Assembly: GCA_965261885.1 (NCBI GenBank)
Contig: CBDHDY010000039.1
Location: 10,802 to 74,801 of the forward strand
Direction of reading: 5' to 3'
Origin: Dehalococcoidia bacterium
GTDB taxonomy: Bacteria > Chloroflexota > Dehalococcoidia > Lucifugimonadales > UBA3495
DNA length: 64,000 bases
Positions within the stretch are counted from its first letter, which is position 1, and every line of letters starts with the position of its first letter. The notes under the pieces are model-generated. The model had not been told where the DNA came from and made no database searches. It saw nothing but the letters and a program-made list of their open reading frames with translations. This document shows, one piece after another, positions 1 through 64,000 of this stretch. The translations under genes and the position numbers were made by a program.

Positions 1-66
1 AATCCCTTTCAACTCGACCTCACTTCCACAAGACTTCGCGGAACCGACTGATCTAGTCAGTGAGAC

Positions 67-184
67 TAGTAGTCTGAAATCTTTGTAATGATGGGTTGAT
101 TGGTAGGGTGCCGTTGCCCGGACATACTGCGAGCATGCAAACAGTTGCCGAGCAACCCGCCACTTCAAGGATGTTTGGCTACTA
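67..184. mobile_element. MITE family A copy 1 (non-autonomous derivative of IS630 lineage A)
   Basis: Imperfect TIRs TAGTAGTCTGAAATCTTTGTAATG / CACTTCAAGGATGTTTGGCTACTA resemble the end of the IS630 at 4124-5359 (CATTTCAAAGATGTTGGACTACTA). The first ~60 bp are nearly identical to 2759-2888. No ORF. Confidence 0.75.
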
Positions 185-332
185 AACCAAAGCAACGGTG
201 AAATGCGCATTTGAAGAGTACCTGGCCACGGGGGCGGACTGACTTCACCGTGCGGACGGGAGAGCTTTACTTGGCAGCGCTGACTTGCTCTCGGCATTTT
301 AGGAGTGTAGATCCCACCGTGGCTTTAGTTTA
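183..332. mobile_element. MITE family B copy 1 (150 bp, IS630 lineage B termini)
   Basis: Ends TAAACCAAAGCAACGGTGAAATGCGCAT and ATCCCACCGTGGCTTTAGTTTA match the TIRs of the IS630 at 2887-4125. TA at both ends. Confidence 0.8.
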
Positions 333-711
333 GTCTGCTTGGCGCGATTGGCCGAGGCCTGCGAAGGAGGTTCTTCCTCTTATCTAACTTGGAGAATCTG
401 CTCATCCGCTGCGAGTTCCTGCGGGTGAGTATGCACCCCAGAGCCTTCAAGTCTCTTTTGGCACCGGGAAAGGCATGGCAGTTCCTGAACGAATTGCTCG
501 ATTCGCCTGGATTTAGTTTGCTGCGCCCCACAGAAAGCCACCGAGCTGTGTTAGCGCAATCATTGGCGGAGTTGCCGGAAATCCGGGGCAACATATTGCA
601 CTACCTTCACACGGCGGTGCTGATGCGGTAGAACAACATCGACCGCATCTGCACCCTCGACCGCGACTTCCGGAGCTTCCCATTCCTGGCCGTCGTCGAC
701 CTCCTCGGCTA
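333..711 (+). pseudogene. vapC: VapC-family PIN toxin pseudogene
   Basis: EFLRVSMHPR...LAELPEIRGNILHYLHTAVLMR*NNIDRICTLDRDFRSFPFL is a PIN-domain pattern. In-frame TAG at 629-631, a frameshift near 390, and no 5' end (MITE at 332). Confidence 0.8.
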
Positions 712-725
712 GTGGCGCGACGCCC

Positions 726-1472
726 CTACTGCGCCACCCAGCCGCCGTCGATCACCAGCTCGCTACCCGTCACGAACGACGACTCGTCCGACGCCAGGTA
801 CAGCACCCCGTACGCCACGTCGATGGCCTCGCCGTACCGCCCCAGCGGTATCCGCGACTCCATCAGCGTCTGCACCGCAGGGTCCGACCGCCGTCCCTCC
901 GTCATCGGCGTAACGATCGGCCCCGGATGCACCGAGTTGCACCGTATGCCGTCCGCTGCGTACTGCAGCGCCGTCGATTTGGTCAGGAGCCGCACCGCGC
1001 CCTTGGACGCGATGTACTGCGGGCTGGACTCGCTCATCGCCACGATGCCCAGCTGCGACGAGATGTTGATGATCGACCCGCCGCCCGCCCGCTGCATCGC
1101 CGGAATGGCCTCTCGAGTGCCCAGGAACACTCCCTTGGCGTTGACCGACATCACCCGGTCCCACTCCTCAACGGTCGTGTCCTCGATGCCGCCCACGGCG
1201 CTGACCCCGGCGTTGTTCACCAGGATGTCCAGCCGCTTGTAGACCTCTTCTGCCATGGACACCGCCCGGCGCCAGTCCTCCTCCTTGGTGACGTCCAGCC
1301 GCACGAAAATCGCCTGCCCGCCGGGTATCTGCGCGGCCACTTCCCGTCCTTCACCATCCAGCACGTCCCCGATCACCACCTTAGCCCCCTCCCGGGCGAA
1401 TAGCAGCGCCTCCTCCGCGCCCATCCCGCGGGCGCCGCCACTGATCAGAGCAACCTTTCCTTCCAAACGCAT
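726..1472 (-). CDS. SDR family NAD(P)-dependent oxidoreductase
   Basis: SGGARGMG Rossmann motif, NNAG, catalytic YIASK (YxxxK), IRCNSVHPG, DGGW C-terminus. 248 aa. Confidence 0.95.
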   Translation of the reverse strand: MRLEGKVALISGGARGMGAEEALLFAREGAKVVIGDVLDGEGREVAAQIPGGQAIFVRLDVTKEEDWRRAVSMAEEVYKRLDILVNNAGVSAVGGIEDTTVEEWDRVMSVNAKGVFLGTREAIPAMQRAGGGSIINISSQLGIVAMSESSPQYIASKGAVRLLTKSTALQYAADGIRCNSVHPGPIVTPMTEGRRSDPAVQTLMESRIPLGRYGEAIDVAYGVLYLASDESSFVTGSELVIDGGWVAQ

Positions 1473-1521
1473 ATCGTCATCCCTCCAGATAGCTTCCGTA
1501 TCGGCACCAGAATTGCTTTAG

Positions 1522-2724
1522 GGATATTCTGAACAAGCCTTTTTTACTCGAGACATGTCGGACGTGGCAGCGGAGGGGGCGGCGGCCGCGGTCTGGGCGC
1601 TCTTTACCGCCGCTCAGCCCCTTGCGTTTAGTCCCTGATAGGGCGTCAGGGAGCTTGGTACAGGCCGGAAGACTGGCCGGGAAGGCCGCTGGGCGCACTA
1701 CCCCCTCAGTCGTCCCTCCGCCGCCAGCAGGTTGCCCAGGCCGAACAGCAACGCCAGGCGCTCCGTGTTCTTGGCCAGCCCCCGGTAGCGCACCTTGCCG
1801 TATTCGAACAGCCGCTTCAACCGCAGGAACGGATGCTCCACTTTAGCCCTCACCGATGCCTTCGCTTTCTCCAGCAGCGCCTCATCACTCCCAGGATCGA
1901 GTCCCCGGCGTTTCCCCGGACGCATCGCCACCCGCCAGTCCACATCCAGTCCCAGGTTCTCCTTCCGCTTGTGTACTCCCTGATAACCTGCGTCTCCCCA
2001 GACCACTGTCTCGCCACCGTGCAGCAGGTTGTGGGCCTCCATAATGTCATGCACGTTGGCCGCAGTCGCCGTCATGCTGTGCACTATCCCCGTCTCACAG
2101 TCCACCCCGATATGCGCCTTCATCCCGAAATGCCACTGGTTCCCCTTCTTGGTCTGGTGCATCTCAGGGTCCCTCTCCCTGGCCTGGTTCTTGGTCGATG
2201 ACGGAGCTTCGATGATGGTGGCGTCCACGATGGTTCCCTCTCGCAACCTCAGCCCTTGGGAGTCCAGGTGGGCGTTGATTTCCTCCAAGAGGCCCTGCCC
2301 CAGGCTGTGGTTTTCCAACAGATGACGGAAGTGCAAAATCGTGGACTCGTCGGGCAGGGGACCGGAGAGCTTCAGTCCTGCGAACCGCCGCACCGGCTCG
2401 GACTCGTAGAGCAGGTCCTCCATTCCGGGGTCGCTGAGGTTGTAGAAGAGCTGGACGCAGTGGACCCTGAGCATGACCGGTAGCGGGTAAGGGTGGCGGC
2501 CCTTGCCAGCCTTGGGATACACGGGGCGGATGCGGCCCTCCAAGCTCTGCCAGGGAATCAGACCGTCCATGCGCTCCAGGAAGAGTTCACGGCGGGTCTT
2601 GCGCTTCTTGCCCTGATATTCCAGGTCGGCAAAGGTGGGCTGGTCCATACAACCTCGTAACCGATCAGCATCGGGCTATTCAGCCTAACTATGCCACATG
2701 GCCGCCCACTTGTTCAGAGTATCC
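1522..2724 (-). mobile_element. IS5-family insertion sequence, apparently complete
   Basis: 16-bp TIRs GGATATTCTGAACAAG (1522-1537) / CTTGTTCAGAGTATCC (2709-2724), flanked by TTAG/CTAG (YTAR target). Confidence 0.9.
1698..2648 (-). CDS. IS5 family transposase
   Basis: IVDATII, RDPEMHQTKKGNQWHFGMKAHIGVD, GDAGYQG, RAKVEHPF motifs. 316 aa, intact. Confidence 0.95.
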   Translation of the reverse strand: MDQPTFADLEYQGKKRKTRRELFLERMDGLIPWQSLEGRIRPVYPKAGKGRHPYPLPVMLRVHCVQLFYNLSDPGMEDLLYESEPVRRFAGLKLSGPLPDESTILHFRHLLENHSLGQGLLEEINAHLDSQGLRLREGTIVDATIIEAPSSTKNQARERDPEMHQTKKGNQWHFGMKAHIGVDCETGIVHSMTATAANVHDIMEAHNLLHGGETVVWGDAGYQGVHKRKENLGLDVDWRVAMRPGKRRGLDPGSDEALLEKAKASVRAKVEHPFLRLKRLFEYGKVRYRGLAKNTERLALLFGLGNLLAAEGRLRG

Positions 2725-2758
2725 CTAGCCCGTTGCTGATAGCGCTGTCAGGAAGTCC

Positions 2759-2888
2759 TAGTAGCCCGAAATCATTGTAATGATGGGTTGATTGGTACGG
2801 GGCCGTTGCCCGGACAAACCTGGCTCACGGAATCGATGGCCAAGCAATCCGGCATTTCACCTATCATTTCAAGGATGTTGGTCTACTA
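2759..2888. mobile_element. MITE family A copy 2
   Basis: TAGTAGCCCGAAATCATTGTAATG ... CATTTCAAGGATGTTGGTCTACTA. Homologous to 67-184. Confidence 0.75.
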
Positions 2889-4125
2889 AACTAAAGCCAA
2901 GGTGAAATGCGCATTCGCCTGAGGCGGGGAATTTGGCGGGGAATTTGGCAGGAGTGCTTCGGCCCTTGACTGCAGGACCGTCCGGCAGCGGCGCCTCACC
3001 TCGTCTCTCCGGCTGACCAGTCCGGCCAGGAAGTTGCCGACCCTCTGCTGCACCAAGGCCTTGGTCCCCAGACACAGATTTCCAGTGGCCTCCTCTCTCG
3101 CCCAACCCCAGATGGCCTCATCGGCATTGAAGTCCGGGCTGTAGCCCGGCAGGTTCATTAACCTCAGCTCCAGCTCAGGCGTCCTGAGGTACTCCCGCAC
3201 CGCCTCCCCACGATGCGCCGGCGCGTTGTCCCAGATCACATTCAGCGGTCCAGCGTGCCCCTTCCTCAACTGGTCCAAGAAGGCCGCCGAGGTCCCGGAG
3301 TTGCTGTTGCCCTCCAGTTCCATCCACTCCACCTCACCGGTCTCCAGGCACACCGCCGAGTAGTAGCTGGCCTTCTCCCCATACCGCGGGCTGGTGGAGT
3401 CAACCAGAGCCGGTTCACCCTTCAGCACCCACTTGCCCCGCAGTTCCGCGTCCGCCCGGAAGTGGGCCTCATCAGCAAAGAATATTCTGGCTTCAGTCCG
3501 TTGAGCCTCCTCCCACAGGGCGGAGTACTCCTCCACGAATGACTTCCGCTTGGCCTCGTCCGCCTTGAGCAGCCGCTTCTTGGGCCGCTTGAAGGCAAAC
3601 CCCAAGCGGTGCAGCCAGTTCAGGCAACTGCTACGGCTCAAACTGGTGCCGAATCGTTCCCAGACAAACTGCCGGACTCCTTTCCAGTACCAGTTGGCCA
3701 GTTGGATACCTGCCTGCTCCGGCAACTCCTGCACCGCCGCCTTCAACTCCTCCCGCTGCCTCTCGTCAAGCGCGGGGGGGAACCCCCGGACTGCTCGAAT
3801 ATCAGGGCCGCAGGCCCTCCCTCGCCGAAGGCCGACGCCCACCGGCCGATGGTGTGTGGGTCCCGCTCCAGCGCCTCCGCCGTCGCCGCTGCCGTCCAGC
3901 CCTGGGCCAGCAGCCAGACGGCGTACCACCGCTCCCGCTCCCGGGGCGTGGGCGCCAGGATCATCCGCCGGCGCAAGGCCTTGGCATCCATCTCCCATTG
4001 TTCCAAATCCCGATGTATCTCTCTCGCACCCATCACCAACCCCTCTCTGACGCCTGGAAAAGCTAACTCTGCCCCTTCGCCAATTTACCCCATGTTTCTG
4101 CGCATTTCACCTTGGCTTCGGTTTA
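2887..4125 (-). mobile_element. IS630 family element, lineage B (transposase in two frames, ~2886-4039)
   Basis: 27-bp TIRs TAAACYRAAGCCAAGGTGAAATGCGCA at both ends. HTH ORF 3743-4039 plus catalytic ORF (FFADEAHF, VIWDNAPAH, PGYSPDFNADE) joined by a frame change at a C7 run near 3773-3779. Confidence 0.9.
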
Positions 4126-5359
4126 GTAGTCCATCAGTGTTGTATTGGTGGGTAGAGGGACTTGAGCTTGATGCGGGCATCCTCGGTGGTGAAGCGCCAG
4201 TCCACCCGTATTGCGTCCCGGTTGCGCTGTTGCTGCCACGCTCCCACCTCCCGCCGCAGAGCGCTTTGGTCGGGAATACGGCGGTTCAGGCATTGCCGGG
4301 CCATCACCCCGATTTCGATCTCCGCCATATCCAGCCAACTGCCATGCTTGGGAGTGTAATGGACCTCCAACCGTTCGGCGATGCGCCGCGCTTCGGCAGG
4401 CTCAAAGGCTTCATACAATGAGGCTGGGTGGTGGGTGTTCAAGTTGTCCATCACCAGCACAATACGGTCCTTGTGCGGGTAGTCCTCGTCCACCAGTTGC
4501 TTGACCACCCGGGCCCAATCGGCTTTCGTGCGCCGGTCCGTCACTTCCACCCGGCGCCACCCTTCCAGCGGAGCGAACAACATGAAGAGGTTGCTCACCC
4601 CGTTGCGCTCGTATTCATAATCGTAGGAGCCCGCCGCCCCAGGCCGGGCCGGACGCGGCCGGCGCGTCTCTTTCACCTGTTGCTTGCTGGTCTCGTCCAG
4701 ACAGACCAGAACTTCGTTGTCCCCATACTGGCGCTGATAGACTTCCAGCACGTCTTCCATCGCACAGACGAACTCGGCGTTGCCTTGCGGCGGGATGCAC
4801 CAGCACTCTTTCAGCCAAGGCTTGAGTTCGTTTTTTTGAGCGTCTGGCGCACCGTTTCAGTGCTGATGCTCTCCACTACCTCGCATTCGACCAGCCGGTC
4901 GGCCAATAGTTTCAGTGTCCAACTCGCCCGGCCCTCCGGCGGTTCTCCGCAGGCCAAGGCAATCAGGTGGGCTTCCCCTTGACCGTCCAACCGCTTCGGA
5001 CGCCGGTTAACCTGGCGCTTTCGTCCCAGCGCCGCCTCAATCCCTTCCTCTACGCAGCGCCGGCGCACCCGTTCCACCGTCGCACGGCCAATCTGGAGAA
5101 CCCGGGCAATGTCTTCATCCTTCATGGCCCCGTCCACTTGGGCCTCATCACTCAGCAGCAGGACGCGCCCGTGGGTCTGCTTGTAAGCCGCCCCCCGGCC
5201 ACCGGACACCAATGTCTTCAGTTCCTGCCGCTCCTCCGCACTCAGCTTGACCCGGTATCTCTTCATCGCCATCCCCTCCTCACACGTCCCAATCCTCTTC
5301 GCCCTATGCTTGGTACAATACACTTGGTCAGTACTCATTTCAAAGATGTTGGACTACTA
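4124..5359 (-). mobile_element. IS630 family element, lineage A (orfA 4811-5338, orfB 4134-4760)
   Basis: TAGTAGTCCA termini. HTH orfA and DDE orfB (CLDETSKQ, VMDNLNTH, TPKHGSWLDMAEIE) overlap at an A7 slippery run (T7 on + strand near 4831-4837), typical of -1 frameshifting. Confidence 0.9.
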
Positions 5360-5360
5360 G

Positions 5361-5886
5361 GGGCCATCGGTTGGACAAGATCAAGCCACAATTAAGTGGG
5401 CCTCCTGCACTCCTTCGTATGATACCAAGACCCGTGCTGATCTTCACCGAGTGATCCTGGAGTATCTGCGTGAACTCGCGGCTGGTGAACTGGCTTCCCT
5501 GGTCGGTGTTGAATACGTCGGGCGTTCCCTGGTTCAGGGCCTCACCCAGCGCCTCGGCACCAAAGCCGGTCTCAAGAGTGTTGGACAATCGCCAGGCCAC
5601 CACGTACCGGCTGTGCCAGTCCATGATGGCCACCAGGTACAGGAATCCCCTGGCCATGGGCAGGTAGGTGATGTCAGCCGCCCACACCTGGTTCGCCCCG
5701 GGTGATCGTCAGATCCCTCAGCAGGTAGGGATAGACCCAGCGTCCCGCCGCTGGTAGGCTGGTGCGAGGCTGCCGGTAGATAGCCCGCAGTCCCACATCA
5801 GTCTCATGAGCCGCTGCACCCGCTTCCGGCTTACCGGCATGCCCTGCCGCTCCAGCGAAGCCTTCATCCGCCTGGAACCGTAGAAA
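5361..5886 (-). pseudogene. IS3-family transposase remnant (integrase core) with right end
   Basis: YGSRRM...SRKRVQRLMR, WAADITYLPMARGFLYLVAIMDWHSRYVVAW, FNTDQGSQFTS. Internally deleted, frameshifted, and cut by IS1182 at 5887. Confidence 0.85.
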
Positions 5887-7591
5887 GAGCCTGTCTCAAT
5901 AAATCAGGAGTAATGAGGAATTGGAAGGCTTGAGAGGTCGATAGCCACCCATTGACCTTCCCATGACCAGGCAGAGATCGGGGATGGGTAGAACAGCGTG
6001 GATGAGCACGTGTCATCGACACGATTCACCAAGCGCGGTGAGGTTCCGGGGGCCACGGAGAGGGACACTGCGACCGTCCAAATACCTGGTCGAATATGCG
6101 GGAGCGCCACACTCGGCAAAGGGTTCTCAGGTTGAACGCTGTGGCCAATACGGTCCACTCGGCCGCCACGTTGAGCAGACCTCGTAAGAGGAACCTGCGG
6201 CCCGCTTGTTGCTCCTTGATAATCCCGAACACCGGCTCGACCACCTGCTTCCTCAGTTTGTAAACCTTTGTGGCCGCCGAGGTGGCCATCCAAGTGCGGT
6301 GACGCCGTAGTGCCGCGTCGTTCGGTCCAATGGTTACGTTGCGGCCATCCTTGCTTTTCGTACACACCCCAAAGGCAGGGCACGCTCGGCAGACGGCACC
6401 GGGTGCCTGGTAAAACCGGTAATGGACTCCGTTGGGGGGTATGTGGATACGCTTGAATGGGAGCACCTTTCCCTGGGGACACATGAAACTGTCGTTGCTC
6501 TCATCGTAGGCGAACCGGTCCTTGTGGTACGGATGATCTCGAGACTGTCGCCGCGATGACTCCGGCATGGCCACCGCCTGGCCCCTGCCAGCGCAATCCT
6601 CCAAGTTGGTCCCCGAGTAATATCCGGCGTCAGCCAAAGTCATCGGCACTTTGGACCCCGTAGTCTCCTCGGCCTGCTCCAGCATCGGGGTAAAGGATGT
6701 GTGATCGTCCGGTTCATCTACGAGGCCCACTGCAGTAATCAACATCCCATTCAGGTCCCCCTCCGCCGTTACGGGTGAGACCATTGCCTGACCGTTGTAG
6801 CTGGGCACAATGCCCTGCCGCGTCTTCATCAACCGTGCATCCTTGTCAGTCAGGTTGATGTGCTTGAGACTTTCCTGGCTGGCCAGGTCGTCCATCGCCT
6901 GCCTCACCTGTTCTCTCAGGGCTCTTTTGTCGGCCAACTCTTCCGGCAGATGGACGGCCGGGGTATCCTCTCCAGCCTCGTTCTGAGCCTCAAGGTCGGC
7001 TATCGCCTTCTCCAGCCGGTTCAGCAAGCGGCCTCCCCTCTCGGCGTCGTAGGTTCTGTCTCTCGTGGCGTTGGCTGCCACTTTCGACCCGTCCACCGCC
7101 TGCACCGCCAGATCAACCAACTCCATCGCCACGGCCGTGCGTACGGTGCGCTTGAACAACTCCCTCATAGCCTGCCGGTGAGCCTTGTAGAACCGCCATA
7201 GGGTGTTGTGGTCGGGATGTTGCCAGCCAGTCAACCATAGATACGGTATCTGATCCCGGCACGCCGCCTCCAGCTTCCGGCACGAGCGCATCCCAGTCAT
7301 GAACCCGTATAGCCACACGCAAAGTAGCGCGCGATGGTGATAGGCTGGCGCTCCCCGAGGGTCCCCTTCTATTCCCACGCCAAGCTCCGCCCAACCCTCC
7401 CGGTCCAACCCGTCAACGAACTCGGCTACGAACCGCCCAGGATGGTCCAACGGCAACAGCTCGTCCAAAGACGGCGGCAAAAGCCATATCTGCTCCCGGT
7501 CCATATCTCGAAGCGGCATCTTATCGGCACCCCCACCAGGCTTGCCCAGAGTCTACACCCCAACCTACCTCCTGATTTCTGAGACAGGCTC
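5887..7591 (-). mobile_element. IS1182 family insertion sequence
   Basis: TIRs GAGCCTGTCTCA(AT/G)AAATCAGGAG at 5887-5910 and 7569-7591. Confidence 0.9.
6026..7519 (-). CDS. IS1182 family transposase
   Basis: LLPPSLDELLP, PDHNTLWRF, AVDGSKVAANA, TDKDARLM, LADAGY, RKQVVEPVFGIIK. 497 aa, intact. Confidence 0.93.
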   Translation of the reverse strand: MPLRDMDREQIWLLPPSLDELLPLDHPGRFVAEFVDGLDREGWAELGVGIEGDPRGAPAYHHRALLCVWLYGFMTGMRSCRKLEAACRDQIPYLWLTGWQHPDHNTLWRFYKAHRQAMRELFKRTVRTAVAMELVDLAVQAVDGSKVAANATRDRTYDAERGGRLLNRLEKAIADLEAQNEAGEDTPAVHLPEELADKRALREQVRQAMDDLASQESLKHINLTDKDARLMKTRQGIVPSYNGQAMVSPVTAEGDLNGMLITAVGLVDEPDDHTSFTPMLEQAEETTGSKVPMTLADAGYYSGTNLEDCAGRGQAVAMPESSRRQSRDHPYHKDRFAYDESNDSFMCPQGKVLPFKRIHIPPNGVHYRFYQAPGAVCRACPAFGVCTKSKDGRNVTIGPNDAALRRHRTWMATSAATKVYKLRKQVVEPVFGIIKEQQAGRRFLLRGLLNVAAEWTVLATAFNLRTLCRVWRSRIFDQVFGRSQCPSPWPPEPHRAW

Positions 7592-8867
7592 GGACTGCGG
7601 TCTCGCCCCGGATCCTCGAGGGGCTCTGGCCCGGACCGTCCAGTAGCGACCGCTCCCAACGCGACGGGGATTCAACCGGTGCCGAGATGTTGACGCACGG
7701 GAGAGCATGACCGTGGCCCACGTGCATGCCGAGGTGGAGAAGACCCCGCTGAGCGCAGCCGGCGGCCACCGAACCGCGGTCAGACGGTTCCCAACAGAGG
7801 GCCGGAGCATACCTGAGGAACCCGGCGGCCGATCCGCGGCGGGTGAGCTGCTCCGGGCCGCCCTGACCCTTGCCGCAGCCAGCGCCCACGCAGCACTGCA
7901 GGCAGAACAGCTGCGGGAGGCCGCCACAGCACCGGACAGGGAGTGGCCCCGGCCACGCGGAACCCCCGAATTCACTGCCGGCGCACCCACAGGCAGGAAT
8001 GATTGACGCCCATCAATCGTGCCGGCCCGCCCGTTATTGCAGATACACGGCACATCCGCAATGGAACCGGCCCTTATTGCACGTTCCGCAGTTACGGGCC
8101 GGTGCAGACTGCACCGAGATTGCCTGCAGCGGCCTGACGGAGTCCCAATCATCCCGCGGGGGCGAGCGCTGCTCCGGATCCCGGTTGCGGCTTCCAGAGC
8201 TCGGATGACCGGATTCACGTCGGCGGCTCCGGCCACATCACCCGGCCCTGCCACCCCTGCGGTATGTTGATGAACTGCCCGAGCCAGCCGACAAGCTGGT
8301 GCAAGCACCCACGCGCCACCCTGGCATCAACCCCACAGCCGGTTCGCGGACGTCAGTCCGTGATGCCCGGACAGGACAGATTGCCGATCACGGGAACTCG
8401 CCCAAGGAACGGCCATTGCCGACATGGCCGGGTTTGAGGAAGGGGTGGCCCGCCAAGACCCTGTTCCCAGCATCTCCGATACCCTGCGGAGATGCGGTGA
8501 CGTAGGAATCAACGCGACCACATCTCGAAACCCGGCCATTCTCGTAGGCCAGAAGTAATCACAAGCCGTGTGCGAGCTACGTAGTAGTAGTAGTCTCATA
8601 TTTATATTGGGAATGAATCAATTGTTATTACTATGACTACGAAAGTACATGGCCTGGAAACGGCTGTTCATAATGATGAAACCACAACCTGCATCTCGTG
8701 AAAGGCTGCAGTTGGGATGGGGACGTGCGCACACTGCGCCATCTGGGGTTGATAGAGGTTTGAGTCACCCTGGTGAATCCCGGGCTGGGTTCCGTTTGCT
8801 TGTGGGGTATGGCTAGGCCCCGACGCGAATTTATCCATGTAGCCAAATTCCACGAGGTTGTACGACT

Positions 8868-9563
8868 ATGAAGAATCTTGTCTCCATAGCACTGTTGTTG
8901 CTTGGAATCCTGGCGGCGGGCGCAGCTTGTGCACCAGCCACTGAGGGAGTACCTGTAACGAAGGGCGTTGGGTTGGTTGAAGAATCGGTGGACATAGACG
9001 ACCCAGATGAACCGACCCGACCTCGGCCAACCCCGTTTAACACGCTCGCCCCAGAGGAAATACCGGAAGGAGTTTCCCCGGGTTTGGCGATGGATGCCCA
9101 ATATTACGCCGAAGCCCATGGCGTTGAATTGTTGGAGGCAATCAGGCGGATAACACTGCAAGAGCCAATCGGGAAGTTGGGAGCAACCCTCGAATCCAAT
9201 GAGGCCGGCACCCTCGGGGGTTTCTGGATTCAGCACGAACCAGAGTACCGCGTCGTGGCGGCGTTCACCAAGGATGGGGAAAAGACAATGGCCAAGTATG
9301 TCCAAGACGGGCCACTGTTGGACCTTATCGAGGTCAGGACAGTCGATGCGACCCTCAAGGAATTGAAACGAGCCCAACAGAAAGCTGGCTCGATAGTCAG
9401 AGGACTGGGGTTTCAAGCGGCATCCGGCATCAACGTATTCGAGAACCGAGCCGAAATTTACGTGCAGGATCTTGCACAGTTCGAAGAGGCCTTGGAAAAG
9501 AGTGGAAAGACGCTTCCGGAGCATGTCCGCATTTTTGAGCAGGGACTTCTAATAGAAGAATAG
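8868..9563 (+). CDS. Putative lipoprotein resembling an alpha-lytic/S1 protease pro-region, without a protease domain
   Basis: Signal peptide with lipobox-like LAAGAAC. YAEAHGVELLEAIRRI...GGFWIQHEPEYRVVAAFT...V.TVDATLKEL...SGINVFENR resembles actinobacterial S1 protease propeptides. Stops at 231 aa. Confidence 0.6.
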   Translation: MKNLVSIALLLLGILAAGAACAPATEGVPVTKGVGLVEESVDIDDPDEPTRPRPTPFNTLAPEEIPEGVSPGLAMDAQYYAEAHGVELLEAIRRITLQEPIGKLGATLESNEAGTLGGFWIQHEPEYRVVAAFTKDGEKTMAKYVQDGPLLDLIEVRTVDATLKELKRAQQKAGSIVRGLGFQAASGINVFENRAEIYVQDLAQFEEALEKSGKTLPEHVRIFEQGLLIEE

Positions 9564-10080
9564 ACCTTTTGACAGAAGAGGTTGCAGGGATACTACGAAG
9601 GGCCATACCCCATAAGCAAACGGAATACCGGGCTGAACTCACTACGCGTGGAATAGTGGTTTCCACTCTGGATGTCCATGTCCCTGGAATACCGTGAACT
9701 GCACCCTCCGGCTCACTCCTTTTCCTCGTCGCACATGCGCTCGATCCTTAGGTGCCACACGATGATTGTCGTGCCTCCCTCACTGGGTGGCGCACCTGTT
9801 GCAATAAACGCCATTCTTGGCCGGGTGTCCACACGTCCGGCAGCCGTGTCTGTCGACCGTGGAGCTGCAGATTCCCATCCCCCCGTCGCAGTTGGAACGC
9901 CCGTGGACGCGCGTCCCATCGGTGGGGGTCAGGAGGGCGCGAGCAGGGAGTTTCCGGCGTACTCCTCGTTGAGACTGGCGCCGCACCAGGAGCATATTGA
10001 GATCGACCTGTGAATGTCGCGGTAGTCAGCCAGGGCAGGCTGGAGCGTCCAGTATTGGGTGAACTCCACCTCGGCGAAGG

Positions 10081-11200
10081 TGTCGTTGTCCAGCGAAAGC
10101 GTCCTCGCTAACTGGCCAGCATAAATGGCACACTCACCTCATGGAGAATGTGACTTTGAAACCCACAGGAACAGACGAGACTTCAGGTTCTCAACAGCCT
10201 GCCAGCGGAGCACATGACACTGGACCAGGCGGCTACACTGATGGGCAGTGAGCCCGCGCCAGACCCGGCGCATTACCGGGAAACCGGCGCTGCTTCGCTT
10301 GCCCATGGCCACCGGGGTCGCAGGCCGGCCAACTCCATTCCCGAGACGACCGGGAGCAGGGTGGTCCACCTGGCTCGCACGGTGTACGAGGGAGCCAACC
10401 ACACCCATCTCAGCGAGTTACTGAGCGAGCGCGAGGGCCAAAGACATGGGCGTTGACCACCCTGCGGCGCATCCTGGTCAACGCCGGGCTCAGCAGTCCG
10501 CGGCGCAGGCGCCCGCCCAAGCACCGGGTGCGCCGCCAGCGGATGCCCCGGGAGGGCATGCTTATCCAGATGGATGGCAGTTACCACCGGTGGCTGGGCG
10601 AGGACGAACCTCAGTTCACGATCCTGTTCGCGGTGGACGATGCCACGGGCTGCGTGGTCAACGCCCTCTCCTGTGATAATGAGGATACCAGCAGTAACTT
10701 CCTGCTGATGCAGGGACTGCTCCGGCACCGCGGCATTCCTCTCGCCCTGTACACCGACCGGCACGCTGTCTTCAAACACCGTTCGGAATATCAGCCCGTC
10801 GGGACGACAACCCAGTTCGGCCGGGCCATGGAGGAGCTGGGGACACAACTGATTTTCGCCCTGTCGCCCCAGGCAAAGGGGCGGGTGGAGCGGACGGCCG
10901 GAACCTTCCAGGACCGGCTGATCACGGAACTCCGGCTTGCGGGAGCAACCACCGTTGAACAGGCCAAGGCCGTGTTGCAGCAGGGAGAGATGGAAGGCGG
11001 TGTAGCAGGCTAAGCTTCAGGGGATGTCCATCCGACGGATGGCGAGGGAATTGGGGATCCACAGAGACACGGTGAGGAGATACATTGACGCCGAGACTCC
11101 GCCGACGCGGCGAACCCCGGCAACTCCTTCGGCACCAGCATCTGCTGCCATCGCAGGCTAGGCAAAGGACATTTATGCTGAACTTCGACAGCCGATACTC
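10081..11200 (+). mobile_element. Decayed IS481-like/ISNCY element
   Basis: TGTCGTTGTCCAGCGA left end. Frameshifted transposase (QMDGSYHRWL, AVDDATG, YTDRHAVF, SPQAKGRVERTAGTFQDRL) and a C-terminal HTH fragment at 11014-11130. Confidence 0.8.
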
Positions 11201-11239
11201 AGCAATCCTCCGCCCGCTCGGCCCACCTTACCTCCGTCG

Positions 11240-12205
11240 TTCACATTGTCTTGGAGCGGTTCGGCATCGTCCTGAGCCGCAGCGGTTGCTTGAACTACCT
11301 GGACCGTCTGGGGTTTGCCTTCAAGCGGCCCAAGAAGCGTCTGCTCAAGGCTGATGGGGCCAAGCGGGAGTCCTTCGTGGCGGAGTACGCCGCCCTGACG
11401 GAGGAGGCGCGGCGGTCCGGGGCCAGGATTTTCTCTGCCGACGGGGCCCACTTCCGGGCGGACGCCGAACTTCGGGGCAAGTGGGTGCTGAGAGGAGAAC
11501 CTGCTCTGGTGGACTCGACCAGCCCGCGTTACGGCGAGAAGGCCAGCTATTACTCTGCGGTGTGCTTGGAGAGTGGAGAGTGGAGAGGTGGAGTGGATGG
11601 AACTGGATGGCAACAGCAACTCAGGCACCTCGGCGGAATTCCTGTCCCAGTTGCGGCAGGGGTGCGCCGGGCCGCTGAGGGTCATCTGGGACAATGCTCC
11701 GGGGCATGGGGGCGAGGCGGTGCGGGAGTACCTGCGGACGCCGGGTCTGGAGTTGCGGCTGGTGAACCCCCGTTTTCACGAGGGCAAGCTCTGCCGGGGT
11801 ACAGCCCGGACTTCAATGCCGATGAGGCTGTCCGGGATTGAGCGAGGGAGGAGGCCACTGGCGATCTGTGCCTGGGAAGCAGGGAGGCAGTGCGGGAGAG
11901 GGTCGGCAAATTCCTGGCCGGGCTGACCAGCCGGAAAGACGAGGTGAGACGCCGCTGCCGGACGGTCCTGCAATCACGGGCGGAATCACTCCTAAACCAA
12001 TACCACGGTGGGATGTGCATTTCGGGATCTTGAAGATGACCGAAAGGGCTCCACGGCTCCTCATATCAACTTTAGGCCCCAACTGGGGTCGCCCGCTACA
12101 GTGCGGTCTAGAAATATGTACATCTCACCTTGGCTTCAGTTTAGGAGGCTCCCTGCCGGAATCACCACACCCGGCAAATGCGCATCCCACCTTGGCTTTG
12201 GTTTA
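11240..12205 (+). pseudogene. Decayed IS630 lineage B copy (3' two-thirds), interrupted by a MITE
   Basis: Protein fragments nearly identical to 2886-3998 (RLGFAFKRPKKRLLKAD, VDSTSPRYGEKASYYSAVCLE). Right TIR ends at 12205. Several frameshifts. Confidence 0.85.
11993..12143. mobile_element. MITE family B copy 2 (151 bp) inserted in the IS630-B copy
   Basis: TAAACCAATACCACGGTGGGATGTGCAT ... ATGTACATCTCACCTTGGCTTCAGTTTA. Flanks rejoin as CC-TA-GG (TA duplication) and restore the transposase tail. Confidence 0.85.
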
Positions 12206-12306
12206 GTCCCAAGGTTGCGGCTCGGCGCTTTCGGGCCAGACCTCGAGATGAATTAGGTGCCACATCTGTCTGGCCATCGAACTCACGGGTGCCGCAACCG
12301 TCCTGG

Positions 12307-12995
12307 TGTTGTTGTCCAGGGATTGTGTCCCCTTGAATGAAAGGCGGATATGTCACCAGGTTTGGTCGGTGGCGGTCAGTGATGCGGCCAGGGCCTCGGC
12401 CTTGGTTCGATCACTGGCGCTGAGCTTCTTGGTGGGCGGGCTCTCTGCCTTGGCGTACTTTCCGACGGTGTCGCGCGCCATGCCCAGCCTCTGGGCGATG
12501 GCCCGGAGGGAAAGCCCCTGCTCCCTGGCCTGTTGTACTGCCACCCAGCGAGCCTGCTGGGTAGCGGTGGGCGTCCGGCGCAACTGGTGGCGGAGCTGTT
12601 TTGCCTTTCCACCCCTGCCCTTGGTGGCCATGTCTTCGTCGTTGGCCCCGTCCTCATCGGACTATTCAAGGGCGGGCAGGCGTTCCCGTTGGGCCTCGTC
12701 AGGGTGGCTGTTGATCCCACCGTCAGCGCCCCCTGCAGTTCCGGACCGGGAGAGCAGGCGCTGGCTGCGCCCCACAGCGCTGAGGACGGCGGCGGCCCTC
12801 CTGATAATCCACGGCCTCTCCCTGGTACCCGATCATCAGCTCCCCGTGGGCCCGTTCCAGGGCGTCCACCCTGAGGCCTGCATAGCTGGGCCGTGCAACC
12901 CCTGGCAGCAGCTGCAGGACGCGCCGGTGGTATTTCACCGTGTTGTCCCGGGCCACCTTCCGGGTGTCTTTGATGCAGATGACCCCGGTCAGCGC
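12307..12995 (-). mobile_element. IS481-like/ISNCY 3' fragment with right end
   Basis: TGTTGTTGTCCAGGGA end. ARDNTVKYHRRVLQLLPG and QQAREQGLSLRAIAQRLGMARDTVGKY match the 16233-17899 copy. Confidence 0.8.
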
Positions 12996-13423
12996 CAGTC
13001 GTGGGGCCGACCCACGACTCTTGGACTGCAGGGCAGGACGTACAGATGGCCGCGCCGCCGCCAGCGGGCATTGCAGGTGATGAGGTCGACGGGGGCCTCG
13101 GCTGGCAATTCGACCATTCGCAACGGATTGCCCCGGTCGCAGCCAACCCAGTGGGACTTGTAATCGGACCCAAAAGCGGTCGGTCCTCCAAGGGCCTCGT
13201 ACTGCTGCCCCAGCAGGCAGGGCCAGTCCCTTGGCACGTCATCACTCTCCTTTTCTGGGGGCGCCGAGGACAGGAAACGGGTCCTCCTCAGACAGATATT
13301 CTGAACTGTGTTGGGGATTCCCCCTATCTGGTATTGACTGGGGTATTGCAGATGCCCCGCGGCGACGATTGACAGGAGTAATCTGCAAGTAATGAGGCTG
13401 GGCCAATCATTTCTCCGTCGGCG

Positions 13424-14030
13424 TTGACACCAACCGCCTTGCTGGTGGCTGCCTGTGGCCATCTGGGCGAGGCCACGCATACTCCGCGCCCGACCTGCAC
13501 CCCCTATCCGACCTTCACGAGGGAGCCACATCCGGGAACAAGGACGCGCACAGAGGCGACCACGAGGGTGGCCGTTTCTGGCGAGTTAATTGAAATGGAG
13601 GGTGAGAGGGACTGGTTCTCCGGTACGGCACTGTCATATGCAGAGAAAGGGACCAGCGATTTCAGGCAAGGATGTTACCTTGCAGCGATGGAGAACCTCG
13701 AAGAAGCCCAACGACACCGGGGTGAACCGTGTTCTGTCGCACCTGTTGAATACCCGGTGCCCCCAGGCAATGGGGGATGCTGAAATCGCACTTTCTGTGC
13801 CGCCCCATCTTTCCATGCCACCCCATGAGGGAGGGGGATATCACACCGAGTCGGAGGCAACCTCCATTCTGGCGGGTTGTCACATGGACGAGGGCGACCA
13901 CAGGCTGGCATACGCGCACGCAGAGGCGGCTCCCAACGTCGCCATAACCAGTGGCCACGCGATTGATGGCATTGCGTTACTGGTGGAAACCCGCGGTCTG
14001 GCCAAGTCGCTGGCGGACTCACAGAGTTGA
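13424..14030 (+). pseudogene. Decayed lipoprotein with helical (TPR-like) C-terminal part
   Basis: LLVAACG lipobox-like motif, Pro/Thr linker, then alpha-helical segments split over two frames (13424-13783, 13590-14030). Confidence 0.35.
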
Positions 14031-14429
14031 TGAGAGGGCGGTTCCCGCTCATGGTGCGGGCGCGGGTCTTGCTTGGGGGAACCTGCCACCAAGATAGTGC
14101 CACGTTCCCATCGCGTTGTGGACTGATCGCAGGCTGACTGCGTACCTGGGGAGTAACGATGACCGGCGGGTTCGAGGAGGGGATTCGGGCATTGCCACAG
14201 CCCATCGACGGCCAACTTCCAAGCCCGTGGATGACGGCGATGAGGAATCCGCTGGAAGGGGAAGCGTTCATTGTCGGCAGGAATCAACGCAACTGTTACC
14301 CAGCCAAGGGAATTTCTCACGAGAGGCACACAGACGGCCTGTTCAATCGCAGCGGTGAGAGCTGCCGTGGGCTGTGCGATGAGAATACCAGGGGCGGACC
14401 ATCCCCGACCCGGCGGAACACCGACGATC

Positions 14430-16190
14430 TCATGGCCCGCCTCAATCAGCAGGGCGTTTACAACACCCTGGAAATCAGCCTGGAAATAAACCTGGAAATC
14501 ACTCTGGAAATCAGCCTGGAAACGAACGCAGTCTGCTTCTCCACCCCCATGAGCGCGGACCTGCGAGATCGGGCAAACGTCGCCGGTGCAAGAAAGGGAG
14601 AGGAGATATTCCGCTATCTGCTGTCGGAAATCGGCCCCGCCGGTGCCGATTGCCCACGGGGCCGGCACCGTGGGACAGCTCTCCTCCCCCCTGAAGACCA
14701 ACCGGCTGCAGGTCCCCCGCTCCGCGGTTGATATATGCGACATGCAGACGGAGCGGCATCTCATCATACCCATTCCCAGCCTGGCACCGCCCGCGTAGAA
14801 TGCGTGGTCACGGTGGCGGGATGGATATTTGGATGGAGTCGCGGTTCGTGTCCGGGACAATCTGGCATCCTGACCTCTGTGGTGCCCTTCATTTGGTGGA
14901 CCTCCAAGTCAGCTCCCCCAGCATGTTAGGTGCCACAGCATCCCTCATCCGGTTGAAACGCAATGGCGTATCAGGCAGGGGGCATCTCATGCCCCCGTTG
15001 CTCGTTTCTCAGGCTGGGTGCGGTGGCAGGTGTCCCGCCCACCGCTTTGCAGGGGGGTCCCCTGTTGAGGCACCCGACGCTCGCTGCCATCCTCTCTCTC
15101 TCCTCCTCGCCCTGGTGGCCTGCTCCGGCTCCCCGGCCGCTGGTCCCACGGCCACCGGGGCCACCGGGGCCACCGGCCCTGCCTCCGCTGAACCCCAACG
15201 GCTGTCCGGGCCGGCCAGCCTCAGACCCAGACGGACCGGCCGCCGGCGCTGGCCCCGACCGGAAGGACGCCCATACCGGCGTTGAACACCAGGCAGATAT
15301 CGGCGACGCAGCAGGCCCAGGTGTCCGAGATCAAGACGCGGCATGCGCCCACGTCCGAACGCGTTACCCCGCCGCCACCGTTGCCGGCTTTCCCACCACC
15401 GCCCGCGGTTGCGTATCCGACCCTCGCACCACCCACGCTCGTAACGAGTACTGCCCGCCAGGACTTTGGGCCCCGATATCATCTCCACGCACGGAGGCAA
15501 CGGCCTGAGATTCGTCGAGAGCGGCGTCGACCGCACGCCCGGGGAAGACCGGCAATACAAGAGCGTTTAGAGCCAACATACCGCCGGGTGCGTTGACTGG
15601 CAGGTGGACTTGCCCGGTGTCGAGCCGGCGGGGACGGCCGACATCGAGGTCGTTTCCGAGCTCTTCGGCCCCAATGACGAGGTCCTCGAGCATTTGGCAA
15701 TGGAATTTGAACTCAGCCGGGCACGGCTCACAGCTGGATTTCTTTGGGTCACGGATGGGTGGAACCAGGCAACCGGGCCACCGGCGAATGTTGGATTGAG
15801 GTTCCCGTTGATGGAGGACTGGCCGCGGCTGGAGGTCTTGAACATCGTGGCTGGAATGGCATCCATATCCACACCGGTTTATGAATTCGCCATCGCCTGC
15901 GGGGAGAACTGCCGGAGGGAGGTTGCGCGCCGAGCGGGACCGCGGCCGTGCGGCAGTTCGCCGAGGCCTGCGCCGACATCAGGGTTGCCGCCCCAACCAT
16001 GGGCGGGTTGGACGCCATGCCAGCGCACCTCGCCGGGTGGCGGGGACGGTTGGTATCCCCGCCGGGTCTGGGGGAATATCACTCAGCGATCATGGACCTC
16101 CACCGGGGGCGCCAGTCGCCGTACCGTGCCCTGCTGGGCGCAGGCAGGGAAGGAGGTGATTGACCGGAACACCGCAACCAGATAATACTC
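14430..16190 (+). repeat. Copy 1 of a ~1.8-2 kb diverged direct duplication (decayed unknown gene plus lipoprotein gene)
   Basis: Collinear similarity to 18225-20215, e.g. CCCGCCTCA(A/T)TCAGCAGG, ATGTTAGGTGCCACAGCATCCCTCATCCG, and FAEACADIRV(A/T)AP in both. Many frameshifts. Confidence 0.8.
14468..14527 (+). repeat. Tandem 12-bp repeat x5 (CTGGAAAT/CNNNN)
   Basis: CTGGAAATCAGC CTGGAAATAAAC CTGGAAATCACT CTGGAAATCAGC CTGGAAACGAAC, read as LEIS-LEIN-LEIT-LEIS-LETN. Confidence 0.9.
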
Positions 16191-16232
16191 AGATCACCAT
16201 GCCCCAGGGTGGGTCAATGACCGTGTAAATCC

Positions 16233-17899
16233 TGTTGATGGTCTACGATTCGGTCACCTGCTAACTGATCAGCGACTATGTCATCCCCATGAGGGATGTG
16301 AAGTTGAATCAGCAGGAAAAGGCCAGGATTCAAGTGCTTAACTGCGTTCTGGAATACCAACTTCCCATCGCCCAGGCTGCCGAGATCATGGGAGTCAGTG
16401 AACGCCAGATCCAGCGAATCCTCGCTGCCTACCGCAGGGACGGCGCCGCCGCACTGGCCCATGGGAACCGGGGACGCCATCCTCACAACGCCGTCCCGAA
16501 TCGGCCGCCGCTGCCGTGGTGAAGCTGGCCAGCAACGGCTACGCCGGGGCAAACCACAGCCACTTCACTGAGCTGCTGCGAGAGCGCGAGGGCATTGACC
16601 TGAGCCGTTCCACGGTGCGCCGCATCCTAGTCAGGGCCGGCCTGGGCAGTCCCCCGCAGCACCGTTTCCGGCGCAGACGCGTCCCCCAGGGGGGCATGCT
16701 GGTGCAGATCGACGGCAGCCAGCACCCTTGGCTGGAGGACCGGGGACCCAAGTTGAAGCTGCTAAACGCTGTGGACGACGCCACCGGCACCGTGTCCCAG
16801 GCCGTCTTCCGCATCACCGAGGACACCAGGGGCTACCTGGTGCTCCTGGTGCTCCTGGAGGGACTGGTCCGGCAGTGGGGCATTCCCCTAGCCATCTACA
16901 GAGACCGCCACTCCGCCTTCAGGTACAACGCCCGTCACAAGCCGGTGCCGGTCGAGACCACCCAGTTCGCCCGGGTGATGCGGGATATGGGCATAGAGCA
17001 GATATTCGCCCTCACTCCACAGGCCAAGGGACGGGTAGAGCGGATGCTGGAGACCTTCCAGGACCGGCTGGTAACCGAGTTGCGCCTGGCCGGGGCCAGC
17101 ACCATCGGTGAGGCCAGCCCGGTCCTGCAGGAATTTCTGCCCCGGTTCAACGCTCGCTTCGCCGTGGCGGCGGAGCAACCGGAGACGGCCCACCGTCCGT
17201 TGCCGGACGAGTTGTCCCTAACCGCCACTATCTGTTCAAGGACACCCGCAAGGTAGCCCGGGACAACACGGTGAAGTATCAGTGGCGGGTGCTACAACTC
17301 CTGCCTGGCGAGGAACGGCCCAGCTACTCCGGTCTCCGGGTGGATGTCCTAGAACGGGCCGACGGGGAGCTCCTGCTCCGGTACCTGGGAGAGGCCGTCG
17401 ATTTGCAGGAGGGGCCGCCGCCCTCATCGGCGCTGTGGGGAGCAGGCTCCGGCTGCTCCTCGGATCCTGAACAGGAGAACGCCGTCGGCGTGGCCATCGG
17501 CCACCTGAACCAGGCTCAGCAGGCTCTTCTGCAACCCTGGAACCGGCCGATGAAGACGACGCCAACGTCAAGAGTGTAGCCACCAGACGCAGGGGCGGCA
17601 AGGAGAAACCGCTTCGCCGCCAGTTGCATCAGACGCCCACGGCGACCCAGCAGGCCCACTGGGAGGCGGTGCAGTACGCCAGGGAGCAGGGCTTGTCCCT
17701 CCGGGCCATCTCCCGGACCTTGGGGGTCGCCAAAAACACCGTGAAGAAATACATGTCTGCTGAAAGCCCGCCCACCAAGAAACTCAGTGCCAAGGAGCGT
17801 GCCAAGGCCGAGGCTATGGCTTCATCGCTGATCGTCGCAGACTATCCGGGGTGACATTTTCGCTTTCAATTGTGGGGACGGAATCGCTAGACAACAACA
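16233..17899 (+). mobile_element. IS481-like/ISNCY element, full length but frameshifted
   Basis: TGT...ACA ends (TGTTGATGGTCTACGATT / AATCGCTAGACAACAACA). Transposase split across 16289-16522, 16516-17256, 17271-17579 and 17624-17854. Confidence 0.85.
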
Positions 17900-18075
17900 T
17901 TTCGACAAACCCGATAATCCGGGACTTCTATCAACGGCAGCTGGCCGCCGGCAAGCCCAAGAAACTTGTCCTGACTGCCTGTATGCGGAAGCTCCTCACC
18001 ATACTCACTGCATGCCGAAAAACGGTCAGGCGTGGAATCCAGGAGCCCCGGCTCCTTGACACCCAAGACAGCTGC
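17900..18075 (+). pseudogene. IS110 transposase 3' fragment
   Basis: NPIIRDFYQRQLAAGKPKKLVLTACMRKLLTIL is the IS110/IS116 C-terminal motif. Confidence 0.8.
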
Positions 18076-18224
18076 TTTCTGCTGAACTATTGGGCGGCCA
18101 TTTATCCTGATCTTCGACAGCCGCTTGTCAGCGACTACCCGCCCGCACGGAACAATTTACCTCCGCCCTTTACAGAATACCGGGGGCAGACCTTCCCATT
18201 CCCGGTGAGGCACCGACGGTCTTT

Positions 18225-20215
18225 CGGCCCGCCTCATTCAGCAGGACTTTCACAACATCCAAGAAACCAGCGTGGTTCGCCTCTCCACTCCGATGAGCGA
18301 TGACCTGCGGGACCGGACGAGCGTCCCCTGTGCAAAGAACGGAGAGAGGATATTCCGCTGTCTGCTGTCGGAGATCGCCCCGCCAGTCCTGATTGCTCAC
18401 GGGGCCGGCATCGTGGCGCGGCTTTCCCCCACCCTGAAAACCAGCCGGCTGCGGGTCCCTCGCTCCGCAGATGATATATGGGACTCGCAGACGGAGCGGT
18501 ATATCGTCATCCGCGTTCCCAGCCTGGCACCGTCCGAGTTCAGTGCGGGACCATGGCGGTGGGGTCAATATCCGGATGGAGTCGCGGTCCGTGTCCGCTA
18601 CAAGCCGGCACCCTGATCGCTTCGGTGCCTCACATTCAGCAGAACCCCAGCGCAACTCCCCCAGTGGGATGTTAGGTGCCACAGCATCCCTCATCCGATC
18701 GAAGCGGAGTAGCGTATCAGGCAACGAGCATCTCCTACCCCCTTGCTCATTTTTCCGGCCGGGTGCCGTGGCAAGTGTCCCGCCTGCCGTTCTGCAAGGG
18801 GGTTCCCTGTTGAGGCACCCGGCACTCGCTGCCATCTTCCCTCTTCCTCGCCCTGATGGCCTGCTCCGGCTCCCCTTCCGCTGATCCAAGGCCACCGAGT
18901 CTGCCTCCACTGAATCCCCAACGGCTATCCGGGCCTACCCGCCTCAGACCCTGACAGACCAGCCGCTGGCGCTGGCCCCGGCCATGGGGACGCCCATGCC
19001 TTCGTTGAACACCGGGCAGATATCAGCGACGCCGCAGGCCTGTGTTTCCGGGACCAGGACGCGGTATGCGCCCACGTCAGGGAGCGTTGCCCCGCCGCGG
19101 CTACTGCCTGCCATCGCTGCCGTCGCCACTGTTGCCGACTTTCCCACCACCGCCGGCCATTGCGCTTCCGACCTTCGCACCACCCGCGTTGGCGGCACCG
19201 GCCCCCGGTCCGCCAACGCCCGCCACGAGTCCTGTCCGCCGGGACCTCCTGGGACCCTCATCGTCCCTGCGCACGGAGGCAAACGCCCTGGGATTCCCCA
19301 GGAGCTGCGTTGAGCGCGAGCCCAGGGAAAACCGGCAATGAGAGAGCGGTTTCAGTCAGAAGACCGCCAGGCAGGTTGACCGGCAGGTGGACTTGCCGGG
19401 TGTCGGGCCGGCGGAGACGGCCGGAATCGAGTCGTTTCCGGGCTGTTCGGCCCCGATGACGGGGTCCCCGACCATTTGGCAATGGATTTTGAACTCAACC
19501 CGGGCACGACTTGCAGCTGGATTTCCCTGGAGCACGGATGAGGGGAGCCAGGCAACCGGGCCTCCAGCGAATACTGGATTGAGGTTTCCGTTGAAGGTGA
19601 ACTGGTAGCGGCTGGACGATTTGAAGTCGTGGCAGAAATGGCATCCATAGCCCCGTCGGCTTATGAATCTGCCGTTGCCTGCGGGGAACTGCTGGAAGGA
19701 ACGGAGGACGTTGACATCCGTGAATGGGTGGCCATACGGCGCAGGCCTTGTAAGCGCCGTCCGGAGTAGCCGCCTGCTGGCACGCCCAGGTGGCCCGGTT
19801 CGCCCTGCAGACCGGCCCGGGCCTCAGCCGCCGCACCCGGGAAGCCGGTCTCCAAAAGATGGAGGCCCTGGCCGACATTAGCCGGGGGTGAGGGAAACCC
19901 TGCTGCTCAGCGGGTGCCTCGGCGAGATTGATGTTTGGTCGGCCGGGGAGTTCGTGGCCGCCAGGGAAGGGCCGGTGGAAGGTTGCGCGCAGACCGGGAC
20001 CGGGACCGTGCAGCAGTTCGCCGAAGCCTGCGCCGACATCAGGGTCACTGCCCCGGCCATGGGTGGACTGGACGCCAGGCCGGCACACCTCGTCGAGTTG
20101 CGGGGAAGGCTGGTACCGCCACCGGGTCTGGGGGGGAATATCACCCGGCGGTCATGTACCTCTGCCGCGAGGAGCAGGAGGTGGACACGGGCAACCCGCA
20201 GGATTCAGGCATTTT
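18225..20215 (+). repeat. Copy 2 of the diverged direct duplication
   Basis: Collinear with 14430-16190. Has a single unit where copy 1 has the 12-bp x5 expansion. Confidence 0.8.
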
Positions 20216-20397
20216 GACCCGGCCGGCCCTGGTGGAATCGGCAAATGCCCTTGACAGGGACTACCCGGGGACATCGCTCCGGTGGGGTTGCCCGGGCGGA
20301 CGATCAAGCCATTCATTCAATGAGGAAATGTCGTTTGGGATACGGAATTACGGAAATTGGCGGGCGCCGGCCCGGCGGCCATCACCCTCCGGGCCTC

Positions 20398-20600
20398 TCA
20401 GACCGGGACGTAGCGGAACTCGGCCACGGGGCGGACCGGACGGTGCAACGGCAACAGCTCGTCACGGGTGGGCGGCAAGAGCCACATCATCACCCGGACC
20501 GTGTCCCGAAACGGCATCCTGCAAGCCTCTCCACCTGGATCGACCCACGATGTACACCCCGACATATAGCCGGTCTTGAGGCAGTTCCGGTTGCCGTATT
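20398..20600 (-). pseudogene. IS1182 5' remnant
   Basis: MPFRDTVRVMMWLLPPTRDELLPLHRPVRPVAEF aligns with the N-terminus of the 6026-7519 transposase. Confidence 0.75.
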
Positions 20601-20745
20601 CCTGGCCTGTTCCAGGGGGAGGACGCGGCCGGACCGGGAGTTGCACCCCTGGATGTGGGCGGAGGACCGGGAGCGGCGCGTGAAAGCCGGGGTGCCTGCC
20701 GGCCCAGGGGCAACCGCTGAACTCCCACCAGTCATGGCCTTGCGC
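20578..20745 (+). pseudogene. Probable IS701 transposase fragment
   Basis: VAVFLACSRGRTRPDRELHPWMWAEDRERRVKAGVP resembles the IS701 motif VGVFLAY...DRELYLP..W..DRERCR.AG.P. Confidence 0.45.
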
Positions 20746-21410
20746 AATACGGCCTCTGCCAAAGTCTCCCGGCTGATTGATGCAGACTCCCGGGGGCGGG
20801 CGTCCGGCGATTCCATGTCAATTCCATGTCCCGCATGTCGTCCCGGATGTTCGGGACCGGGTCGTCGGGGAACTCCCTGGATCCACAGCGAAAACGGTCC
20901 TGTCCGGCTTCAAACCAGGATCCGGGGGGGGCGGATGACATCAGGTCAGCGATCCGATGACACGCAGTCAGCCGCTCCTTTTGACGGGATGTGTGGGCCA
21001 CCTGGATTTCCAGTATTCTATGATAGTGTCCGCACGTGTGCGAACGCACACCGCTTTGAACTGCTCGATGACACCTGAACACATGTGCGACTGACCCTCG
21101 CCGGCGCGGCATCCGCATCTCGCGTCTGCCCCGCTGGTTGACCACGTCGCGCCTCCTGCCACGCTGTCGGCGCTCGCAGGCAATCCCCATTTCCGGCGAA
21201 TCCGGATACTCGCCGGATGTCTCCCTGATGGAATCCATGCGCCTGCCGGCGCTACCCATGGGTTTGCACCCGTCAATCACCAGGACACCGGCCTCGACTC
21301 CGGGCCGTCCGCCCGGCCAACCCTGTCATAAAGGGACTGATTTGAGCATAGCCAGAACTATGCCTACCGCAGTATCACGCCGCCATGCCAGAACCGGGGG
21401 CCAGTGAAAG

Positions 21411-21640
21411 ATGAGCCGAACACACGCCCGAGTGTCGGTGGCCAACGAAACCTCTGCCGACGATCTGGAGGCTCAGCGCCGGGTGCTGGTCGACTTGTGA
21501 GAAGGTATTCGAGGACGTGTGCAGTGGGGCTCCTGGAACCGGCCAAGGTTGATTCGCCTGAAGGACGGTCTAGCCCCGGAGGCCATTTGAAAGTGGCGGC
21601 GCTTGAACACCTGGATTGGTCACTGCGAGTCGTGGCCTTG
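21411..21640 (+). pseudogene. Serine resolvase N-terminal remnant
   Basis: HARVS...DLEAQRRVL...NRPRL..LKDGLAPG..LKVAALEHL is a degenerate YARVS / RP.L / LDRL pattern. Internal stop and frameshift. Confidence 0.6.
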
Positions 21641-21650
21641 ATGCGTGATG

Positions 21651-24600
21651 CTAAATTCCTCCCAGCGCCTCTCGCTCTTCTTCCTCTTCATTGGCGCCCA
21701 CGATGGCATCGTCCAGTTGTCGGAGCAAGGTCTTGGCCCAGCGACTCACCTCTGGCTTCGAATGTTGGAGGAGCCTGCCAATTGGCTCTTTGTAGAGGGT
21801 GTAGTAGTTAGTTCTTGACCCGAACCAACCGAAGGTTCGGATATTGCTCTCTACGGCTTGCCGGACGTCATCGCGGTCCCCGAACTCATTGAGCAGGTGG
21901 GCCATGACTGGATGCAGCGATCGCTCTGAGGCCGCGGTCTCCTGCGTTGTGAGGACTGGTACGAGCTTCGCGGTGTATGCCGGTGCACGTTCGGGGTGGG
22001 CGTGGCACCAGGCGAACAAGGTGGACTCCGGCAGGCTTAGAATCACGGGATTAGGCTTGCGTTCAATAGCGTATTGGTCTCCCAAGATAGAGGTCAAACG
22101 TGAAGCTCTACTTTGGTCGGAGACGATTACTTGGCCAACTAGCGGCCATGCAACCTCGGGAAAGCGCGACAGCAGATCAGAAAGGATCGTCTTTCCTAGG
22201 AAGCCGCAGTCGAAAGCCTCTACATTTGCCAACGCCTTTGCCAGAGCCAACGCCGTATTACTGGCGCAAGAGTCCTGCCTGCCCTTCCGAAGCGTCTCGT
22301 CCATGATTTGCTCAAAGCGATATTGCGATAAATTCCAGTCCCGTGCCGGTTGCCATCTTGTAGAGTTCTCCGCGAGCTTCAAGACTTGAGGATGAAGACC
22401 ATCCAGTTTCTTGGGCGAATTGAAGGCATATTTGTGCATAAGATCCACCGCTGCGGTGAATCCTTCGGCGCTGTGTTCAAGCAGCGTATCGAATAGAGGG
22501 GCAATCTCCCGAGCTGGAATCTCGGCAATTACCCAAGCATGTAGCCATTCGCTCAATCGCAGCGGAGGCAACACACCACCTTTAAGGGCGTCAATTGCCA
22601 GCTGAACATCGGAGGCGTCGATGCTGCTCCTCCCCCAAATCTGAGGCAGTGCCGAAGCAAGTTCGCGTGACCGAGCCGCTCTCTGCTTGAATGCAACCAC
22701 TACGTGCGGATGGTTCGTAGCCAGATGGGTGATGAATCCTGACAGCAAGTCATGGTTACGCTCACCCTCAGGGGCTTCTACAACAGCCTCTATAAATGGC
22801 TCCAACCATTCCAGTGGTGAGCTGGCAAGGTCGGCGACGGCGGCTCCGAATTGATAGGCCATTCTCTGCTGGCCACGGCTGAGTTGAGGCAAGGACGCCG
22901 CAAGAGTTGGTGGCTGCTGCAACAACTCGGCGGCCAATCCGTGCACCGCTTCAACTCGACATTGTTCCAGTAGACGGAAATCTGGTTCCCTGCTCTCAAG
23001 GTCGCCCCACGACATCTCCGTCACCGTCGAACGTATACGCGCCTCCAAGCCCCTAGGCTGCAACTCCTTTAACAGCTCTCTGACCCGCTCGGTTAATTCA
23101 GGGGTCATGTTCTCAGCATCAAAGGCAATAACAGCACGCACGCTCGTCATTCCCTCTGGCCAATAATCCTTCGCAGCACTCACTTCTGAGACAACTTTTT
23201 TCGCTGTATCAATGAACCCCTCACGGATCAGAATGGGCAGAGAATTACCAAGCCCTGAACGAGCAGAAATTCCAGCCAGGTCATCGTTCAAGGCGAACTG
23301 CGCGAGCCGTGTCGCACACCCATCTATGTAATTGACCACCTCTTCTTTGGTGTCCGGGCACCAAGATACCAGTGCTGAGCTAGACCCCTGGGACTCCGGG
23401 CCCAGCATCCGCTCAAAGGTACCTATCTCGCAGCCGCTGATCAGAGCATCACAAATGATCTCGCGCCGAGCAGGGTCGGCAGAGCCCGCGGCCTCATCCA
23501 GGAAAGAGAGTCGAGCAACGCCGTCGGCCGCCGTGCCGCCTAGGAGCATGGGGAAAAGCCCCTTGAATTTGCCGAGAGCGCCGCTTTCCCAACGAAGGTG
23601 CCAGAGGTCACTCTTCGCTGTAAGCCTGGATACAATCTCGTTTTCGTCGGAAGCGACGCGCAGCAAGAGACGCGCGCCCTCCTCAAATGTGTGGACATGG
23701 AAGGCGATCTTCTCCAAGGCCTGGACAAGGGCTCGTCGCGCGTCACTTCTGATTTCAGACAAGTCTTGGACATTTCCGAGTGATCGTTCTATCTGGTCTG
23801 CGACTGCCTCCGGGTCTACCTCGGCAAGGGCAGACCAGACCTCGGTGTAGGCTAACGGAGCGGTCCGTCCCAAACCGTCGAAGGGACCACCACGCCGGCA
23901 AACATGGGAGACCACCTTCCGGGAGACCTCGGTAGTGTTGAGCAGGGCCAGTTGTTTAGCCGCCAATGTCTTGAGACCAGGGCTGATGTCGCCAGACAAC
24001 ACCCTCTCCCAAGTGCTGGCAGGCCACTCTTTCCATTGGCGCTCCGCCAGTTTCATTGCGACCGGCCGTGGTTGGAGAGTGACAAATCTCCCTCGCCGCT
24101 GGACGACCCCTCGGTCGACCAGTTGGGCGACAGCGGCGTATAAGTCCTCGGTGCTGAGGCTGCGTCCCAAGCTGGCGATCTCGCTGAGTTGACCGTCAGC
24201 CTGGGGGCCTACGTCAACCAGACCGAACACAGCCAGCAGCGCCGCCGACTTGCGCAGCAACTCAGGGTCTCGGGGACTTCGTCCCAAGACGAAGGTGTCG
24301 ACGAAATGGTCGTCTGTGGCGTGGGCGACGGGTCTTGATTCGCTCCACGTCTTCCCGACGCGGACCGCAACCTCCGGGAAGCCCTTGGAAAAATGCTCAA
24401 GCCGACTCCGGTCCTCGTAAGGAAGGCCCGAGGAGACATGGCTGATGATGCCTTCTGTGACGGGGGGCGGAGCCTCCTCGATCCTCAATGTGGTCCCGTC
24501 CAGAGTTCCAATGGGAATTTCGTTGTCGATGGTCACCAACGACAGATGGCTACCCTGGTGCAAAACCATGGCTGAGAGCCCTTGATGGGACTCAGGACCG

Positions 24601-25718
24601 CAGTTGTCGACGACCACGACGGCGCGCTGGGGCGTAACTGCCAGGGTCTGAACAACCTCGCTTATAGCCGCGTAGCTGGTCTCAGTCTCGATGGCGTATA
24701 TGATCAGGTCGCTGGCAGAATTGCTTGCCTCATCTTCACCCTCCGTAGCTCTGAGGGCTTCAAGCACTAGACGGGACTTGCCGACGCCAGACAATCCGAC
24801 TAAGCGCAGGATTTGTCGGGGCGTCTCTACTATATCGCGGAGGCGGTCGCGCAAAGAGGACAAGCGCGCATCTTCCACCCACGGGGATTGATCGTGTTCG
24901 GCGCGGCCAGCCCAGTGGTTCCAGGAGCGGAAGGGACCGATGGTTCCGTGTGTCTGTTCCTTCACCCATGTGGCGACTGCAGGGTGGCTATTTACCCACG
25001 TGGCGATCTGTTCAGCGTCCCAAAAGTCGACCTGCTCGTCTTTGATGGTCATGCCGGTATAGCGGAGTTCTTTGCGAATGCGGGCTTTTCGGTGATTGAT
25101 TTCCCTCCCACTGTAGGGGTGCGCGCAGAGCATGATGTAGTGGCCGCCAATCTCGAGGGCAGAAAATATCATGTCCTTGACTGCGCCCTTGATCAGGACG
25201 TCCTTAGCTGCCGCTCCCGGCGATATCTTGCCGGCCTTCAACTGAAAGTGGTTGAGCCGGGAAGGAAGGAAGGACGTGCGCTCCGGGCCAGCCGTCCATG
25301 TGATGCTCCCGTCCTCCCCACCGTCTGGGACATGAATATTGCTAGCCACCCGAATGCCATCAGCCGGGAGACTGTGGGTTTGGGCTTCGGCACTCAGCAG
25401 CTTCCTCAGGAGCAGTGGCAGGTCCCGTTCTCGCAGAACCGAAATGTGGCCTCCGGTTACCTCAAACGGGCCGGATCCGAAAGCGATGACTGGTCGAGGC
25501 ATACCACCCCCCAGAGTGATAATCCCGGCGGGATTGGCCTCCAACAACCGCAACAGATTTATAACTGAGGCGGCGGGCTTTACGGTTCCGGCTTCGTACT
25601 TAGTGAAGGAGCTGGGGCCGCCTCCGATGAGTTCACCAGCCTCCACCTGTGATAGGCCCAAGCGTTCCCGAATGGAGCGGATCTCACTAGGTGCGAGTTC
25701 TTGTCTAATCCTAGACAT
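21651..25718 (-). CDS. XRE/MqsA-like HTH + PD-(D/E)xK-like nuclease + STAND-type P-loop NTPase + long helical repeat region (Avs/NLR-like defence protein)
   Basis: N-terminal IRSIRERLGLSQVEAGELIGGGPSSFTKYEAG, then PDGGEDG...HFQLKAG, Walker A GLSGVGKS, Walker B VVVVDNC, and ~850 aa alpha-helical C-terminus. ATG at 25718 with GAGG RBS; ~1355 aa. Confidence 0.8.
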   Translation of the reverse strand: MSRIRQELAPSEIRSIRERLGLSQVEAGELIGGGPSSFTKYEAGTVKPAASVINLLRLLEANPAGIITLGGGMPRPVIAFGSGPFEVTGGHISVLRERDLPLLLRKLLSAEAQTHSLPADGIRVASNIHVPDGGEDGSITWTAGPERTSFLPSRLNHFQLKAGKISPGAAAKDVLIKGAVKDMIFSALEIGGHYIMLCAHPYSGREINHRKARIRKELRYTGMTIKDEQVDFWDAEQIATWVNSHPAVATWVKEQTHGTIGPFRSWNHWAGRAEHDQSPWVEDARLSSLRDRLRDIVETPRQILRLVGLSGVGKSRLVLEALRATEGEDEASNSASDLIIYAIETETSYAAISEVVQTLAVTPQRAVVVVDNCGPESHQGLSAMVLHQGSHLSLVTIDNEIPIGTLDGTTLRIEEAPPPVTEGIISHVSSGLPYEDRSRLEHFSKGFPEVAVRVGKTWSESRPVAHATDDHFVDTFVLGRSPRDPELLRKSAALLAVFGLVDVGPQADGQLSEIASLGRSLSTEDLYAAVAQLVDRGVVQRRGRFVTLQPRPVAMKLAERQWKEWPASTWERVLSGDISPGLKTLAAKQLALLNTTEVSRKVVSHVCRRGGPFDGLGRTAPLAYTEVWSALAEVDPEAVADQIERSLGNVQDLSEIRSDARRALVQALEKIAFHVHTFEEGARLLLRVASDENEIVSRLTAKSDLWHLRWESGALGKFKGLFPMLLGGTAADGVARLSFLDEAAGSADPARREIICDALISGCEIGTFERMLGPESQGSSSALVSWCPDTKEEVVNYIDGCATRLAQFALNDDLAGISARSGLGNSLPILIREGFIDTAKKVVSEVSAAKDYWPEGMTSVRAVIAFDAENMTPELTERVRELLKELQPRGLEARIRSTVTEMSWGDLESREPDFRLLEQCRVEAVHGLAAELLQQPPTLAASLPQLSRGQQRMAYQFGAAVADLASSPLEWLEPFIEAVVEAPEGERNHDLLSGFITHLATNHPHVVVAFKQRAARSRELASALPQIWGRSSIDASDVQLAIDALKGGVLPPLRLSEWLHAWVIAEIPAREIAPLFDTLLEHSAEGFTAAVDLMHKYAFNSPKKLDGLHPQVLKLAENSTRWQPARDWNLSQYRFEQIMDETLRKGRQDSCASNTALALAKALANVEAFDCGFLGKTILSDLLSRFPEVAWPLVGQVIVSDQSRASRLTSILGDQYAIERKPNPVILSLPESTLFAWCHAHPERAPAYTAKLVPVLTTQETAASERSLHPVMAHLLNEFGDRDDVRQAVESNIRTFGWFGSRTNYYTLYKEPIGRLLQHSKPEVSRWAKTLLRQLDDAIVGANEEEEEREALGGI

Positions 25719-25752
25719 ATTGACCTCTAAGATGTAATGCACTATGGTATCA

Positions 25753-25763
25753 ACCATTATGGT
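25753..25763. promoter_or_regulatory. Palindrome ACCATTATGGT, candidate operator in the divergent promoter region
   Basis: Perfect 5-1-5 palindrome ~35 bp upstream of the STAND gene start, with a partial repeat ACTATGGT at 25741-25748. Confidence 0.3.
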
Positions 25764-25949
25764 CATATTCGCTGAGCAAAAGCAACGCTCTTAGAGACGA
25801 TGGGCGTGAATGGCTGGGCTGCGGGGACTTAGCTCGGCGTTGGGAACGAGGATTGACGAGTTGAACCCTGTGAGTCGACACTGAATGCTGGCCATTTGAC
25901 CACACGGGGTTCTGGGCTCAGGCGGCCAATCAACTCAGCGGTGAATGAC

Positions 25950-28900
25950 ATGGAAAACCCGTTCTACGACCGGCCGATACTGAACTCGCCCTATGATTAC
26001 CCCTACCGGCACTGGGAGCTGGACGAGACTGGGCAGCCTACCCAGCAGGTCATTGAGAGCCGACGTGGGGCCGAGTTCATTACGCCCATTCCCAAGCCGA
26101 GGCAGCGGGGAAGGGCGCGCGGTGGACGCCAGGAGCAACTGGTCTTCGACGAAGGGCAGGGTCTGTCCACGGCAGAGCAACAGTATGACGTTACTGCCGC
26201 CGTCAACGAAATTCGCCGGTACGTCGACCAGTGGCGCGACATCCCCAACCCGCGGGACTGGGGTGTGACGCCGGAGACGGCCCTGCTGCTCCAGCACTGG
26301 CGGCACCACAAGTTCAGCCATTACCGTCCCTTCTTCTGCCAGGTCGAAGCCGTTGAGACGTTAATCTGGCTGACCGAGGTCGCGCCGCGGCTCGGGCAGG
26401 GGGAAAGGCTGGCACTCCAGCGTCTGGAGAGCGCCAGCCTGGAGGCGAACCCGGAACTGTTGCGGGTCGCGCTGAAGCTGGCAACCGGGGCGGGCAAGAC
26501 CACGGTGATGGCCATGATCATCGCGTGGCAGACAATCAACGCCGTCCGGCATCCCAACAGCCGGAGGTTCACGCGGGGCTTCCTGGTGGTCACCCCCGGA
26601 ATTACCATCCGGGACCGGCTGCGGGTGCTGCAGCCTAACGACCCCGACAGCTACTACGCCAGCAGGGAACTGGTGCCCACCGATATGCTGGGCGACCTGC
26701 AGCGGGCCAGGATAGTCATCACCAACTATCATGGCCTCCGCCCCAGGGAGCGATTGTCGATATCCAGCGGCGGGAGGGACTTGTTGCAAGGGCCGGGCGA
26801 GCCCATCGAGACCGTGGAGTCCGAGGGCCAGATGATGCAGCGGGTGATGCCCGAACTGATGGCCCTCAAGAACATCATGGTCCTAAACGACGAGGGCCAC
26901 CATTGCTATCGCCAAAAGCCCGGTGAAGATGACGAGGGCCCTCTGACTGGTGAGGACAAGCGGGAGGCAGACCAGAACACCGAGGAAGCCAGGGTGTGGC
27001 TCTCCGGGCTGGAGATGGTCAAGAGGAAACTTGGTGTACGTCAAGTGGTGGACCTGTCGGCCACGCCCTTCTTCCTGCGTGGCTCCGGCTACGCGGAGGG
27101 CACTCTGTTCCCCTGGACCGCCAGCGACTTCTCGCTCATGGACGCCATCGAATCCGGGATCGTCAAGCTCCCGCGGGTTCCGGTGGCGGACAACATCCCG
27201 GGAGCCGACGTACCGGTGTTCCGAAACCTGTGGGAGCACATCCGCAAGGACATGCCTCGCGCGGGAAGGGGCCGGTCGGGTGACCTGGACCCACTGGACC
27301 TTCCCACGCCGTTACAGACTGCCCTAGAGGCCCTGTACGGCCACTACGAGAAGACTTTCAATGAGTGGGAGGCGGACGGCACTCCCTGTCCACCCTGTTT
27401 CATTGTCGTTTGCAACAACACGGCCACATCCAAGCTGGTCTACGACTATATATCAGGGTTCGAGCGCACCAACGAGGACGGCACGACCTCGGTTGTTAAC
27501 GGGAGACTCGCACTGTTTCGGAACTTCGATGAATACAACAACCGCTACTCCGTTCCGCGCACATTGCTGATCGACAGCCATCAGTTGGAGTCCGGGGAAA
27601 AACTCAGCGATGACTTCCGCCGCGCCGCTGCCGATCTGATAGAGCGGTTTCGGCGGGAACGCCAGGAGCGCACTGGAAATCGCGAGGAGGCCGACAAGAT
27701 CTCGGAGCAGGAACTCCTGCGCGAAGCAATGAACACGGTCGGCAAGGAAGGGCGGTTAGGACAGAACATACGCTGCGTGGTGTCTGTGTCCATGCTGACC
27801 GAGGGGTGGGACGCCAGCACCGTAACCCACGTCCTGGGAGTCCGGGCCTTTGGAACGCAGCTCTTGTGCGAGCAGGTGGTGGGTCGGGCCTTGAGGCGCC
27901 AGTCCTACGAGTTGAACGAGGGCAACAAATTCGACGTCGAGTACGCCGACGTGCTGGGTATTCCCTTCGACTTCACCGCCCGTCCGGTCGTGGTAGGCCC
28001 GGGCAAGCCGCGGCAGACGGTGCAGGTGAGGGCGATGCGGCCCGAGCGGGACCACCTCGAGATCACGTTCCCGAGAGTAGCCGGCTACCGGGAGGATCCA
28101 CCCAAAGAGGACTTGGTCGCCAATTTCACCGGTGACTCACGGCTGGACTTGACGCCAGACCTGGTGGGGCCAACACAGACCAGGAATGAAGGCATTATCG
28201 GCGAGGGAGTGGATCTGAACTTGGTACATACCGGCGACCTGCGCATGTCGACACTGGTGCTGCACCTGACAAAGCGGTTGCTGGAAACCAAGTGGCGGGA
28301 TCCCAACGAGGAGATGAAGCTGCACCTGTTCGGCAAGCTGCGGAACGTGGTCAAGGAGTGGCTGGACAACTATCTGGACTGCAGGGGTGGGACCTATCCG
28401 GCGCAGCTGATGTACCAGTCGCTGGCGGACATGGCCTGCAACCGCATCACCGCCGCCATCACCAGCAGGTACGGCGAGCGGTCCGTCAAGGCGCTGCTGG
28501 ACTCGTTCAACGCCACCGGCTCAACTCGCAACGTGAACTTCACCACCTCGCGGGAGGGATTGTGGGCCACCGACGCCCGCAGGTGCCACGTTAACTATGT
28601 TGTGCTGGACAGCGACTGGGAGGCCGAGTTCTGCAGGGTGGTGGAGTCGCACCCCTCCGTAAGGGCCTACGTTAAGAACCACAACCTGGGCCTGGAGGTG
28701 CCGTACCTGTATGGCTCCACGCCCCGGCGCTATTTCCCCGACTTTATTCTGCTGGTGAATGAAGGGAACGAAGACCCGCTCCACCTTATCGTCGAGATCA
28801 AGGGTTACCGGGGCGAGGACGCCAAGGAAAAGAAGAACACCATGGAAGCCTACTGGCTTCCGGGTGTGAACGCCCTCGGCAGCTACGGTCGGTGGGCCTT

Positions 28901-29120
28901 CGCCGAGTTCACCGACGTATTCGACATTGAGGCTGGCCTGCGGCAGGTAATTGAGTCGCACCAAAGAGAACACGGAAATAGATCGCCTGACTATAGCGGT
29001 CTCAGTTTCAAGGAACTGCTGGTATCTGGTCCTTCGTTTGACGGTCTGGAACTGACGCGATCTGCCGACTACGGACGCGATGTTTCTTTTCTCTATGACG
29101 ACGGCGGCGAGTCCCATTAG
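25950..29120 (+). CDS. res: Type III restriction enzyme Res subunit (BPTD_3080-like) with C-terminal antitoxin-like extension
   Basis: PILNSPY..P.RHWELDE N-terminus, LKLATGAGKT, LNDEGHHCY, DLSATP, SVSMLTEGWDA, EQVVGRALRR, nuclease YFPDF...IVEIKG. About 50 extra C-terminal residues. Confidence 0.92.
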   Translation: MENPFYDRPILNSPYDYPYRHWELDETGQPTQQVIESRRGAEFITPIPKPRQRGRARGGRQEQLVFDEGQGLSTAEQQYDVTAAVNEIRRYVDQWRDIPNPRDWGVTPETALLLQHWRHHKFSHYRPFFCQVEAVETLIWLTEVAPRLGQGERLALQRLESASLEANPELLRVALKLATGAGKTTVMAMIIAWQTINAVRHPNSRRFTRGFLVVTPGITIRDRLRVLQPNDPDSYYASRELVPTDMLGDLQRARIVITNYHGLRPRERLSISSGGRDLLQGPGEPIETVESEGQMMQRVMPELMALKNIMVLNDEGHHCYRQKPGEDDEGPLTGEDKREADQNTEEARVWLSGLEMVKRKLGVRQVVDLSATPFFLRGSGYAEGTLFPWTASDFSLMDAIESGIVKLPRVPVADNIPGADVPVFRNLWEHIRKDMPRAGRGRSGDLDPLDLPTPLQTALEALYGHYEKTFNEWEADGTPCPPCFIVVCNNTATSKLVYDYISGFERTNEDGTTSVVNGRLALFRNFDEYNNRYSVPRTLLIDSHQLESGEKLSDDFRRAAADLIERFRRERQERTGNREEADKISEQELLREAMNTVGKEGRLGQNIRCVVSVSMLTEGWDASTVTHVLGVRAFGTQLLCEQVVGRALRRQSYELNEGNKFDVEYADVLGIPFDFTARPVVVGPGKPRQTVQVRAMRPERDHLEITFPRVAGYREDPPKEDLVANFTGDSRLDLTPDLVGPTQTRNEGIIGEGVDLNLVHTGDLRMSTLVLHLTKRLLETKWRDPNEEMKLHLFGKLRNVVKEWLDNYLDCRGGTYPAQLMYQSLADMACNRITAAITSRYGERSVKALLDSFNATGSTRNVNFTTSREGLWATDARRCHVNYVVLDSDWEAEFCRVVESHPSVRAYVKNHNLGLEVPYLYGSTPRRYFPDFILLVNEGNEDPLHLIVEIKGYRGEDAKEKKNTMEAYWLPGVNALGSYGRWAFAEFTDVFDIEAGLRQVIESHQREHGNRSPDYSGLSFKELLVSGPSFDGLELTRSADYGRDVSFLYDDGGESH

Positions 29121-29545
29121 TGCATTTGCTTGATACAAACGTCGTCTCAGAATCGCGGAAGCGGGAGAGATGCGACGAGAATGTGACTACCTGGTATGCC
29201 AGCATTCCAGACGGAGACCTGTTTCTCAGTGTTCTGACATTGGGCGAAATTCGCAAAGGAATCGTGCTGGTCCGCGACCGTGCCCCCGGGCAGGCTGAAG
29301 CTCTTGAAAGTTGGCTGACGTTCGTGAAACAGAACTACGAAGGTCGGATTTTGCCAATCGACGCTGACATTTCGGACGCCTGGGGCCAAATGAACTATGT
29401 TCGAAACGTTCCCGTAGTCGACGGCCTTCTTGCCGCCACTGCTAAGGTTCACAATCTAACGTTGGTAACTCGCAATATTCAGCACATGCAGGGCCTGGGC
29501 GCGAGCTTGCTCGATCCCTTTGCCCCTGCTACCGGAGGGCAATAG
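29120..29545 (+). CDS. vapC: PIN domain VapC-family ribonuclease toxin
   Basis: LLDTNVVSE, TLGEIRKG, VDGLLAATA, LVTRN show all acidic PIN residues. The GTG start overlaps the res TAG stop. Confidence 0.93.
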   Translation: MHLLDTNVVSESRKRERCDENVTTWYASIPDGDLFLSVLTLGEIRKGIVLVRDRAPGQAEALESWLTFVKQNYEGRILPIDADISDAWGQMNYVRNVPVVDGLLAATAKVHNLTLVTRNIQHMQGLGASLLDPFAPATGGQ

Positions 29546-29547
29546 CC

Positions 29548-32406
29548 ATGCCCCGAGCACGACGCAACCGCAGCGCCGCCGGAAAGTCGGTGGAGGCGCT
29601 GCGCCACGAGGCGGACACCCGCACCAACATCCCCACGGCCGAGTACCAGTCGATGGTGGAGGATGACACGGAGTCGCCCGTCCGCGTAGCCTACCAGCGG
29701 CGCAACCGCGACCTGGACCCGCAGCTGGTCTGGCGGGGCAAGGACGAACAGGACCTGGATGACCTGGTGGTCAACGTGCCGCCCCTGTACATCCAGGAGA
29801 AGGTGCACCCCAAGGTACTGATCGGCGACCTGCTGCGCCAGTCTCGGAACGGCAGCCAGCCGTCCGAGTACCAGGTGGACATGTTCGCCGACTTCAACGG
29901 GCTGCCCGAGGGCGCCGACCGCACCGAGTTCTACCAGCACGAGGGCTACTGGCAGAACCGCATGGTCCTGGGCGACAGTCTGCAGGTGATGGCCTCGCTG
30001 GCCGAGCGGGAGGGCTTGCAGGGCAAGGTGCAGTGCATCTACATCGATCCGCCCTACGGCATCCGCTTCAACTCCAACTTCCAGTGGTCCACCACCAGCC
30101 GCGACGTGCGCGACGGCAACCGCCAGCACATCACCCGCGAGCCCGAGCAGGTCAAGGCCTTCCGCGACACCTGGCGCGACGGCATCCACTCCTACCTGAC
30201 CTACCTGCGGGACCGCCTCACCGTGGCCCGCGACCTGCTGGCCGACTCTGGCTCCATCTTTGTGCAGATCGGCGATGAGAACGTCCACCGGGTGCGTGTG
30301 GTGTTGGATGAGGTGTTTGGGGAAAAGAATTTTGTAAGCCTAATATCTATTCAAACAACAACTGGTTTCCAGTCTGAATATGTTGGAAATATCTCGGACT
30401 ATGTTCTTTGGTATGCGAAGAGAAAGGAGACTGGCAAATCTAAGAATCCGTACTTTAGGAAAAACTTCCAAATAGGTGAGGGTAATGCGCGATGGCTGAT
30501 GTTTCAGGACTTCACACACCGAGGGGTAACAGCGTCCGAAAGGAGAGCCGGCGAAATTCCTGATGGATCAAAACCCTACGCGCCAGACAATCTAATTTCG
30601 CAGGGTCGATCTCGCAGTCAGCAGCCGTTTGCTTTTCAAAATAAGACCGACGATCCGTGGAATAAGAACTCCCATTGGAAGGCCAATTATCCGGCAGGAA
30701 TGAAGCGTCTAGCGAAGGCTGGACGGTTGCATACTGCGGAAAATTCTATACGTTTTGTACGGTATCACGCGGATTTTGAATTGGCTGTTCATGGCAATAT
30801 TTGGACCGATACGAGTACAGGCAATTTCACAGACGACAAGACCTATGTCGTACAAACTAACTCCAAGGTAATAGAACGTTGCATCCTGATGACCACTGAC
30901 CCCGGCGACCTGGTGCTGGATCCCACCTGCGGCTCCGGCACCGCTGCCTACGTGGCCGAGCAGTGGGGGCGGCGGTGGATCACCATCGACACCTCCCGAG
31001 TCGCCCTGGCTCTGGCCCGCGCCCGCATCATGGGCGCCCGCTACCCCTACTACATCCTCGCCGACAGCCGGGACGGGCAGCAGAAGGAAGCCGAGATCTC
31101 CCGCCGCGCCCCGTCGGAGATGCCCACCTACGGCAACGTGCGGCAGGGGTTCGTCTACGAGCGGGTGCCCCACATCACCCTGAGGGACATCGCCAACAAC
31201 GCCGAGATCGACGTCATCTGGGAGGAGTACCAGGAGAAGCTGGAGCCGCTCCGGGAGGAGCTGAACCGGGCGCTGGAGAACACGTGGGAGGAGTGGGAGA
31301 TTCCGCGTGACGCCTACGAGTCGTGGTCAGAGGAGACCTTGGAACTGCACCGGCAGTGGTGGGAGCAGCGCATCGCCCGGCAGAGGGAGATCGACGCCTC
31401 CATCGCTGCCCGGGCCGAGTACGAGTACCTGTACGACAAGCCCTACGAGGACCGCAGCAGGGTGCGGGTGGCCGGCCCGTTCACCGTGGAGAGCATCTCG
31501 CCCCACCGGGTGCTGGGCGTAGACGAGAACGGCGAGGTGATCGACGGCATCGCCGAGGCCCGCAACGGCTACGGCACGGGCTACGACTTCGGCCAGATCA
31601 TCCTGGACAACCTGAGGCGCTCCGGCGTGCAGCAGGCCCACCGCGAGGACCGCATCACCTTCACGTCGCTGACGCCATGGCCGGGCCGGTTTGTCTGCGC
31701 CGATGGCCGGTACGTCGAGGGCGGCAGCGGGGATGACGACGATGACGCGACAACCGGTCCCGAACGGAGGGCGGCGGTGTTCATTGGCCCCGAGTTCGGC
31801 ACGGTGTCGCGTCCCGACCTGGTGGAGGCGGCGCGGGAGGCAGCCGACGGCGGTTTCGACGTGCTCATCGCCTGCGCCTTCAACTACGACGCCCACACCA
31901 CGGAGTTCGAGAGCCTGGGGCGGGTGCCGGTGCTGAAGGCCCGCATGAACGCCGACCTGCACATGGCCAGCGAGCTGCGCAACACCGGCAGCGGCAACCT
32001 GTTCGTCATCTTCGGCGAGCCGGACATAGATGTGCTGGACGCCGGGGACGGGCAGGTCAAGGTGCGGGTGAACGGCGTGGACGTGTTCCACCCCAACACC
32101 GGCGAGGTGCGCAGCGACGGACCGGAGGGCATCGCCTGCTGGTTCATCGACACCGACTACAACCAGGAGAGCTTCTTCGTCCGCCACGCCTACTTCCTAG
32201 GCGCCGGCGACCCCTACAAGTCGCTGAAGACCACCCTCAAGGCCGAAATCGACGAGGACGCCTGGGCCACGCTGCACAGCGCAACCTCCCGCCCATTCCC
32301 GCGCCCGGAGTCGGGGCGGATAGCCGTCAAGGTCATCAACCACCTGGGCGACGAGGTCATGAAAGTGTTCCGGGGGGGGGTGACGTGGCCGGTTGGCCTG
32401 ATATGA
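29548..32406 (+). CDS. mod: Type III R-M DNA methyltransferase (Mod)
   Basis: YIDPPYG catalytic motif IV, VLDPTCGSGT SAM-binding motif I (beta class), and a C-terminus ending IAVKVINHLGDEVMKVF. 952 aa. Confidence 0.93.
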   Translation: MPRARRNRSAAGKSVEALRHEADTRTNIPTAEYQSMVEDDTESPVRVAYQRRNRDLDPQLVWRGKDEQDLDDLVVNVPPLYIQEKVHPKVLIGDLLRQSRNGSQPSEYQVDMFADFNGLPEGADRTEFYQHEGYWQNRMVLGDSLQVMASLAEREGLQGKVQCIYIDPPYGIRFNSNFQWSTTSRDVRDGNRQHITREPEQVKAFRDTWRDGIHSYLTYLRDRLTVARDLLADSGSIFVQIGDENVHRVRVVLDEVFGEKNFVSLISIQTTTGFQSEYVGNISDYVLWYAKRKETGKSKNPYFRKNFQIGEGNARWLMFQDFTHRGVTASERRAGEIPDGSKPYAPDNLISQGRSRSQQPFAFQNKTDDPWNKNSHWKANYPAGMKRLAKAGRLHTAENSIRFVRYHADFELAVHGNIWTDTSTGNFTDDKTYVVQTNSKVIERCILMTTDPGDLVLDPTCGSGTAAYVAEQWGRRWITIDTSRVALALARARIMGARYPYYILADSRDGQQKEAEISRRAPSEMPTYGNVRQGFVYERVPHITLRDIANNAEIDVIWEEYQEKLEPLREELNRALENTWEEWEIPRDAYESWSEETLELHRQWWEQRIARQREIDASIAARAEYEYLYDKPYEDRSRVRVAGPFTVESISPHRVLGVDENGEVIDGIAEARNGYGTGYDFGQIILDNLRRSGVQQAHREDRITFTSLTPWPGRFVCADGRYVEGGSGDDDDDATTGPERRAAVFIGPEFGTVSRPDLVEAAREAADGGFDVLIACAFNYDAHTTEFESLGRVPVLKARMNADLHMASELRNTGSGNLFVIFGEPDIDVLDAGDGQVKVRVNGVDVFHPNTGEVRSDGPEGIACWFIDTDYNQESFFVRHAYFLGAGDPYKSLKTTLKAEIDEDAWATLHSATSRPFPRPESGRIAVKVINHLGDEVMKVFRGGVTWPVGLI

Positions 32407-32458
32407 ATTGCGCCACTATGCGTGTAATTTTGGAACTCAAACTGGCAACGTGGATCAG

Positions 32459-33826
32459 ATGATGCTTTACCGACCATTTGCTGAACGACTTGACGATGTT
32501 TCTCCGGAGGAACTCGATCGGCTCAAGGGGGTTCACGAGGGGTGGTACGTAGAATACAAGGAAAAACTTGTCTCCAATAGGGACTTGGCCAAGAGCCTGT
32601 CGGCATTCGCCAACCAGTATGGTGGCTGGTTGTTCTTGGGTGTCAAGGAGGATGCCCAAGATAATGTAGCGGCTAGCTTTCCAGGAATCCCTGATTCAGA
32701 AATACAGAGCGTCTTAGATTCACTAAGAAACTCGGCCAAAGATTTGTTGAACCCCACCGTCTATTATAATGTTAGGAAATTTGAAGGCCCTATCGGTTCA
32801 ATAGGACTTCCTGCGGGGCGGACAATAGTAGTAGTCCAAATACCCGAAGGCCCGAACTCACCCTACATTCACAATGACGGGCGAATTTACCGTAGGGTCG
32901 GTGATTCATCTCAACCTACACCCGTAACAGACCGCACGACATTCGACATCTTGGCTCAAAGGGGAGAGGAAGCTAGACTAAGGCTTGCCGAAAGGGTCCT
33001 ATGGAGCCCGGCGATCTCACAGGCTGAAGAGGAACAGTCGTTCCTACACCTTAGCATCCTTTCTGATCCTTACGAAACCATGGGGCACTGGTATAGTGGT
33101 AGTTTTGCAGACTTTTCTACAATTATGCAAGAGTGGACACTGCCTTTCGACAACATTTTTTCTACCTCGAATGGGTTTATTGCGAGGCAAGTAAACCAAA
33201 ATAACCCGATCTATAGGGTATTCACATGGCATTTCGACAGGCAGTGCCACTCGTTTGTAACCATACCTATTCCCACGATTCAGGCATCCTTTGGAGATCC
33301 CATATGGGACAATTATACAATCGGAGACCGTTTTGTAGATGAACTAGTGCGTAGAGGAATAACCTTTTCTAGAATATTAGATTTGAATGCGATAATCGAC
33401 ATTATCGGATCAATAATGAGGCGACATCGGATATTGACAGGAAATGCAAAGGTCACTGGGCCCTTTTACATGAAATCTCATCTGGAAAACATATGGAGAT
33501 GTATCCCATTTGTTGACAATTCTGCGTATTTGCAACATGTATGTAAGTTTGGTTTTCCGGTAATTCAAGACTCGAGCTTAGTCGTACCACCGGGTAAATC
33601 GCTCGAAACTTTCGTAGTGTCTCCAGAGATAGCGACAATACCTTCTGAAGAAGAGCTTCTATCCTATGATGGCCCAATACGTTTGAGTATGATTATCCTT
33701 AATGCCCTTGGAATGCCAATGGAAGTCCTTGCTCGGTCAATAGATGAACTTCACGGAATGGGCAAACGGAGAATGGCTGCTCAGATTAATATTAACGATA
33801 ATCCTGAACCAGGCGTTACATCTTGA
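32459..33826 (+). CDS. AlbA_2 (Schlafen-like) domain protein with uncharacterised C-terminal domain
   Basis: EGWYVEYKE...LAKSLSAFANQYGGWLFLGVKE ... YRRVGDSS. A/T-rich compared with its neighbours. Confidence 0.85.
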   Translation: MMLYRPFAERLDDVSPEELDRLKGVHEGWYVEYKEKLVSNRDLAKSLSAFANQYGGWLFLGVKEDAQDNVAASFPGIPDSEIQSVLDSLRNSAKDLLNPTVYYNVRKFEGPIGSIGLPAGRTIVVVQIPEGPNSPYIHNDGRIYRRVGDSSQPTPVTDRTTFDILAQRGEEARLRLAERVLWSPAISQAEEEQSFLHLSILSDPYETMGHWYSGSFADFSTIMQEWTLPFDNIFSTSNGFIARQVNQNNPIYRVFTWHFDRQCHSFVTIPIPTIQASFGDPIWDNYTIGDRFVDELVRRGITFSRILDLNAIIDIIGSIMRRHRILTGNAKVTGPFYMKSHLENIWRCIPFVDNSAYLQHVCKFGFPVIQDSSLVVPPGKSLETFVVSPEIATIPSEEELLSYDGPIRLSMIILNALGMPMEVLARSIDELHGMGKRRMAAQININDNPEPGVTS

Positions 33827-33888
33827 TTCGAATAGCTGCACTTAAAAGATTTACATCGACACACGACAATTTTAGATCCGTTTGAATC

Positions 33889-35967
33889 GTGCAATTTCGC
33901 ATAGCCGACACCTTCACCGCCAGCCTCGCCAAGCTGCCCAACGACCAGCAGAGGGCGGCGAAGACCACCGCCTTCGACCTGCAGACCAACATCGCCCATC
34001 CCAGCCTCAGCCTGCATCGTGTGACCGGCACCAGGGACCCCGGCTTCTGGTCGGCGAGGGTGAACCTCGTCCTGCGCATCATCCTGCACCGAGCTGGGGA
34101 GAACGTCGTTCTCTGCTACGTGGACAGCCACGACGACGCCTACCGCTGGGCGGAGCGCCGTCGTCTGGAGACGCACCCCACCACCGGCGCAGCGCAGCTG
34201 GTGGAGTTGCGGGAGGTGGTGCAGGAAGTGGTCGTTCCGGTCTACGTGGAGACCGAGCAGCAGGCTCCCGCTAAGCCGTTGCCCTTCGCCCGGATCCCCC
34301 GCGAGCAACTGCTGGGGTACGGCGTGCCTGAAGAGTGGCTAGACGACGTCAGGGCCGCCACCGAGGATAGCGTGCTGGACCTGGCAGACCACCTGCCGGC
34401 CGAGGCCGCTGAGGCCCTGCTGGAACTGGCCGTGGGCAGGACTCCGCAGTCGTCGCTACCCGTACCGGCGGGAGGGGACCCCTTCAGCCACCCCGACGCG
34501 ATGCGTCGCTTCCGCGTCATGAACAACGTCGAGGAACTGGCAGCGGCCCTGGAGTACCCGTGGGAACGGTGGACTGTCTTCCTGCACCCGGACCAGTCGG
34601 GAATCGTAGAAAGAAACTACAACGGCCCGGCCAGGGTGTCCGGCTCCGCGGGCACCGGCAAGACCGTTGTCGCCCTCCACCGGGCGGCTCACCTGGCCAG
34701 GTCCAACCCGGACGCGCGGGTGCTGCTGACCACCTTCTCCGACACGCTGGCCAACCAGTTGCGAACCAAGCTCGGGTTCTTGATGAACAATGAACCCGAG
34801 GCGTTCGCTAGGCTCGACGTCCAGTCACTGGACGCTGTGGGCCTGAACCTCTACGAAGCACATTGTGGCGTGCCGGCATTGGTGGGACGGGAGACAGTTG
34901 AGGAACTACTTCAAGATGCCGCCGCCGCAGTGGGAACCAACTTTGCCTTGACATTTCTGATGTCAGAATGGGAGCGAGTGATTGACGCCTGGCAGTTGGA
35001 GGCCTGGGACAACTACCGGGACGTTCGCCGCATCGGCCGGTATAGAAGGCTGTCTGAGGCCCAGCGAGAGGCGCTGTGGCCGATGTTCGAGCAGGTCAAG
35101 GCAGGACTTCGGGAGGGAGGGTTGATAACCTGGGCGGGAATGTTCGGTCGGCTGACTGAGGAAGTCGCTGGACAGGTGTCTGCGCCGTATCAGTACGTCG
35201 TTGTCGATGAAGCTCAGGACGTCAGCGTTCCCGAGCTGAGATTTCTCGCTGCCTTGGCCGGTGGCACACCGAACGGCCTCTTTTTCGCTGGAGACCTCGG
35301 GCAACGAATATTCCAACAGCCATTCTCTTGGCGGGAACTTGGAGTAGACGTGCGAGGCCGATCACAGTCCCTGCGGATCAACTACCGCACTTCGCACCAG
35401 ATCAGGACCCAGGCTGACCGCTTGTTGGATCCCGAGTTGTCCGATGTGGACGGGAACACGGAAGGGAGGAAGGGAACCGTCTCGGTCTTTAACGGACCGA
35501 ACCCAACCGTGCTGGTGCTGGATGACGGGGAGGCGGAATCCGTCGCAGTTGGCGAGTGGCTGAGGGCGAGAGTCCACGACGGCCTGAACTCCGACGAGAT
35601 GAGCGTTTTCGTCCGGTCCCCGGAGCAAATAGACCGGGCCGTGGCCGCCGTGAAACACGCCGAGTTGCAGAACGCGGTACTTGATGATCGTGCTGGGGAA
35701 GTCGAGGGTTCTGTAATCGTCGCCACGATGCACCTTGCTAAGGGTCTTGAGTTCCGGGCAGTTGCGGTGATGGCCTGTGACGGCGAGGTTATCCCACTCC
35801 AATCCAGGGTCGAGTCAATCGTCGACGAGGCGGACTTGGAGGAGGTCTACAACACTGAGCGGAACCTGCTCTACGTCGCCTGCACCCGAGCCCGGGACCA
35901 CCTGCTGGTAACCGGGGTCAAGCCCGTTTCCGAGTTCCTGGATGACCTTGTGATCAACGACAATTAG
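33889..35967 (+). CDS. SF1 UvrD/Rep-like helicase with N-terminal RelE/ParE-like domain
   Basis: N-terminal ~90 aa (F..SLAKLP...SLHRV...FWSARVNLVLRIILH...CYVDSHDDAY). GSAGTGKT, VVDEAQD, GDLGQRIF, NYRT, TMHLAKGLEF, LLYVACTRAR. Confidence 0.88.
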   Translation: MQFRIADTFTASLAKLPNDQQRAAKTTAFDLQTNIAHPSLSLHRVTGTRDPGFWSARVNLVLRIILHRAGENVVLCYVDSHDDAYRWAERRRLETHPTTGAAQLVELREVVQEVVVPVYVETEQQAPAKPLPFARIPREQLLGYGVPEEWLDDVRAATEDSVLDLADHLPAEAAEALLELAVGRTPQSSLPVPAGGDPFSHPDAMRRFRVMNNVEELAAALEYPWERWTVFLHPDQSGIVERNYNGPARVSGSAGTGKTVVALHRAAHLARSNPDARVLLTTFSDTLANQLRTKLGFLMNNEPEAFARLDVQSLDAVGLNLYEAHCGVPALVGRETVEELLQDAAAAVGTNFALTFLMSEWERVIDAWQLEAWDNYRDVRRIGRYRRLSEAQREALWPMFEQVKAGLREGGLITWAGMFGRLTEEVAGQVSAPYQYVVVDEAQDVSVPELRFLAALAGGTPNGLFFAGDLGQRIFQQPFSWRELGVDVRGRSQSLRINYRTSHQIRTQADRLLDPELSDVDGNTEGRKGTVSVFNGPNPTVLVLDDGEAESVAVGEWLRARVHDGLNSDEMSVFVRSPEQIDRAVAAVKHAELQNAVLDDRAGEVEGSVIVATMHLAKGLEFRAVAVMACDGEVIPLQSRVESIVDEADLEEVYNTERNLLYVACTRARDHLLVTGVKPVSEFLDDLVINDN

Positions 35968-36924
35968 CGCATTGCCACACCAATAACGTTACTGAAATTC
36001 TAACCGCAATTCCTGTTCCAACCAAAGATGATTCGCCACTGTAAAGCTGTCCCACTGCAGGCTTATCGGAAGCAGCGTAGACCAGCCTCTTGACCATGAC
36101 GCCCTTCACACCTGCCCCTTTCAGTGAGGCGGGCACCCCCTCGGGGGGCTGCGGGTCTGTGCGTCAAGAGTGTTCCCCCGGAGGCGCGGGCGAAAGGACG
36201 TTAAAAAGTCCTGGGGTGTCGTTAGACCCCGGTTTTATTACGGAGCCGTTTGATGCCATGCGGCACCCCGGAGCCAGCCTTGCGGCGGCGGCGATGAGCA
36301 GGTGCTGGCGGGGTGTCGTTAGACGCCCGTTTGTAGAGCGTATCCTCTAGCAATACAGTGTTCTAATGCCTGCTGGAAAAGGTGCGCGATATTCTGACAT
36401 TACCAGCGGGAATGCAAGAAATGGAACAGACCTGATGGCCCTACGACGCTGTGAACCGGTTCCGTTTGCTTGTAGCGTATGGACAACCCGGCCAAGAAGT
36501 TCCCGGCCGTCGCGGCTTCTCCATCCGGCCCTCCAGGATGGCTGGCCCTGTGGGCCAACACTGCCTCAATCTTGTGGTTCTGCCGCATAGCCTATAAGCA
36601 ACCGGAACTGAAGTGACAGTGTACGGGGGGTGTTCCATACTCTCCTTCACCTACGGTTACGCCCGAGCCGCTGTCTTTCAGTGATGGAACCGCACCTTCC
36701 CGAATGGGAGGGCCTAACTTGGCTCAAGGAGAACCTAGTGAGCCGAAGGGTCCTTACTTGGCTGACCAACCTACCCAGAATTAAGGACCTCCATGTTAGG
36801 ATTCACTCTGGAATTTTTGAATGTGGACCTACCTCGCACTGGCGGGGCTATGGGGCCACTCCAGGGCCGAGATGATATCGGGCCGTCGATGCGAGTCAGG
36901 CGGCAGTGACGCTGTGGGTGCGCA

Positions 36925-38166
36925 ATGACTAACCTCTCAAACTCAACGTTTGGCTGGTTGGACAGTAGTGAAGACGAACGCCGGGCGGTGCTGGAACTCG
37001 TCTCGGCGCTCAATGAGCCGGGAACACTCGACGAATTGGGGATCGGCAGCATCCGCGACACGATTGCGGACGCGCTCTTCCCGGGGACCAGCACGATCCA
37101 GACCAGAGCCCGCTACTTTCTCTTTATCCCCTGGATCCTGCAGATGGTCGAAGGGAGCTCAGCTCGTCGTGCTGAGGAGCGCACGCGCCAGTTGCAGCTG
37201 CAACTCTGCGATGCCCTCGACAAGTCCCACGGCCCCAATGAGGGGGTGATCGGGCGCGAGGCCAGGAATGCCCTCCAACGATGGCCCCTGTCGATTTACT
37301 GGTTGGGTCTGGCTAGGTGGGGAATTCGACGGCACTCGGGGTCGATTCCGTCTTATTTCGCGACCATTAGACAGCCATCTTCGTGGCTCCTGGCCGGCCG
37401 GGCGCTGGAGGAACAGGTGGAGGGTCGACGGGACGAGGCTGCCGATGGCGTCCGGGGGAATTGGGCTGACGTCCCGAAGCCACCCACCGGCTTTCCCGAA
37501 ATCGCGTCCTTCGCGCTGACCGCCGAGGAGGGGCATTTCCTCCGCGAACGAATCGTCCTCACTCACCCGCAGACCTACCTCGCACACATCTTGCGGACGA
37601 ATGAGGCCGAGGAGTCCAGATCTGGCATTTTCCCGTGGGATCATTCCGCAGCGCAAACGGCGCCGGCATCCGTGCAGGGGTGGCTTCATGACGCCCGCCT
37701 GTTCAGTCTGGTCCACCAGGGCGGAACGCTCCTCTATGACCACATGCTGGCAGAGGCGTTGGAGGACGAGGAAAGTATCGACGATTTCTCCGGGGAGCTC
37801 GGGGTATGGTCCGAGTCGATGGCAGCGGCTGAGCCCGAGCTCGAACGCTGGGACCGCGCTGCCATGTGGCAGCGTCTCCGTAGTGCGAATCCGAGGCTGC
37901 GCAGGCGCACGGAGGAGTTTGCCGACCGCTGGTACGTCCTCGCAGCGACGCAGCCGGGTTCGTCCCTAGTGGGTCGGCGGGAGGCGCGGGATCTCATACG
38001 TCAACGCGAGCATGCACTGAAAGGGGCGCGCGCACGGCTGACGTATGCTGAAGCTCGCGACCGCCGCCGGGGTTACCCAACGTCGGCGCGCCTGCAATTC
38101 CGCTGGCTGCAGGTGCAACGGATTACCGCCGACATCCTGCAGGCACTGGGAGCCGCGGATGCTTGA
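36925..38166 (+). CDS. DUF6361-like protein
   Basis: FGWLD...GTLDELGIGSIRDTIADALFPGTSTIQTRARYFLFIPW is the N-terminal signature I associate with DUF6361. 413 aa. Confidence 0.75.
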   Translation: MTNLSNSTFGWLDSSEDERRAVLELVSALNEPGTLDELGIGSIRDTIADALFPGTSTIQTRARYFLFIPWILQMVEGSSARRAEERTRQLQLQLCDALDKSHGPNEGVIGREARNALQRWPLSIYWLGLARWGIRRHSGSIPSYFATIRQPSSWLLAGRALEEQVEGRRDEAADGVRGNWADVPKPPTGFPEIASFALTAEEGHFLRERIVLTHPQTYLAHILRTNEAEESRSGIFPWDHSAAQTAPASVQGWLHDARLFSLVHQGGTLLYDHMLAEALEDEESIDDFSGELGVWSESMAAAEPELERWDRAAMWQRLRSANPRLRRRTEEFADRWYVLAATQPGSSLVGRREARDLIRQREHALKGARARLTYAEARDRRRGYPTSARLQFRWLQVQRITADILQALGAADA

Positions 38167-40000
38167 ACCGGGTCAGCGCCGAATGTTCTTGGAAACGCTT
38201 CGTCCTCCAGCGGGTTACCTGTTCGATCGTGCAGTCGGCACCACGTTCACGCTCGACCTGATGTCGCTCCTGGCAGTCCCCCTCGCGTTCACCTTCCGTG
38301 ATGCACAGGACCGGGATGGCCGGTTGGCGTCCGACCCGCTCGCATTGCTTGAGAGCGCCCGCCAGTACGCCAGCCGCATCGTGGTGTTCTGTCACGGCGG
38401 TCACACGGCCGTGCCGCGAGCCGGCCAGCCCGCACTGGCTTTCCTGGAGCAGTCGGTGGTCGCGGCGTTCCCGTCCCGGCAGGGTGAGGGCGGGGCAGTC
38501 TTCCATCCCAAGGTGTGGGTCCTGCGCTACGTGGCACGGGATGGGCCTGTCAGATACCGGTTGGTCTGCCAGTCGCGAAATCTGACCTTCGACGTGTCAT
38601 GGGATTCATCGCTGGTGCTGGATGGCGAGCTGATTGAGGGTCGGGTCCGAGCGTACGCGGTCAATCACCCTCTGGCTGACTTCATCCGGACGCTGCCATT
38701 ACTGGCGGCCGATGCGATATCCGGCGCGCAGAAAGAGACCATTGATATCTTCGCCGACGAGTTGCGCCGGGTCCGCTTCGAGACGCCCGAGGGGCTCGCC
38801 CTGGGCAAGTTCCTGCCCTTCGGTACCAGTCGCAGGAATCTCCCGTTTCCGGACCTCGAACACCGCCCGCTGCTGGTGATCTCACCCTTTCTGGACGGGG
38901 AGTTCCTCCGGTCGATAGCGAGCCCACGTCCGTGGGCCGCGCTCGTCAGCAGGCGAGAGGCGCTGTTGACCGCGCCAGCCAACGCGGTCGGCGCATTCGA
39001 TGAGGTATATGCCTTCCGGCCCGGCCTGGAACCGGAGCCTGAAGATTCTGATGTGTCGCTCCCGCCGCTGGCCGGGCTTCACGCGAAGGTCTACGTGATC
39101 GATGACGGGTGGGATGCCCACGTGATTGTGGGATCGGCGAATTCCACCGGAGCGGCGCTCGCGAATCCTCCTCGCAACGTGGAGTTCATGGTCGAACTTG
39201 TTGGCAGGAAGAGCCGCTTCGGCATCGATGCGCTGCTGGCCCAGGGCACCGAGGGGGAGGAAGGAACGTTTCGCAGCTTGATCGAGCCGTTTGACCCGGC
39301 CGAAGCGGGAACGGTCAAGGAGGATGAGGACGCGCTTCATCTGGACCGCCTGCTCGATGCCGCCGCCGAGGCCCTTGCCAGGGTCGATCTCAGGGCAAGC
39401 GTGGCGCTCTCGGACGGTGGCCGGTACATCCTGAGGCTGGAACTCAGCGAGCCTCTCAATCTGCCGTCGCCGATCAAGGCCGTGACTTGCTGGCCGACAA
39501 CGCTCCCGGATGACTATCAACACCCGCTGAAGGACGGTGTGGAGTTCGCCGGCTTGTCGCTGACTGAACTGTCGGCGTTTCTCGCCATAGAGATCCAGGC
39601 CTCGATACCTGGCAGGTCGGCGCGTAAACGATTCGCGCGCACTATCCGGATCGCCGGCCTCCCTGAGGACCGGCTGCAGCGGCTACTCGCGGGCATGCTG
39701 AGGGATCGGACGCGGCTGATGCAACTGCTCTGGCTGCTCCTGTCGCCGGACGCGGACCTGTCTTTCGGTGAATTCAGCGAGCTGTTGGTAAACGAGGGCG
39801 CCAGCGCCGAGTGGGGTGTCGCGCTTCCCGGCCTGCTGGAGCGGATGCTCGAGACACTGGGGAGTGACCCGGGCCGGCTTGACGCCGTGGCTTCGCTGCT
39901 CGACGACCTGCGGAAGACCGAGGCTGGCGCGAAACTCGTTGGAGCCGAATTCGACGCGATTTGGGGCGCACTCTGGACCGTGCGAAGCCGTCGGCCGTGA
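38159..40000 (+). CDS. Phospholipase D-family nuclease-like protein
   Basis: Two HxK motifs (FHPKVWV, LHAKVYV) followed by GSANST. The ATG overlaps the upstream gene's 3' end. Confidence 0.85.
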   Translation: MLEPGQRRMFLETLRPPAGYLFDRAVGTTFTLDLMSLLAVPLAFTFRDAQDRDGRLASDPLALLESARQYASRIVVFCHGGHTAVPRAGQPALAFLEQSVVAAFPSRQGEGGAVFHPKVWVLRYVARDGPVRYRLVCQSRNLTFDVSWDSSLVLDGELIEGRVRAYAVNHPLADFIRTLPLLAADAISGAQKETIDIFADELRRVRFETPEGLALGKFLPFGTSRRNLPFPDLEHRPLLVISPFLDGEFLRSIASPRPWAALVSRREALLTAPANAVGAFDEVYAFRPGLEPEPEDSDVSLPPLAGLHAKVYVIDDGWDAHVIVGSANSTGAALANPPRNVEFMVELVGRKSRFGIDALLAQGTEGEEGTFRSLIEPFDPAEAGTVKEDEDALHLDRLLDAAAEALARVDLRASVALSDGGRYILRLELSEPLNLPSPIKAVTCWPTTLPDDYQHPLKDGVEFAGLSLTELSAFLAIEIQASIPGRSARKRFARTIRIAGLPEDRLQRLLAGMLRDRTRLMQLLWLLLSPDADLSFGEFSELLVNEGASAEWGVALPGLLERMLETLGSDPGRLDAVASLLDDLRKTEAGAKLVGAEFDAIWGALWTVRSRRP

Positions 40001-43000
40001 AGGCGGCGGAGTCCGTGCTCGGGGGACTGAAACGCTTCCAGCGACAGACTGCGGAGTATGCCTTCCACAGGCTGTTCAAGTGTGCCGACAGCTCACGGCG
40101 TTTCCTGATCGCAGACGAGGTCGGACTGGGAAAGACTCTGGTCGCCGCCGGGGTCATCGCGCTGGCGATCGATCACCTGAGCGCCCTGAACACGCCGCGC
40201 GTCGACATCATCTACATCTGTTCGAATCAGGCGATCGCGCGCCAGAACATCGAGCGGATCAAACACCGTCTCTCCATCGATACTGAGGCACTCGCCGAAC
40301 GGATCACGCTGCTTCCGTACCGCCTCCGGACTCTGGACCAGCCGGTGAATCTGATTGCCCTCACACCGGGCACCTCCTTTGGTTCCGCCCAAGCGGAGGG
40401 GGTAGTCGAGGAACGTGTCATCCTCTTTCGTATGCTCACGCGGGCTTGGGGCAGCCTCGGTCCCGACGCTCGCCAGGTCTTCCGTGGCAACCTGAGGTCC
40501 GTCGCTCGTTTCCGGGAGTACGAGTCGGGGATTCCGGATTACCCGATTGACCAGGGTATCGTGAAGCGATTCCGCGACGCGGTGGGCGGTCCTGGCTGGC
40601 CACTGCACCGCGAATTCATACGCGTGCGTGATCTTATCGCGACTCGCCGTGACCAGGAATCGATGGAGCAGCGTCGCAGATTCATCGCGAAGCTTCGGCG
40701 GCTCCTGGCACACGCCTGTCTCGATGCACTGGAGCCGGACCTGGTCATCCTCGACGAGTTTCAACGTTTCCGGGACCTCATGGACGAGGGGACCACGAGC
40801 GGAGAATTGGCGCGTCGCCTGTTCGAGTACGAAGACAGGCACACCCAGGTCCGCACCATGCTCCTGTCGGCAACACCCTACAAGATGTATACGCTCAGTC
40901 ACGAGGCGGATGACGACCATTACCGTGACTTCCTGAAGACGATTGACTTCCTGGAGGGGCCCGGAGGATCCGTCGAACCCCTGGAAGAGTCGCTGCGACA
41001 GTTCAGAGCGGAACTTCCGCTGGCTGCGCAGGGTGGCGAGGCTGGCCCTGAGGCGACCTGCCGGCTGTCGGAGCACCGCATCCGGATTCAGTCCTCGCTG
41101 CTGCGGGTGATGTCGCGAACCGAGCGCCATGGCCGGGTGGCTGGTGGCGACCCGATGCTGGCCGCCACGGAGATGGCTGTAGACCTGCAGGTCGATGACG
41201 TGGAAGCCTATCTTGAGGCTCGCGAAATCGCAGCGGCAGTCGAGGCCCCCGGCGTCATGGAGTACTGGAAATCTACGCCCTACCTGCTGTCGTTCATGGA
41301 CCGGTACCAGCTTTCAGAGCGTGTCCTGGCCACTGTTCAAAAGGAGCCTGATGGGGCGGTCGCCCAGCTGATCCGGCGCAGTTCCGGCCTTCAGTTACCC
41401 CGCCAGGTTGCGGCACAGAGAGATCCAGTTGACGGCGGGAATGGCCGGATGCGCGCTTTCCTGGGCGACATCGCTGAAAGTCATCTGCACCGAGTGCTCT
41501 GGCTGCCACCATCGCTGCCGGCACATACCCTCGGGCATGACTTCGAGCGGGCCCGGACCGCCACGAAACGCCTGGTCTTCTCTTCATGGGCGATGGTGCC
41601 AAGGGCCATCGCCGTCATGGCGAGCTACGACGCAGAGCGCCATTGCATTCCTGAGCCGATGCGAGCTGCCCGGTACGAAGCGCAACTTCTGAACATGACT
41701 GGCACGGCCTACTCGCTCTTCGCGCTCTTGGTTCCTTCCGCGACACTCGCCGACGCCGGTGACCCACTTCGATATCCGAGAGGGGACGCGACCGAATTAT
41801 TGCGTGCGATCGAGGAACGGCTGCGTCCCCAGGTCGCTGAGCTGACCCGCAACTCGCCGACGGCAGGGCCGCCACAGGAGATCTGGTACGCCGCCGCCCC
41901 CCTTCTGCTCGACCGGCAGACACCCGGAACAATGCGGTGGCTGCAAGGCCCCGCGAGGGGTGCGTCCACCAGCGGCGGCACGGATGATCCGGAGCCTACG
42001 GCTTGGCATAGTCTGGCGGCACGTGTCACAGAAGGGATCGCCGACCCCGCCAGGATGGGGCGGCCGCCCCGCGACCTCGTCGAAGTGATGGCGGAACTCG
42101 CTGCGGGTTCCCCGGCTAATGCGACGCTGCGGGCTCTTTCTCGCATCTCATCGACGTCCACTGCGGGCAGTGAATTGAAGACAGAGGCAATGAGGGCTGG
42201 CTGGGCCTTCCGGTCCCTCTTTCGCACTCCTACATCCGAGGGCCTCTTGCGGAACGCTTACCAGCCCGCCGTACCTGGCGGCCAAGGGGAGTACTGGCGG
42301 CGAGTGCTGGCCTACGCCCTAGAGGGAGGGCTCTCCGCCGTGCTCGACGAGTTCTTCCACGTCATCCGCGAATCCCTTGGCGCTGAGACGGGCGCCAGCG
42401 CTCTCGTGGATACCCTCTGCCAGGCCCTCCGGCTGGCAGCCGTGAGTCTGGATGTTTCTGCATGGGAGAGCGGCACGACCGGGGTCCGACGTGAGACGTT
42501 CCCCATGCGTCAGCACTTCGCACGCCGGTACGCTAACGACGGTCTCAGCGGCTCTGACCAGCAGGCGAGTGAGCATCTGGACGTAGTTCGTGCCGCGTTC
42601 AATTCGCCCTTCTGGCCGTTCGTGCTTAGCACTACCTCCGTCGGGCAAGAGGGCCTCGACTTTCACTGGTATTGCCATGCGGTCGTTCACTGGAACCTCC
42701 CCCCGAACCCCGTTGACCTGGAACAACGTGAAGGACGGGTGCACCGCTATCACGGCCACGCCATCCGGAAGAACATCGCGCAGGCGGTGGGTTCCACGGC
42801 ACTGGATAAGGCTCGGGCGGCCACCGCGGGTGGCGAATTCCTCAACCCGTGGGATGCGGCCTACCAACTCGCCGACGATGAGTTTGCCGGCGATGGCGGA
42901 CTCATCCCGCACTGGGTGTTCCCAGAGGATGACGCCCGCATTCAGCGCTACTCGCCGGTTCTGCCGCTGTCGCGGGACGCAGACCGGATGGCCGCGCTCC

Positions 43001-43143
43001 GGCGGTCGCTGGCCGTGTACCGCATGGTCTTCGGACAACCCCGGCAGGATGATTTGCTCGAGTTCATCCTGCGCGAGATCCCCGACGATCATCGGGACGG
43101 CCTTGCGGCAGCATTGACGATCGACCTCAGCCCACCGGTGTGA
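39997..43143 (+). CDS. SF2 (SNF2-like) helicase
   Basis: LIADEVGLGKT, ILDEFQ, LLSATP, SVGQEGLDFH, EQREGRVHRY. GTGA overlap with the PLD stop. Confidence 0.9.
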   Translation: MKAAESVLGGLKRFQRQTAEYAFHRLFKCADSSRRFLIADEVGLGKTLVAAGVIALAIDHLSALNTPRVDIIYICSNQAIARQNIERIKHRLSIDTEALAERITLLPYRLRTLDQPVNLIALTPGTSFGSAQAEGVVEERVILFRMLTRAWGSLGPDARQVFRGNLRSVARFREYESGIPDYPIDQGIVKRFRDAVGGPGWPLHREFIRVRDLIATRRDQESMEQRRRFIAKLRRLLAHACLDALEPDLVILDEFQRFRDLMDEGTTSGELARRLFEYEDRHTQVRTMLLSATPYKMYTLSHEADDDHYRDFLKTIDFLEGPGGSVEPLEESLRQFRAELPLAAQGGEAGPEATCRLSEHRIRIQSSLLRVMSRTERHGRVAGGDPMLAATEMAVDLQVDDVEAYLEAREIAAAVEAPGVMEYWKSTPYLLSFMDRYQLSERVLATVQKEPDGAVAQLIRRSSGLQLPRQVAAQRDPVDGGNGRMRAFLGDIAESHLHRVLWLPPSLPAHTLGHDFERARTATKRLVFSSWAMVPRAIAVMASYDAERHCIPEPMRAARYEAQLLNMTGTAYSLFALLVPSATLADAGDPLRYPRGDATELLRAIEERLRPQVAELTRNSPTAGPPQEIWYAAAPLLLDRQTPGTMRWLQGPARGASTSGGTDDPEPTAWHSLAARVTEGIADPARMGRPPRDLVEVMAELAAGSPANATLRALSRISSTSTAGSELKTEAMRAGWAFRSLFRTPTSEGLLRNAYQPAVPGGQGEYWRRVLAYALEGGLSAVLDEFFHVIRESLGAETGASALVDTLCQALRLAAVSLDVSAWESGTTGVRRETFPMRQHFARRYANDGLSGSDQQASEHLDVVRAAFNSPFWPFVLSTTSVGQEGLDFHWYCHAVVHWNLPPNPVDLEQREGRVHRYHGHAIRKNIAQAVGSTALDKARAATAGGEFLNPWDAAYQLADDEFAGDGGLIPHWVFPEDDARIQRYSPVLPLSRDADRMAALRRSLAVYRMVFGQPRQDDLLEFILREIPDDHRDGLAAALTIDLSPPV

Positions 43144-43597
43144 GCATACTTGGGAAAGCCTGGGGTGCCCCTATCTGGGTGAGGGGGAGTGAGAGGCTGG
43201 TTAGGGTGTATCCGAAAAGGGCCATAGCTGGATGATCCCATTTTGAACCCCTTTCCGCTTTGGGGCGAACTTGCCGAGAAAGCCCCGCCCCCTATCGGTC
43301 GGTTTTGACTCTCTGATGACCCCTTGCGGAGGAGTCATCGCCCACAATGCCCATCGTGTGGACTGCGGCCCTATGCGTTTCGCATCACGTCCAAAGTCGG
43401 GGGAGAGATCTCAAAAAAGTCGAACTCGTAGACTCGTTGTCGATCCCTGTAGATAAACTCCCGTGGGCCTGGATGCCCGTCTCCAACCTCTCCTGATATC
43501 ACCGAAACGGCCAACACAGTCAGAGGCGGTAACCTGTTCTTCTCACAGTAGCGGTGGAATTCGATTCAAATATACGGTCATGCCGATTTCAGCAACC

Positions 43598-43747
43598 TGA
43601 ACTAAAGCCAAGGTGGGATGTACATTTAAGTGGCGATGATGATCAGCCGGGTTGCGCGGGTTAATTCCTCTCATCCGTACCTGGAGAATGACCCGTCCTC
43701 GTCGCTTGTCTACCACCGTCTGCGCATTTCACCTTGGCTTCGGTTTA
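43598..43747. mobile_element. MITE family B copy 3 (150 bp)
   Basis: TGAACTAAAGCCAAGGTGGGATGTACAT ... TGCGCATTTCACCTTGGCTTCGGTTTA. The right end is identical to the IS630-B end at ~4100-4125. Confidence 0.8.
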
Positions 43748-43841
43748 GTACTACAGTCGCACTACTATGCATCTGGCCCTGTAAGTAGTTAACCAAAGGT
43801 AGGGTATACTATTTTTATGCGAAAATAAGAAGGTCGAAGCT

Positions 43842-45053
43842 TTGACTACTCTCGAAAATGAGGACTTGATGCGGCTGTTGGGTCAAATAGAATCCGATCG
43901 TGTCGAGTTCAAGGAAGTTCTGAGCAGAAGCACTAGCGACGACATTCGGGAAGCAATTTGCGCCTTCGCCAACGACCTGCCTGACCACCGCCAGCCGGGT
44001 GTCGCTTTCGTGGGCGTGCGGGACGATGGTTCCGTCGCAGGCCTGCCGGTCACAGACCATTTGCTCCTGCAATTAGCGGACATGAAAACTGACGGCAACA
44101 TCGTTCCTCTACCGTCCATGACGGTGGAAAAACGAATTCTACCTGATGGAGATGTCGCGGTTGTCATCGTGCAGCCGTCCGATTCCCCGCCTGTCCGCTG
44201 CCGTGGAAGAATACATATCCGAATAGGCCCCCGCCGGGGGATTGCGACGGCGCAGGACGAGCGCATCCTAAACGAAAAGCGCCGCTTCGGGGACATACCG
44301 TTCGATATAAATCCGGTTCCTTCAGCCACGCTGCCCGACTTGGACCTTCTTCAGTTCGAGCGTGAGTATTTGGCACAGGCTTTCGCTCCTGACATTCTGG
44401 AATCCAACGACCGCAGCATCGAGGAGAAACTGGCAGCTACGAAAATGGTTGCATCGATGGACGATACTATCCCCACAATTCTGGGCTTGCTTGTAATTGG
44501 CAAAAACCCTCAGGATTTCCTGCCTGGCGCATACGTCCAATTTCTCCGACTGGCTGGCACGGAAGTTACGGACCCCGTATTGGACGAAGAGGCAATCAGT
44601 GGAACCATTACAGATATTCTTCGGCGTCTTGACGAAAAACTGAACAGCCATAACCGCACTGCTGTTGACGTTTTGTCAGAATCCGTGGAGCGGCAAGAGA
44701 GTACTTACCCCATGACCGCTATACAGCAGATTGCCCGGAATGCTGTCATGCACCGCTCTTATGGGGGTAACAACGCACCTGTACGAGTCTATTGGTACGA
44801 TGATCGAATCGAGATAATGAGTCCCGGGGGTGTGTTCGGAACCGTTACTGCTGATAACTTTGGTCAGCCTGGCGTAACGGCGTACCGCAACCCTAACCTT
44901 GCCGAGTCGATGAGGAATCTGGGATTTGTGCAACGGTACGGTATTGGCATCTCCTTGGCCAAACGGCTGCTACAAGAAGCGGGACACCCTGATATTGCAT
45001 TCAATGCCGATACGAACAATGTTCTCGTTACGATAAGAGCCATTTCGAGCTAG
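43842..45053 (+). CDS. AlbA_2 (Schlafen-like) + HATPase_c_4-like ATP-binding protein
   Basis: ESDRVEFKE...ICAFANDL...FVGVRDDG; QQIARNAVMHRSY, IEIMSPGG, YRNPNLAE, VQRYGIGI. Confidence 0.88.
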   Translation: MTTLENEDLMRLLGQIESDRVEFKEVLSRSTSDDIREAICAFANDLPDHRQPGVAFVGVRDDGSVAGLPVTDHLLLQLADMKTDGNIVPLPSMTVEKRILPDGDVAVVIVQPSDSPPVRCRGRIHIRIGPRRGIATAQDERILNEKRRFGDIPFDINPVPSATLPDLDLLQFEREYLAQAFAPDILESNDRSIEEKLAATKMVASMDDTIPTILGLLVIGKNPQDFLPGAYVQFLRLAGTEVTDPVLDEEAISGTITDILRRLDEKLNSHNRTAVDVLSESVERQESTYPMTAIQQIARNAVMHRSYGGNNAPVRVYWYDDRIEIMSPGGVFGTVTADNFGQPGVTAYRNPNLAESMRNLGFVQRYGIGISLAKRLLQEAGHPDIAFNADTNNVLVTIRAISS

Positions 45054-45067
45054 GAGGACACACTGCG

Positions 45068-46084
45068 ATGACCGTACCAGTCCTCACCTTCTTCAACAAC
45101 AAGGGCGGCGTGGGCAAGACCTCCCTCATATACCACCTTGCTTGGATGCTGTCCGAAACCGGCCACCGGGTGCTGGCCTGCGATCTCGACCCGCAGGCCA
45201 ACCTCTCTGCCGCGTTCCTAGATGAACAACGGCTGGAGGTCATTTGGGATAATGGGATAGCCCGGAACAGAGAGAGCGTCGCGAACACTATTGCACAATG
45301 TGTCGAGCCGCTGATGCAGGTCGGCGACTTACACTCCCCAGCGCTTGAGGAAATAACACCGGACCTGCATCTGATTGCCGGTGACCTTGCTCTCTCCGGG
45401 TTTGAAGATACTTTGTCCGCCGAATGGCCGAACGCGCTGGGTTCCACTAACCTATACCGCCCCTTCAGGATACTGACCGCTTTTTCGACGATCATGCAGG
45501 ACGGTGCCAAGCAAATGGACGCATCCGTAATTCTCGCCGATGTTGGTCCAAATCTTGGCGCAATTAACCGCTCCGCCCTCATCGCCACCGATTGTGTCAT
45601 AGTTCCTCTCGGAGCCGACCTGTTTTCGCTCCAAGGCTTGCGCAATCTGGGACCCACTCTACAGAACTGGCGGACGGAATGGGAAAAGCGGATCAATAAC
45701 TGGGAACAGCCACAATTTCCCCTTCCCAGAGGGAGAATGACACCTATAGGCTATGTGGTTCAGCAGCACAGCGTCCGCCTGGACCGGCCCGTACAGGCCT
45801 ATGACAAGTGGGTCAACCGTATGCCTGAAGAATATGCGAGAAATCTGCTGGGTAAAGAACAAGACTCCTATCCCCTTTCTCCGCCTGAGGATACGAACCG
45901 GCTCGCCACCATCAAGCATTACAGGAGCCTGGTTCCGATGGGGCAAGAGGCCCGCAAGCCCATCTTCAAGCTGACGCCCGCGGACGGAGCCCGTGGCAGC
46001 CATGCCGCTGCTGCTGCCGTTGCGTACAGCGATTTCAAGGACTTGGCAGAGCAAATTCTGGCGCGAATAGACTGCCTCGAGTAA
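45068..46084 (+). CDS. Orphan ParA/MinD-family ATPase
   Basis: NNKGGVGKT deviant Walker A, DLDPQANLS, DVGPNLG. No parB nearby. Confidence 0.9.
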   Translation: MTVPVLTFFNNKGGVGKTSLIYHLAWMLSETGHRVLACDLDPQANLSAAFLDEQRLEVIWDNGIARNRESVANTIAQCVEPLMQVGDLHSPALEEITPDLHLIAGDLALSGFEDTLSAEWPNALGSTNLYRPFRILTAFSTIMQDGAKQMDASVILADVGPNLGAINRSALIATDCVIVPLGADLFSLQGLRNLGPTLQNWRTEWEKRINNWEQPQFPLPRGRMTPIGYVVQQHSVRLDRPVQAYDKWVNRMPEEYARNLLGKEQDSYPLSPPEDTNRLATIKHYRSLVPMGQEARKPIFKLTPADGARGSHAAAAAVAYSDFKDLAEQILARIDCLE

Positions 46085-46294
46085 GATCGCCATTCCAAAG
46101 TAACGAGTAGTGGCTCGTAACACAGAAAACACACATGATCCAACTGAGGCCGTCGATATCGAAACGCAGGAATCAATAGTCCGGCTAGCTCAAGGTAGGC
46201 ATAGTGAAGCCAAGGTACAAGGAGCCTGGCTTCAAGTCTCTTCGCAGTCTTGTCCACTCGCCTGGCCGACGCGCTACTCCTTCAGGAGGCGGAA

Positions 46295-46600
46295 ATGACA
46301 GCAGTCGCCGGTCGCGAAGTCATCTGTGCTGTTCAGGTGGTCATCAGTGTCGATACTCACCAGGACGAGCACTTGGCCGTTGCCATTGACCAGCAGGGCG
46401 TGCGTCTCGCCCAGCGCTCCGCCCCCAGCAACCAGCTACGGGTATGGGCAGCTCGAACGGTGGTCCCGAAAGCTGGGTGAGGTTCGAGCCTTCGGGGTCG
46501 AGGGCATCGGTTCCTACGGCGCCGGACTTGCCCGGTTCCTGAGCGGTCGCGGCTTTACCGTAGTCGAGGTTAACCGGCCTGACCGGTCAACCTCGATAGC
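46295..46600 (+). pseudogene. IS110 transposase 5' remnant
   Basis: VDTHQDEHLAVAID ... FGVEGIGSYGAGLARFL..GFTVVEVNRPDR (DEDD N-domain). Frameshifted and truncated. Confidence 0.8.
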
Positions 46601-46791
46601 GAAGGCACCACGTCTGGGCTGTTCGCCGTCCATCCTAGTGGATGGAAGACCTGACCGGATTGGGATCGCGAGGATTCGGGGGCCGTCACCGGAGCGTTTG
46701 GCCGTTCGCCGGCAGGGTCTTGGAGGCGTAACTGAGTCAGGCTGCCAACTGGCCATGCTCCGTGCAGAGGCTGCAATTTTCACCCGACTCT

Positions 46792-47280
46792 CTACCTGTC
46801 CACCTGTTGGATGGTCCAGCGACTGACCTGCAGGCGCTTGGCCAGTTCCCGCTGGCTCACCCCCCTCGATCGCTCCACCCTGATGTACTCTCGTTTCCGC
46901 TCGCTTAAGCTGGGCCGTCGGCCAGGGAAACGGCCCTCGGCCCGCGCCCTCGCTTGGCCCGCGACCAAGCGATCCCTGATCGAGTTCCGCCACCACTCGC
47001 TGAAGGCGAGCACCATCGAGAGCTGGAGCCGGCTGTTGGCCATGGACGTGTCAAAGTCTTCCGACAGGGACGGGAACTCCACTCCCACCCTGTGCAAGAC
47101 CCTCGATCACCTGCAGCCCGCAGGTAAGCCCTGTGCGCGACGGCGCCACAGTGGGCCGTGTGGGCGAAAGATCGCTGGCAGTGGGCGGTTGATTCCTGCC
47201 AAGCCTGCCCCAGAGGTGACACCTGAGCAGGGCGGTCTTCGTACTAGCTTCTGGTCAGCTATGGCGCGGTCCATGTAGAT
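46792..47280 (-). pseudogene. Serine resolvase/invertase pseudogene
   Basis: GVEFPSLSEDFDTSMANSRLQLSMVLAFSE...IRDRLVAGQARARAEGRFPGRRP plus C-terminal HTH. The 5' part is degenerate. Confidence 0.8.
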
Positions 47281-47299
47281 CAGTCGCCCGGCTGGGGTG

Positions 47300-47325
47300 G
47301 TGTCACAAACGCGCGTTTGTGACAC
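47300..47325. promoter_or_regulatory. Perfect 26-bp palindrome, candidate res/resolvase binding site
   Basis: GTGTCACAAACGC-GCGTTTGTGACAC, immediately upstream of the resolvase pseudogene. Confidence 0.55.
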
Positions 47326-47416
47326 TGGGCAACAAGCCACTCCCTTCCCACCTTCAGCTTGTCCAGTGGTGGGTCACAAAGGCAGAGTGCCATCCGCACC
47401 ATTTGAAGGGGACAGG

Positions 47417-47474
47417 TGTTTAACGTCAACTATTTTTGCCGGTTGGCGACGACTATTCTTGCCGGTTCACCTCC
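47417..47474. mobile_element. Isolated IS21 terminal fragment
   Basis: TGTTTAACGTCAACTATTTTTGCCGGTTGGCGACGACTATTCTTGCCGGTTCACCTCC is nearly identical to 50016-50073. Confidence 0.85.
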
Positions 47475-47575
47475 TGGTCCTTGCCCACTGGCGAAAGCAA
47501 CAGTCTGAAGCGGCCAGATTGGACGCCGCCATTGAGGGGAACCAGTCAAGACCGGGTTGCTGGCCAATCCAGTAA
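47475..47575 (+). pseudogene. Possible 3' tail of a type I R-M hsdM gene
   Basis: LAHWRKQQSEAARLDAAIEGN resembles the HsdM C-terminal helix (L.AQL.EQQAE.A.LDAAI..NL). Confidence 0.45.
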
Positions 47576-47639
47576 CCCATCAGCCAACCCTCGCCATGTC
47601 CCCAGCCAAGGATCGATTCCCTGAGAATTCTCGTGGCGC

Positions 47640-47678
47640 TTGCTAAATAATAGGGAGCAATGTAATATTAGCATTGCT
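47640..47678 (+). promoter_or_regulatory. Candidate sigma70 promoter and operator of the higBA operon
   Basis: TTGCTA-17 bp-TAATAT, overlapped by the inverted repeat AGCAATG-N9-CATTGCT. Confidence 0.5.
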
Positions 47679-47701
47679 GGGAGGCATGGAGTTATTGACC
47701 A

Positions 47702-47995
47702 TTGCGGATCATTTCCCGAAAAACATTACGTGAATACTGGGAGCGACATCCAGAGTCGGAACATCCGCTGTTGGCTTGGTACCAGGAGGTACGGCAAGCG
47801 GACTGGCCTACTCCGGCCAGCGTAATGGATCGATTCCCCAATGCCAGCATTTTAGGCGATGACAGGGTCGTGTTCAGAATTCGAGGCGGGAACTACAGGA
47901 TCGTTGCGAGAATATTTTACCCAGCGAGGTATGTTTATATACGATTTGTCGGGACTCATCGGGAATACGAAAGAATAAACGCAGAGGAGGTGTAA
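47702..47995 (+). CDS. higB: HigB family toxin
   Basis: MRIISRKTLREYWERHP...AWY.EV..ADW...S....RVVFRIRGGNYRIV...VYIRFVGTHREYERI. Confidence 0.92.
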   Translation: MRIISRKTLREYWERHPESEHPLLAWYQEVRQADWPTPASVMDRFPNASILGDDRVVFRIRGGNYRIVARIFYPARYVYIRFVGTHREYERINAEEV

Positions 47996-47997
47996 CA

Positions 47998-49251
47998 ATG
48001 GTACAAGTCCGGGCAATACGCTCTGAAGAAGACTACGAAAACGCGCTGGCCCGGATCTCCGAGTTAATGGATGAACTATCGGGGCCTAAAGGTCAGGCAG
48101 AGGATTTGGAAACCCCCAGCCGCATTGAGCTGGACGTGCTAGTGGACCTGGTAGAACTCTACGAGGAACGCCACCATGCCATGGCATTGCCGGACCCCAT
48201 TTCTGCCATCAAGTTCCGGATGGACCAAGCCAACCTCACCGCCAGAGATCTGATGCCCTTTATCGGCAGTCGGGCCAAGGTCTCGGAGGTCCTATCGGGA
48301 AAACGATCCATCACCATGTCCATGGCCCGCGCCTTGCACCAACACCTAGGGATTTCGGCTGAGGTACTGTTGCAGGAACCGGGGGCTACCCTTTCGGATA
48401 CTGCGCCGGGCTTGGAGTACGGCAGGTTCCCGCTCACCGCCATGGCAAGGCTCGGCTGGTTCCCCGAAGCCAAAAATCTGAAGGACCGGGCTGAGGAATT
48501 AATCACCGACTTGATTAACAGGGCTGGTGTTGGTGCTTTGGCGCCGGCTCCGCTGTACCGTAAGAACGATAGCCGGAGAGTCAACGCCAAGACGGACGAC
48601 TATGCCCTTCGGGCCTGGTGTTGGCAGGTGCTGGCCCAGTCCCAGCACAGGCAGTCAAGGGTCGATTACCAGCCAGGAGTAATTACTACCGAATTACTGC
48701 GTGAAGTCGCTCAGATGAGTGTGCTGGAAGACGGACCGATCCGGGCCAGGGACTTTCTGTTCCAGCAGGGGGTCGGCCTGGAGTATGTCAAGCATTTGCC
48801 CAGGACGCATCTGGACGGCGCCGCATTGCGACTGCCCGACAGCAATCCGGTAATTGGCCTGACCCTGCGCTACGACCGGATAGACAACTTCTGGTACACC
48901 CTGCTGCACGAGTTGGCCCATGTGGGCCTTCACCTTAAGGAGTGCAGCGATGAGAACGGCTTTGTGGATGACCACAGCCTGCGCGGCGTGGAGTCCGGCG
49001 GCAGTGACACCGCCGAACAAGAGGCGGACGACATGGCGCAGGAAGCCCTGATACCTCCAGAAATCTGGGACGATGGTGTAATCATGGCAGATCCTAGTCC
49101 TATGGCAGTCCTTAGAATGGCCTGGGAAGCTCGGGTCCATCCGGCCATCGTGGCCGGACGGGTGCGGTTTGGAAAGGGCGAATACAGGCTTCTGTCCCAA
49201 TTTGTGGGAACGGGGGAAGTGCGTTGGCAGTTTGAGAGGGACGCAGGCTAA
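47998..49251 (+). CDS. higA: HigA-like HTH antitoxin fused to an ImmA/IrrE (DUF955) Zn-metallopeptidase
   Basis: EEDYENALARI...LVELYEE...PDPISAIKFRMDQ HTH; LTLRYDRIDNFWYTLLHELAH (HExxH); EQEAD. Confidence 0.88.
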   Translation: MVQVRAIRSEEDYENALARISELMDELSGPKGQAEDLETPSRIELDVLVDLVELYEERHHAMALPDPISAIKFRMDQANLTARDLMPFIGSRAKVSEVLSGKRSITMSMARALHQHLGISAEVLLQEPGATLSDTAPGLEYGRFPLTAMARLGWFPEAKNLKDRAEELITDLINRAGVGALAPAPLYRKNDSRRVNAKTDDYALRAWCWQVLAQSQHRQSRVDYQPGVITTELLREVAQMSVLEDGPIRARDFLFQQGVGLEYVKHLPRTHLDGAALRLPDSNPVIGLTLRYDRIDNFWYTLLHELAHVGLHLKECSDENGFVDDHSLRGVESGGSDTAEQEADDMAQEALIPPEIWDDGVIMADPSPMAVLRMAWEARVHPAIVAGRVRFGKGEYRLLSQFVGTGEVRWQFERDAG

Positions 49252-49267
49252 TTGTATGGAGGACAAA

Positions 49268-49543
49268 ATGGCAAATGAATCCATAAAGTGCAGCAGTTGC
49301 AGCGTTGGAGCGCACGTGATTCTCGAGGGGGATATACCCCAGCAGGTGGTCTGTCCCCAGTGTGGGACATCTGAGGACTACGCGCGGGTCAAGCAGTCGA
49401 TTGGCCACCAAGCGGCAGCATATGCAGCGGAAGAAATAGGCAAAGCCCTTAAAGGAATAGCCCGAGGAAACAAGGGAGTCAGTTATAAACCGGGGAGAAT
49501 TAGAAGTCAGCATTCCAAATTTCGAGTGGACTTTCTTCGCTAA
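49268..49543 (+). CDS. Small Zn-ribbon-like protein
   Basis: GGAGG RBS. CSSC...CPQC motifs. 91 aa. Confidence 0.6.
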   Translation: MANESIKCSSCSVGAHVILEGDIPQQVVCPQCGTSEDYARVKQSIGHQAAAYAAEEIGKALKGIARGNKGVSYKPGRIRSQHSKFRVDFLR

Positions 49544-49567
49544 ATCCCAGGAGAATTGAGGGTAATC

Positions 49568-49852
49568 ATGCCAGTAAGTGGAGGAACCAGGTCGTTAGAA
49601 GGAAAACGCGGCGGAGTCCGGGGATACACCCCCTGGCAGGGGAAATGCGCTCAGTACGTTACCAAAGGCGGCCAACGGGTGCCTTGCGACCGTCCTTGCA
49701 AGGGCTATTACTGCGAAAAACATGGGGCGGTCGGAGCTCTCTTAGCTCTACGAATTTGGAAAAGAACTGTGGCCAGAGAATGGAGCGAAACTGTTTGGAG
49801 GGAACTCGCCGATTTGGAGTATGGTAGTCTCCCCTTTGGTACCGAACACTGA
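49568..49852 (+). CDS. Small Cys/His-rich putative Zn-finger protein
   Basis: GAGG RBS. KCAQY...PCDRPCKGYYCEKH. 94 aa. Confidence 0.55.
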   Translation: MPVSGGTRSLEGKRGGVRGYTPWQGKCAQYVTKGGQRVPCDRPCKGYYCEKHGAVGALLALRIWKRTVAREWSETVWRELADLEYGSLPFGTEH

Positions 49853-50051
49853 CGGGCCCGTACAGAGCGTACGGAACCAATCGCCCAGAAATAGTTTCGG
49901 AAACCAAAGTAGCAATTTCCACCGATGAATTCAGCGTGCTGCACTGGTTCTATATGTCAATGGCGCCGAGAAATTGGGCCATCAGGGCGGAGTGACGGTG
50001 GCCTACCTGTGTTACTGTTTAACGTCAACTACTTTTGCCGGTTGGCGTCGA

Positions 50052-50858
50052 TTATTCTTGCCGGTTCACCTCCTTATCCTGCCCCCGCTGCTGGGCCACT
50101 CCGGTCCGGTAGCTGGGGACGTTGAATTCCAGGATGACCGAGTGATGGACCACCCGGTCGATGGCCGCCGCGGTGGCCATGGGGTTGGCGAAGATGTGCT
50201 CCCACTGGGAGAAGACCAGGTTGGAGGTGATGCCCAGGGACCGGCGCTCGTAGCGTTCTGCGATGAGGGTGAAGAGCAGCTCCGACTCCTCGGCCCCCTG
50301 GGGCAGGTAGCCCAGGTCGTCCAGCAGCAGGAAGTCGTAGCTGTCGAGCTTCCGTAGTTGTCGCGGCAGGGCCAGGTCTCGCTTGGCTGCCAGCAGATCC
50401 TGCACCAGCCGGTAGGCCGGGGCGAAGAGCACCGAGCGGCCCGACTCCACCAGCCGGTGGCCCAAGGCGCACAGGGCGTGTGTTTTCCCGGTGCCGGGAA
50501 GACCGAAGGCCAGGACGTTGACGCCGCGGTCGACGAAGCTGCCGTCGGCCAGTTCCCCCAGTTGCTGTCTGAGAGACAGAGGCACCCGGTCGTGCTCGAA
50601 GGTTTCCCAGGTCTTGCCCGCCGGCAGCCTGGACGCGGTGCGCAGCCTGCTGATGCGCCGCTGCCTGCGGTCCTCGGCCTCCTGCTCCAGTACTTCCAGG
50701 AGAGTCTCCAGGGCGTCGCCGTGGCCGGCTGCAGTGAAGCGGGACACCGACTGCGCACCCATGGTGGGCAGCCGGAACTGGTGGCACAGCTCCCCGATCC
50801 GCTCCTGTATGGCCACTGTGTCCGTCATCAGGGTGTCAGTAGTCAGGGTGTCCAGCAT
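50052..50858 (-). CDS. istB: IS21 helper ATPase IstB
   Basis: GLPGTGKT, LLLDDLGY, LGITSNL, AAIDRVVHH. ATGA overlap with the istA stop. Confidence 0.93.
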   Translation of the reverse strand: MLDTLTTDTLMTDTVAIQERIGELCHQFRLPTMGAQSVSRFTAAGHGDALETLLEVLEQEAEDRRQRRISRLRTASRLPAGKTWETFEHDRVPLSLRQQLGELADGSFVDRGVNVLAFGLPGTGKTHALCALGHRLVESGRSVLFAPAYRLVQDLLAAKRDLALPRQLRKLDSYDFLLLDDLGYLPQGAEESELLFTLIAERYERRSLGITSNLVFSQWEHIFANPMATAAAIDRVVHHSVILEFNVPSYRTGVAQQRGQDKEVNRQE

Positions 50859-52339
50859 CAGGCCACCTCCGCCAGCAGGGAGTCGTAGACCCTCAGGTCC
50901 GGCGTCCCGGGCAGGCTGAGTGCCGGCGCCTGCAGCGGCGCGGGACTGGCCAGCTCCCTGATTGCGGCGTAGTCGAAGGGTCCGCCCGCCTCCAAGAGCA
51001 GGGCCAGGGCGCTGTCCACCGTGGTCTCCATGGTCGTCGCCGCCAGGTGCAGGATGCGCACGTACTCCACGTCGGCCCGCTCCCCACGCCATTCCCGGAG
51101 CGCATCGTAGGCCAGGCGAAAGGTCATGGTGGGAAACATCTGCTCCCGGAACCGGTAGCGGGCGAAGGCCCCGGGCTTGCGCACCAGGGAGCCGATGACG
51201 TGGCGGTAGTCAACCCGGGCCTCTTTCTCGCCCCGCACCCGCTCCATTCGATCCACGAAGGTGCCCTTGTAGTACACTTCCAAGTGTTCGGCGTACAGCC
51301 GGATCTGCACCTCCCTCCCGATGAGCCGGGAGGGCACGGTGTAGGTCCGTCCGGCTGCCTGGATGGTGCTCCACTTGCGCACCCGGGCCCGGTGGTTGAC
51401 GTACTCCGGCACCGGGGCTGGGGGCAGGGAAAGCAGATGTGGGCGCTCTTCCTCCAGCTTCCCCATCACCAGCCGGTTGCGCCGGTCCACCACCTTGCGG
51501 ACGAAGCCGGCGTACTCCTCAAGGGAGTTGAAGTCGCGGCTGCCCCGCAGCATGAGGGCTTGGTCGATGGCGTCCTTGAGCCGGTAGTGGGCCTGCTCGG
51601 CAACGCCGTTCTCATGGGACTCTCCTGCATTTATCAGGGTGGACTCGAGCCCATAGTGGTCCAGAAGCTCGGCGTAGCTGCCGTTCAGGGCCCTGCCGCG
51701 GCTGCGCCTCATCTCGTGGGTGGCGGCCGAGGTGTTGTCCGAGCGGATCACCCGAGGCGCACCGCCCAGCTCCCACAGGGCGTTCTGTAGCCCCTGCTTC
51801 AGGGCCAGGAAGGTCTCCCCGGTGGCCACCTGGGCATAGCGCCACCCGGAATGGCTCAGCACCAACTGGAACAGCCGGTGGCGATAGGCCCGACCGCCGA
51901 CGGTCACTCCCAGGGAGTTGCAGTGGGTGAAGTCGAGCTGGGCCTCGCGGCCCGGGGGATGCTCCTGGGGGAAGTAGACCTCTTGGTCCGGGCCGTTGAG
52001 CGCTCGCCAGTCTTGTAATCGTCGTTGCAGGGTGCGCAGCTGCGAGGCGCTGAACCGGCCGGGATGCCGCTCCTCCAGCCACTCGATAATTGTCGTTGCC
52101 CTGAGCCTGCCGGCGGCCTCGCCCAGGAGCAGGGGCAGGATCTCCTTCTCCCAGACTCCGTCGAAGGGATCGGGACGGGTGCGCCACTGGCGCTCAGTCT
52201 TGGTCTCCGACGGCAACGGGCCGCACTGCCACTTGCGGGCCGAGCGCTCGCTCATCCCCGCCATTGCCGCCGCCGTATGTTGCGTCTTTCCTTCCATTCG
52301 TCTCTGCCTCAGTGTTGCGACTTGCTGATCTGTAACCAA
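50858..52339 (-). CDS. istA: IS21 transposase IstA
   Basis: WRTRPDPF, PPGREAQLDFT, RSDNTSAAT, HENGVAE, YTVPSRLIG. 493 aa. Confidence 0.93.
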   Translation of the reverse strand: MVTDQQVATLRQRRMEGKTQHTAAAMAGMSERSARKWQCGPLPSETKTERQWRTRPDPFDGVWEKEILPLLLGEAAGRLRATTIIEWLEERHPGRFSASQLRTLQRRLQDWRALNGPDQEVYFPQEHPPGREAQLDFTHCNSLGVTVGGRAYRHRLFQLVLSHSGWRYAQVATGETFLALKQGLQNALWELGGAPRVIRSDNTSAATHEMRRSRGRALNGSYAELLDHYGLESTLINAGESHENGVAEQAHYRLKDAIDQALMLRGSRDFNSLEEYAGFVRKVVDRRNRLVMGKLEEERPHLLSLPPAPVPEYVNHRARVRKWSTIQAAGRTYTVPSRLIGREVQIRLYAEHLEVYYKGTFVDRMERVRGEKEARVDYRHVIGSLVRKPGAFARYRFREQMFPTMTFRLAYDALREWRGERADVEYVRILHLAATTMETTVDSALALLLEAGGPFDYAAIRELASPAPLQAPALSLPGTPDLRVYDSLLAEVA

Positions 52340-52597
52340 TCCGGCACCTCCTGTACCGGATGATTACTCTTGGGGACCGGCAAAAATAGTCGTCGCCAAC
52401 CGGCAAGACTAATTGTCGTTGATCATTGAGGCTGAGAATGAGCCTCACAGTGCCCCTGGCGGCGCCATGCGGTTTCTGCTTGACGTGGGTTTTGCGTGAG
52501 GAGTTCTGACGAACTCGTGAGTTCAACCTGTTGTGGCGGCGGGTTCCCACACGCGCCACGCAGTCGAGCAGCCGGTTCGGCCCCTGAGGGGCGGGCA

Positions 52598-52634
52598 AAG
52601 AGAGAGGCCGAGCGGTGGTGCTCGGCCCTTCTCT
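52598..52634 (-). terminator. Candidate intrinsic terminator downstream of the LLM gene
   Basis: GGCCGAGC/GCTCGGCC stem followed on the minus strand by TCTCTCTTTG. Confidence 0.4.
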
Positions 52635-52792
52635 TATCTGTGGCGTGGCCCCCTCTCTGTGGGGAGGCCCGGAGGTGTTGCGGCAGTGGACCGGCCTTCC
52701 GGGTCACGCAATGGCTACCGTTGTAGCCCTGTGTCGGGCCACCAGGTTTTCCTGGGTCTTGGCGGGTTCGGGCCATGGTGGGACCCAAGTGG

Positions 52793-52824
52793 AGGGGCGG
52801 CACCAACTGAATGGTGCCGCCCCT
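52793..52824. other. Perfect 13-bp hairpin 3' of the LLM gene
   Basis: AGGGGCGGCACCA-actgaa-TGGTGCCGCCCCT, with no U-tract. Confidence 0.6.
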
Positions 52825-52869
52825 GGTTGTTGCTCTGCTGGCCTGGTTTGTTGGGGCGCGGCTGGCGGC

Positions 52870-54000
52870 CTATCCGCCGACGAACCCCGGCATCACTTTT
52901 GTGGCGAATCTCTCCAGGTTCCTGAGAGAATTCTTGAGCGACATTCCTGGGTGGGTGAACTCGACCAGCAGGTAGTCCAGGTTGCAGACCTCCTGCAGTT
53001 CCTGCACCTTCTCGACGACGTTGTCGGGAGAACCAACGAGGAGTGTGCGCGGCTCCAGGAAGTCCCAGTCGAGCTTCACGTCCTGCGCCAGCTCCTCGCC
53101 GGGGTTGGTGAACACCTGCCTGCCCCGGAACGGGTCGTTGTAGGTGAAGGAGGACATGATCGCGGCCTCCGCGTCCCTGCGGGCCTCCTCCATGGACGAG
53201 GCTACGTAGGTCGAGCGCATGACGGCCTGGCCCTCGCCGATGGAGAACGGCCTGCCCTCCAGTTTGGACCGGACCTCGGCGTAGAGTTCCATCCTCTGCC
53301 GGATCCTGGCAGGCGGGGGTTGCCAGTAGCAGGCATTCAGCCTCATCTCGGCCGCGGTGGCGACCGAGCTGTCGGTGGATACGGTCATCCACAGCGGCGG
53401 ATGGGGCTGCTGATAGGGCCTGGGAGTCACCCGGAGCCTGGTGACCCGCTCGCCATCCTGCCATGACGGGTCCGGAGGGATGGACGGGTGGGAGAACACC
53501 GTGCCCTCGGCAGGGAAATGGTAGTTGGGGCCGTCGTGGGAGAAGTAAGTATCCGCCCATATCTTGCGGACGATATCGATAGTTTCCCGGAAGAGCTCGC
53601 GGTTCTCCTCGTTCTTCCGGGGGTCGGCGTTGGGGTGGAACTGCGGACCCTCGTAGGGCCAGATACCGCGGCCGAAGCCGACCTCAATCCGGCCACGCGT
53701 CATGTTATCGAGGATGGCCAGATCCTCGGCAAGACGTATGGGGTGCCACCAAGGAGCGATGTTGGCCATCTGCCCGATGCGTATCCTGGAGGTACGGGCC
53801 GCCAGGTCTGCTCCCAGCAGGATCGGGTTCGGGAGGTCGCCGACTCCATAGGGGCCGAAGTGGTGCTCTCCGAGCCAGATGGCTTCGAAACCCAGTTCCT
53901 CGGCCAGGATGGTCTGCTGTCTCAGGTTGTCCAGCATGTCGGCGGCGTTGGTGGCCTCACCTGCGGATGCCGCCACGGTGGTGAACGCTGCGAACCTCAT
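52870..54000 (-). CDS. LLM class flavin-dependent oxidoreductase (luciferase-like monooxygenase)
   Basis: AEELGFEAIWLGEHHF, AARTSRIRIG, HPIRLAEDLAILDNMTRGRIEVGFGRG, PRPYQQPHPPLW, LVGSPD, FATKVMP. Confidence 0.95.
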   Translation of the reverse strand: MRFAAFTTVAASAGEATNAADMLDNLRQQTILAEELGFEAIWLGEHHFGPYGVGDLPNPILLGADLAARTSRIRIGQMANIAPWWHPIRLAEDLAILDNMTRGRIEVGFGRGIWPYEGPQFHPNADPRKNEENRELFRETIDIVRKIWADTYFSHDGPNYHFPAEGTVFSHPSIPPDPSWQDGERVTRLRVTPRPYQQPHPPLWMTVSTDSSVATAAEMRLNACYWQPPPARIRQRMELYAEVRSKLEGRPFSIGEGQAVMRSTYVASSMEEARRDAEAAIMSSFTYNDPFRGRQVFTNPGEELAQDVKLDWDFLEPRTLLVGSPDNVVEKVQELQEVCNLDYLLVEFTHPGMSLKNSLRNLERFATKVMPGFVGG

Positions 54001-54719
54001 GGTGGTGCCTCCGTGCCGTCGGGCTGCCTGCCTGGGCTTGTCGTGAAACGGAAGGTATCACACGGCACAGGACGTAGGTACTGGGGGACAGCCTTGCCGA
54101 GACGTTGCCACCGTGCAGAAGCGACGGATGGTCCGGCATGTGTAAACGACAGAACCAGTTGATCCACCGCAGGTGCTTGCCTGAGATGAAGACCGCCAGC
54201 TCGCCCACGTCCTTCACGACGAAGCTGTTGATGCGGTTGGTGACCAAGGTCGCGACGCCGATGATCTTGCTCAACTCGGGCAACTGGGCGCCAGGAACCC
54301 GACCAGCTGGCTCGCAAACTATTCGTCCAGCCGCTCACCTGTCTCGTGGGTGAGCGGGATGAGTTCCTCAAGGGTAATGGTAGTGCCTTCCTGGTCTCCA
54401 TATCCGTTGGGTCCCATCCGGCGGGCGCGACCCGTAATCTGCCGGGGAGCATCGGGGTCGTTCAGGTAGCCGATCATCAGGTTGGCCGTCAGTCCGGAAG
54501 CGGCTACAGTGGCACGCGAGGGTGCGCTCTGCGAATTCTCCCGGCGACGCATTTGGAGACTGCTCGTGTAACCTCCAGGCCGCCTCCGGCACGCTGGCCT
54601 GCAGGGTATCGGTCGCCGCAGTAAACGGGTGGCGGGTAGACCGGCCGGATATCAAGTAGATGGTCTGCTCGTTGCACCCGATCAGCCACTTGATCCGCCG
54701 CATGCATGCCAAGGGCGAG

Positions 54720-54836
54720 TAATCCCTCAGCGATCTCGCCGAGTTCTTATCCGTCTCAAGACCAACCGTTTATCGCACACTCAACCGGCACCTTTCCCCT
54801 TAGCGTACGATCCTGCCCCTTACCGGAATCGACCCG
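54720..54836 (+). mobile_element. Tn3-family 38-bp IR plus resolvase 3' tail (solo end)
   Basis: Reverse complement of 62575-62690. IR CGGGTCGATTCCGGTAAGGGGCAGGATCGTACGCTAAG at 54799-54836. Confidence 0.8.
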
Positions 54837-55584
54837 TGATCGGGCAGAAATCGTCCCGGCCCTCCAGTTCGTGATGGACTTGCATTGACCAACCGAAGCA
54901 ATATTCGTAGATCTGGGCCTCGTATTCCGGCGGACAGCACAGCTCATATCCTCCCGACGACAACGCGCGCAGCGTGGTTTGGGCCAACAGGTCCCGGGTC
55001 TCGCTTGGAATGAGCCGAAACATCAGGGAGCGCCCGACGGAATTGGTGTATTCCTGCCAGCTGTCGAATAACCTTCTGCGCCGCCGCGTCCGCTCCGCCG
55101 TCGCATCGCCAATCTCCAACAGTTCCTCCACCGTTTTCCCAAGATGGCATATCGGCGGGTCCAGCAAGACCAGGCCGGCATAACCGTCTTCGTCCTCGAC
55201 TTGATGCAGTAGGGCCGCGATGCCCGCTACAGAGTGGAAAACGCCAATGCGAGGCTTTGCTCCGAAGTGAATATCGGTCGCCTCGGCAATTGTCCTGCTG
55301 TCGCTGGCGAAGGTTGGCATATTATGCCCCCGACGCTCTCCCACCGGGTTCCAGCCATGGTTGCGGAGGTCCCAGAGTACGAGGTCGAAGCGGTCCATGA
55401 GCAACCTCCACATGGGATAGTAGAGGTCTGCAGCCAGCCCGTTCCCGTGGCTGAACATGATCCGTGGCCCGGTGGGGTTGCCGTGGCGACGCAGGGTGAT
55501 GGACGCGCCGTCGGCCATGCGGATTTCCGCAGTCTCCCGCGGCTCGGGTATTCGACTAACCGGACTATCGGTGTCGTTGATCAC
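54837..55584 (-). pseudogene. Alpha/beta hydrolase truncated by the Tn3 end
   Basis: SHGNG oxyanion motif, WDLRNHG, FHSVAG nucleophile elbow. The frame runs into the IR before the expected catalytic His region. Confidence 0.75.
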
Positions 55585-55942
55585 GATTCCTCATTGGCGT
55601 AGTCCAGCACCGGCGTTGCGACCGTCTTCTCGGTCTCGCTCGCCGCGCTGAATCACCTCTTGAACTTCGTCCTCCACTTCCAGGTGAATTCTCAGCATCC
55701 CTCACGTCAACCGGTACCTGCGGTGAATAGGGAATAAATTAGGAGCAAGTGGAAACCAAAGATCCGGCATACTCGCAGTTGGAGCGACGTTGGGTCGATC
55801 GCCACGTCACCCTTTCCGGCGCAACCCATGTCGCTAACCACCATGCCGCAAAACCGACAGGCGTGGTCAATCTGTTTCGTTCCCGCGCCCGCCGCAGTGG
55901 GAGGGTGCCCTCTCCGGTCGTGGGCGCATCCCGCCCACCTCA

Positions 55943-58900
55943 TCATTGCTGCACTGCAATGGTGACGGCAGGGCTGTTGATCAGCTCCATTCCATCAGCC
56001 GTACAGATACTGCCGTCCGCCGCGCAACCCGGGTCCGGCTGCAGGGTGACGACGATCTCGGCTGCTGAATCGGGCCGCACCGTGATATTCCAAGCACGAT
56101 CCGAGCCTTGCGTCACACGCTTGGCCTTGGTGATCGCGCCGTTGGTCGCCGACAGGGCGTGGTCCCGCAGGGTCCGGAAGCTCAGGGGTACGTCTTCGGT
56201 GAACTTCAGGCCGACGGTGAACCGGTCAACGCCGTTGTGACTCCCCGGTATATTCATGAAGTACCCTGCCGGAGGTGGTGACGATCTTTCGGGCAGGCTC
56301 TCTGAACCTGCCACCGGAACGATGCTGACGTCCAACGAATCGCCGTCAGCCCAACCCATGTCGTCGACCGCCCACCAGTAGCGTCCCGCCGCCGCAGTCG
56401 CCGGCTTCAAACTCTCGCTGGCCACGAATTCCTGATCTCCAATGGTCAGCGTGAAATCTCCGGGATGCTCCCTGGACACGTTCAGGTAAAGCCCACCGGC
56501 GAAGTGGATGATGCCAACAACGCGGTACCACGATCCATCCACGACGAAACTCTGTTCGGAGACCCCGCCGATATCGGTTCCCCACAGCGTGTACCCGGTG
56601 AGTGGCGGCACGTACGAGTTGTCGACGCCCACGGTCAGCGTCGCCGACCAGCCGGCGGCTCGGGTCACGGTGATCTGATAGATCAAGACGGTGGTGCCAT
56701 CCTCGGCGGTCACCGTGACCTCGACCAGATTGTCGCCCGCTACGAGCGACGGAACCGTGATGCCGTCGGTGAAATCGTCGTCGGTGATCGCGGTGCCGGC
56801 CAGGGTGACGCCGCTTACCTCGGCGCCGCCGTAGCTCTTGGTTCCGGTCAGCGTGACACTGGTCACAGCGGCGCCCACCGAGGCGGTGTATTCGGTCGTG
56901 GCCGAGCTGAACGCGGGCGACGGTGTGATCGCAGTTCCGTTGGCATCGACGATGGTCAGGTCGCTCAACGTGGCGTCGGTTGAGGCGTCCTTCTCAACAT
57001 GAATCTTGTAGATCTTGATTCGCGATCCGTCAGGCGAGGTGACCATGAATTTGACCAGATTGTCGCCCGGTACGAGCGGCCAGGCGGCGTCGTAGGCCGT
57101 GGAGTCCGTGTCCTCGTCGCCACCGACGTAGACGATGCTCTCCACGGTTCCGCTGGTGCTCGGCGTCGCGACTCCGGTGAGCGAGTCGAGTTCGCGGTTC
57201 GCGGTTGCCGTGTAGAGGAACTTGTACTCATTGAATGCCGGAGTCAGCGCGATCGTGGCGCCATCGGAACCGGTCAGCGTGATCGAACTCAGCGTGGCGT
57301 CGGTCTGGGGGGTCTGGTCGTTGTTGATGATCAGACCCGAAGCAGAAGTGACGTAACCCAGTTGGGCGTTCTCGGACGGGTTGCTGAGCTCGACAGTGAA
57401 GCTCTCGTCGTCCTCGTCGGTTGAGTCGGCCGTTGTGTCAATCGTGACGGTCTTCTCGGTCTCGCTGGCGGCGAAGGTCAGTGTCGCGTTGGATACGGCG
57501 GTGTAGTCGGAGTCGGCCGTGGTCGCGCTGTCGTCGGCTGTGCTGTATTCAACCGTGACTTCTTCTGCCAGCGCTGAGCTGAGGCTGACCGTGAATTGGA
57601 CACCCGTGCCCTCAACGGCCTCTGATCCTTCAATCGAGAGGGTCGGCGTACCAGCTGCCAGCGGCGAATTGAGCACCATCACCAGAGCCGCTGTGAACCC
57701 TCCCAGGGCGGATGCGCAGGGTGTTGTTGACAAGGTGTTAGAGTAGACTGCACGACAACGGTCGGCCATGCTCCAGCCCTCATCGCTGTCTGGATCTTCG
57801 TCGTCGTCCTTGGTGTGAAGCAGAGACACTTCTCCCTGGATTAATTCGGCGTACGCGAAATAGGTCGTGTTGGCGGCCAATGTGATCGGTGCACCGGCCG
57901 CCGCGTTGAAGGTGAGTTCGGAACCGACCCCATTGCCAAGGCTCGAGAAGTCCGGCCGAGTCAACGTATGCAGCTTGGCGGCGGGATCGATTCCGCTCGC
58001 CGAGTAGATGTGAACGTCTATCAGGGCATTGTTGCTTCGTTTGCGGAATTCCGGAAGCGTGACGCTGCCCAGGAGGGCCGACTCAGAACCGGTGGTGAAT
58101 GCTTGCGCGCGTGCTTTGAATTGGCTCCCCATCCCCAACTGCTCAGTCGAGGGATACCGTTGTGTGGCGTTGCCGACCAGGACCGTATTATCGGCGGTCG
58201 CCGCGCTGATCGGTGTCGCCCTGTCCCGGCTCACGGACGTTGGCTCTTGGGTGGACTGGCCGGCTTCGTTGTAGGCGATGACCTGGACATCGTATACGAC
58301 CCCTCCGGTCAGTCCGGTGATCGTATGAGTCCTGGTCTTGCCGTCGACGACGTCATGGCGGCGACCGAACGAGCCATCGGTGTCGTAGGCCTCCGCGCCC
58401 GACTTCCACATCACGTGGTAGCCGCCGGCCGCGGCGACTTCACGCCAGGTGACGATGATCGATTCGATTGCTTCCACGGCTGCCACATCTCTGGTGAGCG
58501 CAGGGTTCTTCAGTTGGAGCTTGAGCCGCGCAATCCTGTTGTTGCTGAATTTGCCGGAGTTGCGCAAACTCGCGATTGTGCCCTGCGGTGATGTTGCCGT
58601 GGTGCTGGTCGCAAACTCCGTGCCGTCCAGAGTGCCGGCGTCGAACGGGAACAGGTCGATGAAGATGCTGTTGTTGTTGCCGGGTGTGGGCCAGGTGCCT
58701 CCACTTCGCAGATCGTGTGCGCTGACGCCGGCGAACCAGTCCGAGGTCGGGTTGATCTTGACAAGGACCGTGAGGCAACTGAATTCGTCCTCTACTGGAA
58801 CGCTGTTCGGGCCATTCTTATTGCCCGTGGGTGAGTTTGGAGCACCGATCGTCCACGACGCCTGTGCGTTTCCAGCCGCAACGGCCGCAGTGACTTCCGC

Positions 58901-59215
58901 TTGGAAGTCAGAGGTAGCGCCACCTTCGGCCAGCGCCTGTACTCCGGCGCTGGCCGAGTTGCCCACAGTGAAGAACGAGAAATCGCACTTGTGAGCGACG
59001 ACGATCGTCTCGCCGAATCCCGCGCCGGCCGGGACTGAAACGCCCGACGCGAGGACCGGCGTGTCGAATTTGCCCTGGATTTGTGTCTTGAACTTCCGCT
59101 GCTCCGAGGGGCTGCCGGCGTCTGCGGTGCCAGCCGCGCCGGCGAGCACAGCGAGGACCATCAGCATGGTCGCGACTACGATGGTTGGCAATCTCAAGGC
59201 AATATTCGTCTTCAA
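55943..59215 (-). CDS. Large secreted surface protein: Spondin_N-like + FN3 + Calx-beta + two cadherin-like beta-sandwich domains
   Basis: Signal peptide; INPTSDWFAGV...DLFPFDAGT (spondin_N); IIVTW...YHVMW...YDVQVIAYN (FN3); FTVSLS...VTVEYSTAD...DY...LTFAASETEKTVTI (Calx-beta); DATLS.LT...FS...YTA.V...VTAEDG...YQITVTR x2. Confidence 0.82.
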   Translation of the reverse strand: MKTNIALRLPTIVVATMLMVLAVLAGAAGTADAGSPSEQRKFKTQIQGKFDTPVLASGVSVPAGAGFGETIVVAHKCDFSFFTVGNSASAGVQALAEGGATSDFQAEVTAAVAAGNAQASWTIGAPNSPTGNKNGPNSVPVEDEFSCLTVLVKINPTSDWFAGVSAHDLRSGGTWPTPGNNNSIFIDLFPFDAGTLDGTEFATSTTATSPQGTIASLRNSGKFSNNRIARLKLQLKNPALTRDVAAVEAIESIIVTWREVAAAGGYHVMWKSGAEAYDTDGSFGRRHDVVDGKTRTHTITGLTGGVVYDVQVIAYNEAGQSTQEPTSVSRDRATPISAATADNTVLVGNATQRYPSTEQLGMGSQFKARAQAFTTGSESALLGSVTLPEFRKRSNNALIDVHIYSASGIDPAAKLHTLTRPDFSSLGNGVGSELTFNAAAGAPITLAANTTYFAYAELIQGEVSLLHTKDDDEDPDSDEGWSMADRCRAVYSNTLSTTPCASALGGFTAALVMVLNSPLAAGTPTLSIEGSEAVEGTGVQFTVSLSSALAEEVTVEYSTADDSATTADSDYTAVSNATLTFAASETEKTVTIDTTADSTDEDDESFTVELSNPSENAQLGYVTSASGLIINNDQTPQTDATLSSITLTGSDGATIALTPAFNEYKFLYTATANRELDSLTGVATPSTSGTVESIVYVGGDEDTDSTAYDAAWPLVPGDNLVKFMVTSPDGSRIKIYKIHVEKDASTDATLSDLTIVDANGTAITPSPAFSSATTEYTASVGAAVTSVTLTGTKSYGGAEVSGVTLAGTAITDDDFTDGITVPSLVAGDNLVEVTVTAEDGTTVLIYQITVTRAAGWSATLTVGVDNSYVPPLTGYTLWGTDIGGVSEQSFVVDGSWYRVVGIIHFAGGLYLNVSREHPGDFTLTIGDQEFVASESLKPATAAAGRYWWAVDDMGWADGDSLDVSIVPVAGSESLPERSSPPPAGYFMNIPGSHNGVDRFTVGLKFTEDVPLSFRTLRDHALSATNGAITKAKRVTQGSDRAWNITVRPDSAAEIVVTLQPDPGCAADGSICTADGMELINSPAVTIAVQQ

Positions 59216-59761
59216 TATTCTCCCGATACGTACTTCCTACGAAGCAGGTTTCAATCGTGGTGTGCGTCGCCGTTGCATCCCGCGCCGCGGCAACGTACGC
59301 CGGCGATACCCTTTTCCTGTCAGAACAAGGCGTTTTTTTCAGCCATGCGCGGCCCAATAGCCACGGCAAAAGACTTTACGGCCTCAGCTGACGGAATGTA
59401 AGGTTCGATTTTCCCAAAATGGAGGCTGCTTTCGTACCCTTGCCAGCGGGTACTAATGCCCCCTTGACCGGCTCCGACTGCGCTGCCACATTGGGTTCTG
59501 CATTCATTGCCGCACGCACATAGAGATCATGAGATGTGTGGCAGATATCGCTACGGACCGACCGGTTACGGGCGGACGTTTATGGGACGACGTTCCAGAT
59601 TGCCGAGCCATGGCGCCGCGGTCCAGGTACTATCGTCATGACCGCCAGGCGCTTCTGCTTGTGGCAGACGAGGCGCCTTCTAGCTAGATTGCCCTGAGAT
59701 GCGCTGGAAGCGCCCGGTTGCAACTCTCGGGCGCCACATGGATTCACGCCTTGGAGATGAC

Positions 59762-61012
59762 ATGACACACGGGTCCCACCCCAGCCGGCTCCGGCGGGTA
59801 TTCGCGGAGGCGAGCCACGCCTTGCAGGGCAACGGCTGGACGCTCAGCCAGCTCGACCCGGACGGTCTGCGGTACGTGGCGACCATTTCGGTCAGGGCGC
59901 ACTGGCTTGTGATCGCCGTGCTGCTGTTTGAGGTGGCGTACCGGCCGTACACGTATTTCGGCGTTGTGAGGTACGTTCCGTTTCCGCTGCTGCTCCTGGC
60001 GCTGGCCGCGTTCAACGGGTACTTTCACCACCGTCTCCGGTCGGACCGGCCGATTGCCTGGCGTTGGCCGGTGGCTCTCTACGTGGTGGACGTGCTGGTG
60101 ATCACTGCCGTTCTGTCGTTGAGCACCGGCTTCGGCCACGGGTTCATCCACCTGTTCTACTATCCGGCGTTGGCCGGACTGGCGGTGCTGTTCACCTCCT
60201 TCCGGTTCAACATGCTCTGGGTGACGATTGTTTCCGTCGTCTATGTGGCGCTCAGCCTGAGCGTGGGGGATGGATTGGACATTGAGGCCAAGGACGAGAA
60301 GGCGCTCTTGGCCCGGGTGGTGATCATGTACGCGGTGGTTGCGGTGGTAAACCTGGCGACCAGGTTCGAGCGGATGCGGTGGCAGCGTGCGGTGGAGCGT
60401 GAGCGGGTGATGCAGAATGAGCGGGTCGAGCTGTCGCAGGCCATTCACGACACCGCGGCGCAGTCGGCGTACATGATCGGCATGGGCGTCAACGTCGCGA
60501 AGACGCTGGCCGACGGCTCAAACGCCGAGTTGACGACGACGCTCGATGCGACTTCCCGGCTTTGCCGGTCGCTCATATTGGAGCTGAGACACCCCATAAA
60601 CGTGGGCGGCATCTACGAGGGCCGGGAGCTGAACCGTTCGCTCGGGTTGCATGCTGCGAGCTTTACCAATGTGACGTTGGTGCCGGTCAACGTGACCCTG
60701 ACGGGAGTCGAGCCGCCGCTGTCCGTGGAGGTCAAGAGCGCGCTCTTCTCGGTAGCGCACAACGCGCTCACCAACGCGTACCGCCATGGGGAGGCGGGCA
60801 ACGTGGCCATTGAGCTGGAGTTCGCCCAGGATGTCGTGAGCCTGTCGGTGTCGGACGACGGGGTTGGGCTTCCCGATGATTACGCGGAGCGCGGCAACGG
60901 CTTCGCCAACATGAACCGTTTGGCCCAGCGGCTGGGCGGACATCTGGCCGTGGAACGGCGCGGCGCCATGGGCGGCGCGACCATCACGTGCGTGATACCG
61001 TGGGAGCGTTAG
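59762..61012 (+). CDS. Membrane sensor histidine kinase (HisKA_3/NarX-like)
   Basis: Multiple TM helices; QAIHDT phospho-His; NALTNAYRHG, SDDGVG, GFANM...LGG. Confidence 0.9.
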   Translation: MTHGSHPSRLRRVFAEASHALQGNGWTLSQLDPDGLRYVATISVRAHWLVIAVLLFEVAYRPYTYFGVVRYVPFPLLLLALAAFNGYFHHRLRSDRPIAWRWPVALYVVDVLVITAVLSLSTGFGHGFIHLFYYPALAGLAVLFTSFRFNMLWVTIVSVVYVALSLSVGDGLDIEAKDEKALLARVVIMYAVVAVVNLATRFERMRWQRAVERERVMQNERVELSQAIHDTAAQSAYMIGMGVNVAKTLADGSNAELTTTLDATSRLCRSLILELRHPINVGGIYEGRELNRSLGLHAASFTNVTLVPVNVTLTGVEPPLSVEVKSALFSVAHNALTNAYRHGEAGNVAIELEFAQDVVSLSVSDDGVGLPDDYAERGNGFANMNRLAQRLGGHLAVERRGAMGGATITCVIPWER

Positions 61013-61030
61013 GCAAGGAGGCAGACTGGG

Positions 61031-61702
61031 ATGACAACTGACGAGCGCATCAGGGTGATGGTCGTCGACGACCATGCAATAGTGAGGATCGGCCTGAAGC
61101 AGGTACTGGACTTGTCCGGCGAGTTCGAGGTGGTGGGTCAGGCCGCGGACGGCGAAGAGGCCGTCCGGATGGCGGCCGAAGTTTCGCCGGACCTGGTGTT
61201 GATGGACGTGATCATGCCGGGGAAAGATGGTGTGGAGGCGTGCCGGGAGATCATGGAGTCGTCCTCAGAGGTTCGTGTGGTGATGCTGACGGCATCGAAT
61301 GCGGAGGACGCCGTGGTGGAGTCGGTGGCCGCTGGCGCGTCTGGTTATCTGCTCAAGGAAACTGATATGGAGCAGTTGCTCTCGGCCCTGCGGAGCGCGG
61401 CTGTGGGCGACTTTCGTCTGCCCCCTGAAATGGTGAGAAAAGCGTTCACGGCGATACGCGGCGACGGAAGCGCGGGTGATGCGGCGGCTGAGGCCGGCCT
61501 GACGGACCGTGAGCGGGAGATACTCGTCCAGTTCGCCCGTGGCCTGACCTACGCCCAGATAGCGGAGGCGCGGGGAATCCGGCCGGTCACGGTCCGGAAC
61601 GCTGTCTACGGCATCCAGGGGAAACTGGGCCTGGAGAAGGTGCAGGGGTTGGTGTTCTGGGCGGTGCGCAACGGACTGTTGGACAACCATGCCAATGACT
61701 GA
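61031..61702 (+). CDS. NarL/LuxR family response regulator
   Basis: VVDDH, LVLMDVIMP, YLLK, LTDREREIL...GLTYAQIA...TVRN. Confidence 0.93.
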   Translation: MTTDERIRVMVVDDHAIVRIGLKQVLDLSGEFEVVGQAADGEEAVRMAAEVSPDLVLMDVIMPGKDGVEACREIMESSSEVRVVMLTASNAEDAVVESVAAGASGYLLKETDMEQLLSALRSAAVGDFRLPPEMVRKAFTAIRGDGSAGDAAAEAGLTDREREILVQFARGLTYAQIAEARGIRPVTVRNAVYGIQGKLGLEKVQGLVFWAVRNGLLDNHAND

Positions 61703-61925
61703 CGGACTGCCAATGACTGACGGACTGCACCGGCGCATCTGAACACGTCCACAGTGGGTATCCCTCAGTGGCCGACTTCTGGGCCGGGGTGACAGTCGTG
61801 GTGGTACCAAACGTGTTGCCGCTGGGCGGCCCCGCCAGAACGCGGCAGGTCAGGCGAAGCGCCGCGGCGGGTTACAATGGCGACGTCAATTCCCAGGTCC
61901 CGTCCCGTCCCAGGAGTCGCCGCCC

Positions 61926-62090
61926 ATGACCACCCCGCCCGAACCCGTCGAGATTTACTGCCTCAAGTGCAAGGCCCGCACCGGGTCCAAGGACATCGAG
62001 ATCGTCACCATGAAGAACGGCCGGCCCGCCTCCCGCTCCGTCTGCGTGGAGTGCGGCACCAAGAAGTTCCGCATCGGCGTTCTCCCCTGA
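61926..62090 (+). CDS. Small DUF5679-like Zn-ribbon protein (54 aa, absent from the ORF track)
   Basis: MTTPPEPVEIYCLKCKARTGSKDIEIVTMKNGRPASRSVCVECGTKKFRIG. Confidence 0.85.
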   Translation: MTTPPEPVEIYCLKCKARTGSKDIEIVTMKNGRPASRSVCVECGTKKFRIGVLP

Positions 62091-62142
62091 TGACCCACCG
62101 CGTCGCGCATCCCATCACGCACCGGCACATCCCTGGGACATC

Positions 62143-62574
62143 ATGGCGCTGGACCTGGGCCTGACCACCCGCCAGCTGCTGTCCGCCCTGGACGATGTGG
62201 CCCTGGCCAGCCAGACCCGCGCCCAGCGGCTCGCCGACACCCTGGAGCGCGGGCTCAACATATCCGCCGACGCGGCCGCCCGGCCCACCGCCGCGGTGGG
62301 CCGCCGTCCCTACCTCTCCGCCCGCACCGGCCCCGAGGGCCTGCTGGGCAGTCGCCCACCGCCGGACGTGCCCCAAGACTACACCGCGCTGTCCGTGGAC
62401 GGCTCCCACATCGACGTGGACCGCCACCTGCCCCTGCGCTGCCACCTCATCAACCTGGGCGGCTGCGTCATCACCTACGGCAAGGACTTCGGCTGCGAAA
62501 TGTTCAGCGAACCCGCCCTGGCCGTGGCCGACCAGGACCTCTACCTGCACAAACCCGATGACCCCTCCGAAGAG
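62143..62574 (+). pseudogene. nurA: NurA-family nuclease, 5' part, truncated by mini-Tn3
   Basis: ALSVDGSHIDVDRHLPLRCHLINLGG...Y...SEP.L is the NurA N-terminal motif. The frame runs into the IR at 62575. Confidence 0.75.
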
Positions 62575-63271
62575 CGGGTCGATTCCGGTAGGGGGCAGGA
62601 TCGTACGTTAAGGGGAATGGTGCCGGTTGAGTGTGCGATAGCAGGTTGGTCTTGAGACGGAGAGGAGCTCGGCGAGATCGCTGATGGAATACTCTCCCGT
62701 GGCATGCATGCGGCAGAGACCCCGCTGCTGTCTGTCGGACAGTTTGGGCTGCTTGCCGCGCAATTTCCCTCTGGCGCGGGCGATGGCCATGCCCTCGCGG
62801 GTACGCATTCGGATGAGATCGGCTTCGAAATCGGCGAAGGTGGCGAGGATATTGAAGAACATCTTTCCCATCTGATCGCCCTGGTCGTAGAGCGCCCGGC
62901 CGAGGGCCAGTTTCACGCCTCGTCCTCGAAGCTGGTCGGCGATGGTGCGCGCATCCGGAACCTACCGTCGAAGCGCCTGCATGTCCTCGAGCTCAGACGC
63001 GTTCCGAAACCCCTGACCGGATTGACCGGCAACAAAATCCGGGAGGACGTGATCGTGCGGAAGTGGCCGGAGATCCTGCGGATTGCTGCCACTCCGGCCA
63101 GCGGCGCCCTTCTACCGAGCCAGCTGCAGCAAAACCTCGCCGCCGATCCGCGCCAGCACGAACTGGCCGTCGTTCTCCGCGAAATCGGACGGTTAGAACG
63201 AACGCTCTTCGTGGCCAAAGCGCCGATAACGGCCTTAGCGTACGTTCCTGCCCCCTACCGGAGTCGACCCC
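62575..63271. mobile_element. Internally deleted mini Tn3-family element (~0.7 kb)
   Basis: 38-bp IRs at 62575-62612 and 63234-63271 (GGGGTCGACTCCGGTAGGGGGCAGGAACGTACGCTAAG). Contains a resolvase C-terminus (62608-62916, -) and a tnpA fragment (WPEILRIAA...RQHELAVVLREIGRLERTLF, +). Confidence 0.85.
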
Positions 63272-63372
63272 AACGTGTCTGTGATGCAACAGCCACTCCA
63301 GGACCTCCGAAGCGATGACAGTGTTGCTCAAGAGTTCGCCCCACTCATCGAAGCCCTTTTTCGCCCGCACTG
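63272..63372 (-). pseudogene. IstB fragment
   Basis: KGFDEWGELLSNTVIASEVLEWLLHH resembles the IstB C-terminal motif. Confidence 0.65.
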
Positions 63373-63640
63373 ACGCGCAGCCGAGGTTGAAGTGATGATC
63401 GACGAGTTCCCGCAGTCCAGGTGCTGGGCGAAGGTGGCCAGCGGGAGCAGGTTGGCATTGGCCACCAAGCGGTGGTCGTCAAAAACGATGCGCATGGTGC
63501 CGGGGTTGTTCTGTGGCATATCTATTGGAAACTCCTTTTTCCGGGCGGTTTTCTGTTCCAAAATCGTTATCCCGGATTCAAAGGAGCCCACTCTGGCCTA
63601 CTCAAGAGCTGTCCCCAAGGCTCTCCCTCGGTGGGTTCGG
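63373..63640 (-). pseudogene. IS1380 transposase 5' fragment and terminal sequence
   Basis: MRIVFDDHRLVANANLLPLATFAQHL, with a CCCGGATTC-type end at 63571. Confidence 0.65.
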
Positions 63641-63719
63641 GTAAGGCATAGCACTACAGTTGAACTGGCAATGCATTTACTGTAAGTTGCAGCCTCTCTG
63701 TTTGAAGGAAAAATAAAAT

Positions 63720-64000
63720 ATGCTCAATATCAACCTGCGTGCGGTGTTGCCCCGAAAGGCGACCAGCGCGCCTGTCATCCTGGCATCCCTGCTCCTCGTG
63801 GCTGTCGCCGTAGCCTGTTCCGACGGGACGCCCACAGAGGCGCCCGGCCCCTCCTCACCGCCGCCTGAGACCGCCGTTGCCTCTCCCGCAACACCCGAAC
63901 TGCCCCGCACGGTGGTTCCCGCTACCGCTGTGCTGCCACCCACCGCGATGACAACACCGGCGACTCCCACCGTCCCGGCTGTGACGCCTGTTCCTACGGA
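63720..64000 (+). CDS. Lipoprotein with Pro/Thr-rich linker (partial, runs off the window)
   Basis: Hydrophobic signal ending VAVAC, followed by a PT-rich segment. Confidence 0.65.
   Translation, partial: MLNINLRAVLPRKATSAPVILASLLLVAVAVACSDGTPTEAPGPSSPPPETAVASPATPELPRTVVPATAVLPPTAMTTPATPTVPAVTPVPT

Follow-up and report, generated by a model that had tools for sequence, protein, structure and literature searches.

An Avs8-family receptor carrying an MqsA-type helix-turn-helix domain and predicted operators in its own promoter

We found that the gene at positions 21651–25718 (minus strand) of the DNA analyzed here (a stretch of 64 000 nucleotides from a Dehalococcoidia bacterium, hereafter the window) probably encodes a single-gene antiphage receptor of the family of Avs8, itself a capsid-triggered dsDNA nuclease, and that this receptor would repress its own gene through an N-terminal helix-turn-helix (HTH) domain acting on boxes in the promoter. 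Receptors of the STAND/NLR type are armed with lethal effectors, and little is known about how bacteria keep their amounts safe. In the large, multi-phylum clade described below, the receptor carries a candidate repressor domain of its own together with predicted operators, which makes this question of level control directly testable. The analysis also corrects a widespread misannotation, in which relatives are labeled ‘MqsA family antitoxin’, and widens the range of Avs8 beyond the enterobacteria, in which alone it has been studied so far, to Chloroflexota, Acidobacteriota, Gemmatimonadota, cyanobacteria and other groups.

Architecture and relationship to Avs8

The gene lies in a defense island as a single intact open reading frame of 1355 aa (stop codon at 21651–21653), and more than 120 full-length homologues were found. 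Although the open frame itself runs over 21651–25766 (minus strand; 1371 aa), we prefer the ATG at 25718, because a GAGG Shine–Dalgarno sequence stands 6–9 nt 5΄ of it, the N-termini of homologues agree with it, and the 16-codon upstream extension contains a conserved predicted operator. A res-vapC-mod restriction–modification (R–M) run starts at 25896 on the plus strand, leaving a divergent gap of 177 bp between the gene and res; both the uninterrupted frame and the divergent arrangement had been noted from the sequence and were borne out. The G+C fraction of the gene is 0.56–0.585, compared with ~0.63 in its flanks, and no Rfam family was found in positions 11500–26100.

Four parts can be distinguished in the protein: an MqsA-type HTH domain (aa 1–69), a restriction-endonuclease (REase)-like domain (aa 85–283), a STAND/NLR-type NTPase (aa 284–610) and a helical sensor (aa 611–1355). 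From aa 85 to 1349 it matches the PADLOC model PD-Lambda-4_A (PDLC03991) with an E-value of 7e-89 over model positions 4–1274 of 1283, and the same match was obtained in a whole-genome search. A BLASTP comparison with a near-canonical Avs8A was likewise collinear, at 22% identity. Because the score against PD-Lambda-4_A is 297 bits, far below the 969 bits of that near-canonical protein, we assign the protein by its sequence to the Avs8 (PD-lambda-4_A) family, an Avs type already described, as a distant member.

Protein A of Avs8/PD-lambda-4 is known from E. coli ECOR07 (Vassallo et al. 2022; bioRxiv 10.1101/2025.07.02.662641; bioRxiv 10.64898/2026.01.04.697583). It binds HK97 capsid proteins, degrades dsDNA and requires its nuclease residues (bioRxiv 10.1101/2025.07.02.662641), and capsid sensing by Avs8 has been confirmed (bioRxiv 10.64898/2026.01.04.697583). 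The present protein shares with it the order of the parts (N-terminal Mrr-like nuclease, putative in the present protein, STAND NTPase and large helical sensor), homology over the full length and the residues of the nuclease motifs. However, the identity to the experimentally studied protein is only ~22%, and the trigger may therefore differ. In contrast to the two-gene PD-lambda-4 operon, there is no Avs8B-like neighbor in the window; since Avs8B is dispensable for Avs8A in E. coli (bioRxiv 10.1101/2025.07.02.662641), its absence does not bar membership of the protein A family, and the gene could, like avs8A, work alone. Further differences from Avs8A are an extra 84-residue N-terminal part, consisting of the HTH and a linker, and conserved predicted operators in the promoter.

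The original prediction had named, as an argument against its own reading, that the protein might fall within a described Avs type of the same architecture. Half of this is the case: the type is described and the PD-Lambda-4_A match is full-length, but the architecture differs, because described Avs8A lacks the HTH. The Avs8 survey paper, as far as it was searched, does not mention HTH, MqsA or XRE, and our literature search for an HTH-bearing Avs8 variant found no paper describing one. Thus, the Avs8 type is known, and the HTH-bearing form with its predicted operators is, as far as this search extends, new.

The HTH domain (25512–25718, minus strand) had been read as an XRE-type domain of the MqsA type at about aa 1–70, and this reading holds: aa 8–63 match MqsA_antitoxin (PF15731) at an E-value of 2e-12 (HTH_31, 8e-8), the score against TIGR03830 is 59.9 bits, the E. 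coli MqsA structures 3fmy, 3gn5 and 3o9x match at 3e-11, and the AF2 model has five helices. Of MqsA, it represents the C-terminal DNA-binding domain alone (MqsA residues 67–125). All matches begin at MqsA residue 67 or at profile positions 60–69, and the Zn-ribbon toxin-binding domain (CxxC...CxxC) is absent. The MqsA residues N97 and R101, which contact bases, are replaced by S36 and K40 here and by R36 and K40 in most relatives, and the binding specificity is therefore a predicted one. A flexible linker follows (aa 70–84; 25467–25511, minus strand), which is poorly conserved in alignments and has pLDDT values below 50 at residues 70–78.

We assign aa 85–283 (24870–25466, minus strand) as a putative REase-like effector domain of the Mrr-like, PD-(D/E)xK type. 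The AF2 model (pLDDT 88) displays the REase-like alpha-beta-beta-beta-alpha-beta core, in which the motif aspartate precedes beta2 and QxK lies within beta3. The motif PDGGEDG occupies aa 131–137 and QLK aa 159–161 (D132-G-G-x-D136 at 25311–25325; Q159-x-K161 at 25236–25244), and E111, D132, D136, Q159 and K161 are invariant in the HTH clade and in HTH-less relatives, including the near-canonical Avs8A. The best Foldseek matches were the REase-fold nucleases EcoO109I, Cap4 and Card1, at weak E-values of 0.04–0.4 (best 0.043). A Pfam search with 18 sequences of the domain returned only noise, as did a profile search of the PDB; we base the assignment on the model, on the motifs and on the homology to Avs8A. 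The restriction-like nuclease of the original prediction is thus a probable one, in line with the topology, the motifs and the fold of the top matches.

The NTPase (aa 284–610; 23889–24869, minus strand) comprises nucleotide-binding (NBD), helical and winged-helix parts, with Walker A GLSGVGKS at aa 308–315 (24774–24797) and Walker B VVVVDN at aa 367–372 (24603–24620). G308, G311, G313, K314 and D371 are conserved in alignments; all four motifs named in the original prediction are present, with key residues invariant or nearly so across the family. A Foldseek search with the model of aa 1–620 placed NRC4, ZAR1, SAMD9, CED-4, Apaf-1 and Dark on top (E-values of 4e-7 to 1e-5), which supports the earlier description of an NLR/Avs-like STAND protein; the Pfam match of this module to AAA_16 was weak.

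The C-terminal region (aa 611–1355; 21654–23888, minus strand), noted earlier as long, helical and sensor-like, is homologous to the Avs8A sensor as judged by sequence: the PADLOC model is matched up to position 1274 of 1283 and the BLASTP alignment is collinear up to aa 1340. HTH-less relatives align over query positions 1–1200 at E-values of 1e-100 to 1e-155. The same logic of a sensor, an NTPase that oligomerizes and an N-terminal effector is found in Avs1–4 (AVAST) and other antiviral STAND/NLR-like receptors.

The HTH clade and its promoter boxes

All 120 homologues among the matches listed contain the HTH. Homologues without it, which the original prediction had proposed to look for, include the described Avs8A and other HTH-less relatives; 10 HTH-less relatives are compared below. 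In the tree, the HTH-bearing proteins group together (54 rows; SH-like support of 98), which places a single gain of the MqsA-type domain at the base of this large clade. The clade spans many phyla, mostly as metagenome-assembled genomes (MAGs); in contrast to enterobacterial Avs8, the HTH form occurs mostly in Chloroflexota, Alpha- and Gammaproteobacteria, Acidobacteriota, Gemmatimonadota and other MAGs. Its distribution is patchy, as for an accessory gene, the gene being often island-borne and carried by only 2 of 61 related genomes.

We compared the flanking ORFs of 61 loci by all-against-all BLAST in search of a partner gene, and no family occurred in more than seven loci. In the window, no Avs8B-like or toxin partner and no MqsR-like neighbor was found, and the downstream ORFs had no PADLOC or Pfam match. 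In databases, relatives are labeled ‘MqsA family antitoxin’ or regulators. We rejected identity with the MqsA antitoxin: the protein is not an antitoxin despite these labels, because both the Zn-ribbon domain and an MqsR-like neighbor are absent.

Upstream regions of HTH-bearing genes contain an 11-bp MqsA-type box, ACC-N5-GGT, mostly ACCATWATGGT, located 35–50 nt 5΄ of the start codon. Such a box is present in 52 of 66 HTH-bearing loci, the remaining 14 having no perfect box within the last 150 nt; in total, 66 boxes were counted in the 66 upstream regions, compared with 1.9 in shuffled sequences. In the window, the box (box 1, putative operator O1; 25753–25763) is the perfect palindrome ACCATAATGGT, 35–45 nt 5΄ of the ATG. 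This sequence is conserved across loci, being exact in 29 of the 66 regions, including that of the window, with one mismatch in 21 more. The 1.15 Mb of locus DNA contain 35 exact copies of ACCATWATGGT, every one of them upstream of the gene, and the 4.9-Mb genome has a single exact copy, adjoining the gene's own start. By contrast, none of the 10 HTH-less relatives has the box upstream. A box with one mismatch at 32613–32623 is within chance expectation.

Box 1 is followed 30 bp downstream by a second, degenerate box (box 2, putative O2; ATCTTAGAGGT; 25723–25733, minus strand), which has one mismatch to ACC-N5-GGT and overlaps the Shine–Dalgarno GAGG; at the same position, the close relative L003 has the perfect ACCATAGAGGT. 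In 14 loci, two perfect boxes stand 27–30 bp apart (29–30 bp in 12 of them). Box 1 often overlaps a −10 element, and the second box, farther downstream, covers the ribosome-binding site. Box 1 of the window includes a −10-like CATAAT (25756–25761), and a weak −35-like hexamer, TTGCTT (25780–25785, minus strand; 3 of 6 matching), is found 18 nt upstream of it. In 19 of 50 loci, the CATWAT of box 1 is preceded at 16–19 nt by a TTGACA-like hexamer (at least 4 of 6), which is perfect in eight of them, compared with 6 of 50, none perfect, at a control offset. A gene for a MazF-like toxin separates the boxes from the HTH gene in three Pseudomonadales loci.

MqsA itself binds ACCT-N3-AGGT in its own promoter, with two sites in E. 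coli, and in P. putida its site overlaps the ribosome-binding site (PMC5422877). The present system shares with MqsA a homologous HTH domain (E-value of 3e-11), the 11-bp ACC-N5-GGT frame, up to two boxes in the own promoter with one over the ribosome-binding site and, in several loci, the literal sequence ACCTTTAAGGT. It differs in the inner bases of the box (ACCAT-W-ATGGT), as well as in the replaced base contacts and the missing Zn-ribbon domain and MqsR toxin described above, and in that the HTH is fused to an immune receptor of 1270 residues. Because the boxes are conserved upstream of HTH-bearing genes and absent from HTH-less relatives, these results suggest that the gene represses itself via the HTH and the predicted promoter boxes, and the autoregulation envisaged in the original prediction is thereby supported across phyla. 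Other defense systems, too, are restrained by dedicated repressors, e.g. CapW/BrxR-type regulators; here, the candidate repressor is located within the receptor polypeptide instead of in a separate gene.

Proposed mechanism and alternative roles of the HTH

In the uninfected cell, HTH dimers would occupy box 1 and cover the −10 element and, where box 2 exists, would also bind there, about three helical turns away, over the ribosome-binding site. Such binding would repress the protein's own synthesis, so that the level of a nuclease that may be toxic to its own cell stays low and buffered. Upon infection, the C-terminal sensor would bind a conserved protein of the phage; the homology to Avs8 makes a monomer of an HK97-fold major capsid protein the most likely one. 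The STAND module would then oligomerize with ATP, and the N-terminal nuclease domains, thus brought together, would degrade phage and host dsDNA (abortive infection).

An extension of this model, which we consider tentatively and rather doubt, is that sensing is coupled to transcription: receptor dimers would rest on the operators until STAND oligomerization pulls the HTHs off, so that the gene is derepressed and a burst of receptor follows. If so, a single polypeptide would combine the roles of sensor, effector and feedback regulator, and the event that fires the nuclease would also derepress the gene. In a variant of this reading, phage factors directed against MqsA-like regulators might be lured by the HTH, which would serve as an integrated decoy like the WRKY domain of plant RRS1.

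We also considered the possibility that the HTH mainly serves the effector, as a DNA tether, by orienting the nuclease, or as a cis-inhibitory antitoxin-like module that would keep the nuclease silent until the sensor is triggered, with the logic of a fused toxin–antitoxin such as CapRel. The HTH directly precedes the nuclease on a flexible linker and descends from an antitoxin family, and the MazF-like gene of the three Pseudomonadales loci hints at toxin–antitoxin ancestry. However, only the DNA-binding domain of MqsA is present, without the part that binds toxin, and the Avs8A nuclease works without an HTH. Moreover, a sequence-specific box retained at one promoter position across phyla is more than a tether without specificity would require, and HTH-less relatives lack this box. 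A role in effector control is accordingly unlikely.

Another possibility is a regulator shared by both arms of the island, as the original prediction had proposed, which would repress the divergent res-vapC-mod run as well as its own gene; this we regard as quite improbable. The boxes do lie inside the 177-bp divergent region, a weak promoter-like match on the plus strand (25720–25748, 9 of 12) abuts them, and L003 retains the same R–M neighbor. Yet promoter-like matches are no more frequent than in shuffles (1 found versus 1.4 expected), L003 is a close relative (~83% nucleotide identity over 8.7 kb) and the only relative with an adjacent R–M system, and neighbors are not conserved among the 61 loci. 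The distance of the box is fixed to the start of the HTH gene and not to any neighbor, and the genome holds one exact box. Co-regulation of the R–M arm as a family trait was accordingly rejected; at the window locus, the divergent promoter of res may be affected incidentally.

Finally, we regard it as highly improbable that the protein is no immune receptor but a STAND transcription factor controlled by a ligand, like MalT or AfsR, with an inactive nuclease-like domain. An HTH, a STAND NTPase and a helical repeat sensor together do form the architecture of known STAND regulators, and relatives carry antitoxin or regulator labels. However, the catalytic-type residues do not vary within the clade or in Avs8A, the homology to a proven defense nuclease is full-length, no conserved target genes lie nearby, the distribution is patchy and often island-borne, and the single exact box of the genome belongs to the promoter of the gene itself, which argues against a regulon.

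Architecture of the putative receptor and its relation to Avs8A

We found that the gene lies within a frame on the reverse strand that is open without interruption over 1371 codons (21651–25766). Initiation at the ATG at 25718 yields 1355 aa, and this start is preferred because a GAGG Shine-Dalgarno sequence is located 6–9 nt upstream, because the N-termini of homologues have only a few residues ahead of a conserved P-x-E-I-R-x-I-R motif, and because the 16-codon upstream extension holds a conserved non-coding palindrome. The uninterrupted 1355-aa reading frame of the original prediction was thus recovered, as was its divergence from the restriction–modification (R-M) operon, since the res-vapC-mod run begins at 25896. 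Every motif named there was also present in the protein: the HTH (aa 8–63), PDGGEDG (aa 131–137), QLK (aa 159–161), GLSGVGKS (aa 308–315) and VVVVDN (aa 367–372). The G+C fraction of the gene (0.56–0.585) is lower than that of its flanks (~0.63).

The protein matched the PADLOC model PD-Lambda-4_A (PDLC03991) over its full length (E 7e-89; aa 85–1349 against model positions 4–1274 of 1283), and the 4.9-Mb genome held no other match of this kind. PD-lambda-4A now goes by the name Avs8A (bioRxiv 10.1101/2025.07.02.662641; bioRxiv 10.64898/2026.01.04.697583). It combines an N-terminal Mrr-family nuclease with a STAND NTPase; the protein binds HK97 capsid proteins and then degrades dsDNA, mutations of nuclease residues abolish defence, and the neighbouring Avs8B is dispensable (bioRxiv 10.1101/2025.07.02.662641). 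L076, a near-canonical Avs8A encoded by a Vibrio plasmid, scored 969 bits against the same model and was collinear with the window protein (aa 85–1340 against 4–1256; 22% identity). The full-length match and this alignment argue that the window protein very probably belongs, as a remote member, to an Avs type already on record. The prediction of an Avs-like receptor with an extra HTH held for both the body and the HTH, but the body does not fall outside the known types.

We modelled aa 1–620 with AlphaFold2 from a 37-sequence alignment (pLDDT 83, pTM 0.74), and obtained a five-helix HTH followed by a disordered linker at residues 70–78. The best PDB matches of this model were STAND modules of the NB-ARC/NLR type, namely NRC4, ZAR1, SAMD9, CED-4, Apaf-1 and Dark (E 4e-7 to 1e-5). 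When modelled alone (aa 80–290; pLDDT 88), the nuclease-like domain displayed an alpha-beta-beta-beta-alpha-beta core, with E111 on the first helix, D132 and D136 directly ahead of the second strand, and Q159-x-K161 on the third strand; in the model, this placement is the PD-(D/E)xK layout. None of these five residues varies in the HTH-bearing clade or among relatives without the HTH, L076 included. The top PDB matches were all REase-fold nucleases, although weak (EcoO109I, E 0.043; Cap4, 0.05; Card1, 0.4), and neither Pfam nor PDB sequence profiles matched the domain. We rate the PD-(D/E)xK-type fold of the predicted restriction-like nuclease as probable, mainly because of homology to the tested Avs8A domain.

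Identity and spread of the HTH

The part of MqsA that the N-terminus matched was its C-terminal DNA-binding domain alone (Pfam E 2e-12; TIGR03830, 59.9 bits), and PDB entries 3fmy, 3gn5 and 3o9x matched it over MqsA residues 67–125 (E 3e-11). The Zn-ribbon toxin-binding domain of MqsA is absent from the window protein, and PADLOC and Pfam searches of the downstream ORFs detected no MqsR near the gene.

As to whether homologues lack the HTH, all homologues among the at least 120 listed carry it (53–96% identity, ~1340–1370 aa), whereas a separate class of relatives does not. An exhaustive phmmer search against 1.84 billion representatives returned 3078 relatives (1162 at E 1e-30 or better) in two length classes: proteins of ~1340 aa carry the N-terminal extension, and those of ~1260 aa lack it. 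In a FastTree phylogeny of 116 full-length sequences, from which the HTH columns were left out, the HTH-bearing proteins formed one group of 54 rows (SH-like support 98); the HTH is present in 51 of these, and the other three look like truncated gene calls. This group was separated from 60 of the 62 remaining HTH-less rows with support 99; the other two, L076 and P0186 (near-canonical Avs8A), lay just outside, on weak branches only (82). The single group is consistent with one gain of the HTH.

Taking one genome per species, we collected 72 loci from Dehalococcoidia and other Chloroflexota, Alpha- and Gammaproteobacteria, Bryobacterales, Longimicrobiales, Nitrospinota, Binatia, Spirochaetia, a cyanobacterium, Bradyrhizobium, Methylocystis and Reyranella. 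The gene was present in two of 61 related genomes (the window's own and one of 36 from the same genus), and no flanking gene family was common to more than seven of 61 loci. On sequence grounds, it is a mobile, single-gene system.

Neither the text nor the supplementary material of the two Avs8 papers, so far as available, mentions an HTH; both describe a nuclease-NTPase-sensor protein, to which the window protein adds the N-terminal domain. Literature searches yielded no HTH-fused Avs, and NCBI labels the relatives 'MqsA family antitoxin'. Within the scope of these searches, the HTH-bearing Avs8A form is an undescribed variant of a known system.

Two family genes look damaged at the HTH: L036 (~6001–6100) has an in-frame stop within it (RTRLGLT*AEAG), and L024 (6001–6260) has two stops at its 5΄ end. 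Both are either decaying copies or assembly errors. On Rhizobium leguminosarum pPR4 (L081, 1–1059), an HTH-less Avs8-like gene lies 63 bp downstream, on the same strand, of a gene of ~1370 aa annotated 'helix-turn-helix transcriptional regulator'; the pair may be a tandem whose upstream member is a second giant STAND-like gene that bears an HTH.

Putative operators in the promoter and leader

A palindrome, ACCATAATGGT (box 1; 25753–25763), lies 35–45 nt upstream of the start codon, and no other exact ACCATWATGGT occurs in the genome. Of 66 upstream regions (counting that of the window), 29 had an exact box 1 and 21 more had it with one mismatch; these boxes kept a constant distance to the start, although the proteins share only 40–55% identity and belong to different phyla. 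All 35 exact copies in 1.15 Mb of locus DNA lay upstream of the gene, compared with ~0.5 expected by chance. Within the final 150 nt of these regions, we counted 66 ACC-N5-GGT boxes versus 1.9 in shuffles (maximum 5), with at least one box in 52 regions and two in 14, 27–30 bp apart (29–30 bp in 12). None was found upstream of any of 10 HTH-less relatives. The second box overlaps the Shine-Dalgarno sequence and takes the form of the literal MqsA box ACCTTTAAGGT in several loci; the window copy, ATCTTAGAGGT (box 2; 25723–25733), is degenerate. Box 1 includes a -10-like CATWAT, and in 19 of 50 loci, eight of them with a perfect copy, a TTGACA-like hexamer (at least four of six positions) is located 16–19 nt upstream, compared with six loci, none with a perfect copy, at a control offset. 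The window's -35, TTGCTT (25780–25785), is weak.

MqsA represses its own operon through 11-bp ACCT-N3-AGGT palindromes, of which there are two in E. coli and one overlapping the RBS in P. putida, and its binding requires Asn97 and Arg101 (PMC5422877). The boxes here share the 11-bp ACC...GGT frame but differ in the inner bases, which fits the residues aligned with Asn97 and Arg101, namely S36 (arginine in most of the relatives) and K40, which is invariant.

The co-occurrence of operators and HTH supports the predicted autoregulation, and repression of the gene through these candidate sites is likely. HTH dimers would bind boxes 1 and 2 and keep the amount of this dangerous nuclease low. The sensor would bind a conserved phage protein, for which the best guess by homology is an HK97 capsid protein monomer; this trigger is tentative, because identity to Avs8A is only 22%. 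STAND oligomerisation would then activate the nuclease, and DNA would be degraded. This reading as a whole, which draws on full-length Avs8A homology, intact nuclease and Walker motifs, an HTH consistent with a single origin, and operators co-occurring with the HTH, is reasonably likely. That the HTH also regulates the divergent R-M arm, as had been proposed, was not borne out and appears very improbable: a close relative (L003; ~83% nucleotide identity over 8.7 kb) keeps the R-M neighbour, but it alone does so, neighbours differ in nearly all loci, the boxes hold register to the start of the receptor gene and not to any neighbour, and only one plus-strand promoter-like match lay next to the boxes, no more than chance.

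In the window only, a third half-site follows box 1 (ACCATAATGGT-TGAT-ACCAT; 25744–25763) and makes a second, overlapping inverted repeat, ATGGT-N4-ACCAT, which L003 lacks. In three Pseudomonadales MAG loci (L021, ~5530–5905; L059; L069), a MazF/PemK-like toxin ORF lies between two ACCATWATGGT boxes and the receptor gene, with its ATG inside the second box, and an AbrB/MazE-like ORF ends directly upstream of the boxes; L025 has a remnant. There, the boxes appear to govern an operon made up of the mazF-like gene and the receptor gene.

Neighbouring non-coding and repeated DNA

The ~9.5 kb downstream of the gene (12000–21600) contained no convincing long ORF, no Rfam match, and no Pfam or PADLOC match besides a transposase-like fragment (16516–17256) with a weak, sub-threshold HTH match. 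The region harbors a diverged direct duplication of ~1.5 kb (14634–16074 and 18377–20134; 77–88% identity) and inverted repeats (12336–12973 and 17236–17871), and represents either degenerated mobile elements or a non-coding repeat of unknown kind. Several short segments of the window (2886–5062, 11299–11992, 52316–52425, 54694–54836, 62575–62957 and 63360–63641) recur at 64–88% identity in other Dehalococcoidia MAG loci (L020, L028, L029 and L048), in keeping with a relationship of the window's genome to Dehalococcoidia, and probably represent copies of insertion sequences or MITEs that these genomes share.

Follow-up and report, generated by a model that had tools for sequence, protein, structure and literature searches.

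A probable type III-like restriction-modification core with exchangeable cassettes and a putative antitoxin peptide fused to its Res protein

Type III restriction-modification (RM) systems such as EcoP15I are two-gene systems in the order mod-res, and are characterized by ATP-dependent cleavage that requires two unmethylated sites. RNase toxin genes can also reside within RM operons. One case is the type Ic RM locus EcoprrI, where the toxin PrrC, an ABC ATPase joined to a HEPN-type nuclease without an antitoxin peptide, is kept latent by a protein of the RM system. The embedding of co-oriented defence genes has been described more generally for Hma, BREX, and DISARM, as well as type I RM, operons (Payne et al., bioRxiv 10.1101/2024.01.29.577857). 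Likewise, multidomain RelE/ParE toxins, in which the BECR fold is joined to other domains, have been surveyed in a defence context, and the main text of this survey mentions neither UvrD nor any other helicase (Gerdes, mBio 2025, PMC11980606).

Here we describe a locus that shares features with each of these systems and departs from all of them. It is located in a 64,000-nucleotide stretch of DNA (the window) from a Dehalococcoidia bacterium, where positions 25950-35967 are filled by five long ORFs on the + strand. The features discussed below are as follows.

25720..25748, + strand: candidate promoter (TTGACC-17-TATGGT) upstream of res, from a consensus scan
25950..29120, + strand: res, BPTD_3080-family restriction endonuclease of 1056 aa, core gene (NF046055, Pfam)
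28959..29117, + strand: Res C-terminal tail, codons 1004-1056, putative fused antitoxin peptide (...FKELLVSGPSFDGLELTRSADYGRDVSF...), from hhalign
29120..29545, + strand: FitB/VapC-like PIN protein of 141 aa, coupled to res via TAGTG, cassette in hot spot 1 (Pfam PIN, 7e-12)
29548..32406, + strand: mod, type III-like N6/N4 DNA methyltransferase of 952 aa, core gene (Pfam, PADLOC)
32462..33826, + strand: Schlafen/AlbA_2 protein of 454 aa, cassette of low GC content in hot spot 2 (Pfam SLFN_AlbA_2)
33889..35967, + strand: RelE-fold–UvrD SF1 helicase of 692 aa, core gene (Pfam, AF2, Foldseek)
36211..36232, + strand: candidate terminator, a hairpin and T-run about 245 nt past the helicase stop codon, from a consensus scan

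The junctions between these genes can be read directly from the sequence. The res stop codon TAG (29118-29120) and the PIN start codon GTG (29120) have a G in common, and this 1-nt stop/start overlap, a form of translational coupling, is conserved. The PIN stop at 29545 is followed after a 2-nt gap by the mod ATG at 29548, a 55-nt gap separates the mod stop (32406) from the AlbA_2 ATG (32462), and a 62-nt gap separates the AlbA_2 stop (33826) from the helicase GTG (33889). The AlbA_2 ORF opens at a TTG at 32408, and its start is most likely the ATG at 32462 because a 99%-identical database protein is 454 aa long. An upstream TTG at 25896 was rejected as the res start, and the ATG at 25950 was taken. 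The candidate promoter overlaps the 5ˊ end of a divergent PD-Lambda-4-like gene. The consensus scan found neither a site comparable to the candidate terminator nor a convincing internal terminator inside the five-gene run, which is only predicted to be a single transcription unit. An Rfam search of positions 25600-37000 yielded no match. The first-pass annotation of this DNA had described five co-oriented genes with overlaps or gaps of about 60 bp or less, and the observed spacing, from a 1-nt overlap to a 62-nt gap, agrees. Its domain calls (a BPTD_3080-type Res, PIN, Mod, Schlafen/AlbA_2, and RelE-fold–UvrD) also hold when examined with Pfam, NCBIfam, and Foldseek.

Searches of genome contigs with Res yielded 578 related stretches, and 80 related loci from many phyla were compared. 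These loci reveal a conserved core comprising res, mod, and the RelE–UvrD helicase, with the PIN and AlbA_2 genes as cargo. Specifically, 52 of the 56 loci that could be assessed encode the helicase, with 55-65% identity between phyla, whereas this PIN occurs in 16 of the 80 loci and a homolog of this AlbA_2 gene at the site in two. Cargo is found in two hot spots. The first, between res and mod, carries a PIN protein in 25 of 60 ORFs, and also NYN, HepT, Fic, YhcG, and AlbA_2+HATPase_c_4 proteins. The second, between mod and the helicase gene, carries AAA_21/AAA_15 (ABC ATPases), nSTAND3, S8+AAA, HerA+SIR2, DUF5677, AbiJ_NTD4, and AlbA_2 proteins. The contents of the two hot spots vary independently, and differ even between loci whose Res proteins are more than 90% identical. 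Transposases are likewise present in these gaps.

The division into core and cargo agrees with third-codon-position G+C (GC3), which is 0.80 for res, 0.83 for mod, and 0.77 for the helicase gene (core, 0.77–0.83), compared to 0.59 for PIN and 0.44 for AlbA_2 (cargo, 0.44–0.59). Thus, the earlier proposal that effector genes were inserted as cassettes into the operon applies to PIN and AlbA_2, which occupy variable hot spots, but not to the RelE–UvrD gene, which belongs to the core by its distribution and its res- and mod-like GC3. The neighbourhood analysis of BPTD_3080 loci suggested at that stage uncovers variation of cassettes over the 80 loci and a helicase that is conserved rather than accessory. 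As in the operons examined by Payne et al., the cassettes are co-oriented, nested between core genes, diverse in content, and also found outside such loci. The locus differs from that precedent in that the host is the BPTD_3080 res-mod-helicase family, which falls outside that study (bioRxiv 10.1101/2024.01.29.577857), and in that one cassette is physically fused to a host protein. Membership in the Hma system was rejected, as no Hma model is among the PADLOC matches listed for Res or the best 25 for Mod and the helicase.

The core resembles type III RM systems in its two largest proteins. Res matches the NCBIfam model NF046055 (BPTD_3080) with 1307 bits over residues 25-1018 of the ORF, relative to a curated cut-off of 800, and combines an SF2 ATPase (Pfam ResIII, 171-391) with a C-terminal endonuclease domain (Pfam RE_endonuc, 900-980). 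Against the PADLOC REase_III models it scores weakly (E 7e-7), and a literature search on BPTD_3080 found no papers. Mod carries an N6/N4 methyltransferase domain (Pfam N6_N4_Mtase, 1e-31) and is assigned to the type III class by PADLOC (MTase_III PDLC03632, 1354 bits). The extreme 3ˊ end of mod contains a G9 tract, with altered last residues. Unlike type III systems, res precedes mod, the two proteins are much larger (about 1000 aa each), and there is a third conserved gene.

This third gene encodes a protein consisting of a RelE-fold domain (residues 1-100; 33889-34188), a helical linker, and a UvrD-like region (residues ~234-690) matching Pfam UvrD-helicase and UvrD_C. Sequence searches with the first 100 residues gave no significant Pfam match (HigB-like_toxin, E 0.15, 12.9 bits versus a cut-off of 27), and a PDB search with the corresponding profile gave nothing. 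A distant homolog reaches 1.6e-5 with Pfam YafQ_toxin, at 25.5 bits, which is likewise below the gathering score of 30. The AF2 model of residues 1-100 (pLDDT 85-93) matches RelE, YoeB, YafQ, and HigB with a Foldseek probability of 1.0, an E of 5e-5, and a target TM of 0.65-0.75. In contrast to the surveyed BECR-fold toxins, the domain forms the N-terminus of an SF1 helicase that constantly accompanies an RM pair, and it has no encoded antitoxin; no antitoxin ORF adjoins the helicase gene.

The AlbA_2 gene has the character of an independent cassette. Its GC content is 0.45, and its homologs are single genes that adjoin other, unrelated RM genes. No direct or inverted repeats were found flanking the cassette. 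The protein scores 66 bits with Pfam SLFN_AlbA_2 (cut-off 25.3), and in the AF2 model (pLDDT 83) its N-domain matches SLFN13, SLFN11, SLFN14, and SLFN5 (Foldseek probability 1.0) as well as SAMD9. The C-terminal domain of about 270 aa has no PDB match in the search with this model. Across 28 homologs, residues E27 and E32 (ExxxxE) do not vary, and a GV motif is followed by an ED pair. One reading is that these E-E-D residues may be equivalent to the Schlafen catalytic triad.

The PIN protein matches FitB (E 2e-14), with E values of about 1e-14 for the structures 2H1C, 2H1O, and 2BSQ, and is under purifying selection (dN/dS 0.11-0.17). Three of its acidic residues, D5, E43, and D101, are kept, and the fourth position is occupied by N119 (aligned with FitB D122) or H122. 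At the H122 position, the proteins from loci L007, L016, L018, L028, and L081 carry Asp. Because this fourth acidic residue, an Asp in free-standing relatives, is absent, the PIN of the window may be attenuated. In this respect it appears to differ from FitAB and VapBC toxins. It differs further in lacking a separate antitoxin gene: no ORF lies between res and the PIN gene, and a DNA-binding domain of the antitoxin kind is likewise missing.

The candidate for the missing antitoxin is the end of Res itself. Its final ~50 residues show homology to the C-terminal 34 aa of a family of 94-aa antitoxins (hhalign probability 98.6, E 1e-15). Members of this family are encoded directly upstream of free-standing FitB-like PINs. 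Four such loci were examined: three have a 4-nt overlap with the PIN gene, and in the fourth (L091), no PIN adjoins the antitoxin homolog. A library search with the tail gave 257 matches, most of which are proteins of 60-100 aa aligned at their own C-terminus. Paired with the antitoxin from L081 in BLASTP, the tail was misaligned (E 0.18), and the profile comparison resolved the alignment. Pfam and NCBIfam scans of the tail identified no family, and a PDB sequence search with its profile gave chance matches alone, with neither FitA nor any solved antitoxin structure. Thus, the likeness to FitAB extends to the PIN and to antitoxins encoded upstream of such PINs, but not to a sequence match with FitA. 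Within res, GC3 drops from about 0.8 to about 0.45 near codon 1004, such that the tail and the PIN have a common foreign base composition. There is no in-frame start codon past codon 973. The tail is also under purifying selection (dN/dS 0.14-0.35).

The distribution of the tail follows that of the toxin. Both are present in all 15 scorable loci with this PIN, and the tail occurs without the PIN in four loci (Fisher p = 2e-11, a statistic that ignores shared ancestry among loci). A 16th PIN locus, L047, has a rearranged tail that was missed by the search pattern. In L004, L053, and L074, the tail is kept but the PIN gene is truncated or decayed, which resembles ordinary toxin-antitoxin erosion. 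Similar fusions are apparent on other Res proteins: the tail of L074 matches an antitoxin from L003 (E 4e-15), and the tails of L010 and L020 match a separate protein from L013 (E 1e-18). A fourth tail type precedes a 124-aa VapC, and was identified by its motif without a separate antitoxin as comparator. By these sequence criteria, four antitoxin types appear to be fused to the Res C-terminus across the loci, three by similarity to separate antitoxins and the fourth by inference.

The explanation we favour, and consider reasonably probable, is that the locus is a three-gene type III-like RM core with exchangeable cassettes, in which the antitoxin peptide for the PIN is fused to Res. The gaps between core genes would serve as hot spots that embed and exchange unrelated defence or toxin cassettes, and the PIN would have arrived in one of these as a toxin-antitoxin cassette. 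Presumably, the N-terminal domain of the antitoxin was then lost, and what was left of it, the C-terminal peptide that binds the toxin, was joined in frame to the Res C-terminus. Res probably keeps the PIN inactive by binding it via the tail. Loss, truncation, degradation, or blocking of Res would free the PIN, leading to RNA cleavage and cell arrest, and this release might act as a back-up for restriction or as a penalty for losing res. The AlbA_2 gene would be an independent passenger module, and the RelE-fold domain of the helicase would be part of the core machine. By analogy, the proposed latency through an RM protein resembles that of PrrC, but would involve a VapC/FitB-type PIN and an antitoxin segment on Res.

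The first-pass annotation had instead joined all five genes into one layered system, wherein restriction is backed by three cooperating translation-targeting RNases. Co-orientation and tight spacing are in keeping with this view, as are the confirmed PIN, AlbA_2, and RelE-like folds and the failure to find a convincing internal terminator. However, the three effectors are putative translation-targeting RNases, the helicase is core rather than accessory, and AlbA_2 homologs stand singly beside unrelated RM systems. The rarity of the AlbA_2 homolog (2/80) and of this PIN (16/80) at these sites, and the independent turnover of the two hot spots between loci with nearly the same Res, lead us to consider such integration improbable. 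At the other extreme, the cargo might be selfish cassettes in a permissive and well-expressed site, with the fusion of Res to an antitoxin being an accident unlinked to restriction. The foreign base composition of the cargo, its fast turnover, and the transposases in the same gaps would suit such passengers. This account, which we judge very unlikely, is at odds with the purifying selection that acts on the tail and the PIN alike, with the conserved 1-nt stop/start overlap, and with the finding of different antitoxin families on one Res C-terminus (three by similarity, the fourth inferred from its motif).

A further alternative retains the tail–PIN pair but limits its role to addiction, such that it merely stabilises res or the island without sensing phage. 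Were res to suffer a frameshift, a nonsense mutation, or a deletion, the tail would be lost and the cell killed. Because the peptide is at the extreme end of a 1056-aa ORF, nearly any disruptive res mutation would have this effect, and both the conserved translational coupling and the recurrence of similar Res fusions with other antitoxin families are consistent with addiction. However, tails outlast the decayed PIN genes in L074, L004, and L053, and therefore the pairing is not strictly maintained. Moreover, the hot spots otherwise hold defence-type cargo, and a defence role is compatible with the model. We regard addiction as the sole function as rather unlikely.

A broader form of the favoured explanation, an RM core whose Res carries the antitoxin peptide, is advanced only tentatively. 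The Res family might be a general antitoxin for embedded toxins, onto which at least four peptides were grafted independently, so that each toxin monitors the integrity or availability of Res. A phage that destroys Res, sequesters it, or halts its synthesis would then free the PIN and abort infection. In the same vein, the RelE-fold–UvrD helicase might be a third subunit, so far unrecognised, of an RM system of a new type that has its own RNase-like effector.

That defence genes can be embedded in operons for RM, BREX, and the like is known, but the wiring of embedded toxins to their hosts mostly is not. The RelE-fold helicase is without a described role, and the widespread res-mod-helicase system, with its two hot spots, is a source for mining new defence genes. 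The locus offers a testable form of wiring, in which a restriction nuclease ends in the putative toxin-binding segment of an antitoxin, and other antitoxin families have given rise to similar fusions separately. If Res neutralises the PIN, this arrangement would provide a simple molecular route from restriction failure or res loss to growth arrest.

Five long open reading frames on the forward strand fill positions 25950-35967 of the window and encode, in order, Res, a PIN protein, Mod, an AlbA_2 protein and a RelE-fold-UvrD helicase. The co-oriented run with tight junctions described in the first-pass annotation is confirmed by the sequence. The start of Res is placed at ATG 25950 because the NCBIfam match opens a few residues downstream. 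The PIN gene opens with GTG at 29120, on the last base of the res stop codon TAG (29118-29120), and the mod ATG (29548) lies 2 nt past the PIN stop with a GGAGGG motif 8 nt to its 5' side. For the AlbA_2 gene, ATG 32462, 55 nt past the mod stop, is the most likely start, because a 99%-identical database protein is 454 amino acids long and homologs open with M-x-Y-x-P-F. The helicase begins at GTG 33889, 62 nt past the AlbA_2 stop. A consensus scan gave one promoter-like site and one terminator-like hairpin, with no convincing further signal between them, which fits a single predicted transcription unit. The run is embedded in a defence island according to PADLOC, and the flanking features are as follows.

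21651-25766, reverse strand: PD-Lambda-4_A-like protein of 1371 amino acids with an N-terminal MqsA-type HTH, divergent upstream of res (PADLOC)
25720-25748: promoter-like site (consensus scan)
36211-36232: terminator-like hairpin (consensus scan)
36925-43143, co-oriented downstream: ZacA, ZacB and ZacC (DUF6361, PLD-like, DEAD helicase), strong PADLOC matches

The PD-Lambda-4_A-like gene and res have a common intergenic region of 183 bp, and the DNA-binding head of this protein could therefore also influence the res promoter. ZacA, ZacB and ZacC constitute a third defence system. The 957-nt spacer between the helicase gene and zacA carries two exact copies of the 15-mer GGGGTGTCGTTAGAC (36213-36227 and 36310-36324, 97 nt apart; chance expectation 0.03 copies). 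The terminator-like hairpin is formed by the first of them. This repeat has no Rfam match.

Matches to Pfam, NCBIfam, PADLOC and PDB structures or folds bear out the domains originally assigned to all five proteins. Res is a BPTD_3080-family endonuclease (NF046055, 1307 bits versus a cut-off of 800) with Pfam matches to ResIII and RE_endonuc, and Mod carries an N6_N4_Mtase domain and matches PADLOC MTase_III (PDLC03632, 1354 bits). Within the last codons of mod there is a G9 run (32375-32406). Orthologs end in ...KVFRVG*, and the window frame is off by one base, giving eight extra residues (...RGGVTWPVGLI*); the run may reflect a sequencing error in the homopolymer, or the tract may be prone to slippage.

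A search with the Res protein yielded 80 loci, the majority from Dehalococcoidia MAGs and others from Nitrospira, Planctomycetota, Acidobacteriota, Proteobacteria, Latescibacterota and further taxa; at least 578 res-related stretches were present in the scan. When the 80 loci were compared by tblastn with the window proteins, res, mod and the helicase gene were found to travel as a group. The helicase is full length and 55-65% identical even across other phyla. In a separate sample of 400 genomes of the window's phylum, mod lies directly upstream of three of six full-length helicase orthologs, and around the other three there was too little flanking sequence, or none, to judge. Between res and mod lie 32 nt to 3 kb, and between mod and the helicase gene 3 nt to 4.9 kb, with the extra space in both gaps taken up by co-oriented ORFs. 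Base composition divides along the same lines, with GC3 values of 0.80 for res, 0.83 for mod and 0.77 for the helicase gene versus 0.59 for PIN, 0.44 for AlbA_2 and 0.49 for the last 53 codons of res. The locus comparison and GC3 therefore point, with high confidence, to a three-gene core of res, mod and helicase with two insertion hot spots. An identity of this core with the Hma system was considered and rejected: the PADLOC matches listed for Res, Mod and the helicase include no Hma model.

Of the 60 ORFs in the res-to-mod gap, 25 encode PIN domains of several families; NYN, AlbA_2+HATPase_c_4, YhcG-type PDDEXK nucleases, HepT, Fic, Bro-N and a few transposases also occur there. The mod-to-helicase gap holds AAA_21/AAA_15 ABC-type ATPases, nSTAND3, subtilase+AAA pairs, HerA+SIR2, DUF5677, KAP NTPase and AlbA_2. 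Even where Res is 72-93% identical to that of the window, the AlbA_2 position is occupied by AbiJ_NTD4, DUF5677, AAA_21 or AAA_16. The first-pass annotation saw the operon as one layered system in which restriction is backed by putative translation-shutoff modules inserted as cassettes. Insertion holds for PIN and AlbA_2, which sit in variable gaps and have counterparts in 16 and two of the 80 loci, respectively (the latter L008 and L012), but not for the helicase, which is kept in 52 of the 56 loci where mod is complete and the sequence downstream of it long enough, and belongs to the core. Since cargo differs in this way between loci, the five genes do not form one co-evolved unit.

Among solved structures, the 141-residue PIN protein best matches FitB of the FitAB toxin-antitoxin complex (2H1C/2H1O/2BSQ, E about 1e-14). 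No antitoxin gene lies at the junction, where res directly abuts the PIN start. Rather, Res itself is extended. Res proteins with no insert downstream end near residue 1003, and at every locus with a window-type PIN, Res is longer by 35-53 residues that carry the motif FKELL..xP..(D/E)G(L/I)(D/E)L.R....(G/P)RD(V/I).F. R1037 and R1043 are conserved arginines of the tail. Exactly at codon ~1004, GC3 along res drops to about 0.45 after values of about 0.8. With no in-frame ATG, GTG or TTG past codon 973, the tail cannot be a gene of its own.

A free-standing counterpart of this arrangement is found at locus L081, where the gene for a PIN protein 65% identical to that of the window follows, and by 4 nt overlaps, a 94-residue ORF ending in ...LKALLAAAPFDGIDLERIRDTGRKVDL. 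The family of this ORF comprises more than 1100 proteins of ~94 residues, all unannotated. In three of four loci examined (L081, L087/88, L089/90), a member lies directly upstream of a FitB-like PIN (51-65% identical to the window PIN). When a profile of 17 Res tails was compared with one of 29 family members, the tail aligned to the C-terminal 34 residues of the family proteins (probability 98.6, E 1e-15). In addition, the tail profile was run against 1.84 billion representative proteins and gave 257 matches at E ≤ 0.001, the majority being proteins of 60-100 residues aligned at their extreme C-terminus and some being Res fragments. The tail matched no Pfam or NCBIfam family, and its profile matched no solved antitoxin structure. 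In type II antitoxins such as those of VapBC and FitAB, toxin binding and neutralisation generally reside in the C-terminal part, and on this basis the Res tail probably binds and silences the PIN protein.

Tail and PIN occur together in all 15 scorable loci with a window-type PIN (Fisher p = 2e-11, uncorrected for phylogeny); in the 16th, L047, the tail is rearranged and escaped the search pattern. In pairwise comparisons with relatives, dN/dS lies at 0.11-0.17 for PIN and at 0.14-0.35 for the tail. Other Res proteins end in other antitoxin types. In L074 the end segment of Res shares 65% identity (E 4e-15) with the C-terminus of a separate 75-residue antitoxin preceding a different, 140-residue PIN in L003, L005, L006 and L009; at L074 the PIN after Res is a decayed remnant. 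The Res ends of L010, L011 and L020 resemble (E 1e-18) a separate 129-residue protein encoded ahead of a third PIN family in L013. The tail ...GGSEPxxxDIPRRR of L012, L019, L022 and L053 is assigned as an antitoxin type by motif only; a 124-residue VapC lies downstream, truncated in L053 and not found in L022. Four antitoxin types on one protein end, the fourth by motif only, favour function over accident, and fusions to different types arose separately.

The tail is also kept in four loci where a different gene replaces PIN. In L023, L027 and L041 the downstream gene in the res-to-mod gap encodes an NYN-domain protein of 241-269 residues, and in L068 a Fic protein; either the toxin was swapped behind a kept tail or the tail is a leftover. 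The window PIN keeps D5, E43 and D101. It has N119 at the position of FitB D122, and its H122 is Asp in free-standing relatives and several embedded PINs, so the protein may be attenuated. The PIN of L004 is shortened to 90 residues.

The AlbA_2 domain of the fourth protein is of the Schlafen type. In an AF2 model (mean pLDDT 83), the N-terminal ~170 residues resemble the nuclease domains of SLFN13, SLFN11, SLFN14 and SLFN5 and the SAMD9 tRNase domain, and the remaining ~270 residues of the model have no PDB match. E27 and E32 (ExxxxE) do not vary in any of 28 homologs, and we read them as the putative Schlafen catalytic glutamates. The protein has no PADLOC or NCBIfam match, and none of its 349 homologs is named. 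As single genes, homologs lie beside an MTase-HNH gene, follow an MmeI-type enzyme in a defence island or stand alone. The gene thus appears to be an autonomous single-gene module and no specific partner of the restriction-modification system.

In the helicase, the UvrD-type SF1 domain starts at about residue 234. Residues 1-100 are highly conserved among 40 orthologs, with many invariant positions including R57, R63, H67, H81 and Y85. Sequence searches with this N-terminus gave nothing significant (HigB-like, E 0.15) and no PDB match; a distant full-length homolog reached 1.6e-5 against Pfam YafQ_toxin (25.5 bits, below the gathering score of 30). The AF2 model (pLDDT 85-93 over the first 100 residues) matches YoeB, YafQ, RelE and HigB with probability 1.0, E values of 5e-5 at best and target TM of 0.65-0.75. 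The original RelE-like call is correct at the fold level because this model confidently matches RelE-family structures, with sequence matches below significance. No antitoxin gene accompanies the helicase, even where the mod-helicase gap is 3-50 nt, and therefore its RelE domain is not a conventional toxin-antitoxin toxin. RNase activity of the domain is putative, as ParE-type members of the fold are not RNases (PMC11980606). Helicase fusions are absent from the main text of that survey, which covers multidomain RelE/ParE proteins. More distant homologs of the helicase are found in other settings. One of them, a 33%-identical RelE-fold-UvrD protein (L123, G094:C1, 4322-13116, reverse strand) overlaps the end of a 2209-residue DEAD/Helicase_C/MZB (DUF1998-type) protein; this arrangement suggests that the family also partners DISARM-like helicases. 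The window's own genome also carries (C25:92214-92468, reverse strand) an 85-residue fragment, 80% identical to helicase residues 42-126 and with an internal TGA, which looks like the pseudogene remnant of a second helicase copy.

What would release the PIN toxin can be proposed with much lower confidence than its neutralisation. The working model judged most likely is a restriction system of Res, Mod and the helicase in which Res would bear an antitoxin peptide for the embedded PIN toxin. The tail would bind PIN and hold it silent, and the second hot spot would carry a Schlafen-fold passenger unrelated to the restriction-modification system.

Follow-up and report, generated by a model that had tools for sequence, protein, structure and literature searches.

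The window, by which is meant the whole 64,000-nucleotide stretch of DNA that was analyzed, contains a restriction-modification (R-M) locus with a toxin gene embedded in it. The features of the locus are as follows.

25950..29120, + strand: res, a Type III-like restriction subunit of 1056 aa (start ATG at 25950) that combines an SF2 helicase with a C-terminal PD-(D/E)xK nuclease
28950..29006, + strand: variable linker leading from the Res core to the antitoxin motif, IESHQREHGNRSPDYSGLS, past the end of the family model
29007..29090, + strand: VapB/Phd-type putative toxin-binding motif fused to Res, FKELLVSGPSFDGLELTRSADYGRDVSF, with profile and BLASTP matches to free antitoxins
29091..29117, + strand: type A C-terminal extension of nine amino acids, LYDDGGESH, found in all type A tails
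29118..29122, + strand: TAGTG, in which the res stop and the vapC GTG start overlap by one base; the junction reads CAT TAG TG
29120..29545, + strand: vapC, a FitB-like PIN-domain toxin of 141 aa, between res and mod
29548..32406, + strand: mod, a Type III-class N6/N4 DNA methyltransferase of 952 aa (PF01555; PADLOC MTase_III PDLC03632)
32408..33826, + strand: Schlafen/AlbA_2 gene of low GC content in the slot of variable content that separates mod from the helicase gene (PF04326, 6e-18)
33889..35967, + strand: UvrD/GajB-like SF1 helicase (PF00580 and PF13361; PADLOC GajB-like)

The res open reading frame extends from 25896 to 29120 and is open from a TTG at 25896, with the ATG at 25950 being the likely start; the resulting length of 1056 aa is that observed in relatives. 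Pfam assigns PF04851 (ResIII) and PF19778 (RE_endonuc) to the protein, and PADLOC calls it REase_III. The NCBIfam model NF046055 (the BPTD_3080 family, of which we know no characterization) aligns with a score of 1307 bits, residues 25 to 1018 corresponding to model positions 2 to 969 of 970. Because the match ends there, residues 1019 to 1074 of the frame (56 aa; nucleotides 28950 to 29117; IESHQREHGNRSPDYSGLSFKELLVSGPSFDGLELTRSADYGRDVSFLYDDGGESH) lie outside the BPTD_3080 family. The initial annotation of this DNA had placed the extension beyond the nuclease domain at ~50 aa, which agrees well with the 56 aa counted past the model end. Homologues of Res that lack the tail terminate 4 to 27 aa beyond the same end point.

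The linker at the beginning of the tail differs in both length and sequence among loci. The motif that follows occurs in a single copy within the 64-kb window, and neither the tail types nor the free antitoxins show any variation at its K, L, and P residues or at either R. The nine-residue extension is missing from the type B and C tails, which end in ...RDIEF-stop, and a GCGAG-like stretch that resembles a Shine-Dalgarno sequence, located ahead of the vapC GTG, falls within its codons. Neither an ATG nor a GTG nor a TTG is present in frame within the tail; the earlier suggestions that the tail provides no start for a separate gene and that the res TAG overlaps, by one shared base, the GTG of an intact vapC (29120-29545) lying between res and mod were both found to be correct. 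The TAGTG overlap, which is kept in all type A loci and replaced by TGATG in types B and C and by GTGA in the free-standing L014 pair, is the predicted means of translational coupling of vapC to res. The GC content over approximately 28900-29500 falls to 0.52-0.56 against 0.60-0.68 in the flanks, a dip that fits an acquired cassette.

The VapC protein matches the PIN family PF01850 with an E-value of 7e-12. Its closest solved structure is FitB (2H1C, E 3e-14), and a Foldseek comparison with FitB gives a TM-score of 0.84. The acidic residues Asp 5, Glu 43, and Asp 101 (catalytic columns D50, E88, and D146 of A4) are present; among relatives Asp 5 and Asp 101 are invariant and Glu 43 is conserved in at least 90%. 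The usual fourth acidic position, on the other hand, is occupied in the window's VapC by a histidine (TRNIQHM), and thus this protein could be attenuated. Most type A copies have a histidine or, as in some relatives, an asparagine there. The residue is an aspartate in the free-standing copy, in types B and C, and also in four other relatives of type A.

Scanned by itself against Pfam and NCBIfam, the tail gave no match. A profile was built from nine tails and searched against a library of 1.84e9 (1.84 billion) proteins. Its matches are to free antitoxins 76-104 aa long, of the Phd/YefM type and of other small kinds, and fall at their C-termini; the best are the Phd/YefM-type P0134 (E 5.9e-6) and P0135 (E 6.5e-6), with P0141 and P0142 following at an E-value of 2e-4. 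By pairwise BLASTP the tail is 57% identical to one free antitoxin over 28 aa (E 5e-12). In L014, a free-standing VapC, 65% identical to that of the window, adjoins a VapB that ends in ...LKALLAAAPFDGIDLERIRDTGRKVDL. By homology, then, the Res tail is antitoxin-derived and corresponds to the C-terminal segment of antitoxins of the Phd/YefM and VapB types whose partners are FitB-like VapC proteins. The resemblance to a toxin-binding C-terminus of the Phd/YefM/VapB kind, proposed in the initial annotation, is upheld by the profile (E about 6e-6), the BLASTP match, and the L014 VapB. In antitoxins of this class the C-terminal segment is the toxin-binding part. The kinship with Phd/YefM is restricted to a C-terminal extension that is found in some Phd/YefM proteins: the tail has neither the N-terminal Phd/YefM fold nor a PF02604 match, and with respect to the Phd/YefM gathering cut-off of 29.8, P0135 passes (30.7) and P0134 falls below (25.3).

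Neither the tail profile A2 nor the broader A8 retrieved anything meaningful from the PDB sequences, and no match of the motif to any solved antitoxin, FitA included, was detectable. The tail bears a visual likeness to FitA, which ends in ...GVELEDVRGRNTDNEVSL; hhalign of the tail profile against FitA returned no alignment, and homology to FitA is not claimed. Given the lack of a detectable match to solved antitoxins, the picture of an "Arg in the active site" serves here as an analogy only.

More than 35 independent assemblies, most of them MAGs of Dehalococcoidia, contain the fusion with an identical reading frame and overlap, at coverages of up to 67x; it is therefore not an assembly error. 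A sequencing error, which the initial annotation had named as a danger, is very unlikely as well given the same reading frame in all of these assemblies. A word-indexed search with the tail recovered one near-identical ORF only, of 57 aa, which comes from a frameshifted copy of the locus at 2x coverage (L001). VapC homologues of 71-99% identity are all encoded between a res of 1056 aa and mod, with an unchanged overlap, and overall the fusion spans a divergence of 51-100% identity in VapC and 70-97% in the Res core. At a pS of about 0.55, the 28-codon motif has a dN/dS ratio of 0.118, compared with 0.19 in vapC and 0.18 in the nuclease core; the ratio of the LYDDGGESH extension is 0.28. The motif is under strong purifying selection. 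Taken together, these comparisons show a genuine fusion that is conserved and subject to selection.

VapB-like tails are present in 29 of the 80 nearest genome loci and fall into three subtypes, each of which has its own VapC clade. A co-occurrence of tail and downstream vapC, which had been put forward as a check, holds at 27 of these 29 loci, and a FitB-like vapC is found at none of the 51 loci without a VapB-like tail. It fails at the remaining two (L052 and L056), where the tail is kept and vapC has been secondarily replaced by an NYN-domain gene; in L056, about 16 nt from the 5' end of vapC are still left. Toxin-antitoxin (TA) logic permits toxin loss, and thus these tails without vapC were not counted as a refutation. 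Of the 27 vapC copies, three (L015, L025, and L032) are damaged by a frameshift, a truncation, or an internal stop. No free-standing FitB-type pair was encountered at the res-mod junction among the 80 loci. In a tree of the Res core, the tail and the toxin were exchanged together, with at least 21 class changes. Only four well-supported, phylogenetically independent contrasts of tail against vapC are available, which places significance out of reach (sign test, p 0.125).

Two further families of PIN toxins occupy the same junction, their antitoxins being free in some loci and having the C-terminus fused to Res in others. L038 has a free antitoxin of 104 aa whose C-terminus is 61% identical over 31 aa to the Res tail of L026 (E 1e-10), and the Res tail of L023 is 40% identical over 72 aa to the free 129-aa antitoxin of L041 (E 2e-12). 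In each case the cognate PIN gene lies downstream. By these homologies the joining of an antitoxin to Res is recurrent and has involved three PIN families.

A model of the tail and VapC was calculated with AF2 from a concatenate of the two, the alignment depth coming from VapC only. The FKELLVS helix and its flanks (tail residues 1-20) were predicted with pLDDT values of 80-85, even though there is no alignment depth in that region. The corresponding values were 33 for the FKELLVS region of the tail without the VapC alignment and 37 for the concatenate without an alignment. The second half of the motif (LELTRSADYGRDVSF; tail residues 22-43) remained below a pLDDT of 50. The model gives a partial hint of binding between the Res tail and VapC.

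On the basis of the sequence comparisons, Res most likely acts as the antitoxin of the embedded VapC, a reading to which we assign a probability of about 0.72. From the comparative evidence and the partial AF2 hint, we infer that Res physically tethers and neutralizes the toxin. The locus would have originated when a vapBC-type cassette inserted between the res and mod genes of a Type III-like R-M operon, after which the antitoxin would have lost its DNA-binding head, and the surviving C-terminal toxin-binding peptide would now form the last 56 aa of Res, attached via a flexible linker. Coupled through TAGTG, Res and VapC would be produced in step. The tail would then wrap around VapC and block its RNase site in the manner of free VapB, FitA, and Phd-type antitoxins, such that Res would be the antitoxin and VapC would remain harmless only as long as the cell contains intact Res with its tail. 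The likely outcome is that VapC penalizes the loss, truncation, or depletion of Res, which would amount to an addiction to, or a quality control of, the restriction gene; growth arrest once host synthesis of Res stops is a possible further outcome.

Close to this reading, but unlikely, is the view that the junction is simply an insertion hot spot for TA modules, at which deletions fuse the 3' end of an antitoxin gene to res. The tail would still neutralize the toxin, but there would be no cross-talk with restriction, and the pair would be ordinary selfish TA cargo. Indeed, the junction is occupied by at least five kinds of TA module, with up to three in tandem (L028), the GC dip marks a foreign cassette, and vapC has decayed or been replaced at L015, L025, L052, and L056. 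Weighing against it, fusions have arisen in three PIN families and persist over wide divergence under strong purifying selection, and the free-standing FitB-type pair is missing from the site in all 80 loci. This view differs from the preferred reading only by denying any benefit.

Speculation by analogy with PrrC-EcoprrI leads to an unlikely alternative, that of the initial annotation, in which VapC would be kept latent on Res and freed when a phage inhibits or destroys the enzyme, whether through anti-restriction proteins or by proteolysis of Res, thereby providing a second-line suicide defense. An RNase gene inside an R-M operon recalls prrC (PMC1484252, PMC12707154). The locus, moreover, is situated within a defense island, having a homologue of PD-Lambda-4_A upstream and the Schlafen and GajB-like helicase genes downstream, and the fast exchange of tail/toxin cassettes is what would be expected of arms-race genes. 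The sequence, however, gives no sign of a sensor for anti-restriction proteins, and for an antitoxin peptide that is covalently part of a 1000-aa enzyme, no release route is obvious except proteolysis or dilution. In addition, complete and self-sufficient TA pairs lie beside tail-less Res proteins at the same junction (L018-L022, L049, and L057), and therefore toxins lodge there without the need of contact with Res.

Doubtful, by comparison, is a broader proposal that the Res C-terminus is a general socket at which exchangeable toxin effectors dock, with the restriction complex sensing a signal and releasing the tethered PIN RNase. The signal may be non-self DNA, inhibition of the complex, or its degradation, and a PIN dimer may bridge two Res subunits. 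The three PIN families may be wired to Res in this fashion, and recombination may swap the cassettes much as it swaps specificity modules. If this were true, a single machine would couple restriction with abortive infection.

VapC proteins are dimers, and a dimer could bridge two Res tails. It is nonetheless improbable that VapC is no toxin at all and instead serves, docked via the tail, as a catalytically attenuated accessory or dimerizing subunit of the restriction complex. The histidine or asparagine at the fourth acidic position of most type A copies, including that of the window, would suit such a role, but Asp 5, Glu 43, and Asp 101 are invariant or nearly so, and several type A copies, as well as types B and C, keep the fourth aspartate. 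Furthermore, vapC is dispensable at several loci with an intact Res, and the fourth residue is the least conserved of those in PIN domains (PMC5499597). The idea that a frameshift conceals a separate vapB, or that the tail is dead and VapC is neutralized by a VapB encoded elsewhere, finds a precedent in the 1-nt deletions that split off the 57-aa ORF in the 2x-coverage metagenome contig of L001, but it is close to refuted by the constancy of frame and overlap in the assemblies described above, by the lack of a start codon and of a DNA-binding head in the tail, and by a dN/dS of 0.12, which is incompatible with a relic.

The locus combines features of VapBC with a Type III-like R-M system. It shares with FitAB and VapBC (2H1C, 2H1O, 2BSQ; Caulobacter crescentus VapBC1, 5K8J) a FitB-like PIN toxin with conserved acidic active-site residues, the fourth position being histidine in this case. 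It also has an antitoxin segment immediately upstream, translationally coupled by a stop/start overlap and supplied by the 3' end of res rather than by a separate gene, and that segment carries a motif common to the C-termini of free antitoxins and homologous to the toxin-binding regions of established ones. It differs from them in that there is no small, separate antitoxin gene and no N-terminal DNA-binding, autoregulatory domain. The place of that domain is taken by the 1000-aa Res, and the putative toxin-binding peptide is the C-terminus of this 1056-aa restriction subunit. The motif of the peptide is without detectable similarity to FitA, and expression is presumably under control of the R-M operon. 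CapRel(SJ46) carries its toxin and antitoxin domains in one chain, and the antitoxin domain acts as the sensor of a phage capsid protein. There, as here, the antitoxin element is covalently part of another functional module rather than a free, labile protein; in the present locus, however, that module is a different defense enzyme and the toxin is a separate polypeptide.

PrrC is kept latent through its association with a restriction enzyme (PMC1484252, PMC12707154), and this is, by analogy, the kind of control proposed for VapC. In both systems an RNase gene is located between R-M genes, namely vapC between res and mod. PrrC, though, is an ABC-ATPase/ACNase of the PrrC/RloC family, to which a 141-aa PIN protein does not belong. 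Its partner EcoprrI is of type Ic rather than Type III-like, it has no antitoxin-derived peptide, and its activation by T4 Stp has been demonstrated, whereas for VapC a trigger is only postulated. The only RM guardians named in a 2025 review of host-dependent restriction are PrrC and PARIS.

PIN toxins in type I R-M operons, with the antitoxin sometimes "missing," were noted by Matelska et al. in 2017 (PMC5499597, section 17), who proposed a different mode of toxin regulation for them and stated that no physical interaction between a TA module and a restriction enzyme had been shown. No direct physical link of this kind is known to have been documented. Their cases concern type I HsdR/M/S systems, were reported as poorly conserved, and were described without a fused antitoxin peptide; in the present locus the "missing" antitoxin sits on Res, and the arrangement is conserved. 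A search for a description of a Res-antitoxin tail fusion found none in the searchable literature, in line with the earlier statement that none was known. The missing antitoxin of a PIN toxin within an R-M operon can in this case be pinpointed to a 28-aa motif on Res, which makes the idea testable with a few constructs. If Res is the antitoxin, this would be a simple form of self-protection of a costly restriction gene against inactivating mutations, would possibly couple DNA-level with RNA-level defense, and would explain "orphan" PIN toxins in defense islands. The locus is also an annotation trap, as automatic pipelines will take vapC for an orphan toxin and Res for a restriction enzyme that is a little longer than usual.

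With respect to the R-M system itself, Res shares with the classical Type III enzymes EcoP1I and EcoP15I an SF2 helicase-like ATPase and a C-terminal PD-(D/E)xK endonuclease domain, and the Type III-class methyltransferase Mod is a beta-class N6-adenine/N4-cytosine enzyme that matches PADLOC MTase_III PDLC03632 over its full length with 1354 bits. The gene order is not the classical mod-then-res of a two-gene operon but res-(vapC)-mod, followed by the UvrD-like helicase as a conserved third gene. Mod is about 950 aa in length with a long C-terminal extension, and the classical Res model NF012027 matches the present Res only weakly (E 2e-4) and in the nuclease region only. The mod ATG at 29548 is 2 nt past the vapC stop, and a low-GC central segment of the gene, at about 30300-30900, is probably an exchangeable target-recognition region. 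The UvrD/GajB-like helicase is the conserved downstream partner of this R-M family and was seen in L001, L004, and L010, whereas the slot between it and mod holds, in place of the Schlafen gene, an AbiJ_NTD4 gene in L001 and L003.

The genes of the operon, given in window coordinates, are as follows.

25896/25950-29120, plus strand: res, Type III-like restriction subunit
29120-29545, plus strand: vapC, a 141-aa ORF encoding a PIN protein
29548-32406, plus strand: mod, Type III methyltransferase
32408-33826, plus strand: low-GC gene for a 472-aa Schlafen/AlbA_2 protein, between mod and the helicase gene
33889-35967, plus strand: gene for a 692-aa UvrD-like helicase, 3' of the Schlafen/AlbA_2 gene

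Over residues 25-1018, counted from the start of the open frame at 25896, Res fits NF046055, the NCBIfam equivalog named "BPTD_3080 family restriction endonuclease", with 1307 bits (model positions 2-969 of 970); it also contains the Pfam ResIII and RE_endonuc domains. Counted from the ATG at 25950, Res has 1056 residues. Mod matches the PADLOC Type III methyltransferase model over its full length (1354 bits). The operon is Type III-like in kind, but it departs from Type III R-M systems in the placement of res before mod, the 950-aa Mod, and the conserved UvrD-like helicase. The 141-aa ORF matches PF01850 (PIN) at 7e-12. Its closest solved relatives are three FitB entries, 2H1C, 2H1O, and 2BSQ (E 3e-14), and a Foldseek search with its AF2 model returned FitB (TM 0.84) followed by VapCs from Caulobacter, Shigella, and Rickettsia. 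Only 2 nt separate the vapC stop from the mod ATG. The GC content falls to 0.52-0.56 over the tail and vapC versus 0.60-0.68 in both flanks, which argues for an acquired cassette.

The tail comprises the last 56 residues of Res, IESHQREHGNRSPDYSGLSFKELLVSGPSFDGLELTRSADYGRDVSFLYDDGGESH (nt 28950-29117), and lies beyond the end of the family model. It contains no in-frame ATG, GTG, or TTG, and the res TAG shares one base with the vapC GTG (CAT TAG TG). The initial annotation had described this tail, the overlap, and a VapC gene between res and mod, and the model end, the codon check, and the junction read bear out that description in every particular. An apparently intact toxin gene, translationally coupled as judged from the overlap, directly follows the tail.

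Pfam and NCBIfam scans of the tail by itself gave no match. A profile built from nine Res tails was then searched against 1.84 billion representative proteins, and 20 matches at E < 1e-3 were obtained, namely Res fragments and small proteins matched at their extreme C-termini. The small proteins include P0134 (81 aa, E 5.9e-6, ending ...FKDFLMSGPSLEGIDLARDADYGRDIEL), P0135 (80 aa, E 6.5e-6, ending ...FKEVLLSGPDFSMLDLTRDEDYGRDVDL), and P0141, P0142, P0143, and P0144 (93, 97, 104, and 76 aa; E 1.8e-4 to 4.5e-4). The gathering score of Phd/YefM (PF02604) is passed by P0135 (30.7 bits versus a cut-off of 29.8), whereas P0134 falls under it (25.3 bits). In BLASTP the window tail is 57% identical to P0134 over 28 aa (E 5e-12). 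A direct control comes from locus L014 of a Rhodospirillaceae MAG, which encodes P0117, a VapC that is free-standing and 65% identical to that of the window. An overlapping gene for a 94-aa antitoxin, ending ...LKALLAAAPFDGIDLERIRDTGRKVDL, precedes it; the N-terminal half of that antitoxin is similar to those of P0141 and P0142. By homology, then, the tail is an antitoxin C-terminus. Since P0134/P0135, the L014-type antitoxins, and the window tail share it, the same C-terminal module is attached to two or more distinct DNA-binding heads and, in the window, to Res. Five positions are invariant in all aligned Res tails and free antitoxins: K1021, L1024, P1028, R1037, and R1043 in the 1056-residue numbering of Res. 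Four very large proteins, P0127 (5641 aa), P0131, P0132, and P0133, also match the tail profile, each in 4-14 separate stretches covering about profile positions 16-39 (GPSFDDLDLTR..D.GRD-like); these probably represent an unrelated acidic repeat.

The fusion is genuine, is conserved, and is under selection. Homologues of VapC with 71-99% identity were traced to contigs, and every one of these loci (L002-L013) displays the order res (1056-1062 aa, or a fragment, with the tail at its end), vapC, and mod, with the identical stop/start overlap. Assembly coverage of loci with the fusion reaches 67x. The sole frame exception, the 2x-coverage contig L001, lacks single bases ahead of the tail and at the vapC end, and these deletions are read as errors. 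A scan with the Res core, using one genome per species, yielded 80 loci, which are the nearest relatives of the window Res and are mostly from Dehalococcoidia MAGs, one class thus dominating the sample. On this evidence the window is probably of Chloroflexota origin. The res end and the res-mod interval were inspected in all 80, and VapB-like tails of three subtypes were found in 29.

Subtypes of VapB-like Res tail, with the identity of the adjoining VapC to that of the window (type A)
Type A: tail end ...FKELLVSGPSFDDLDLTR..D.GRDVSFLYDD.... before the stop; VapC identity 65-100%
Type B: tail end ...FKELLAAAPLEG[IV]DLTR.RD.PRDIEF before the stop; VapC identity 51-57%
Type C: tail end ...SAKELLASCPIDEEYLVRPREFPRDIDF before the stop; VapC identity 55-59%

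Nei-Gojobori estimates, pooled from 16-18 loci of type A, at a pS of about 0.55 throughout and hence at high synonymous divergence, gave dN/dS values of 0.118 for the 28-codon tail motif, 0.28 for the 9-aa C-terminal extension, 0.19 for vapC, and 0.18 for 60 nuclease-core codons of Res. Constraint on the tail motif is therefore at least as strong as on both enzymes joined by it. On these comparisons, the peptide at the Res C-terminus is antitoxin-derived and under selection. In L006, L007, and L008 (5429-7842), mod is shortened to 201-289 aa beside an IS (DDE_Tnp_1) insertion, while res, tail, and vapC are all intact; restriction has presumably been lost at these loci, but Res and VapC have been kept as a pair. 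In L011/L071 (one genome; L011 2041-6199), Res is split into four ORFs, the last of which (287 aa) retains the nuclease core and the tail. The first catalytic aspartate of its VapC is altered (LPETN versus LLDTN), and a second complete antitoxin and PIN pair and then a truncated mod follow.

A FitB-like vapC lies 3' of 27 of the 29 VapB-like tails versus none of the 51 other loci (Fisher p = 2.6e-19, a value that ignores shared ancestry). Independent contrasts on the Res-core tree, 4 well supported and 12 over all branches, all point in the same direction, the 4 being too few to reach significance. The vapC of L015, L025, and L032 carries a frameshift, a truncation, or an internal stop, and in L052 and L056 an NYN-domain gene takes its place; in L056, ∼16 nt from the 5' end of vapC remain after the Res stop. 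An intact FitB-like vapC without a tail was found in none of the 80 loci. The informative part of this pattern is that loss of the toxin is tolerated and loss of the antitoxin not, as expected if the tail is an antitoxin. On the Res-core tree at least 21 changes of junction class are counted, and all fused tails fall within one clade of 44 rows; tail and toxin are therefore linked, and closely related res genes exchange them as one unit. The NYN-domain (PIN-like) genes encode 241 aa and lie behind a type C tail in L052 (7271-7996) and a type B tail in L056 (7280-8005), leaving these tails orphaned.

Judged by its gene content, the junction of res and mod is a site where toxin-antitoxin cassettes land. 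A tail-less Res is followed by a 75-aa antitoxin and a 140-aa PIN toxin in L018-L022, by MNT and HepT (a nucleotidyltransferase and a HEPN RNase) in L049 (7090-7747), and by an 81-aa protein and a 165-aa PIN toxin in L057. Three modules stand in tandem from res to mod in L028 (7146-9190): a type A Res tail with VapC, a 120-aa antitoxin with a 137-aa PIN protein, and a 110-aa antitoxin with a 123-aa PIN protein. Two more PIN families, ii and iii, occur in both fused and free states. For family ii, Res ends in ...WLADAGGSEPQIEDIPRRRSEL in L026, L030, and L048; a 124-aa PIN gene comes next in L026 and L030, and in L048 mod starts just ∼60 nt past the res stop, leaving no room for one. Its free counterparts (L038, L025, and L028) are 104-110-aa proteins, ending ...KWLADAGGSDPDARYVPRRRDEPRQ, encoded 5' of the PIN gene; fused and free forms are 61% identical over 31 aa (E 1e-10). 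For family iii, the Res tail measures 122-134 aa in L023, L024, and L027, with a 136-aa PIN gene next in L027 and no intact PIN ORF found in the L023 interval. The free forms (L041-L043, L046, and L028) are 120-151-aa proteins encoded 5' of the same PIN gene, with 40% identity to the fused ones over 72 aa (E 2e-12). Counting the VapB-type tails as well, Res has captured the C-terminus of an antitoxin on at least three separate occasions.

In the window VapC, Asp 5, Glu 43, and Asp 101 are conserved. The fourth acidic PIN position is a histidine (TRNIQHM). Some relatives have an asparagine there, and four other type A relatives, types B and C, and the free-standing homologue have an aspartate. 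Since this residue is the least conserved of the four in PIN domains, VapC is probably active. An AF2 model of the tail (45 aa) concatenated with VapC without an alignment was uninformative (pLDDT 37). With 90 VapC homologues, which gave depth for the VapC part alone, the pLDDT rose to 84 and the pTM to 0.82. Residues 1-20 of the tail, among them a helix spanning FKELLVS, reached 80-85 despite having no alignment depth, whereas residues 22-43 (LELTRSADYGRDVSF...) remained below 50. The model suggests that residues 1-20 pack against VapC, a hint only, given the artificial covalent link and monomeric set-up.

We consider it likely, with a probability of roughly 0.7, that Res neutralizes VapC through the tail. 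Carried on a variable, flexible linker, the tail would catch nascent VapC and block its RNase site, such that Res itself would serve as the antitoxin. The tail motif has no detectable match among solved structures, FitA included, and the mode of blocking is therefore taken from the general behavior of VapB/FitA antitoxins. With the DNA-binding head gone, classical autoregulation would be lost, and Res-VapC dosage would track the R-M operon. VapC would be silent only while Res with its tail is present; a nonsense or frameshift mutation in Res, deletion of the island, or halted Res synthesis would leave it unopposed, provided that VapC outlives Res. If so, res would be guarded against inactivation, and a failing first line of defense could become growth arrest. 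The initial annotation had gone further and proposed a trigger by anti-restriction proteins, by analogy with PrrC (PMC1484252, PMC12707154); the data lend this no support, and we regard it as unlikely.

The pair would work as a module of the VapBC/FitAB type, but it lacks one of the features that define such modules, an antitoxin that is a protein of its own and bears a DNA-binding domain. The layout resembles that of PrrC within EcoprrI, but the RNase is of another family and is controlled in another way. Matelska et al. 2017 (PMC5499597, section 17) described PIN toxins, some lacking an antitoxin, in operons of type I R-M systems and stated that a direct TA-RM interaction had not been shown. 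In a review of restriction biology from 2025, PrrC and PARIS alone are named as R-M guardians. No description of a Res-antitoxin-tail fusion was found in the searchable full-text literature, which leaves out most subscription journals and in which absence is no proof.

Within mod, the GC content drops sharply to 0.40-0.51 at 30300-30900 versus ∼0.67, probably marking an exchanged target-recognition region. The Mod of L015, the closest relative by Res core, is just 65% identical across the first 421 residues. A second variable slot extends from mod to the conserved UvrD-like helicase gene (32408-33826 in the window; 4481-6464 in L001); it holds the low-GC Schlafen/AlbA_2 gene in the window, L004, and L010, and a 348-aa gene with an AbiJ_NTD4 gene in L001 and L003. 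Divergent to res, on the minus strand at 21651-25766, lies a 1371-aa gene for a PD-Lambda-4_A homologue (PADLOC, 7e-89) with an N-terminal HTH/MqsA-antitoxin-like domain and an AAA/STAND-like region. Because it also adjoins res in L002, L005, and L010, it may be a regular neighbor of the BPTD_3080-type R-M family.
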